DNA from: Macrostomum lignano
Taxonomy: Eukaryota
Direction of reading: 5' to 3'
Length of the DNA stretch: 64,000 nt
Assembly: GCA_002269645.1 (NCBI GenBank)
Contig: NIVC01001939.1
Span: forward strand, 16,460 to 80,459
This document shows positions 1 to 64,000 of this stretch, one piece after another; positions within the stretch are counted from its first letter, which is position 1, and the number at the start of each line of letters is the position of its first letter. The notes beneath the pieces are model-generated. The model was not told the DNA's origin and did no database searches. It saw only the letters and a list, made by a program, of their open reading frames with translations. Both the position numbers and the translations under genes were made by a program.

Positions 1-597
1 ATGCTGGAAATGTTATAGGAACATAGCAATTATAGCTAGCTATATACAACTGATTCAATGGTAAATATACATACACATTTATATAATGAATAAATGCCAT
101 TTAAATGGCCACCAAAGAATTGCCAAAAAATAATTGAAAAAAATGACATACAAATATGATACAGTATAGAGCTCCCCTCACCCTACAACCCCAAGGACAC
201 ACAAAATTATGATCCTATCAAAACTGCAACTAATGTATTACATAAACATGAAGAAGCCCAACTTTGCATCTATTCTGTTGTACTTTACCCTTTGGTCTTA
301 ATTTTGTCTATTTAACCATGTTCAACTCTATATAGACTTACAAACTATAATACACTAAAAACTCTATCTTAATTCCTGAATCAAACATAAGAAAACTATT
401 CCTAATCCTAATCATATCTAATGACTTTAATTGTAGAAAATTGTTTTTTAAGGTTTATTTAGCTTTTCTTTTTTGACCTGTATTAGATAGGCTTAGTTGG
501 CTAATTATCATATATATATATATATATATATATAAACATATTATCCTATTGTCCTAAAGCCAAGGGGTTATATAGCTAAAAACTTAAAACTAAAATT

Positions 598-655
598 ATA
601 GCCTAATGGTAAAATTTTGGACTTACAAATAGAAGGTTAGAGGTTCAATTCTCAT
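598..655 (+). repeat. Degenerate tRNA-like (SINE head) remnant
   Basis: TAGCCTAATGGT (A-box-like) about 30 nt before GGTTCAATTC (B-box-like). Acceptor stem is not recoverable. Confidence 0.4.
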
Positions 656-696
656 TTTTTCCTAATTATTTTTGGAACTATTTATACCTCTGAGAG

Positions 697-957
697 CAAA
701 GGTAGATTTAGGGGGGTGGGGCAGCCATCTTCCCTTCTATAATAGCTTGACAGAACATATTGCACCCTAAAAAAAAATAATTTGCACCCCTAAACTTGAT
801 TTTTTTACCTCAAAATGCCTTTTGAGCACCACTAAACTTGATTTTTTGCACCCTAAATGCATTTTTTATGCTCCCTAGCTTAAAAGTTGGCACCTTTTAT
901 ACTTGTGTTGGCATCCCAAACTTGGACTGCCTCCCACCAAAATGAAATCTGCCACTG
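697..957. mobile_element. hAT-like MITE
   Basis: 8-bp TSD TCTGAGAG at 689-696 and 958-965. Imperfect TIR CAAAGGTAGATTT versus AAATCTGCCACTG. A related copy lies at ~3420-3680. Confidence 0.75.
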
Positions 958-3319
958 TCTGAGAGATACTAACTTTATATTATAGTGCTTATAGTTTATA
1001 AGGCCTATCTCTATATATTAGGTTAGAATTATAAATATTATTATTTTATAGATATAAATATATATACTATTATATACATTATTTAAGTTGTTAGTATACT
1101 AGATCTAAGATTTATAACAACAATATATAATATTATTTGTTCCTTGCATAGGCCAAGTATTTTGGTTTATTTTAGACCTAGCTATGCAAAAGGCATCTTA
1201 ACTTTTTATAAAAAACTAGGAACTAGGTAATATTTTTTTAAGGTTTAGAATTGATAAATATATATATATACAACATATCATATATATAATATGCACAACA
1301 CCTAGCCAAGCCAACCCAAGGATCTAACTAAGATAAGTCACAAAAAATGTGGCATCTAGTTAATCTAGCAATAGGATGATTCAGGGACAGATAATTAAAG
1401 ATGGTCAAAATGGGGACAGTCAATCCTGAGACAATGTATAATAAAAAACTATTAAATCAGCTATTTGGTATTTTGATAGATTAGAGAACTATCATTATAT
1501 TTATTATGATTATTATGATTGTTATTATTATAATTATATATATTATTATTATTTTATATATCAATTTTTTAATAAAATATATATAGAAATAGTTGCCCAG
1601 ATTGGAATATAGTGGGTTCAAAATCTGCAAGTTTCAATAGATTGTTTCTTATAATTGTATAATATTCTGCCTCTCTCAAAATCCACAAAAATGGTTAACA
1701 TACTACTTATACATTTCATTCAGTAGTACAATTGTCAAGTTAAACCCCATCTACAATTCATCATAGGTCATGTATGACCTACATTAGTCAGTTCAAACCC
1801 CACCTATGATTCATCATTTGGCTTGCACCCAGTTTGCACCCGGATGAACCAATCAAATGCAATAGAAAACTACTAGCTACAGTAACCAATCATGCGCATT
1901 TGCAGTAGACTAGTTGCGCAATTTTCTGCCTTGTCATGCTTGACAGCAACCAAAGCATGACCCTTTGAAATTTACAAAAAAGGTGATGGACAACCTTGAG
2001 AGAGGTCTATTTGCCTATAAATACAAGTGGTCCAAAGTGGACCCAGAGCTAAAAAATTGACTTGTGGAAGGAGAAGAAGTTCCAAAGAGGAAGAAATGGT
2101 CTTCCTACCAAAGAAGATTCTTTGAGTTCTTGTGGTAAGCCTTACTCAGTTGTGCCAGTAGTTTGAGATGTCTCATTTGTATTGAGTTTGAGTCTGTTGA
2201 GACTCTTGAGTCTATTTAGACTCCATTGGTTGCAATCTCCAGAAGGACTACCCTAATAGATCTTCGAAGACTATCAGTGATTACTGGAGCTTTACCTAGA
2301 GTGCATTAAGTCATTGCTAGAAGGAGAAGGCTTCTTTGATACTGCAGTTTGGTGCAGGGATCCCATTGTTAATTTGAAGCTTCCTATTGGTCTGAACAAC
2401 AGATACCAGCCAGCAAGAGACAAAGAAGACCACTGGACTAGGCTCCAAGAGCTAACCAGCTAATCTGCAAGACGTCAATAGACCACTTGCAAGAACTACT
2501 GATCAGGACTCAAAGTAATAAATACCTTCATTTGATTACTAGGTTGCCTAGCTAAGTGCTAAAACTGATTGTTCTTTGATCACTGAGAAAAGTCTCAATA
2601 ATAAGGAATACATCATAATGATAATATTGCTATTGCTTTGAAAAAGAGGAAACTACATTAAATTGATATGTTCTTTAATCTTATTAAAGGCCACATATTA
2701 GTTTTATAATCAAATATACTAATACATTAAAACATTTGATGTGACACCCTAAATTATGTCAAAAGTATAGCCATATTGTACAATTTTTTATTAGAAAAGA
2801 TATTATCATAAAATAAATTCTCTAGGCCTACATATAAATAAAAAACTATATGTAAAGTTAGACAATTGCTGGAGTTCTAGAACTAGAACCCATTTTTAAT
2901 GGATATAGATCTAGCACTCTTTTGTAGGCAGTTATCTACTAACAAAGTCTTTGAACATTAGAAGTATCTTGTTTTGAATCTTACACTGGATACATTTTCA
3001 TTGAATTTTCAATTGTACGCCAACAAATTTAAATGTACACCAACTTTCTTAATGTGTGCCAACAAAAACAAAAACAGAAATTAAACATAACCAGAAGTCA
3101 GAATTAGAACAGTACATGTATATTATAAATGGTCAATAAATATTTAAATTTAAATTTAAATTACAAAAAATTGATAATGAGATGACAATTGTTGTGACAA
3201 TTCCGATAATTGAAATGATTAGGCCTAGTAAATGAGAAAATAGTAGAAGAAAAAATGGTTTTTGAAATAACTTAACACAGAAAAATGCACAAAAAATTAT
3301 TTATATTAATTTGTGCACT

Positions 3320-3680
3320 AGTTGTGTATGCCACACTATATGCCACACTGTACACAGCCAAAAAAATGTACGCTGGTATACGCCACAAAACTAAGTATAC
3401 GCTGGAATATTCCGATGTACACCTCTCCTTTTGCAATATGGCTGCCCCCTCCAAAAATTTCTTGATAGAACATATTGCACCCCCTAAAAACCTAAGTTTG
3501 TGCCTCTTAAACTTGATTTTTTGCCTCCTAACACCTTTTTTGCACACTTAAGCTGATATATTTTACCTTTTGTACATATTTTTGTGCCTCCTAGCTTAAA
3601 AATTGGCACTTTTTATATTTATGTTGATGCCACAAACTTAGATCACCTCCTCAAAATGAAACTCTAGATCCGCCACTAAT
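3320..3680. mobile_element. Second, more decayed copy of the 697-957 MITE family
   Basis: Shares GAACATATTGCACCC, AAACTTGATTTTTTG and CCTAGCTTAAAA.TTGGCAC, and ends ...GATCCGCCACTA. Left end is uncertain. Confidence 0.6.
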
Positions 3681-4230
3681 TATTATAATACGACTACTAG
3701 TATCCATAGCTAATAGAAAATAGGTTCTAGTGCCAGAACTCTAGCCATTATTGTAAAATTGTCTATAGGCCTTATTTAAAATCTAAAACTACAATAGGCC
3801 TACAAAATCTATTGCTCAATTATCTATTGCCACTTTGATTATTGCCAGATTGATTATCTAGTAGTAGTAGGCCTACTAGATTAACTTGAAGTTCAAAACT
3901 TATTATCCCAAAAATATAAAGTAGATAGGGGCTTAACAAATAACAAGGTATTTAGCCTTAATAATATAATTATAAATAGGAAGAAGGCCACTTCCGCCAT
4001 TTACCTAAAATTATAATAGAAGATTTACCTAAATTTGCTAGGGCTAGCTTGGGACAATTATTTTTGTTTAAGGTGTTAGGCTTCTTTTATAATAGGTCTA
4101 GAGCTTAACCTTAAGTCATATTTTTTGTCAAAAAGTAGGCTTTTACTTAGCCCTAAGTTACATGGCCAATGTCGGCCTAAATCAAAAAGATTGCACATGA
4201 CATACATGACATAGGCCTAATGTCATGATG

Positions 4231-4432
4231 GGTATCCAGTCAATCCGGCGACAAGACAATCCGGCGACAGACAATCCGGCAACAGTCAATCCAGCAACAG
4301 ATGATCCGGCAACAGATATTAAATCAAGATATATCAGCATATAGTTTATTAGTTAAGCTATTATTTTTTTCAGAAAAAAATTCAGAATAATATATGTTGA
4401 TTTAATATCTGTTGCCGGATTGTCTGGAAGCC
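4231..4432. mobile_element. MITE with GG...CC termini and 8-bp TSD (Merlin-like)
   Basis: TSD TCATGATG at 4223-4230 and 4433-4440. TIR GGTATCCAGTCAATCCGGC...AACAGATATTAAATCAA versus TTGATTTAATATCTGTTGCCGGATTGTCTGGAAGCC. Left arm has five ~11-13-bp CAATCCGGCRACA-like subrepeats. Confidence 0.8.
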
Positions 4433-4449
4433 TCATGATGTATGGTATA

Positions 4450-4697
4450 GGACCAAGATTGCCATACACCAAGACCGCCATACTTGGGGGAGCTAAGGGA
4501 GAAATTTGACTCAATGTTATTAGATGGTGCTAGAGACTGAGAGGAGATAAGTGGCTAAGAGAGCCAGCAAGACAAGGATGTAAGAAAAAAAATCTACAAG
4601 AGGAATAGCAATACTAGAATATTGGTAGCTCCCTCAATACCAGTAGCCAGCTATAGCTGTGGTGGTCTTGGTGTATGGCGGTCTTATTCATGCGCCT
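4450..4697. mobile_element. CpG-decayed MITE-like dispersed repeat, copy A
   Basis: Terminal inverted motifs AAGACCGCCATAC / GTATGGCGGTCTT. Its reverse complement aligns by eye with 8076-8268. Confidence 0.6.
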
Positions 4698-5873
4698 AAT
4701 GTATATTATGCCTAGCTATATATGCCTAGAATAATCTAAGGAGGCAAAAAGGGGTCGTTCACGAATACTTGGATAGAGTAGGTCTAAATTTTTTTAACAT
4801 TGGCTTGAGCTTTTTTGCTATTGACATTGTTAGGCCTACTGCAACTGCTGTAATGTAAGAAAAAGAAAGATTGGATACTTTCAGCTGTGAAAAAGATTGT
4901 TTTTTACTAGAGATTTCGGTTTTAACATTATTAGTTTTTATAACATAATGACTAATGTTAATAAAATTTTCGGCCACAATAACTTTTTTCATGTTTAAAA
5001 ATGTAACAAGTCACAACAAAATTTGCTAGCTTGAAACACTGTTTTTTCACTTGTGTAAGTATGTAAACGAAAATATTTAATAAAATTTTGATTCGTTTTT
5101 TATAGGCCTAGAGCATAAGAATACTTTTTTACTTCATTTGTGTTTACATAAGTTTTTTAAAACTTATAAAGGCCGTTAAGGTTAAAAAATTTCCCGCGTG
5201 TGCGTGATCTAAGCACTCAGTACTCAGTAGTAAGGTCTAGGACTACTGAAGTAGAAGGATGAAAAACTGTTTTCTTGGGATACATTTTACTGAAGAAATT
5301 CATTATGTAGAATGAAAGTTTTCAATTTTACAGTAGGGGCCCTAGTAGGCCTACTAAAATTAGTTTTGGTTTTTAATAGAACAGAAGAGTGCCAAGTGAA
5401 AGACAGATACAGATCCAATGAATGTTTATATTTTTATACCTTGCTTCTCTTATAGCCCTATTGCCATTGATATTCGTAGAGTTTTTTGTTTCGAAAATTA
5501 ATATTATATGTTAATATAAATTTGTATATTCTATGTCAATCTATGATATGTATATAAATCATAGGCCAACAGTAGCCCCACTATGTAATTATTGTTATAT
5601 AGCAAGTAAAATTGCCTATATTATTATGCCATTACTATTAATGGCATAGCCCCACACAGGTCAATTATAAATATGAGGGTCTATTTATGATTTTTATTTT
5701 ATTATTTTTATGGGCCCAATTCGCAATTGATTTTTTGAATAATTTTAAAAATATTTTTTCTGTAGGCCTAGGTTATAGTTTTTCAAATAGTAGGCCTAGT
5801 ATAGGGCCTAATGCTTAGCATGCTGCATAGTATACCAAAATTCTAACATATGCCTATATGGGCTATGGCATAG

Positions 5874-8025
5874 GGTACCCGGTAAAATGCGGAATCCGCA
5901 ACGGAATCGGAATGGAATAGTACGCTAAAACGCGGAATCCGCAGCGGAATGGTAAACTGCGGAACGAAGTGCGGATTCCGCATATTAAAGTAAAACGTGG
6001 AATGCAAAAATGAAAAAAGTAAAATGCGGAATGAAAACTAACTAAATTATACTTTTATTCATCAACATCAACATGTACTAAAGACTACAAATAGCTATCT
6101 AGCTACATGTATATATAGCTTAATTTATTTAGAAGCTGATTTTTTGTAGTGTCAAATAAAGTTTCTATCATCGGAATGTATATTAACAACATATTGTGCA
6201 GTTTTCGGAAATAAGTATACGCTAAAAATACAGAAATAAATTTCTTTGTAAGAAATGTTTAAATATTCCATTTGCCTATCTTGCAAATGCATTCGGAAGT
6301 GTTACCATGATGCTCACTTGCGCTAGGCTTCCGCGCCAGTTTATCACAATATATCATGATATTAAAAAGTGCTTATGCATGGACCTGGCCTGATTTCCAA
6401 GTGCCAAAATGTGCTACAAGGGAACCTAACGTACAAGCAAAACCCTTTCCTGGACATCCTTTTTGATGCGACCAACTATTAACAGCTAATTTTCTAAATG
6501 TACTGTTTGATTGAATCTATGCATTAACTTTTCTGTGGACAAAGCCCACAAGATTAAGTTCCGAAGAGGGTTTACAGGCGACAACAACCCGCTTTACGGG
6601 TGTGCGGGTAGAGCCTCTATGTGACTATGACCCGAAACAACAGCCCAGCAGTTGATTTGTGTCCTTAGAAGTAAGCACTATTTGCAGGCTTAGATTAATA
6701 AAGTTAACAAAAAGGTTGCGATAAAAACAATGCCCATTTTTGTAATAGTTACTCCGGAACCCGATGTGCAACTATAAATATAAATGTATGCCCAGATTGA
6801 TAATTTCCATACTATGACTTGACTTCGCGATTCAAACACTGCATCAACATTACAATTCGGGGAGTCGAATTTCTTGGGTTTGTCCTCCAGTGGAGGAGTT
6901 CCACTCGTTATACCTAACTTTCTATTGCCTAGAGAAGTCATTATATATGATTTATCTGATTCATACCCCCAAGCATTGGTTAATTCGATAGAATAGAATG
7001 AAGGGATTGTTATGCAAGTGAGAAATCAAATAATTTTATACATTTTCTTATATTTACTAGCAAAATAGAGCCCCAATAATAAATAATCAAGCACTTATTC
7101 GTTAGCGATTCGCTGTCCCGTCGCTGGCGAAAAGTCGCTGGCAAAACTTCGCTAATGTTCCGCTGACGATTCGCCAATGCGACCGAGGTGGAAAAACTAT
7201 GTTTTATGCTGCAGGAAGAAAAGTTCCAGACAAACACAGTTTTTGAAACGTTCTACGAGTATATGGGAAATGAAGAAAAAAATGTCGCCACTACTTCGCT
7301 GTCTCGCTGACAATTTGCTTGCGATTCGCCGGCGATTTTCCCAGAAGGTACTGACCTTCCATACTGATCTGACTGATCTGACTTTCCATGCTTCCTTGTA
7401 CTATTTATTGCCTTTCTTGACACTAAAAACGTAAAAGCGTCTTGCAAATCGTAATTTTAGCTTCGCTAAAATCTATCTTGTCCTAAAGTTTCGGATATAA
7501 TTTTTTTTTAGAAATGTACATTTAATGCTACGATTTTTTTTGACAGCAATAGGATGTAGGATGACTTCTCGCCACATGTCAGCGGGCACTTTTGAAATAC
7601 ATTAAATATAAAAATTGTACGTAGTATGCACTTTCGCTTCCAGAGTATGAATTTACCTTAAATAAGTTGCCAAAGCTCTATCTTCATTCCGAAAATTACT
7701 GTATCTTAACCATTCTGCTGAGGATTTTGCTAAGGGAAGATCAACAGATTTGATTTGAGTGTCATAGTGACAATGAAAAACAATTTGTTCAGCAAAAATG
7801 TACATAAATTTCAGATGTTTTTTTAAATATAAGGTGATGAATAAAAGTATAATTCAGTTAGTTTTCATTCCGCATTTTACTTTTTTCATTTTCGCATTCC
7901 GCGTTTTACTTTAATATGCGGAATCTGCACTTCATTCCGCAGTTTACCATTCCGCTGCGGATTCCGCGTTTTACCGTACTATTCCATTCCGATTCCATTG
8001 CGGATTCCGCATTTTACCGGGTACC
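5874..8025. mobile_element. Non-autonomous Mutator-like (MULE) TIR element, 2152 bp
   Basis: ~190-bp TIRs (GGTACCCGGTAAAATGCGGAATCCGC...) with 7 mismatches. 9-bp TSD ATGGCATAG at 5865-5873 and 8026-8034. No transposase ORF recognised inside. Long TIRs plus a 9-bp TSD are typical of MULEs. Confidence 0.85.
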
Positions 8026-8075
8026 ATGGCATAGGGGAGATTTCAAAAAAATTAGGGGCCTATATACCAAGTTTG

Positions 8076-8268
8076 TGGCGCATGACTAGGGCCTAAGACT
8101 GCCACACACCAAAACCACCACAGCTATTGCTGGCTATTGGTATTGAGGGGGAGCTACTAATCTTCTAGCATTGCTATTCCTCTCATAGGTTCTTTTCTCA
8201 CAGCCTTGTCTTGCTGGCTCTCCTAAGTCCTATCTACTTATCTCTCTAGCACCATCTAATAACACAAA
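8076..8268. mobile_element. CpG-decayed dispersed repeat, copy B (inverted relative to 4450-4697)
   Basis: GCGCATGA...ACCACCACAGCTAT.GCTGGCTA.TGGTATTGAGGG...CCTTGTCTTGCTGGCTCTC...CTCTAGCACCATCTAATAACA is shared with the reverse complement of copy A. Confidence 0.6.
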
Positions 8269-8505
8269 TTGGCTATCACAAATGTATTGAAAATTTCATA
8301 GTATTGGACTAAATTAGCTATTCCTCTTAAATTAGCTATTCCAATAAAGGTCAATATCCACACTCTAGTAGCTGCTGCTAGCACTTTGCCAGTGTCATCT
8401 TTTGGTAATTTATGCATTTGCAACAGATTTTCTTTCTGTTAATAGCACTAGTAGAAAGCTTGTGCAAGTGGGAGCACAGCAGTGGTTCAAATCAAGACAT
8501 TTCTA

Positions 8506-9819
8506 TGAGGGGCATTCAATAAGTTTCTGGATGCACAGAAATGAAAAGCATCAGAGGGAAGATAAATGTCAGGCCTTTTTGAAGTACTCTCCAGCAACTT
8601 CAATGCACTTTCTCATCCTTTTAAACAAAGTAGCAAAGCAGCCAGCCCACTCCAACTAAGGGATGTCAAATAGGTGACTTTAGAAGGCCTTGACGGCCTG
8701 TTCTGGTAGTGCAAATTGGACTCCCTTGAGCAGGTGCTTGACTTATGGGAACACAAAGAAATCACATGGTGCCAAGTCGGGGCTGTAGGGTGGGTGCTAA
8801 AGCAGTTGGACGCGATTCTGCTCCATGAACTCCACAGTTAGTTGGGCAGTATGAGCCTAGGTGTTGTCCTAATGGAGCAGCAAACTGTGATAGCGAGTCC
8901 TTGGGAACTTCTTAGCGATGGATTGCAGCATCTAGGGCATACAGTCGGTTACATACCAGCCTGCAGTCACCGTCCGCTGTGTTACCAGCGGAATCATGGC
9001 TATGGGACCATTGCAAGCCACAAAACAGCCACTATCTGCTTGGCAATGCCAATGCTTTGTGACTGCACAAGCTTTGAAGATGGCAGACTGCCAATGGGGG
9101 TCCACTGGGCCAACTGCTGCTTGCTCTCTGGGTCAAAACAGTATACCCAGGGCTCATCACCACTGATAATGTCCCAGGAGCTCGTTGATCTTCCACCGTC
9201 AAATATTTCAAGCATTGAATGGCACCAATTGATCTGGGCCTGTTTTTGCTCCTAGGTCAGGTAATGAGGCACCCAGTGTGCAGACACCTTGCTGAGGCCA
9301 AGCCTTTCATGTAGGATGGTTGAGGTGCTTCCCGATGAAATGCCCACAGCAGTGGCTAGCTGTTGCACTGTCAACTGCGGGTCTTCTTCAACCAAGGCCT
9401 GCACTACAGCCACTGCTTCCTGAGTGGTTGAACTCAGGGGTCATCCTTTGCGAGCCTTGTCTTCAAGCAACACTCGGCCCCAACGAAATTCCGTGAACCA
9501 GTCAAAGATGGTTGTTCTTGAGGATGCAGTATCCCCAAAGGCTAGGCAAAGCCATTCTAAGCTTTGCGACTGGTTCAGTCTAAATTTGTAATTATAAAAA
9601 ATCATTGCTCTCCAGTAGATGCATGACAGTTCCATAATAGATACTTGAAGTTGGAGGTGATAGGTGACTTTGAAGTGAAGTTGTGAGATTCAGGTTTATT
9701 GTGTAAACTTTATATTTTATGTCAAATCTCAGGAGATATACATTTTTCATATGAGTACATTTTGAGCAGCCTAGAGTGTGCTGGCTCTTATGGTCCCGAA
9801 ACTTATTAAACGCCCCTTA
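8506..9819 (-). mobile_element. Full-length mariner (Tc1/mariner) element, 1314 bp, inactive
   Basis: TA duplication at 8504-8505 and 9820-9821. TIR TGAGGGGCATTCAATAAGTTTCTGGA versus TAAGGGGCGTTTAATAAGTTTCGGGA. Contains a transposase pseudogene. Confidence 0.95.
8569..9635 (-). pseudogene. Mariner transposase pseudogene
   Basis: Hand translation gives MELSCIYWRAMIFYNY...WVPHYL...SGDEPWVY...H*DN...HPPYSPDLAPCDF...GEYF. About 9 in-frame stops and at least one frameshift. Confidence 0.95.
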
Positions 9820-11223
9820 TACAAGTATAAGATTACATAGAAAAGCTAGTATGCACTTGTACTTTCTTTAACTTTGATTCTTGTCCTGTTTATCTATAAG
9901 CTTATATTTAAGCACAATTCACCACCCCAAATTTCCAACCCACAACCTCTTTAACCCTACCCCTAACCCAGGCTAGCTATGTGTAGTCCTTTATTTTCTA
10001 TCCAGGCCTAAATTATCAATTCATTCACCCTACCTTATATAAAACTGATATTAACCCTATTCCAGACTACCCCCATCCTCCACTAGGGTAGGCCTAGGAT
10101 TGCTAGCTAAATAATGTATGTATTTTCTATGAGGCAATATAGTTTTATTGTATAATAATTTTAATATATAGTTGGATACTCATATATCACTTAGTATCTA
10201 GCGCTTATTTAATATAGCATTTGACTTACTCAACTTGGCTGCAGGGGGCTCCATATATCTAGAAACAGTGAGGAGATGTTGCTACCCATTTTGCTAACCC
10301 TTGGCAACCACAAGCAGCTAGTGCTACAGTGTGGTGCAGGGAGTTCTGATGGTGCCAGTGTCTGCAGTGCAGTCCTCCTCTAGAAAATCCAGGAGGTAGA
10401 TAGTTGCTCACTGGATAGCCTTTAGGTAATGGACGAGCTAGCAGAGATTCCTGGGCCTAAAAATGTAGTGTATATGGCATTTAGTGCATGGTATAATATA
10501 GCTCCCTTAGACCTTAGCAAAGTTTGTTTAGCATTTATTATTTGTTTTGCAATGTTATAAAGAAGATTTATATTTCATAAATAATCCCACCATTGTTATC
10601 AAGTTGTGGTATATTTCTTCTCATTAAGAATTTCCTAATGTTGCTACCAAGTTGTATTAGAATAGTTTTTTTATTGCCCAATGATTTCTCTTTCTAATAT
10701 CCAGATTGGTTTTTGTCTAATTATGATTTCCCATTGACTTAGGCCTAGCTGCAAGGTGATCCAAAGATGCAACGGGTGGAAAATATTGCCTTTTCTGCTA
10801 AAATGACTTCCCATTAGTGGATGATCCAGTTTTAGGCTATCTAATAAATTGGAAATTTTTTCCTTTTGTCTTGGTAAATGACATCTCTCCCCTTTGATTT
10901 TCTACTTTTGGTTTAGACTATTCATCTTCTCATTTTGTATTTCACCTAAAACCAATTTATCTTTGATTCTAACAAATAAGAAAGACTTTTAGCAAAATTC
11001 GCTTAATTTAGTTTTATCAAAAAAAATAGTTTCCTTTGGTTTTGATGGGAGTTCAACTTGAGAGCACATCTTAGTATTAGCATAAAATTTTTATCAATTG
11101 ACCTCTTCTATAGGATAGGTTATCTATTGGACTACAACCTCTCTAGTCTATATATGGCCCTTTGATAATAATATTGCCCTCATGCTTTAGAAAGTGACCC
11201 TTGGGCGTGTTTGTGCTGATATT

Positions 11224-11378
11224 TGGGAAACTGGGAATTTTTTACAAGGCGGGTCTTTTAGCAGCAGTAGAAAAAACCATAGACAACAAAGTATCGCAGC
11301 ATCGCTCTAATGAAAATAAGCCAGCCAGCCTCGTCAGCTGCTAAAAGACCAGCCTCATAAAAAATTCCTAGTTTCCCA
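11224..11378. repeat. Inverted repeat with ~42-bp arms (MITE-like hairpin) just upstream of ALG1
   Basis: TGGGAAACTGGGAATTTTTTACAAGGCGGGTCTTTTAGCAGC (11224-11265) versus the reverse complement of 11337-11378. Confidence 0.75.
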
Positions 11379-11447
11379 TCCCGGTGTTTGAGTAGTCTGT
11401 GTGGTAAATACTATGCTATAAATACAAACGTAAGCATAATTATCTAG

Positions 11448-14400
11448 AATGACCCATCTGCTCTGCTTCTGGTGGCCACCACAGTTCAACTCTTAGTGCT
11501 GGGCGATGCGGGTCGCAGTCCCAGAATGCAGTTGCACGCATTGAGCTTTGCCGAGTCTGGCTATCACGTGACCCTGCTAGGTTATTCTGGTTCTCCATGC
11601 CGCTCCGCTGTGGCCAATCACCGGCTGATTAAGGTTGAGCACATCCGGCAGGCTCCCGCTTGGCTTGATCGTCTGCCAACAGTTCTAGCTCAGCCGTTGA
11701 AGCTTCTGGCTCTGCTGGTGCTGCTGTGCTGCAGCCTGTTGGCGCACCCGCGCTCCGACCTGCTGCTGGTGCAGTCGCCGCCAGCTGTGCCCGCCCTGCT
11801 TGTGGCCTGGGCCACCTGCCGGCTGGGTCGGCGTCGGCTTATTGTTGATTGGCACAACTATGGATGGACTCTGGCCAGGTATGCAGTTTATGCTGTTACT
11901 GGGTCCAAACATTCACAGACTCGAAACATTCACAGACTCGAAGCTTCACAAGCTCGAAGCCTCACAGACTCGGAACTTCACAAGCTCGAAGCCTCACAGA
12001 CTCGAAGTTTCACAAGCTCGAAGCCTCACAGACTCGAAGTTTCACAAGCTCGAAGCCTCACAGACTCGAAACTTCACAAGCTCGAAGCCTCACAAGCTCG
12101 AAGCTTCACAAGCTCGAAGCCTCATAAACTCGAATCTTCACAAGCTCGAAACTTTACTAAGCTCAAAGCTTCACAAGCTCGAATCTTCACAAACTCGAAG
12201 CTTCACAAGCTCGAAACTTCACAAGCTCGAAGCTTCACAAGCTCGAAACTTCACAAGGTCGAAGCTTCATAAGCTCGAAGCTTTTCTTCACACAAGCTCG
12301 AAGCTTCACAAGCTCGCAGCCTCACAAGCTCAAAGCTTCACAAACTCAAAGCTTCAAAAGCTCGAAACTTCACACAAGCTCAAAGCTTCACAAACTTCAC
12401 AAGCAAAAATTCATAGGTTGTTTGGGATCCAAGTCCCAAACATCAGATCCAAGTCCCAACCATCAGATTCAAATCCCAACCATCAGATCCAAGTCCCAAC
12501 CATCAGATCCAAATCCCAACCATCAGATCCAAGTCCCAATCACCAGATCCAACTCCCAATCACCAGATTCGAATCCCAAACACAAGATCTAAATCCCAAT
12601 CACCAGATTCGAATCCCAGTCTACAGATCCAAATCCCAGTCTACCGATCCAAATCCCAATCTACAGATCCAAATCCCAATCTACAGATCCAAATCCCAAT
12701 CTACAGATCCAAATCCCAATCTACCGATCCAAATCCCAATCTACAGATCAAAATCCCAATCTACAGATCCAAATCCCAATCTACAGATAAAAATCCCAAT
12801 CTACAGATCAAAATCCCAATCTACAGATCCAAATCCCAATCTACCGATCCAAATCCCAATCTACAGATCAAAATCCCAATCTACAGATCCAAATCCCAAT
12901 CTACAGATAAAAATCCCAATCTACAGATCAAAATCCCAATCTACAGATCCAAATCCCAATCTAGCGATCCAAATCCCAATCTACAGATCAAAATCCCAAT
13001 CTACAGATAAAAATCCCAATCTACAGATCAAAATCCCAATCTACAGATCCAAATCCCAATCTACAGATAAAAATCCCAATCTACAGATCAAAATCCCAAT
13101 CTACAGATCCAAATCCCAATCTACCGATCCAAATCCCAATCTACAGATCAAAATCCCAATCTACAGATCCAAATCCCAATCTACAGATAAAAATCCCAAT
13201 CTACAGATCAAAATCCCAATCTACAGATCCAAATCCCAGTCTACAGATCCAAATCCCAATCTACAGATCCAAATCCCAGTTCACCAATCCAAATCCCAGT
13301 CTACAGATCCAAATCCCAATCTACAGATCCAAATCCCAATCTACAGATCCAAATCCCAGTCTACCGATCAAAATCTCAATCTGCAGATCCAAATCCCCAA
13401 GTACCTAGTCCAAATCCTAAACCCAGTGCTTATGCGCTTACGTGTCCATTTGTCCCTTCGTGCAGAGCCGGCAGATCAATCTACCGCAGCCTCGAGCTCG
13501 GGTTCGCCTCAAGATTTCTCCGCTCGGACACTCACCTGTGCGTCACCGAGGCGATGCGCCGCGACCTGCGCAAAAGCTGGGGCATCGACGCCGTGGCCTT
13601 CCACGACAGGCCCAGCCCGGACTTCGCCGTGCGCGCCAGCGACAATCCGGACGCCACCGCGGCGCATCGCCTATTCGACCGGCTGGGAGCTCCTGGCGGC
13701 CCCGTGCCGCAGCTGGCGGAGACGCCGCTGACTCGGCTGGGCGTTGACGGCGTCGCCCGCTACCTGCCGATTTGCGAGCGGCCAGCTCTGCTGGTCTCCA
13801 GCACCAGCTGGACTCTTGACGAAGACTTCGCTCCGCTGATGGAGGCTTTGGATAGGTGAGGTGCTGCTGCCCTGCCGCCTAGGTGACGCCTGTCCTAGAG
13901 GCCAGATGCGCAACGGACAGCTTAACCGCAGCTATTGCGCGGCGCATCTGAAGGCTGGGGGGACCAAGGACGGGGGGGTCGCCACACACAGCCTTAATTA
14001 CCCCAGCTAATGCTGGCACCCATTTTACAGCTGGGTGAACTGAAGCAATGCAGAGTTGAGTGTCTGGCTCAAGGACACAAATTGTTCCTAGTGGATCGGG
14101 AATCGAACCCCCGACCTTCAAGTCGTTAGTCCGACGCTCTAACCGCTACTATCACTCACTAGGCCACAACCCCTCACTAGACCACAACCCTCACTAGGCC
14201 ACAACCCTCACTAGGCCACAACCCTCACTAGGCCACAACCCTCACTAGGCCACAACCCCTCACTAGGCCACAACCCTCACTAAGCCACAACCCCTCACTA
14301 GGCCACAAACCTCACTAGGCCACAACCCTCACTAGGCCACAACCCCTCACTAGGCCACAACCCTCACTAAGCCACAACCCCTCACTAGGCCACAACCCTC

Positions 14401-15271
14401 ACTAGGCCACAACCCCTTACTAGGCCACAACCCTCACTAGGCCACAACCCTCACTAGGCCACAACCCTCACTAGGCCACAACCCTTCACTAGACCACAAC
14501 CCTCACTAGGCCACAACCCTCACTAGGCCACAACCCTCACTAGGCCACAACCCTCACTAGACCACAACCCTCACTAGGCCACAACCCCTCACTAGGCCAC
14601 AACCCCTCACTAGGCCACAACCCCTCACTATGCTTGCTTCTTGTTACTATACTATTCTACTAACAGTATTCATGCTGGTACCGCTTCTATTATTTTATTG
14701 CTAGTCAATAGTACAGTTACTAAAGTAATAGTAGTACTCTCCCTGACTAGTGCTGCTGTCCCCCTTGGCCGGCAGATACGATTCCAAGGCCGAGTCGGAC
14801 CAGTCGCTGCCCGACCTACTCTGCGTGGTCACCGGGCGCGGTCCGATGCGCGATTATTACCTGTCCCGGGCCGGGCCCTGGCGCTCAGTCCGCCTGGTGT
14901 CCGCCTGGCTGGAGCCGGCCGACTATCCCGCACTGCTGGCCGCGGCCGATCTTGGCGTCAGCCTGCACGCGAGCAGCTCCGGCCTGGACCTGCCAATGAA
15001 GGTGGTGGACATGTTCGGCTGCGGCCTGCCAGTCTGCGCGCTACGCTTCCCGGCTATTGGCGAACTGGTTCGTCACGGCGTCAACGGGCTGCTGTTTGAC
15101 AGCGGCGAACAGCTGGCCGAGCAGCTGGCCAAGCTGCTGAGACCGGCCGAGGCGTCTTCTGTCGACGAATTGAAACGGCTGCGTCGCGGTGCTAGGGACG
15201 CGTTTAGGGGCGACAATTTTGTGAAAGCCTGGCGTAGGATTGTACGGCCGGTGGTGCGGGCCCTCCGATAG
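11448..15271 (+). CDS. ALG1: Chitobiosyldiphosphodolichol beta-1,4-mannosyltransferase (GT-B). Exons ~11448-11878, 13466-13855, 14776-15271; start codon unresolved.
   Basis: Motifs VLGDAGRSPRMQ.HA, IVDWHNYGW, LCVTEAM, LVSSTSWT.DEDF, VTGRGP, DLGVSLH.SSSGLDLPMKVVDMFGCGLPVCA. Both GT-AG introns are phase 2 and restore the frame. Stop TAG at 15269-15271; AATAAA at 15347. Confidence 0.95.
11909..12403. repeat. 16-bp minisatellite (CTCGAAGCTTCACAAG)n, ALG1 intron 1
   Basis: Direct reading; begins ~30 bp after the donor. Confidence 0.95.
12425..13420. repeat. 20-bp minisatellite (AAATCCCAATCTACAGATCC)n, ALG1 intron 1
   Basis: Direct reading; ends ~45 bp before the acceptor. Confidence 0.95.
13915..14152 (-). 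mobile_element. tRNA-headed CORE-type (MIR-like) SINE, copy 1, ALG1 intron 2
   Basis: Reverse complement reads GTAGCGGTTAGAGCGTCGGAC...GGTTCGATTCCC (tRNA head), then TGTGTCCTTGAGCCAGACACTCAACTC...CAGCTGTAAAATGGG, resembling the CORE domain. Second copy at 16490-16728. Confidence 0.8.
14152..14630. repeat. 17/18-bp minisatellite (CACTAGGCCACAACCCT)n, ALG1 intron 2
   Basis: Direct reading. Confidence 0.95.
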
Positions 15272-15346
15272 CCGCTGCTGCATTTTATCAGCTGGCAGAG
15301 CAAGCCTGATATTCCTTTTATTCTACTGTCAGTAGTCTGTTATTTT

Positions 15347-15352
15347 AATAAA
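15347..15352 (+). promoter_or_regulatory. Likely ALG1 polyadenylation signal AATAAA
   Basis: 76 nt after the stop codon, followed by a T/GT-rich tract. Confidence 0.55.
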
Positions 15353-15410
15353 CTTTCTGTGCATTGAACTTCCTGTGGTTTTATTGGGCTATGTCAGGTG
15401 GGGCACTCAT

Positions 15411-16203
15411 CTAGGCTCATTTGACTCTCAATTTGGCTCATCTGACTCTCAATTTGGCTCATCTGACACTCAATTTGGCTCATCTGACACTTATTTTGGC
15501 TATCCTGACACTCAATTTGGCTCATCTGACACTCAATTTGGCTCATCTGACACTTATTTTGGCTATCCTGACACTCAATTTGGCTCATCTGACACTCAAT
15601 TTGGCTCATCTGATTCTAAATTTGGCTTATCTGATTCTAAATTTGGCTCATCTGATTCTTAATTTGGCTCATATGATTCTTAATTTGGCTCATATGATTC
15701 TAAATTTGGCTCATCTGACACTCAATTTGGCTTATCTGATACTAAATTTGGCTCATCTGATTCTTAATTTGGCTCATATGATTCTTAATTTGGCTCATAT
15801 GATTCTAAATTTGGCTCATCTGACACAATTTGGCTTATCTGATTCTAAATTTGGCTCATCTGATTCTTAATTTGGCTCATATGATTCTTAATTTGGCTCA
15901 TATGATTCTAAATTTGGCTCATCTGATTCTAAATTTGGCTCATCTGACTCTCAATTTGGTTCATCTGACACTCAATTTGGCTTATCTGACCCTCAATTTG
16001 GCTCATCTGACACTTAATTTGGTTCATCTGACACTCAGTTTTGCTTATCTGACACTTAATTTGGCTCATCTGACACTCAGTTTTGCTTATCTGACACTTA
16101 ATTTGGCTTATCTGACCCTCAATTTGGTTCATCTGACACTCAATTTGGCTCATCTGACACTTAATTTGGTTCATCTGACACCCAATTTGGCTCATCTGAC
16201 ACT
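15411..16203. repeat. 21-bp minisatellite (TTGGCTCATCTGACACTCAAT)n
   Basis: Direct reading; the overlapping ORFs are repeat artefacts. Confidence 0.95.
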
Positions 16204-16489
16204 TACGAGTTAAGTAGACTACCCTGACACTCAATATAAAGCCGTATGCTTTCAATAATGAAATTTGTTTGCTTATTGTAGATATTTTATTAGTTATAAT
16301 TACTTCGTAATAGTTATAATTGGTGATAGATAATGCTTCAATGATTTTACAGTCCGACTTTCTTATATGAGAAATGACAAATTAATATGCGGATTTCTGT
16401 TCATGCTTTTTAGACTTCTCAATAAAATTTATTGGAATCAGACGAGAGCAGAGTTTTGGTTCTTAACATTGTGTAATTCTCTTTAACCG

Positions 16490-16728
16490 ACAGCTCAGCC
16501 GCAGCTATAGCGTGGCGCATCTGAAGGCTGCGTACGGCTGTTCAGTCCAAGGACTGGGAGGTTGCCACACACAGCCTCAATTATCCCAGCTAATGCTGGC
16601 ACCCATTTTACAGCTGGGTGAACTAAAGCAATGCAGAGTTAAGTGTCTTGCTCAAGGGCAGAAATTGTTCCGAGTGAGTTAAGAATCGAACCACCGACCT
16701 TCAAGTCGTGAGTCCGACGCTCTAACTC
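16490..16728 (-). mobile_element. CORE-type SINE, copy 2 (5' end abuts the second mariner)
   Basis: Aligns with 13915-14152; CCCTTGAGCAAGACACTTAACTC on the minus strand. Confidence 0.8.
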
Positions 16729-16732
16729 CGGT

Positions 16733-17977
16733 CCGGTTGTAACAAAAGTTTCGAGCGTTTTCTTTAAACTTCTAGAACTTTCTCCAGAGAAATTTCTGGA
16801 ATGTTCTATGTGGGTATATAAGAGTGACCAGTGCGCACTACTATCCATATGGATTATGCTCAACCTTCAACTACAATGGCTACGCAACAACACAATCAAC
16901 GTCACCTCATTCGAGCATCTTTACTTTTCTGCTTCAAGCTGGGCGACTCAGCAGCTGAGGCGCATCGCAAGTTATGTCAGGCATATGGCGAGGACTGTCT
17001 GAGTGAGCAACGCTGCCTTGCCTGGTTCGCGCAGTTCAAGAAGGGTGACGAATCACTCAAAGACAAGGAGCGCTCTGTTCGCCCACCTGAGCTCGATATT
17101 CAGCAGCTTGCCCTGCTTGTCGAAAGTGAGCCACATCTCACAACACGTGAAATGGCACAGTACTTCAAGGTCTCTGCCATGACCATCGACCGCGGCCTTC
17201 ATCAGATCGGCAAAGTACACAAGCTTGGTCGATGGGTTCCACACGAACTTTCACCTGAGAACAAAAATTAGCGCATCATCACATGCACCCAACTCCTGTC
17301 CTATCGTCGCAACCCAGAATGGCTCGATACCCTGGTGACTGGCGATGAGTAGTGGGTGGCCTACTTCAACATCACACGCAAGCGCCAGTGGCTTGGCATG
17401 GGTGATCAGCCACAGCCAATGCGCAAACCTGATCCACACCAAAAGAAGGTCATGCTGTGGTCTGGTGGAATACCAGTAGAATTTTCCACTGGGAGCTTCT
17501 GCCTCGTAACACCAGCATCACTGCCGATGTCTACTGTGAGCAGCTGGATAGACTGCACCAGGCTATTGCCAAGCAGCAGGGCGCTGGCGCAAAAATTCGA
17601 TTTCTTCAAGACAACGCCCGACCTCACGTGGCGAAGAAGACACTACAGAAGCTGCTCGAGCTGGGCTGGGAAGTCATGCCCTACCCTCCATACTCGCCTG
17701 ATCTTGCGCCATCAGACTACCACCTGTTCTGCTCAATGCAGAACCACAAATGGTGTGACGTTAAAAGACGAGGAGGAGGTGAAAGCCTGGCTTAAGCAAT
17801 ACTTCAAGTCGCTGTCACCTGAATTCTTTAAGAAGGGCATCCACAATCTCATCGCCAGATGGCAACAGGTCATCGATCAGGATGGTGATTATATCCTGGA
17901 ATAGAAACTGTGATGGAACTGGAAAATGAGTTCAAGGTTTGAGTACAAAAACGCTCGAAACTTTTGTTACAACCCAA
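16733..17977 (+). mobile_element. Second mariner element, inactive
   Basis: TIR GGTTGTAACAAAAGTTTCGAGCGTTTT at both ends. Outermost bases and TA duplication are degenerate. Confidence 0.9.
16849..17904 (+). pseudogene. Mariner DD34D transposase pseudogene
   Basis: WVPHEL, VTGDE*W, FLQDNARPH, YSPDLAPSDYHLF, GDY motifs. Two TAG stops and two frameshifts. CpGs largely retained. Confidence 0.95.
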
Positions 17978-18389
17978 TGGTAAGAAAATTCATATAATTT
18001 TAAAAGACTAACAAGGCAACTTCCCAGTAGCTTGAAGGCATACAGTATACACACAAAATTACTCTGATGAAGCACGTTATGTGATCTATCGAATTTCGAT
18101 AAAAAAACAACACGTCGGCTGCGTAGACAGCTGTATCAAGTGTCGTCTGTGGGGATTCAGAAAAACCGCAGTCATTCCCGCTACGTCCATCGATTGCTCA
18201 TCTTTTCCCTTCTCATCCCCGCCGTGCATGGCAGCCCGCAATTTTATCTCTTCCTTGCTGCTGGTCCCCAGCTAATCATCTTTTCTACCGCAGTTCTTAT
18301 TCTCTATCTGATTACATCTTTCGTTGCATCCCTCTTCAAACAGTATTTTTCTCTGCATTAACTCAGAGATGTATAAATATGGATTTCGA

Positions 18390-19200
18390 GTTCAAAACAG
18401 CTGCAGTTTTGAACTTAGCAGAATTCAAAACTGTACAGTTCTGAGCTGAGCAGAATTCAAAACAGTGTAGTTTTGAGCTGAGCAGAATTAAAAGCAACTG
18501 CAGTTTCGAGCTGAGCAGAATTCAAAGCAACTGCAGTTTTGAGCTGAGCAGATTTCAAAGCAACTGCAGTTCTGAGCTGCAGTTTTGAGCTGAGCAGAGT
18601 TCAAAGCAACTGCAGTTTTGAGCTGAGCAGAATTCAAAGCAACTGCAGTTTTGAGCTGAGCAGAGTTCAAAGCAACTGCAGCTTTGAGCTGAGCAGAATT
18701 CAAAGCAACTGCAGCTTTGAGCTGAGCAGAATTCAAAGCAACTGCAGTTCTGAGCTGAGCAGAGTTCAAAGCAACTGCAGTTTTGAGCTGAGCAGAATTC
18801 AAAGCAACTGCAGCTTTGAGCTGAGCAGAATTCAAAGCAACTGCAGCTTTGAGCTGAGCGGAGTTCAAAGCAACTGCAGTTCTGAGCTGAGCAGAATTCA
18901 AAGCAACTGCAGTTCTGAGCTGAGCAGAATTCAAAACAACTGCAGTTTTGAGCTGAGCGGAGTTCAAAGCAACTGCAGCTTTGAGCTGAGCAGAATTCAA
19001 AGCAACTGCAGTTTTGAGCTGAGCAGAGTTCAAAGCAACTGCAGCTTTGAGCTGAGCAGAATTCAAAGCAACTGCAGTTCTGAGCTGAGCAGAATTCAAA
19101 GCAACTGCAGCTTTGAGCTGAGCAGAATTCAAAGCAACTGCAGCTTTGAGCTGAGCGGAGTTCAAAGCAACTGCAGTTCTGAGCTGAGCGGAGTTCAAAG
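18390..19200. repeat. 33-bp minisatellite (TTCAAAGCAACTGCAGTTTTGAGCTGAGCAGAA)n
   Basis: Direct reading, ~24 units. Confidence 0.95.
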
Positions 19201-19783
19201 CACTCTGAATGTCTGAATACTCGTATATTGTACGTGACTTCCCGTACTTGACTGAACAAAATTGTTGAGTTAACAAAAATCGCAGTTAGTATGAACTGCA
19301 ATGTTTGCTCTCAGTTCTGCCCTTCTTGTCTACCTTGTGCCTCTATGCATAGGACTTGCAGTAAGGGCTGAACAAAGCTCTGCTTAGTCGGGTGTGGATT
19401 CCTCAATATTCTCGATTTCTCTTCTAAAGCTCGGGTGTCACTCACGGAAAATTCTCCAACAGCAGCCAGGAGCCCTCAGCGAGGCTAAAGTGTTGCAAAT
19501 TGTTGCTTCAAAATTCTTCTCGTTGGCGCTTTGCCTCTTCTTCAATTTCCTAGCATAAGCTTGTGCACTTTACTTTGCACTTTTAATGGATACTTCTCTC
19601 TGTTCGCTCCCACTGGATGCCCTTTCTTGCTCGTTCTCAGCCGAAAATTGAACTTGATATTGCTTCCGGCATGCAGCTGTACGTCTTGACTTAACTTGAC
19701 TTAGCTGCAGGGCTGTCCCGGAGGGGACACAGCGGGAAGGCGCGGGCGCCCATTCCGCTAGTCCCTGAACGGCCGACGCGTCG

Positions 19784-22700
19784 CTATGGACGGAGGGTTG
19801 GCGCCGCCCAGGGAGGTCCCCCAGTGTCGCCAGCAGCTATGGTGCTCTCTGGAAAGGAGAGTTCAGCCCTGCGGGTGGCCCGAAGGTAGCGCATGAGCTG
19901 ATTAAAGTTTTCGGGTTTGCACGCTTCAGTAATAGATGTGTGTGGCCCGAGGTAAGTGAGTCTGGCCCGCGTGAAGGCGGGACAGATGCTGACGAAATGC
20001 TCAGCGGTTTCGTCACCTGAGTTGCAGAAACTACAGGTGGCGTTGGTGGCGTTGCCCTGCAGGTACTGGTGCCTGGAGAAGCAGCCGTGACCAGAGAGGG
20101 TCATGGCAGCCCGGATGTCTCTGCGCGAGAGGCGCAAGAGGAGCTTCCGGAGCTGGTGAGAGGGCTGAGGGACAGCGCCTCTGGATTGCCTGCAGTTCGT
20201 GCGGTTCGCCCAAGTCGAGCGGTGCTGAGTCCTGATCCACGCTTTGATGCGCGAGTCGATGACACAGCCAGGAATCGGGACAAGAGGTTCGGGGCCGAGA
20301 GAGGAGCCGGAGGCACCAACTTTTGCAAGGGTGTCAGCCAACTCATTTCCTCGGATCCCCACATGCCCCGGAACCCACTTAAGGGTAATTTTGTTGGCGG
20401 AACCCAACACGTTGAGGAGTTTGATACAGTCGAGGACTGTAGCAGAGTTGGTGCTGCAGCCACTGATGGCGTGCAAGGCAGCTTGGCTGTCCGAATGGAA
20501 AATGATGTTCTTACCAGTAACGCCAGTGGCGAGAAGCTCTGCAGTGCAGGAGCTGATGGCCAGAACTTCATTTTGGAAAACACTGGAGTTGACCCCAGTG
20601 TATTGAGCGTGGGTAGCAATGACCCTCTCGTTCAGAAAGATTCCAACACCAAAGCCGGTGTTGGCTGACTGCTTAGAACCGTCGGTGTAGCAATGAAGCT
20701 CACCAGGGTTCCATTGGTCATTGATGTTATCGCGCGAGTCGATAGCTACGGAGTAGCGCTGTCTCAGGTTGAGCGTTGAGGCAATGCCATCGGTGAAGAC
20801 GCGATTGGCCTGACACTCGTTGAGAAAGTTGAGGCACAGATCGCTATGCGGGACAAGGTTCCGCTTAGCAGGTGCTCTCATGTAAATGAATTTGACGCCG
20901 GCATCAATTAGACGCCGCGTCGTTCTAGCCGCCTCACCCCTGATGAAGAGGTCAAGAGGCGGAAGATTAAGGAAGGCCCCCATGCCAGCAAAGGGCATGG
21001 ACCTGGTGGCGTTGCAGATGAGCCTACACGCTCTGCCTTGGATCGTGTTGAGCAGGTCTGCATGGCTTTTGACCTGGGTAGCGCTAACCCAGACAACAGA
21101 GGCGTACGTAATGGCAGGTCTAACTACGGAAGTATAGATCCACCAAAGCCGCTTTGGGGATAGACCCCAAGAAGTGCCAAGTGCTCGTCGGAGCTGGGCC
21201 AGGATGGCTGAGGCACGCTTGGCTTTTGCTTTCACGTGGGAGGACCAGTTGAACCGGTGGTCAAGTATGACCCCGAGACATCTGGTCTGGTGCGCGAAGG
21301 CAATATCTCTGCCGTAGAGCTGCAGAGGACGTATGTTCCAGCGTAGTCTGCTGGTAAACATAATGGCAACGGTTTTGGGCTCAGAGAGTTCCAGACCATT
21401 GTCATTGGCCCAAGATTCTGCTTTGCGGATAAAGCTCTGCATCAGATCCCTGAGCGTGCTGGGAGACGGTCCTGCCACAATGGCCGTGACGTCATCAGCA
21501 TACCCGACTTTGAAGACGGGGTCGGGTCGGGAGTCACTCAAAAGAGCGTCCATGACCAGGTTCCAGAGCGTCGGGGTGAGGACTCCGCCTTGGGGTCCAC
21601 CCTTACAGACTCTGGTGGAGGCAGTTTGCCCAAGAAGTTGGGCAGTGACCGTACGGTTGGAGATCATGTACATGGTCCACCGTATGAGGGTAGCATGAGC
21701 TTTGCGATTTTGAAGGGCCCTCTGAAACGCTTCAAAGATAACGTTGTCGAAGGCGCCAACAATGTCAAGAAAGAGAGCCAGAGCGTAACCGTCACCCAGT
21801 ACCGCCCTTTCAATCTTCTCGACAATCGCATGCAGGGCGCTGTCAGTCGACCTCCCGGTACGGAAGGCGTGCTGATTATTGCTGAGGGGCATCGCTGTCA
21901 GCTCGCAGGACAGCAGCCGCCAGAGAATAAGCCTCTCAGTGAGCTTAAGCATTGCTGACGTTAAGCTAATAGGCCGGAAGGCCTTGACGCTTTGGTAGTC
22001 ACCCTTCCCAGGTTTGGGAATAAAGACTACCCGAGCTTCAGTCCAGCATTTGGGAACGTATCCCAGCTGGATAGAGGCCCGCATATGATTGCGGGTGAGT
22101 CTCAGGAACGAGGGTATCTTGGCTGCTTCACGAAGGAGAACAGGGTAGATACCATCAGGTCCAGGAGATTTGAAGGGTTTGAAGGTTCTGACCGCACGAG
22201 CGATTAGGTCTTCAGTGACAATGCCCGCCGCTAGGGTGGCTCCATCCATCGAATGGTTGGGCTCTGGTCTAGCAGTAGGTACCCTCGGGAAGAATGTGCT
22301 AAGCATATGCTGAAGCACTTCTTCAGGGTCTTTAGTAAGAGAGCCATCATCTTTTTTGATCATGGCTAATTTGGACATTTTGTCCATTGTAAGGGCCTTG
22401 ACAAGCCTAGAAGTAGGTCTGTCTTGATCCAATTCATTGCAGAATTGGCGCCACTTACATTCCTTGGCCTTGCGCACTTCAGATTTGAAATTGCGGGAGG
22501 CTTGCCGGAAAAGCTCCATGTCCTCCGGGTTTCCGGTCTTCATGGCACGGCGATGAAGGCTTTTGGCCTTCCGCCTGAGTTTCCCCAGCTCCGGGTTCCA
22601 CCACGGCGCCGAGGTCTTGCCTTTGTAGGCGCGAGCAGGACAAGCCGCTTCGTAGGCTTCAATAATGCAACCTGTCAGCGTCTCAGCCATATGATCCACA

Positions 22701-23895
22701 TCCTAGCAGGTCTCAATCGGACGTAAGTCCGTGAGTTCCTGCAGGTGCAGATCAAGGGCAGCCTTGTAGGCCGCCCAATCAGTGTTGCGGATATTGCGTC
22801 TCCAAGTGATCGGAGACTGGGTTTTAGTGTCCGCGATGTTAAAGGCGATAAAGCAGTGGTCAGACAGGGAGGGCTCCTCAGACCAGACTCTCCACTCCTC
22901 AACTCTGTCAAAGAGTCTTGGGGTAACGAGTGTGGCGTCGAGGACCTCGGTCCATCTGCCATTATTAAAGGTAGGAGTGCTGCCGCGGTTGCAGAGCATG
23001 AGGTTTGTGTTAGAGATGAGGGCCAGAAGCTCCTCTCCTCTAGTGTTGGTATCTTTGCTGCCCCAGTGCTTGTGGTGCGCGTTGAGGTCGCCCCCTAAGC
23101 ACAGCTCAGCGTTCTGGGACTCGCAGTACTGCGCAAGGCGCAGTAAACTCTCGGGAGCAGGGTCTCTGTCGCCTGGGATATAAACCGAGGCAACAAGACA
23201 CGTACGCGGAGAGAAATGATTAGATTGGATGACGCAAAGGTCTCCATCAGAGAGATCAGTCCTCAGCCAAGCCTGGAGATGACGGGGGCCGTAGCCCAGC
23301 GGTAGCGCAGCTGCTCTGGTGTGCCGCGACCCAGGCTCGATTCCAAGTGCAGCCACTTTATTTTGGGGCTGGATTGGAATATAGGCTTGGCTCGCTTGTG
23401 CAATTAACGGCCTTGAGAGCCAACCCCCCAAGGCGCAGTGAAGTGTACATGCCTAACAATTGATAAAGTTAGGGCCGCTGTACACTCCTGTGTGAGTGTG
23501 TGCCTGCGTAACGTATCCGCGCGCTTGTATGCCTGCTCAGGGGAGTCGGCGGAATGGGCAGTAATGCCTCTCGCCGGTTGTGTGCCAATGACGCTTAAAT
23601 TGTGCCAGGGTGCACACAACCCCCCTGCCTCTAATAAAATAAAAGCCTGGAGATGGCTAGCAGCGAGGATAGCCGCTCTAGGGCGGCTGTTCCCCGGGCC
23701 ACACACATAAAAATCAGAGTAGCCAGAGGGAATGTTGGGCAACTTACCGTTGCGCATCCAGGGTTCCTGGATCAGGATGAGGCCTGGCCTGTACAGCTCA
23801 GCAATCTTCATCAGATTTACTGACGCAGATACGCAATGCTGTAAATTAATTTGCAGACAGAATGTCGCTCCTTTGGCAGCGTGGAGCTTAGTCAT
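19784..23895 (-). pseudogene. LINE ORF2: APE endonuclease, reverse transcriptase, RNase H and C-terminal Cys/His motif; broken by one SINE insertion and one TAG
   Basis: QINLQH, LIQEPW, GGDLNAH, SDHCFI (APE); FRPISLTS, LDIVGAFD, PQGGVLTP, YADD, LGVILD (RT); YTDGSK, QNEVLAI, SDSQAAL, WVPGHVGIRGNELAD (RNase H); CSFC...ETAEHF...C. Removing 374 bp (SINE plus one TSD) rejoins ...ASHLQAWLRTD... in frame. TAG at 22703-22705. Confidence 0.93.
23284..23644 (+). mobile_element. tRNA-headed SINE family 2, copy 1 (inside the LINE endonuclease)
   Basis: A-box TAGCCCAGCGG, B-box-like GCTCGATTCC, tail CTAATAAAATAAAA. 13-bp TSD GCCTGGAGATG(A/G)C at 23271-23283 and 23645-23657. Other copies at 50763 and 51823. 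Confidence 0.9.
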
Positions 23896-23918
23896 ACTGT
23901 ATTAAATGCAATTTCTGG

Positions 23919-24545
23919 CTAGAGCCCAGGGCCATCAAGGAGACTTGGACAACAGATCGTCCTCGTCCCAGGCCGCTGGGGCTTGACTGGGAGATGGGAG
24001 TTGGTCGACGTCCATGGCCTCCTCACCCCCACCGCCCCCCCCCCAGCAGAGTCCTCAGGCTCCGATGACAGGATGGAGGAAGCTTCCTCACCTGCATCTG
24101 CAGACCCCACCAGGGTGGCCGAGGAGAGCTCGGATTCCGAAGACCCGGCCTCGTCCTCAACTCCTTCTCCGACTGACAGGTTTGGTTCCCGGGGCCTGCC
24201 TTTTGGCGCGTTGTTTAGAGCGTTTGCGCTCAAGCCGAGCCCGCTGAGCTTCATCGGATCTGCCAGATTTGGCCGGTCCTTTAGGCTCAGAGCTCGCGGT
24301 TTGCTTAGATCCACCAGCGGAGCTGGCAGGTCTTTGGGTATTATGAGTTTGGTAGCTGTGGTCGGATCTGCCAGCAGAGCCAGCCGGTCCTTCCTTTGCC
24401 ACAGTTGAATCAGTCGGTTGGGATCTGCCAGCAGGGCCGGCCGGTCCTTCGGACTGAGGTTGGGGTTTAGAAGGGTCCCCGTCCCTAGAAAAAGCTTTGT
24501 TATCCATAATCGGCTCGAAGGCCATGATAAAAGGTTGGTGGGCTA
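23919..24545 (-). pseudogene. Short ORF1-like region of the LINE (frameshifted, low complexity)
   Basis: Lies directly upstream of ORF2. Basic and acidic low-complexity stretches and three GPA..GRS repeats. No zinc knuckle seen. Confidence 0.45.
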
Positions 24546-25087
24546 CCCTCAAAGGGGCGCGGTATCCACCCGGCCGCTCCACCTGACCGGGCAGTAGGCC
24601 AATAGCACCCTCAAGGCTGGCCCGACACCAGGAGGGGGACCGCTTGCGACCGGACTACTCCCCGGCCTTCCAGCCCATCGGCACGGTCAACACCTTAGGC
24701 ATTAGAGAGTACGTTGAGCAGTACCACGGCCTGCAGGTTGGCGAGCCAGACCCGCATACCCAAATTCGGCCGAAGCCACTGGATAGGGTCGCCAGCGCCG
24801 GAGCCCAGTCTGTCCAGCAGCCCTAGGGACTGCCTTGAACACACGCGGGGACGAGTACCCTGGGTCGACTTGCGAGACAGCGTGGGGGGGGGGGGTCTGC
24901 GGCTGCCAGAGGCAAATAGCGGGTGCAGACCTCCCACCAGCCTTGACCTGCTGAAGATAGGGGCAGGCGTGAAGCATCGCAGACCTTAGCCCATGGGCCT
25001 AGTCTGTCTCATACTTCACTGGCATGCTGAATACGCCTTCGCGTGCAGCTGTACGTCACTCTCACTCTTTTAACTGTTCCATTCTTC

Positions 25088-25790
25088 CTAAACTCTCCTA
25101 TTCTTCCCTAATCTCCCTCTCCTATCCTTCCCCAATCTCCCTCTCCTATTCTTCCCCTAATCTCCCTCTCCTATTCTTCCCCAGTCACCCTCTCCTATTC
25201 TTCCCCAGTCACCCTCTCCTATTCTTCCCCAGTCACCCTCTCCTATTCTTTCCCGAATCTCCCTCTCCTATTCTTCCCCAATCTCCCTCTCCTATTCTTC
25301 CCCAATCTCCCTCTCCTATCCTTCCCCAATCTCCCTCTCCTATCCTTCCCCAATCTCCCTCTCCTATTCTTCCCCAATCTCCCTCTCCTATCCTTCCCCA
25401 ATCACCCTCTCCTATTCTTTCCCGAATCTCCCTCTCCTATTCTTCCCCAATCTCCCTCTCCTATTCTTCCCCAATCTCCCTCTCCTATCCTTCCCCAATC
25501 TCCCTCTCCTATCCTTCCCCAATCTCCCTCTCCTATTCTTCCCCTAATCTCCCTCTCCTATTCTTCCCCTAATCTCTCTCTCCTATTCTTCCCCAATCTC
25601 CCTCTCCTATTCTTCCCCTAATCTCCCTCTCCTATTCTTCCCCAATCTCCCTCTCCTATCCTTCCCCAATCTCCCTCTCCTATCCTTCCCCAATCTCCCT
25701 CTCCTATTCTTCCCCAATCTCCTTCTCCTATTCTTCCCCTATCTGTCCTGTTCTTCCCCATTCTCACTCTCCTATTCTTTCCCAATCTTC
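25088..25790. repeat. 24-bp pyrimidine-rich minisatellite (TCTCCCTCTCCTATTCTTCCCCAA)n
   Basis: Direct reading. Confidence 0.95.
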
Positions 25791-26599
25791 CTCTCATGTT
25801 CTTCCCAAATCTCTTATCATTCTCTTTGTTATCACCATAGCTAGATTTTGTAGTTTCAATCGACTAACTCAAGACCTTCGCCTTTTTGCTCATGAGGAAT
25901 CTCTCCTCATAGCGACAGCAAGCGATCCCTGAAGATTTGTGACAGGACTCCCAGTCTAATTCCAGGATTTGCAGTATTAGTTGGGACTTTTTCCAACTTT
26001 TTCCAGTCGTTAATACCCAGCAGTTTTCAGTAAATAGAGAAGACTAAGAGAGATTTCGAATTCAGGGAAAAACTCAAGGGAAGAGAGAAGGGATTAGAAA
26101 AGCAAATAATGTTTTGCGGCATGATTTCTGCCATCTGCCGCGGCTTGCGGGGCTAATCCCCTCTGCTCTAGTGGCAGAATCTCTCGCACGCTAATCCCCC
26201 TCTAAGTCCCCCTTTTCCCTCATCCCCTCCCCATCATGCGGAATCCTCAGCCGAGAGGAATCCCAGGCTCGGCCGGTTCCCCATCACGGTAAGTTGTAAA
26301 AATCCCCACAGTCCCCAGCAGCGCACCTCTGCTGAGCTGTCCGATCCCAGCCCCTGCACTCTTCCCCCTAGTGTAATTGGCCTCATCAGCGCTCCAGCCA
26401 TTGCCTGCAGTCGTCCGCGTACTGCTGCTCCCTGTGCCCCCCCCACCCCTCTCTCCCTCTCACTGCCGTCCCCTTAAAACCGGCAAAAAATTGTCCCATC
26501 CAATCCCAGTCCGCCTCAGCTGCTGCGGTGATTAAAACAGAACTATTTTACAGGGAGGGAGACAGAGTTGAGAGACAAAGGAAATAAATCAAGAGAGCC

Positions 26600-40272
<13,673 letters not shown>

Positions 40273-40327
40273 ACGGCTTATCGGCTGGATTATCCATAGG
40301 ATTATCCGTTAGATTTTAGTATAACTT

Positions 40328-40860
40328 TGATTGAATTATCGATTGATTGAATTATCGATTGCTTGAATTATCGATTGATTGAGCTATCGATTGATTGAAT
40401 TATCGATTGATTGATTGAATTATCGATTGATTGAATTATCGATTGATTTAATTATCGATTGATTGATTTATCGATTGATTGAAGTATCGATTGATTAAAT
40501 TATCGATTGATTGAATTATCGATTGATTGAAGTATCGCTTGATTAAATTATCGATTGATTGAATTATCGATCGATTGAAGTATCGATTGATTGAATTATT
40601 GATTGATTGAATTATTGATTGATTGAATTGTTGATTGATTGAATTATCGATTGATTGAATTATCGATTAATTTAATTATCGATTGATTGATTTATCGATT
40701 GATTGAATTATTTATTGATTGAATTATTTATTGATTGAATTGTTGATTGATTGGATTATCGATTGATTGGATTATCGATTGATTGGATTATCGATTGATT
40801 AAAGTATCGATTGATTGAATTATCGGTGGATTGAATCGTCGATTGATTAATTTATCGATA
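40328..40860. repeat. 16-bp AT-rich array (ATCGATTGATTGAATT)n
   Basis: Starts ~55 bp after the KLHL8 stop codon. Confidence 0.92.
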
Positions 40861-41587
40861 AACTCATAAATTGGATCATTGACACGATAATGGATCGGAT
40901 TATTGTGAATAGGATTAAGCATGACTAAGCTTATGGACCATATTATGGATCAACGATTTGATAACAGATCAGATTCTTACTGCTCAACGCATCTCATCTA
41001 TTCCACTGATTTATTTAATTCTGTCCACTGAAAGATTTTGTACCCCTGCAAGCTGGCATTTGCCTGCTTTTTATCAACAAGTGTATGCAGTTGTTGCTTG
41101 AACTCGATTTCCTTATTTGCTTCAATGCAGCTGAATGAAAGGTAAATAAAAATTTCTTCTGTTTTCGATCGAAAATTCGAAACTTTCACAGACTAGCGCC
41201 CGGCGGCCAGCGTCTCAGTGCTCAGAATTTTCTGCTCGAGGGTTTCCTACGAGATGAGAAGCTCAACGAGTGCCGCCTCCGAGCCTCATGTGGGGAGAAC
41301 TTGGCAAAGGGGATCTGCGCCGAGCTTATGCTAAGGGCTAAGGGATATTTTTCCTGCTTCTCCCGCTTTTTTATCGAAAGCTCGCGTGAGCTTTGGAGCA
41401 GCAAAGACTGCCGGGTCAAGGCCGGGGGCACCACAGCAGGAGGGGTTTTAGACGGGGCGGAAAATGAAGACTCGACGAAACTGAAAGACAGCTTCATTGA
41501 GCGCGTCCTTCTCGCGTCACAGACACGCGTCCGGATCGGTACACTGCTCGGGCGGCCCGACACGCGACGCGTCCTGACTGACTGCTG

Positions 41588-41636
41588 ACTAGCTAGCTAA
41601 CTAGCTAGCTAACAAACTAACTAACTAACTAGCTAG

Positions 41637-41667
<31 letters not shown>

Positions 41668-41668
41668 G

Positions 41669-41707
<39 letters not shown>

Positions 41708-41824
41708 GCTAACTAACTAGCTAACTAACTAACTAACTAACTAGCTAACTAACTAACTAACTAGCTAGCTAACTAACTGAATAACTAGCTAGCTAACTAA
41801 CTAACTAGCTAACTAACTAACTAG

Positions 41825-41855
<31 letters not shown>

Positions 41856-41868
41856 GCTAACTAACTAG

Positions 41869-41899
<31 letters not shown>

Positions 41900-41900
41900 G

Positions 41901-41939
<39 letters not shown>

Positions 41940-42289
41940 GCTAGCTAGCTAACTAACTAGCTAACTAACTAACTAACTAACTAGCTAACTAACTAACTAA
42001 CTAGCTAGCTAACTAACTAACTAGCTAACTAACTAACGAACTAACTAGCTAACTAACTAACTAACTAGCTAGCTAACTAACTGAATAACTAACTAACTAA
42101 CTAACTAACTAGCTAGCTAACTAACTAGCTAGCTAGCTAACTAACTAGCTAACTAACTAACTAACTAACTAGCTAACTAACTAACTAACTAGCTAGCTAA
42201 CTAACTGAATAACTAGCTAACTAACTAACTAACTAGCTAGCTAACTAACTAGCTAGCTAACTAACTAACTAACTAACTAAGTAAGTAAG

Positions 42290-42320
<31 letters not shown>

Positions 42321-42337
42321 TTAACTAACTAACTAAC
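41588..42337. repeat. (CTAA)n/(CTAG) microsatellite
   Basis: Direct reading. Confidence 0.95.
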
Positions 42338-43281
42338 CTGCTGAAAACATTTCGAGACTTATATTGAAATTTTGAGTTTCCTCATATCCCATTGCACCCC
42401 AGGACACAGTGCAAAATCAGCGGTCTCTTGTGAGACCAATCACCCAGTGGAATAGGCCAAAAAGCCGGTTGGAAAACAATCACTGACAGGCAGAATTGGA
42501 GAAGAATCGAGCAGAAAACGAATCAGTAAGCAGAAACGGTTTTTAGCAGTAAGCGAATGCGGAGGCCTAGCGGATAAGTCCGCCAGGCGCTTGCGTGCCT
42601 AGCTGACATTTCTGGGTTTGACAAGAAGGGACCGCGCCGAAAGCAGCAGCTAAAGCGTTGGGAGGGGGGGGGGCTACAGCTGCGGCTTTGATAGGAGGCT
42701 AAGATAAGCCTTCAATCTGAGGATTCGCTCTGCAGGCACACAAGCCGAGCTGTGTGTCCCATGCACTCTTGCGCGTGTGAGCAGCTACCGCAGTCGGGCA
42801 TTGTACTGATTTCCTGCTTTAATGCCTTATTATTATGCAGTCCCTGTCCTGCTGGCTGTCAGCTCTGGCTATGCATTGTCCTCCTCTCTCTCCTGTAATC
42901 CAGCCGCCGTTTAATTCCCTCTCAGCCGTCCCTGAGCTGGCGGCGGCGAACTTTCGCTTAGCAATGGCCCGGGGAAAAACAACTGCAAGTGTTTGGCGGG
43001 CGAGGCTGAAAGCAACTCAGAGACTGCGTCTCATTAGCTTGGACACCTACAGCGGAAGTCTTTGACTGCAACTGGGGAGTGTGGGCTCTGCAGGGGTGGC
43101 TTTTGAAGGAGACAGGGGCATTGCGACATAAAACAGTGTACAACTGAAGGATTTTACAGATAAACAACAACTCATGCCGCCAAAAATACCCTTCTGGTAC
43201 GTCAGTAGTTGCTTATCATGCCCGTAGGCAACTCTTGTAGACAACATCTAGCTACAAAATAGACAATAGATAAACGGGCAC

Positions 43282-43307
43282 TAAGACAGACAGACAGGCA
43301 GGCAGGC

Positions 43308-43346
<39 letters not shown>

Positions 43347-43411
43347 GAGACAGACAGACAGACACTAAGACAAACAGACAGACACCAAGACAGACAGACA
43401 CTAAGACACTA

Positions 43412-43456
<45 letters not shown>

Positions 43457-43555
43457 GGCAGACAGACAGACAGACAGACACTAAGACACTAAGACACTAA
43501 GACAAACAGACAGACACTAAGACAAACAGACAGACACTAAGACACTAAGACACTA

Positions 43556-43608
<53 letters not shown>

Positions 43609-44318
43609 CTAAGACACTAAGACACTAAGACAGACAGACAGACACTAAGACACTAAGACACTAAGACACTAAGACAGACAGACAGACACTAAGACACTAA
43701 GACAGACAGACAGACAGACAGACAGCAGACAGACAGACAGACACTAAGACACTAAGACAGACAGACAGACAGACAGACAGCAGACAGACAGACAGACAGA
43801 CACTAAGACACTAAGACAGACAGACAGACAGACATACAGACAGCAGACAGACAGACAGACACTAAGACACTAAGACAGACAGACAGACAGACAGACAGCA
43901 GACAGACAGACAGACAGACACTAAGACACTAAGACAGACAGACAGACAGACAGACAGCAGACAGACAGACAGACACTAAGACACTAAGACAGACAGACAG
44001 ACAGACAGACAGCAGACAGACAGACAGACAGACACTAAGACACTAAGACAGACAGACAGACAGACAGCAGACAGACAGACAGACAGACAGTCAGACAGAC
44101 AGACAGACACTAAGACACTAAGACAGACAGACAGACAGACAGACAGCAGACAGACAGACAGACAGACAGACAGTCAGACAGACAGACAGACACTAAGACA
44201 CTAAGACAGACAGACAGACAGACAGACAGCAGACAGACAGACAGACAGACAGACAGTCAGACAGACAGACAGACAGACAGACAGACAGTCAGACAGACAG
44301 ACAGACACTAAGACACTA

Positions 44319-44349
<31 letters not shown>
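43282..44349. repeat. (GACA)n microsatellite with CACTAAGA interruptions
   Basis: Direct reading. Confidence 0.95.
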
Positions 44350-45019
44350 TATTGAACGCTTCTAGTCCGAAAGACCTCAAAAACTCTCTCCTGCAGTTGC
44401 CACCGCCCGAGCACCATGAGAGTAGAAGTGTGGAGTCAGCTTGAGCAGAGGACTGATGCGGGTTACTGATATTTCATCCCGTTAGCTCAGAGATTGCAAC
44501 TATGGAGGACGCAGCGCGTAGCCCATTATATATTATAGATGAAAAAGCAGTTAAGATGAAGCATTCAGCTAATATAAGATTTGTCACTACATAAAACGTC
44601 ACGAGTGCCTCGCTAGCGAAGGTCCAATAGGGGTATATATTTAGCAGAATAAATATCTTCGAGCGTATCAACACAGACTGCTTCTGACACAAGCAATACA
44701 ATATATAAGACGAGATTAGCATTTTTCGTAAATATCATTTGCTACAGTCTCTTCAATTAAGCGAAGCGGACAGGCCAAGGACAGCCTCCTGTTTATTATC
44801 CGAGCGAGCAGACAACAATTTTTGCCTTGGGGCAGGCAATCCTCATTGCCACAGTGTTCAGGGGGTCAATCACCGCTGGCTTGAAGCACGACTTGCATGA
44901 ATTGCAGGTTGTTTGGGTTGGACAAAGTTAATTAAAAAAATTGTGAAACACAATAACAATACCGCAGGTTAATAACTGGTTAGAGCTCACGGTGAGTCAT
45001 TCAGTTCCGATGAGTGATT

Positions 45020-45725
45020 AGATTCGGAATAGTTTCGGATTCAGATTCGGAATTCAAGAGGGGTTTCGGACTTGGAATAGTTTCGGTTTCGGATTCGGAA
45101 TAGTTTCGGTTTCGGATTCGAAATAGTTTCGGTTTCGGATTCGGAATAGTTTCGGTTTCGGATTCGGAATAGTTTCGGTTTCGGATTCGAAATAGTTTCG
45201 GTTTCGGATTCGGAATAGTTTCGGTTTAGGATTCGGAATAGTTTCGGTTTCGGATTCGAAATAGTTTCGGTTTCGGATTTGAAATAGTTTCGGTTTAGGA
45301 TTCGGAATAGTTTCGGTTTCGGATACGGAATAGTTTCGGTTTCGGATTCGGAATAGTTTCGGTTTCGGATTCGGAATAGTTTCGGTTTCGGATTCGGAAT
45401 AGTTTCGGTTTCGGATTCGAAATAGTTTCGGTTTCGGATTCGGAATAGTTTCGGTTTAGGATTCGGAATAGTTTCGGTTTAGGATTCGAAATAGTTTCGG
45501 TTTAGGATTCGGAATAGTTTCGGTTTCGGATTCGGAATAGTTTCGGTTTCGGATTCGGAATAGTTTCGGTTTCGGATTCGGAATAGTTTCGGTTTCGGAT
45601 TCGGATTCGTAATTCGAGAGGGGTTTCGAATTTGGAATTTGAGAGGGGTTTCCGATTCGGAATTGGAAAGGGGTTTCGGATTCGGAATTCGAGAAGGGTT
45701 TCGGATTCGGATTCGGAATTTAAGA
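45020..45725. repeat. 23-bp array (GTTTCGGATTCGGAATAGTTTCG)n
   Basis: Direct reading; one inverted unit at ~45793-45810. Confidence 0.92.
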
Positions 45726-46121
45726 GGTGTTTCGGAATTTGGCTCCGGTTCTGTGTCTAAAGCGGGTTTATGATTCAGAAGAGTTCAAATTTCAAACTAT
45801 TCCGAATTTTCCATCAAGACTCACAGCCCTCTCACAGCACATTTAAACAGCTACTAATGCTAAAAAAAGCAATTATTTTAAAGTAAGCGCGAGTTAGAAA
45901 AATGGTTTAACAATGCTGATTTGCGAATAATATTTCGCAAATAATAATTTGCGAAGAAGCAATACAAATTTTTCAGGATTAATGCTCCTGTGAGAACAAT
46001 TGCACAGAAACGTTTTGGGCAAGATGATTTTTAAAAAAAGAACTTTGCTTCTGTTACATGCTGAATGTAGACCAGACGACAGAACAACGAAAAAATAATC
46101 AACACCTTGACTGCCTAAAAG

Positions 46122-46478
46122 TTAGATGAGTCATCACCTAAGGGTCAGATGAGTCATCACCTAAGGGTCAGATGAGTCATCACCTAAGGGTCAGATGAGT
46201 CATCACCTAAGGGTCAGATGAGTCATCACCTAAGGGTCAGATGAGTCATCACCTAAGGGTCAGATGAGTCATCACCTAAGGGTCAGATGAGTCATCACCT
46301 AAGATTCAGACGAGTCATCACCTAAGGGTCAGATGGGTTATCATCTAAGGTTCAGATGGGTTATCATCTAAGGGTCAGATGGGTTAGCATCTAAGGTTCA
46401 GATGGGTTATCATCTAAGGGTCAGATGGGTTAGCATCTAAGGGTCAGATGAGTCATCACCTAAGGGTCAGATGGGTCA
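46122..46478. repeat. 23-bp array (AGATGAGTCATCACCTAAGGGTC)n just past the GPCR stop codon
   Basis: Direct reading. Confidence 0.93.
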
Positions 46479-46510
46479 GCATTAAGCTGATTCATCTCCT
46501 CCATCATCCT

Positions 46511-53208
<6,698 letters not shown>

Positions 53209-53285
53209 CTGCCCGGCGGGAGAGGCAAAAATTGTATTGGTTTTTTGTTAACTCCACAAACAAAACCACAGTCAAATTTTCATCA

Positions 53286-53460
53286 AGCCCCACCCCACTC
53301 CGCCTCAAGCCCCACCCCACTCCGCCTCAAGCCCACCCCACTCCGCCGCAAGCACACTCCACTCCGCCTCAAGCCCACCCCACTCCGCCTCAAGCCCCAC
53401 CTCACTCCGCCGCAAGCCCACCTCACTCCGCCGCAAGCCCACCACACTCCGCCTCAAGTC
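53286..53460. repeat. ~19-21-bp array with core CCCACTCCGCCTCAAGC, next to the GPCR acceptor
   Basis: Direct reading. Confidence 0.85.
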
Positions 53461-53914
53461 TACTCCAACTCGATTTTAAACACCACAATTTCGATCTACG
53501 AGTAAATTGATTGGACAGCATCCGGTACACAAAACGCTCGATTTCAGTGCAAAAGCACCGGGAAAGAAAATGTCCTATCAAATGATGAAAGTGTTCCGTC
53601 TGCGGCAGTTAAAAAAGATTTTGCAGGCTGCAGGCTCTTTTAGCGTAATTTGAAGCCACGCAAAACCTGGGTCCCGCCCTAATCTTGATCCCCAGTCTAG
53701 GGGAACTGGAATTGCATACACTCACTGGCCAGAGATATATTTTAAAGACTGGTTCAGCAGATTTCGACTACATTTCCGAAATATTTATACAGACTGTCTA
53801 TTCAGCCTTTGAGACGAGTCATATCGAATTCCAGGTAGCTGGACTGCCTTGCTTAACTGACCGATTTTGTTAAATAAAGAAACAAAAAAAAATTGTTTTT
53901 TTCTACTGAGGGAT

Positions 53915-56900
53915 AGATTAGCAATCCATTCTATTCCTTTATTGATTTAGGCTAGATTAGCAATCCATTCTATTCCTTTATTGATTTAGGCTAGATTAGC
54001 AATCCATTCTATCCCTTTATTAATTTAGGCTAGATTAGCAATCCATTCTATCCCTTTATTGATTTAGGCTAGATTAGCAATCCACTCTATTCCTTCATTG
54101 ATGTAGGCTAGATTAGCAATCCATTCTATTCCTTTATTGATTTAGGCTAGATTAGCAATCCATTCTATTCATTCATTGATGTAGGCTAGATTAGCAATGC
54201 ATTCTATTCCTTCATTGATGTAGGCTAGATTAGCAATCCATTCTATCCCTTTATTGATTTAGGCTAGATTAGCAATCCATTCTATCCCTTTATTGATTTA
54301 GGCTAGATTAGCAATCCATTCTATCCCTTTATTGATTTAGGCTAGATTAGCAATCCATTCTATCCCTTTATTGATTTAGGCTAGATTAGCAATCCATTCT
54401 ATCCCTTTATTGATTTAAGCTAGATTAGCAATCCACCTATTCCTTTATTGATGTAGGCTAGATTAGCAATCCACCTATTCCTTTATTGATGTAGGCTAGA
54501 TTAGCAATGCATTCTATTCCTTTATTGATGTAGGCTAGATTAGCAATCCATTCTATTCCTTCATTGATGTAGGCTAGATTAGCAATCCATTCTATTCCTT
54601 CATTGATGTAGGCTAGATTAGCAATGCATTCTATTCATTCATTAAAGTAGGCTAGATTAGCAATCCATTCTATTCCTTCATTGATGTAGGCTAGATTAGC
54701 AATCCATTCTATTCATTCATTGATGTAGGCTAGATTAGCAATCCATTCTATTCCTTCATTGATGTAGGCTAGATTAGCAATCCATTCTATCCCTTTATTG
54801 ATTTAGGCTAGATTAGCAATCCATTCTATTCCTTCATTGATGTAGGCTAGATTAGCAATCCATTCTATCCCTTTATTGATTTAGGCTAGATTAGTATCCA
54901 TTCTATTCCTTCATTGATGTAGGCTAGATTAGCAATCCATTCTATCCCTTTATTGATTTAGGCTAGATTAGCAATCCATTCTATCCCTTTATTGATGTAG
55001 GCTAGATTAGCAATCCATTCTATCCCTTTATTGATTTAGGCTAGATTGGCAATCCATTCTATCCCTTTATTGATTTAGGCTAGATTAGCAATCCATTCTA
55101 TCCCTTTATTGATTTAGGCTAGATTAGCAATCCATTCTATCCCTTTATTGATTTAGGCTAGATTAGCAATCCATTCTATCCCTTTTTGATTTAGGCTAGA
55201 TTAGCAATCCATTCTATCCCTTTATTGATTTAGGCTAGATTAGCAATGCATTCTATTCCTTTATTGATGTAGGCTAGATTAGCAATCCATTCTATCCCTT
55301 TATTGATTTAGGCTAGATTAGCAATGCATTCTATTCCTTTGTTGATGTAGGCTAGATTAGCAATCCATTCTATCCCTTTATTGATTTAGGCTAGATTAGC
55401 AATCCATTCTATCCCTTTATTGATGTAGGCTAGATTAGCAATCCATTCTATCCCTTTATTGATTTAGGCTAGATTAGCAATCCATTCTATTCGTTCATTG
55501 ATGTAGGCTAGATTAGCAATGCATTCTATTCATTCATTAAAGTAGGCTAGATTAGCAATCCATTCTATCCCTTTATTGATGTAGGCTAGATTAGCAATCC
55601 ATTCTATCCCTTTATTGATTTAGGCTAGATTAGCAATCCATTCTATCCCTTTATTGATGTAGGCTAGATTAGCAATCCATTCTATCCCTTTTTGATTTAG
55701 GCTAGATTAGCAATCCATTCTATTCTTTTATTGATGTAGGCTAGATTAGCAATCCATTCTATTCCTTTATTGATGTAGGCTAGATTAGCAATCCATTCTA
55801 TTCCTTTATTGATGTAGGCTAGATTAGCAATCCATTCTATCCCTTTATTGATTTAGGCTAGATTAGCAATCCATTCTATTCCTTTATTGATGTAGGCTAG
55901 ATTAGCAATCCACCTATTCCTTTATTGATGTAGGCTAGATTAGCAATCCATTCTATCCCTTTATTGATTTAGGCTAGATTAGCAATCCATTCTATTCCTT
56001 TATTGATGTAGGCTAGATTAGCAATCCATTCTATCCCTTTATTGATTTAGGCTAGATTAGCAATCCATTCTATTCCTTTATTGATTTAGGCTAGACTAGC
56101 AATCCATTCTATTCCTTCATTGATGTAGGCTAGATTAGCTATCCATTCTATCCCTTTATTGATGTAGACTAGATTAGTAATCCATTCTATTCCTTCATTG
56201 ATGTAGACTAGATTAGTAATCCATTCTATTCCTTCATTGATTTAGACTAGATTAGCAATCCATTCTATTCCTTCATTGATTTAGACTAGATTAGCAATCC
56301 ATTCTATTCCTTCATTGATGTAGGCTAGATTAGCAATCCATTCTATTCCTTCATTGATGTAGACTAGATTAGCAATCCATTCTATTCCTTCATTGATGTA
56401 GACTAGATTAGCAATCCATTCTATTCCTTCATTGATGTAGACTAGATTAGCAATCCATTCTATTCCTTTATTGATTTAGGCTAGATTAGCAATCCATTCT
56501 ATTCCTTCATTGATGTAGGCTAGATTAGCAATCCATTCTATTCCTTCATTGATGTAGGCTAGATTAGCAATCCACTCTATTCCTTTATTGATTTAGGCTG
56601 GATTAGCAATCCATTCTATCCCTTTATTGATTTAGGCTAGATTAGCAATCCACCTATTCCTTATTGATGTAGACTAGATTAGCAATCCATTCTATTCCTT
56701 CATTGATGTAGGCTAGATTAGCAATTCACTCTATTCCTTCATTGATGTAGGCTAGATTAGCAATTCACTCTATTCCTTCATTGATGTAGGCTAGATTAGC
56801 AATTCACTCTATTCCTTTATTGATGTAGGCTAGATTAGCAATTCACTCTATTCCTTTATTGATGTAGGCTAGATTAGCAATCCATTCTATTCCTTCATTG

Positions 56901-57157
56901 ATGTAGGCTAGATTAGCAATTCACTCTATTCCTTTATTGATGTAGGCTAGATTAGCAATCCATTCTATTCCTTCATTGATGTAGGCTAGATTAGCAATCC
57001 ATTCTATTCCTTCATTGATGTAGGCTAGATTAGCAATTCACTCTATTCCTTTATTGATGTAGGCTAGATTAGCAATTCACTCTATTCCTTTATTGATGTA
57101 GGCTAGATTAGCAATCCATTCTATTCCTTTATTGATGTAGGCTAGATTAGCAATCCA
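53915..57157. repeat. 39-bp minisatellite (TAGGCTAGATTAGCAATCCATTCTATCCCTTTATTGATT)n, ~83 units
   Basis: Direct reading; no unique spacers. Confidence 0.97.
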
Positions 57158-58429
57158 TCGAGTCAGCCCCTTTCGTTCGCTAAAGGGCCTTGAAAAAATT
57201 GATTTGATTCCCTTCCTTGTACAATGATTTTTCAGTTAGCAAAATTTGTTAAAATAAAGCTCAGAACAGGAAAAGTCGCAACAGATTCGCAGCTGCTCAG
57301 TCTGGGAGAACATGGAATTCGCGGTTCAACTCGCGGCCAGCTTCCAATGCCTGCGGCAGAAGGTTGGGGAGCTGGAAAGCCTCCCTGTGATGTCGGAGCC
57401 GCTCATTAGAGATGTTGCACCAGGCTCCAAGCTGTCTAAATATGGAGGCCCGAAGTGTCACATGACTTCCTGGCACCCAGTTCCCTCCTCAGCTTAGAGC
57501 ACAAACCGGTTCCACCGCTGCTGGGAGTTCCGGCGCGGAAGCAGTGAAAGCCAACTATGCCCAGCTTTACTCGCTTCTCATACTTTATAAAAAACTTTCT
57601 ATAGAAAAAAGGTGATGATGGAACGATGCCTGCTTCCCTAGAGTAATCTTCCCCCTTTCCTAAGAGGTTTGTTCAACACATCGCCCCGATCCTCTTCATC
57701 GGGATGCAATTTCTTATCCGATCGTGTTTTGTTCCGCAAGCCTCTCCCAGAGTCTGCATCTCCTGCTCTTTCCTCACTCAGATCCGCTTGGCAAAGCGGG
57801 ACAATTGCATCGCTGAGAGACTACTCATGGAGAATTCATGGTGAATAGCCCTGAGCTGCCGTAATCAGATTTGGAAAGGGTTTAGTCTGCTGTTCAGTAC
57901 ATTTTCTACAAGTGCACACTGCGAGCGGTCTGCGTTTTTTTACTATATGTGTATCTGTGTTTCTCGCGGGAACTTTTCTGCGGCAATTGTTCAGGAAATC
58001 GTGTTAGTGAACAAGAAACAAAAAAGCGATTTTCACTTCAGAGAACGAAGACTCACCTCTTTTAGGTCAATCACTACGACATCCATGAGTTGTCGGTGAA
58101 TAATTTTATGGTGAATATCTTAGAGAGTAGACAGATTAAGCTGAGGTTTCAGTTTGGGAGAATTCTTGTGGGCTTAGGGGGGGATTTTCCTGTCCCGTCG
58201 GGCAATATAAGGCGGATCGGGGGGTTGGAAGGACCGGCGCGTTAATCTGTGGCTCAGCCAATCAGATTGTAGCTCGACTTCTGGCTAAGAAGTGCAGTGA
58301 AAGCTGCTCTGCTGAGGGGGTACATTGAGACAGTCTAGACAGAGGAACTTGAAAGGTGAGAGCGAAAAGAATTAGGTGAATTATTAGATTCTTAGTGCTA
58401 GGGGATTTTTAAATAAGAGGCGGACAGTG

Positions 58430-58983
58430 AAAGCTGGAGAGTGAGAGGTAGAGTGAGAGTGTAAGTGAAAGAAGAGTGAGAGTGAGAGCTGGAGGGGAGT
58501 GAGAGGGAGAGTGAGAGGGAGAGTGAGAGGGAGAGTGAGAGTGTAAGTGAAAGAAGAGTGAGAGTGAGAGCTGGAGGGGAGTGAGAGGGAGAGTGAGAGG
58601 GAGAGTGAGAGGGAGAGTGAGAGGGAGAGTGAGAGGGAGAGTGAGAGGGAGAGTGAGAGGGAGAGTGAGAGGGAGAGTGAGAGGGAGAGTGAGAGGGAGA
58701 GTGAGAGGGAGAGTGAGAGGGAGAGTGAGAGGGAGAGTGAGAGGGAGAGTGAGAGGGAGAGTGAGAGGGAGAGTGAGAGGGAGAGTGAGAGGGAGAGTGA
58801 GAGGGAGAGTGAGAGGGAGAGTGAGAGGGAGAGTGAGAGGGAGAGTGAGAGGGAGAGTGAGAGGGAGAGTGAGAGGGAGAGTGAGAGGGAGAGTGAGAGG
58901 GAGAGTGAGAGGGAGAGTGAGAGGGAGAGTGAGAGGGAGAGTGAGAGGGAGAGTGAGAGGGAGAGTGAGAGGGAGAGTGAGAT
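58430..58983. repeat. 12-bp array (GAGAGTGAGAGG)n
   Basis: Direct reading. Confidence 0.95.
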
Positions 58984-59119
58984 GTAGCAAGACGTAGCTG
59001 AGGGGCAGACAGAGCTCGGGAGCGAATATGCACCACAATTTCCCTATTTCACGGACCGCACTCCCCTCGGCTGACGACGGCTTCCTGCTGCGCTGACGCA
59101 TCGGTCGCCGCCACAGCGA

Positions 59120-59640
59120 AAAGCGTATGAGCCTGCTTGGCTACGCCGACGACTCCGCCCTCCTGTCCTCATCCAGATCGACAGGCTGGTTGAGGTCTTG
59201 CAAAGGACTTGCCTGGGCGGCCTTCCTTTCGATCCCAGCCGTCCTCCAGTCCAAAGCGCTGCCCGACCGCCAGAGGGCTCGGCTGTGGCAGGCAATGGTC
59301 CTGCTATACAACGCCGAGACGTGGACGCTGACGGTTACACTGGAGCGGCAGTTGGACTCGGCGCACTCAGAGCTGCTCCGTGCGGCCCTTCGAGCTGACG
59401 AGAGCGTCGGGACCGAGGCCCTGTACGATCGGGCCAAGCTGCAGCGCCCCCCACCATCCTGCGGGCCACGTGATCCGGACCGAGGGCTACTGCCCCAACC
59501 TGTTCACCTTTCAGGGCCCGTTCAGGCGGGGTCAGGCCCGAACCCGTCGATATGTAGACTGCCTCCTACGCGACGCCGGGGCGCCCGACACTGCCATCTG
59601 ACGCGCCCTGCTCAAAATGTAACCTAACATACGGGGCTGC
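59120..59640 (+). mobile_element. RTE-like LINE fragment (RT C-terminal part), internally deleted and frameshifted
   Basis: LLGYADDSALL, LLYNAETWTLT...LD, AGHVIR and R..Y.D motifs, typical of RTE-clade ORF ends. Confidence 0.8.
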
Positions 59641-60024
59641 GTACTTTGTTGTTGTTGAGAACTCTACAAACAAGGATGTTGGTCAAATTATCAAACTCGT
59701 TTTAGAAAGGCTTTTGATGAGATTTTCAGTGCGGTTGTCGAAGTGCAGCCCCCCTCCGGCTTTTGCTTCCCCAGTTCTTTCTGGTGCAAGTGTGACTTTT
59801 TAAATAAAGATGTTTACGCGGCTTGCCCAGTGCAAAAGCGCCGAGATCAAAGGGTGAGGCCTGCAGTCTTCGGGTCCAGTTTTACTGACTTATTTAATTA
59901 AATCTGATTAAATTACGGACATAATTACGCCAGTGCAGGCCAGGCTTTGCGTAAAGTACATCGCGCTTCTGTTTTGCTGACGCAAACGGAAAAAATTGGC
60001 ACAACAGATCCTGTGCTTTGTTTG

Positions 60025-60190
60025 AACTGACAATGACACTAAACTGACATGACACTAAACTGACAATGACACTAAACTGACATGACACTAAACTGACAAT
60101 GACACTAAACTGACAATGACACTGAACTGACAATGACACTGAACCGACACTGACGCTCAGCTGACGGTGTCGCTAAACTGTCAATGACAC
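60025..60190. repeat. 16/17-bp array (ACTGACAATGACACTAA)n
   Basis: Direct reading. Confidence 0.88.
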
Positions 60191-60654
60191 TGCAATGACA
60201 GAGAGAAGCCTCTATAGGCCCTTCACTGTCCTGCTGTCTCTTCCCCTTCGAAGCGACCATTGCACGCAGTTTCAAAGTCTACGCTCGTAGTAGGAATGAT
60301 GATATAAAGGGCCATACTAATTACGCATCTCCCTGTCACAATAATTATTTCGCTGCTTTGCAATCAACAGGTTCTGCATTGTTTTGGAGCAGTTCAGAAG
60401 AGTTCGGACAGTTTCAAGACAACAGACTTTTCTACGAGCCACATGTTGGAGAGCCGTTTAATCATCGGCGGTAAAGCATCGGGTATGCTGTCCAGCGCTT
60501 GAAGACAGGTGCAATCTAAGTTGCACCTGTAAGTAAAGCAAAGTTCAAGGCCACTGCATGCGAAGAAAGAGAAGCGAGGGACAGCAAGAGAGTCAGAGAG
60601 AGTGAGAACGAGACTGATATGGAGTGAGAAGGAGAGTAATGTGGAGCTAGACTG

Positions 60655-62772
60655 ACATAGGAGCTGAACTGACAATGACACTGAACTGACATTGGAGCTG
60701 AACTGACATTGGAGCTGAACTGACATTGGAGCTGAACTGACATTGGAGCTGAACTGACATTGGAGCTGAAGTGACATTGGAGCTGAACTGACATTGGAGC
60801 TGAACTGACATTGAAGCTGAACTGACATTGGAGCTGAACTGACAATGACACTGAACTGATATTGGAGCTGAACTGACAATGGAGCTGAACTGACATTGGA
60901 GCTGAACTGACATTGGAGCTGAACTGACAATGACACTGAACTGATATTGGAGCTGAACTGACATTGGAGCTGAACTGATATTGGAGCTGAACTGACATTG
61001 GAGCTGAACTGACATTGGAGCTCAACTGACAATGACACTGAACTGATATTGGAGCTGAACTGACAATGGAGCTGAACTGACATTGGAGCTGAACTGACAT
61101 TGGAGCTGAACTGACAATGACACTGAACTGATATTGGAGCTGAACTGACATTGGAGCTGAACTGACATTGGAGCTGAACTGACAATGACACTGAACTGAT
61201 ATTGGAGCTGAACTGACAATGGAGCTGAACTGACATTGGAGCTGAACTGACATTGGAGCTGAACTGACATTGGAGCTGAACTGACATTGGAGCTGAACTG
61301 ACAATGACACTGAACTGATATTGGAGCTGAACTGACAATGGAGCTGAACTGACATTGGAGCTGAACTGACATTGGAGCTGAACTGACATTGGAGCTGAAC
61401 TGACAATGACACTGAACTGATATTGGAGCTGAACTGACAATGGAGCTGAACTGACATTGGAGCTGAACTGACATTGGAGCTGAACTGACATTGGAGCTGA
61501 ACTGACAATGACACTGAACTGATATTGGAGCTGAACTGACATTGGAGCTGAACTGACATTGGAGCTGAACTGACATTGGAGCTGAACTGACAATGACACT
61601 GAACTGATATTGGAGCTGAACTGACAATGGAGCTGAACTGACATTGGAGCTGAACTGACATTGGAGCTGAACTGACAATGACACTGAACTGATATTGGAG
61701 CTGAACTGACATTGGAGCTGAACTGACATTGGAGCTGAACTGACAATGACACTGAACTGATATTGGAGCTGAACTGACAATGGAGCTGAACTGACATTGG
61801 AGCTGAACTGACATTGGAGCTGAACTGACATTGGAGCTGAACTGACATTGGAGCTGAACTGACAATGACACTGAACTGATATTGGAGCTGAACTGACAAT
61901 GGAGCTGAACTGACATTGGAGCTGAACTGACATTGGAGCTGAACTGACATTGGAGCTGAACTGACAATGACACTGAACTGATATTGGAGCTGAACTGACA
62001 ATGGAGCTGAACTGACATTGGAGCTGAACTGACATTGGAGCTGAACTGACATTGGAGCTGAACTGACAATGACACTGAACTGATATTGGAGCTGAACTGA
62101 CAATGGAGCTGAACTGACATTGGAGCTGAACTGACAATGACACTGAACTGATATTGGAGCTGAACTGATATTGGAGCTGAACTGACATTGGAGCTGAACT
62201 GACATTGGAGCTGAACTGACAATGACACTGAACTGATATTGGAGCTGAACTGACATTGGAGCTGAACTGACATTGGAGCTGAACTGACAATGACACTGAA
62301 CTGATATTGGAGCTGAACTGACATTGGAGCTGAACTGACATTGGAGCTGAACTGATAATGACACTGAACTGATATTGGAGCTGAACTGACAATGACACTG
62401 AACTGACATTGGAGCTGAACTGACAATGACACTGAACTGACATTGGAGCTGAACTGACAATGACACTGAACTGACATGGGAGCTGAACTGACATGGAGCT
62501 GAACTGACATTGGAGCTGAACTGACATTGGAGCTGAACTGACATTGGAGCTGAACTGACATTGGAGCTGAACTGACATTGGAGCTGAACTGACATTGGAG
62601 CTGAACTGACATTGGAGCTGAACTGACATTGGAGCTGAACTGACATTGGAGCTGAACTGACATTGGAGCTGAACTGACATTGGAGCTGAACTGACATTGG
62701 AGCTGAACTGACATTGGAGCTGAACTGACATTGGAGCTGAACTGACATTGGAGCTGAACTGACAATGACACT
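60655..62772. repeat. 17-bp array (ACTGACATTGGAGCTGA)n with periodic ACTGACAATGACACTGA variant units
   Basis: Direct reading; the long minus-strand ORFs here are artefacts. Confidence 0.97.
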
Positions 62773-63514
62773 AGAGAAGAGAATAGAGAAGAGTATAGAG
62801 AGATGAGATGGGAGAGAGAAGAGAATTGAGCTAGTTTACTCCAATTGGTTATTGAGTACATGAAGAAAAAGTCCATCTTCATAGGAACTGAAATACCGAG
62901 AGTTTTTCAGTGAATAATTCAAACCTTTCAGAAGCAATTATTGACTTGTCTTAACCGCGTTCTCCGTAATTCTACTGTTGTATTGACCTGGATTCAACGA
63001 GAACCTCGAAGGGATCTCCAAGTTGGCCCAAATCGCCTTTCTGACGATGAGAATTTTCTTAATTATAACATTTGCTGTTTTTGTGGGAACTTGGCAATTA
63101 TTTTGTGAATTTCTATTTATTTGCAACTCGACTTTTTTGTGATTGGAGAGAAATGGAAAAAATATGAAATAAACTTTCTTTTCGTTCCTCGATTTTTTAA
63201 TGCAAGACAACCCTAAAAAAATTCTGACACCTGCCTTCGGGCCTCAGAAGCTGCCATGATTAAACACGCAGAGTTGACCCGGTGCGCTTTATCTAAGTTG
63301 GCACTGTTTTTTGGCTGGACTGGTGGGGGCGGTCGGGCACAAAAAACATGTCATGCATAAGTCTGACAGTTATTTACGATGCGGCAGAAGTTCGTTCTCG
63401 AGTCCGCGGCTTTGCTGAGTCCTCAGGCAACAGGATCAAGAGTTGCTCAGACTCAGGGTACTCAGAATTACAGTACTTGCTCACACGTGACTAAGGATAT
63501 TCTTCGAAGTAAAT

Positions 63515-64000
63515 ACTGTCACTGAACTGACAATAAACTGTCACTGAACTGACAATAAACTGTAACTGAATGACAATAAACTGTCACTGAGCTGACAACT
63601 AAACTGTCACTGAACTGACAATAAACTGTCACTGAACTGACAATAAACTGTTCACTGAACTGACAAATAAACTGTCACTGAACTGACGATAAACTGTCAC
63701 TGAGCTGACAATAAACTGTCACTGAACTGACAATAAACTGTCACTGAACTGACAATAAACTGTCACTGAGCTGACAATAAACTGTCACTGAGCTGACAAT
63801 AGACTGTCACTGAACTGACAATAAACTGTCACTGAACTGACAATAAACTGTCACTGAACTGACAATAAACTGTCACTGAACTGACAATAAACTGTCACTG
63901 AACTGACAATAGACTGTCACTGAGCTGACAATAGACTGTCACTGAACTGACAATAAACTGTCACTGAACTGTCAATAAACTGTCACTAAACTGTCAATAA
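63515..64000. repeat. 22-bp array (ACTGTCACTGAACTGACAATAA)n, runs off the window edge
   Basis: Direct reading. Confidence 0.95.

What the first reader, a model, noticed from the sequence alone, without database searches (positions are those of the whole stretch)
19686..23657. A SINE shares its 3' stem-loops with the LINE it has inserted into (candidate SINE-LINE partnership)
Seen: the LINE 3' UTR (minus strand) reads CAGGGACTA-GCGGAATGGGC-gcccgc-GCCTTCCCGC-TGTGTCCC-ctcc-GGGACAGC-CCTGC-agCTAA. The SINE 3' end reads CAGGGGAGTCG-GCGGAATGGGC-agtaat-GCCTCTCGC-cggtTGTGTGCC-loop-GGGTGCACACAAC-ccc-CCTGC-ctCTAA. They share an exact 11-mer (19748-19758; 23549-23559; 51030-51040; 52116-52126), a 6-nt loop of equal length, a second hairpin and the closing CAGG/CCTG pairing, with loops divergent. 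Copy 1 disrupts the endonuclease of this LINE, with a 13-bp TSD. Established: stringent-type SINEs take their 3' end from the LINE whose RT mobilises them. Inference: this SINE is mobilised by this RNase H-bearing Loa/R1/I-like family or a sister family, and the conserved fold is the RT-recognition element. The tails differ (poly-A versus AAGTC-like), which favours a sister family.
Basis: partly seen in the sequence, partly recalled or inferred. Interest (0 to 1): 0.8.

Follow-up and report, generated by a model that had tools for sequence, protein, structure and literature searches.

The report
Flatworm SINE carries a LINE-type tail
A short parasitic repeat (SINE) in what is probably the flatworm Macrostomum lignano ends in the same folded RNA module found in the 3' ends of one clade of LINE retrotransposons. 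It therefore probably borrows a LINE enzyme of that clade to copy itself, a well-known arrangement seen here in a new host, and the LINE it sits in is not shown to be its helper.

Summary
The minus-strand LINE (19686-25043; APE endonuclease, RT, RNase H) and SINE copies 1 and 2 share a Y-shaped 3' module. It has an outer stem CAGGG(G)/CCC(C)TG, hairpin H1 (4-bp stem, AAU internal loop, 5-bp stem starting with G.U) and a variable hairpin H2. Copy 3 keeps the 11-mer but has lost part of the module.

Plain sequence similarity is weak: BLAST finds nothing, and about 67% of some 60 alignable nt are identical.

The module is nonetheless a conserved, covarying 3' UTR element of this LINE clade. I found it in about 25 external relatives with 30-58% ORF2 identity, including the rotifer relative Seison. 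Covariance models trained only on external LINE tails rank the SINE tails just behind the two LINE tails (third and fourth with the near-relative model). E is 0.3-0.8 over the window and 0.004 within the SINE.

The resident LINE is no closer to the SINE tail (67%) than foreign relatives are (67-72%). Its tail (AAGTCA-like) and H1 loop also differ from the SINE's. The likely partner is therefore a sister family, and M. lignano proteins indicate at least three families of this clade.

This is a new member of a known kind (stringent-type SINE-LINE tail sharing). Mobilisation itself is inferred, not shown.

The parts
19672..19685 (.). Target-site duplication of the LINE (TGCAGCTGTACGTC); the second copy is at 25044-25057
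   Evidence: Exact 14-bp repeat flanking the element
19686..19707 (-). LINE 3' tail, CAGCTAAGTCAAGTTAAGTCAA (AAGTCA-like short repeats)
   Evidence: Sequence. The same tail type occurs in relatives L001 and L084
19708..19767 (-). LINE 3' UTR three-helix module. Outer stem CAGGG/CCCTG. H1 at 19732-19758: GCGG-AAU-GGGCG-CCCG-CGCCU-UC-CCGC. H2 at 19714-19729.
   Evidence: MFE fold, z = -2.7. Scores 25.8 and 37.1 bits with models trained only on external LINEs, E = 6.7e-5 and 8e-7
19784..22699 (-). ORF2, RT and RNase H part with a C-terminal Cys/His motif; an in-frame TAG at 22700-22702 separates it from the endonuclease part
   Evidence: Pfam RVT_1 3.8e-27 and RNase_H 5.5e-11; ORF list
22703..23895 (-). 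ORF2 endonuclease (APE) part, interrupted by SINE copy 1
   Evidence: Pfam Exo_endo_phos_2 4.9e-22; the frame is restored by excising the SINE and one duplicate
23282..23643 (+). SINE copy 1, with duplication AGCCTGGAGATG at 23270-23281 and 23644-23655. A-box-like motif at 23292-23302 and B-box-like motif at 23334-23344.
23538..23627 (+). SINE copy 1 LINE-type 3' module. Outer stem CAGGGG/CCCCUG. H1 at 23549-23574: GCGG-AAU-GGGCA-GUAA-UGCCU-C-UCGC. H2 at 23577-23620. An A-rich tail follows at 23628-23643.
   Evidence: MFE fold, z = -5.0. CM hits of 11.0 and 13.2 bits; E = 0.004 within the SINE
23896..25043 (-). LINE 5' region with a short or degenerate ORF1 (stops in all frames); the copy is probably 5'-truncated
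   Evidence: Translations; compare L001, which has a 525-aa ORF1
50763..51160 (+). SINE copy 2 (93% identical to copy 1), with duplication GACAYAGCAAAA. Its 3' module is at 51019-51143, with H1 at 51030-51055 (loop GCAA) and a short-repeat expansion in the H2 loop.
51825..52199 (+). SINE copy 3 (84% identical to copy 1). It keeps the 11-mer (52116-52126) but has lost the 3' strand of H1 and the 5' strand of H2. Its duplication GGGTTTGA(C/A)TTGG is imperfect.
10239..10308 (-). Decayed, 5'-truncated copy of a related LINE 3' end: CAAGGGTTAGCAAAATGGG...CCCCCTGCAGCCAAGTTGAGTAAGTCAAA
   Evidence: CM hits of 16.5, 15.7 and 13.9 bits; sequence

Best explanation
**Claim.** The last ~105 nt of the SINE are a LINE-derived tail domain. 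They fold into the Y-shaped module that ends the mRNAs of one clade of LINEs carrying an APE endonuclease, RT and RNase H: an outer stem, hairpin H1 with an A(A/U)U internal loop and a G.U pair, and a variable hairpin H2.

**Proposed mechanism.** In the LINE, ORF2p would bind this module on its own transcript and start target-primed reverse transcription at the short-repeat or A-rich tail just downstream. The SINE transcript presents the same module, so an ORF2p of this clade copies it in trans. This gives 12-13-bp duplications, close to the LINE's 14 bp.

**Which LINE.** The LINE that copy 1 landed in belongs to this clade but is probably not the donor or driver. A sister family with an A-rich tail is more likely.

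**Shown:** the shared architecture, conservation and covariation of the module among LINEs, the clean SINE insertion and the duplication lengths.

**Inferred:** RT binding, trans-mobilisation and the identity of the partner.
For: - **LINE identity:** Domains and duplications are.
- **Module in relatives:** The same module lies directly after the ORF2 stop in external relatives.
  - L001 has 58% amino-acid identity, an identical GCGGAATGGGC and the tail CAGCTAAGTCAA.
  - L002 and L003 have 45% identity and poly(A) tails.
  - Many relatives at 30-38% identity carry microsatellite tails.
  - Seison nebaliae also has it.
- **Covariation among LINEs:**
  - H1: 92.4% of cells paired, 7 of 9 pairs with compensatory changes, 0 of 500 shuffles as high.
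  - Whole structure: 92.2% paired, 10 of 17 pairs compensatory, 0 of 500 shuffles as high.
- **Folds:** Independent MFE folds give the same Y shape for the LINEs and for SINE copies 1 and 2. SINE copy 1 has z = -5.0.
- **SINE keeps the base pairs:**
  - The fifth pair of the upper stem is A-U in the SINE, G-C in the resident LINE and L001, and C-G in most other relatives.
  - G.U and AAU are kept.
  - The one H2 difference between copies 1 and 2 turns U-A into U.G.
- **Model searches:** CMs trained without any window sequence find, in order, the LINE tail, the decayed LINE tail, then the SINE tails with the near-relative model. One probably chance hit precedes the SINE tails with the broader model. 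E = 0.004 within the SINE.
- **Descriptor:** 3 hits in the window, 0 in 300 shuffled windows, and only LINE 3' UTRs in 472 kb of loci.
- **Precedent:**
  - Stringent LINE ORF2 proteins bind the stem-loop of their own 3' tail (PMC4176376).
  - An internal loop in the tail hairpin of UnaL2 is required for retrotransposition (PMC1636434).
  - SINE tails matching Nimb (I-superfamily) LINEs are reported in bivalves (PMC11481361).
Against: - Primary-sequence similarity is weak.
  - blastn finds no link between the tails.
  - About 67% identity over roughly 60 alignable nt.
  - A lenient alignment ranks the LINE tail only 8th of 4199 windows.
- Window-wide CM E-values for the SINE are 0.3-0.8. The full-length model gives 10.2 bits, E = 5.3.
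- The tails differ, and so do the H1 loops (GUAA against CCCG). In L2-clade LINEs the loop confers specificity (PMC4176376).
- Only three SINE copies and one intact LINE tail were available from this genome.
- No M. lignano LINE with a closer tail could be retrieved.
- The SINE head is not recognised as a tRNA.
Confidence: 0.6

Rival explanations
1. The resident LINE family itself (AAGTCA-tailed, 19686-25043) is the SINE's donor and driver. On this view the tail and loop differences are tolerated by its RT.
For: - It shares the exact 11-mer forming the 5' half of H1, and TGTGT at the start of H2.
- Both elements look young. ORF2 has a single stop apart from the SINE insertion, and M. lignano proteins are 96-98% identical to it. 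SINE copies 1 and 2 are 93% identical.
- Duplication lengths are similar, 14 against 12-13 bp.
Against: - It is no closer to the SINE tail than foreign relatives are: 67% against 67-72%.
- The 3' half of H1 and the closing strand match L003 instead.
- The terminal repeats differ. From my knowledge of stringent LINEs such as UnaL2, these repeats matter for initiation.
- The H1 loops differ, and loop-specific recognition is reported for L2-clade LINEs (PMC4176376).
Confidence: 0.2
2. The resemblance is chance or convergence between G+C-rich hairpins. The SINE would then be copied through its A-rich tail by an unrelated, relaxed (L1-like) LINE.
For: - Window-wide CM E-values are 0.3-0.8.
- blastn is negative.
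- A generic alignment is not unique.
- The SINE tail is A-rich and contains AATAAA.
Against: - The match lies exactly where the hypothesis predicts: the 3' end, on the sense strand, abutting the tail.
- All three helices are in the same order, with the conserved AAU loop and G.U pair, and the outer stem closes just before the tail.
- The descriptor gives 0 hits in 300 shuffled windows.
- E = 0.004 in the search space specified in advance.
- No L1-like LINE is present in the window.
Confidence: 0.13
3. The tail module is a relic. It was captured from a LINE of this clade when the SINE arose, but it is no longer what the current mobilising enzyme recognises.
For: Copy 3 has lost part of H1 and H2, and copy 2 carries a repeat expansion in the H2 loop.
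Against: - Those changes may have happened after insertion.
- Copies 1 and 2 keep every helix, and their differences preserve pairing.
Confidence: 0.07

Closest known systems
Stringent-type SINE-LINE pairs of the L2 clade (eel UnaSINE1/UnaL2; zebrafish ZfL2-1 and ZfL2-2)
   Same: The SINE and LINE share a 3' tail that folds into a stem with an internal loop. The tail is followed by short terminal repeats. The cognate ORF2p binds the stem-loop (PMC1636434, PMC4176376).
   Different: - This LINE carries RNase H, which L2-clade LINEs, to my knowledge, do not.
- The module has three helices rather than one hairpin.
- The SINE's and LINE's terminal repeats do not match.
- Nothing has been tested experimentally here.
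Bivalve Meta and V SINEs with tails matching Nimb (I-superfamily) LINEs
   Same: These are tRNA-related SINEs whose 3' ends match LINEs of the I superfamily. Reported tail homologies span 35-61 bp at 72-95% identity (PMC11481361; see also PMC4758252).
   Different: - The host here is a flatworm.
- Identity is lower, about 67-72% in the alignable blocks.
- I could not establish whether this LINE belongs to Nimb.
- I did not check the SINE body for a known conserved central domain.
3' UTR stem-loop requirements of R1-clade elements (SART1, R1Bm)
   Same: Structured 3' UTR elements are needed for the RT to start correctly.
   Different: Those elements are target-specific and have no known SINE partner. 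Sequence relatedness was not tested.

Membership tests
Stringent-type SINE-LINE partnership (tail sharing) | The SINE's 3' region is homologous to the 3' UTR of a LINE in the same genome | tested here: met
   Same three-helix module. External-only CMs rank the SINE tails just behind the LINE tails; E = 0.004 within the SINE and 0.3-0.8 window-wide. The descriptor gives 0 hits in 300 shuffles. Caveat: primary-sequence identity is only about 67%, and blastn is negative.
Stringent-type SINE-LINE partnership (tail sharing) | Same terminal repeat or tail in the SINE and its partner LINE | tested here: not met
   The LINE ends CAGCTAAGTCAAGTTAAGTCAA. The SINE ends CCTCTAATAAAATAAA or CCTCTAATAAAAAAAAT. 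This applies to the resident LINE only; relatives with poly(A) tails exist.
Stringent-type SINE-LINE partnership (tail sharing) | Similar target-site duplication length | tested here: met
   LINE 14 bp; SINE 12-13 bp in three copies.
Stringent-type SINE-LINE partnership (tail sharing) | Trans-mobilisation of the SINE by the LINE's ORF2p, and genome-wide co-amplification | not testable with these tools
   Only 64 kb of this genome is available, and no assay is possible.
SINE (Pol III-transcribed, tRNA-derived head) | tRNA-related 5' head with A and B boxes | tested here: inconclusive
   TAGCCCAGCGG and GGCTCGATTCC each match the box consensus as I recall it (TRGCNNAGTGG, GGTTCGANNCC) at 10 of 11 positions, 42 nt apart. 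ARAGORN finds no tRNA, and the Rfam tRNA model does not match even at E <= 10.
RNase H-bearing non-LTR retrotransposons (I group: I, Nimb, Loa, R1, Tad1, Ingi) | APE endonuclease, RT, then RNase H in ORF2, with a C-terminal Cys/His motif | tested here: met
   Pfam Exo_endo_phos_2, RVT_1 and RNase_H. C889, C892, H901 and C906 are invariant in 19 relatives.
RNase H-bearing non-LTR retrotransposons (I group: I, Nimb, Loa, R1, Tad1, Ingi) | Placement inside a named clade by RT phylogeny with reference elements | not tested
   No reference clade sequences were available. PDB holds only distant R2 and L1 proteins.
I / Loa / R1 clades specifically | ORF1 with CCHC zinc knuckles (a feature I recall for these clades) | tested here: not met
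   The ORF1 of L001 (525 aa) and the partial ORF1 of L003 contain no C-x2-C-x(3-5)-H-x(3-6)-C motif. The resident copy's ORF1 is degenerate.
Any Rfam family | Match to a curated RNA model | tested here: not met
   No match at gathering thresholds in the window. Nothing relevant at E <= 1 over 19600-25100.

The most novel reading that the evidence does not exclude
The Y-shaped 3' UTR module (outer GGGG/CCCC stem, H1 with an A(A/U)U internal loop and a conserved G.U pair, a free-varying H2, then an interchangeable microsatellite or poly(A) tail) may be an uncatalogued RNA recognition element. It would span phyla within one RNase H-bearing LINE clade: flatworm, Seison and many unidentified hosts in metagenomes. 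The flatworm SINE would then show that the module can be captured whole and joined to a different tail, which suggests that module recognition and tail priming are separable steps.
Probability: 0.4. Interest if true: 0.55.

Novelty: new member of a known kind. Interest (0 to 1): 0.4.

Why it matters
- **For this genome:** It would give Macrostomum lignano, a regeneration and germline model rich in repeats, its first proposed SINE-LINE pairing. I found no paper describing one.
- **For LINE biology:** The external comparison shows that an RNase H-bearing LINE clade keeps a covarying three-helix 3' UTR module over 30-58% ORF2 identity while its terminal repeats change freely. That offers a compact, testable candidate for how these reverse transcriptases choose their template. 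It also offers a search model for finding their non-autonomous passengers in other genomes.
- **In principle:** It is not surprising, because tail sharing between SINEs and stringent LINEs is textbook.

Tried and rejected
- **Sequence-only comparisons:** blastn of the SINE against the LINE found no link between the tails. Strict and lenient Smith-Waterman against shuffles and against all windows gave only marginal results.
- **Full-length model R1:** Built from a MAFFT alignment, it penalised the SINE's long H2 and gave only 10.2 bits. I therefore modelled the outer 5' strand plus H1 alone (R2, R3).
- **Rfam and ARAGORN:** Neither found anything for the module or the SINE head.
- **R2 hit at 17379-17438 (E = 0.039):** It looks coding-like and lacks the upper stem, so I set it aside as probably chance.
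- **Retrieving M. lignano DNA for sister families:** P0010 is not on record. P0001's contig has no DNA held.
- **External scans:** The SINE-specific 26-mer of H1 gave no hit in genome contigs or viral contigs. The ORF2 protein scan of viral contigs also gave none.
- **Literature string search for the motifs:** It returned only unrelated primer sequences.
- **Clade assignment:** PDB and cluster names were uninformative.
- **Other LINEs in the window:** I considered that the window might hold a different LINE that matches the SINE better. tblastn and the ORF lists show no other LINE ORF.
Full report
**What is at the locus**

The minus strand of 19686-25043 is a non-LTR retrotransposon flanked by a 14-bp target-site duplication, TGCAGCTGTACGTC (19672-85 and 25044-57).
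- ORF2 encodes an APE-type endonuclease (Exo_endo_phos_2, 4.9e-22), a reverse transcriptase (RVT_1, 3.8e-27) and RNase H (5.5e-11).
- An in-frame TAG lies at 22700-22702.
- The region upstream of ORF2 has stops in all frames. It is about 1 kb shorter than in the closest full-length relative, so the copy is probably 5'-truncated.
- Protein hits of 96-98% identity over parts of ORF2 come from Macrostomum lignano. The window is therefore probably from that flatworm or a very close relative.

Three copies of a ~360-400-bp SINE lie on the plus strand. Copies 2 and 3 are 93% and 84% identical to copy 1.

| Copy | Span | Target-site duplication |
|---|---|---|
| 1 | 23282-23643 | 12 bp, exact |
| 2 | 50763-51160 | 12 bp, one mismatch |
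| 3 | 51825-52199 | ~13 bp, imperfect |

- Excising copy 1 and one copy of AGCCTGGAGATG restores an open endonuclease frame, so this is a clean insertion into the LINE.
- The SINE head carries A-box-like and B-box-like motifs. Neither ARAGORN nor the Rfam tRNA model recognises it as a tRNA.

**Checking the observation**

Plain sequence similarity is weak.
- blastn does not link the two tails.
- Strict local alignment recovers only the 11-mer, and 37 of 2000 shuffles reach that score.
- With gap-tolerant scoring the LINE tail ranks 8th of 4199 windows.
- My own estimate is that one shared 11-mer between a 370-nt and a 5-kb sequence is expected about once by chance. It becomes unusual only because both copies sit in the last 100 nt on the sense strand.

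**Evidence from relatives**

I retrieved contigs encoding relatives of ORF2 from public assemblies and metagenomes. Right after the ORF2 stop, about 25 of them carry the same arrangement:
- an outer stem, (C)AGGGG...CCCC(U)G;
- hairpin H1, with a 4-bp lower stem, a 3-nt internal loop A(A/U)U (less often UCU, UAU or ACU), a 5-bp upper stem that begins with G.U, and a 4-11-nt loop;
- a variable hairpin H2;
- then a tail.

| Relative | ORF2 identity to resident LINE | Notable features |
|---|---|---|
| L001 | 58% | Identical GCGGAATGGGC; tail CAGCTAAGTCAA |
| L084 | 44% | AAGTCA tail; H1 sequence changed on both strands |
| L002, L003 | 45% | Poly(A) tails |
| L085-L087 | 42-45% | (ATG)n tails |
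| More distant loci | 30-38% | (AAGGT)n, (AGAAG)n, (CAAT)n, (AAG)n and other tails |
| Seison nebaliae | 37% | Same architecture; (AGA)n tail |

Covariation supports the fold.
- H1, 22 sequences: 92.4% of cells pair, 7 of 9 pairs show compensatory changes, and no shuffle of 500 reaches the observed values.
- Whole structure, 15 sequences: 92.2% pair, 10 of 17 pairs are compensatory, and again 0 of 500 shuffles reach the observed values.
- No Rfam family matches.

**Does the SINE carry this module?**

MFE folding, run separately on each sequence, gives the same Y shape for the resident LINE, for six relatives, and for SINE copies 1 and 2.

| Sequence | MFE z-score |
|---|---|
| Resident LINE | -2.7 |
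| L001 | -3.2 |
| SINE copy 1 | -5.0 |
| SINE copy 2 | -0.7 (its H2 loop holds a repeat expansion) |

- The SINE's H1 reads GCGG-AAU-GGGCA-GUAA-UGCCU-C-UCGC.
- It keeps the AAU loop and the G.U pair.
- Its fifth upper pair is A-U. The resident LINE and L001 have G-C there, and most other relatives have C-G, so pairing is maintained by a double change.

Covariance models trained only on external LINE tails gave these results in the window with filters off.

| Target | R2 (16 sequences) | R3 (6 nearest) |
|---|---|---|
| Resident LINE tail | 25.8 bits, E = 6.7e-5 | 37.1 bits, E = 8e-7 |
| Decayed LINE tail at 10.2 kb | 15.7 bits, E = 0.037 | 13.9 bits, E = 0.2 |
| SINE copies 1 and 2 | 11.0 and 10.8 bits, E = 0.7-0.8 | 13.2 bits, E = 0.3 |

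- With R2, one probably chance hit at 17379-17438 (E = 0.039) ranks ahead of the SINE copies.
- Restricted to the SINE itself, which is the search space the hypothesis fixes in advance, R2 gives E = 0.004.
- A structure-aware H1 descriptor hits only the LINE and SINE copies 1 and 2 in the window. It hits nothing in 300 block-shuffled windows. In 472 kb of LINE loci it hits only LINE 3' UTRs. I wrote it after seeing the SINE, so it is supporting evidence only.
- The closing strand of the outer stem is not part of R2 or R3. It lies just before the SINE's tail, as in the LINEs.

I put the probability that the SINE tail derives from a LINE of this clade at about 0.8.

**Which LINE?**

Over the alignable blocks the SINE tail is no closer to the resident LINE than to foreign relatives.

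| LINE tail | Identity to SINE tail |
|---|---|
| Resident LINE | 67% |
| L001 | 68% |
| L002 | 67% |
| L003 | 72% |

- The 5' half of the SINE's H1 equals the resident LINE and L001.
- The 3' half (GCCUCUCGC) and the closing strand (CCCCCCUGC) equal L003, which has a poly(A) tail.
- The H1 loops differ (GUAA or GCAA against CCCG), and so do the tails.
- In L2-clade LINEs the cognate ORF2p reads the stem generally and the loop specifically (PMC4176376). If the same holds here, the resident family is a poor candidate.
- M. lignano proteins fall into at least three families of this clade: the resident one, one 68% identical to L001's ORF2, and one 60% identical to the (ATG)n-tailed group.

An unsampled sister family is therefore plausible. 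I could not retrieve M. lignano DNA to test this.

**Mechanism proposed**

- *Shown:* the architecture, its conservation and covariation among LINEs, the clean SINE insertion, and similar duplication lengths (12-14 bp).
- *Inferred from work on stringent LINEs (PMC1636434, PMC4176376):* ORF2p binds the module, most likely H1 with its conserved internal loop and G.U pair. It then primes reverse transcription on the tail at a staggered nick, and the SINE transcript competes for the same protein in trans.

**Comparison with what is known**

- Tail sharing between SINEs and stringent LINEs is well established.
- SINE tails matching I-superfamily (Nimb) LINEs are reported in bivalves, with 35-61 bp at 72-95% identity (PMC11481361, PMC4758252).
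- This case is therefore a new member of a known kind, in a flatworm, and with lower identity.
- The clade name stays open. RNase H and the C-terminal Cys/His motif place the LINE among the RNase H-bearing (I-group) LINEs. The ORF1 of the closest full-length relative has no CCHC knuckles, and no reference phylogeny could be run.

**Verdict**

A shared, selected fold is supported. Sister-family partnership is plausible. Mobilisation is untested.
- The interest is moderate. The more notable by-product is the clade-wide, covarying three-helix 3' UTR module with freely exchangeable tails, which Rfam does not hold.

Noticed in passing
window 10239-10460 (-): A decayed, 5'-truncated copy of a related LINE 3' end in AT-rich surroundings. 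It reads CAAGGGTTAGCAAAATGGG...CCCCCTGCAGCCAAGTTGAGTAAGTCAAA. GCGG has become GCAA, which is consistent with CpG decay. All three models found it.
   Followed up: partly
window 11900-63999 (for example 12426-13397, 25093-25813, 36918-38126, 53914-57158, 60642-62764): The window holds more than 25 different minisatellite and microsatellite arrays (periods 4-39 bp, up to 3.2 kb each). Together they make up a large share of the sequence. The LINE is flanked by two of them (18391-19202 and 25093-25813).
   Followed up: no
window 51066-51127: SINE copy 2 carries a short-repeat expansion (GCCTGTCGCC-like units) inside the loop of hairpin H2. The stems are kept, but the fold z-score drops to -0.7.
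   Followed up: partly
window 51966-51986 and 52127-52165: SINE copy 3 has an expanded poly-C tract in its body. It also has a deletion or replacement that removes the 3' strand of H1 and the 5' strand of H2. Its head differs from copies 1 and 2 (GTGGTCTAGAGCGGCTCTCTCATG), so it may belong to another subfamily.
   Followed up: no
window 23282-23360: The SINE head has A-box-like and B-box-like motifs, but ARAGORN and the Rfam tRNA model do not recognise it even at E <= 10. Its origin (tRNA or another Pol III gene) is unsettled, and the ~180-nt body was not compared with known conserved SINE central domains.
   Followed up: partly
window 17379-17438 (-): Model R2 scored 15.6 bits here (E = 0.039): GCGCATTG...GGCGC inside what looks like a degraded coding sequence. 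It lacks the upper stem and is probably chance.
   Followed up: partly
L051 7780-7850: A second tail-like element (GTGGATGCACAATAAGCC...GTGC...ATCCAC, then CTATTCTA) lies 1.8 kb downstream of that contig's LINE and has the same tail repeat. It may be a truncated copy or a SINE of that unknown host.
   Followed up: no
P0078, and many JGI hits named 'ribonuclease HI': Eukaryotic LINE ORF2 proteins of this clade are deposited as bacterial. One sits in a 'Gammaproteobacteria bacterium' MAG. This points to eukaryotic contamination or mis-binning in metagenome assemblies.
   Followed up: no
P0007: An M. lignano gene model annotated as an ABC-transporter protein is 98% identical to about a third of this LINE's ORF2. 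That gene model probably fuses a LINE fragment to a host gene.
   Followed up: no
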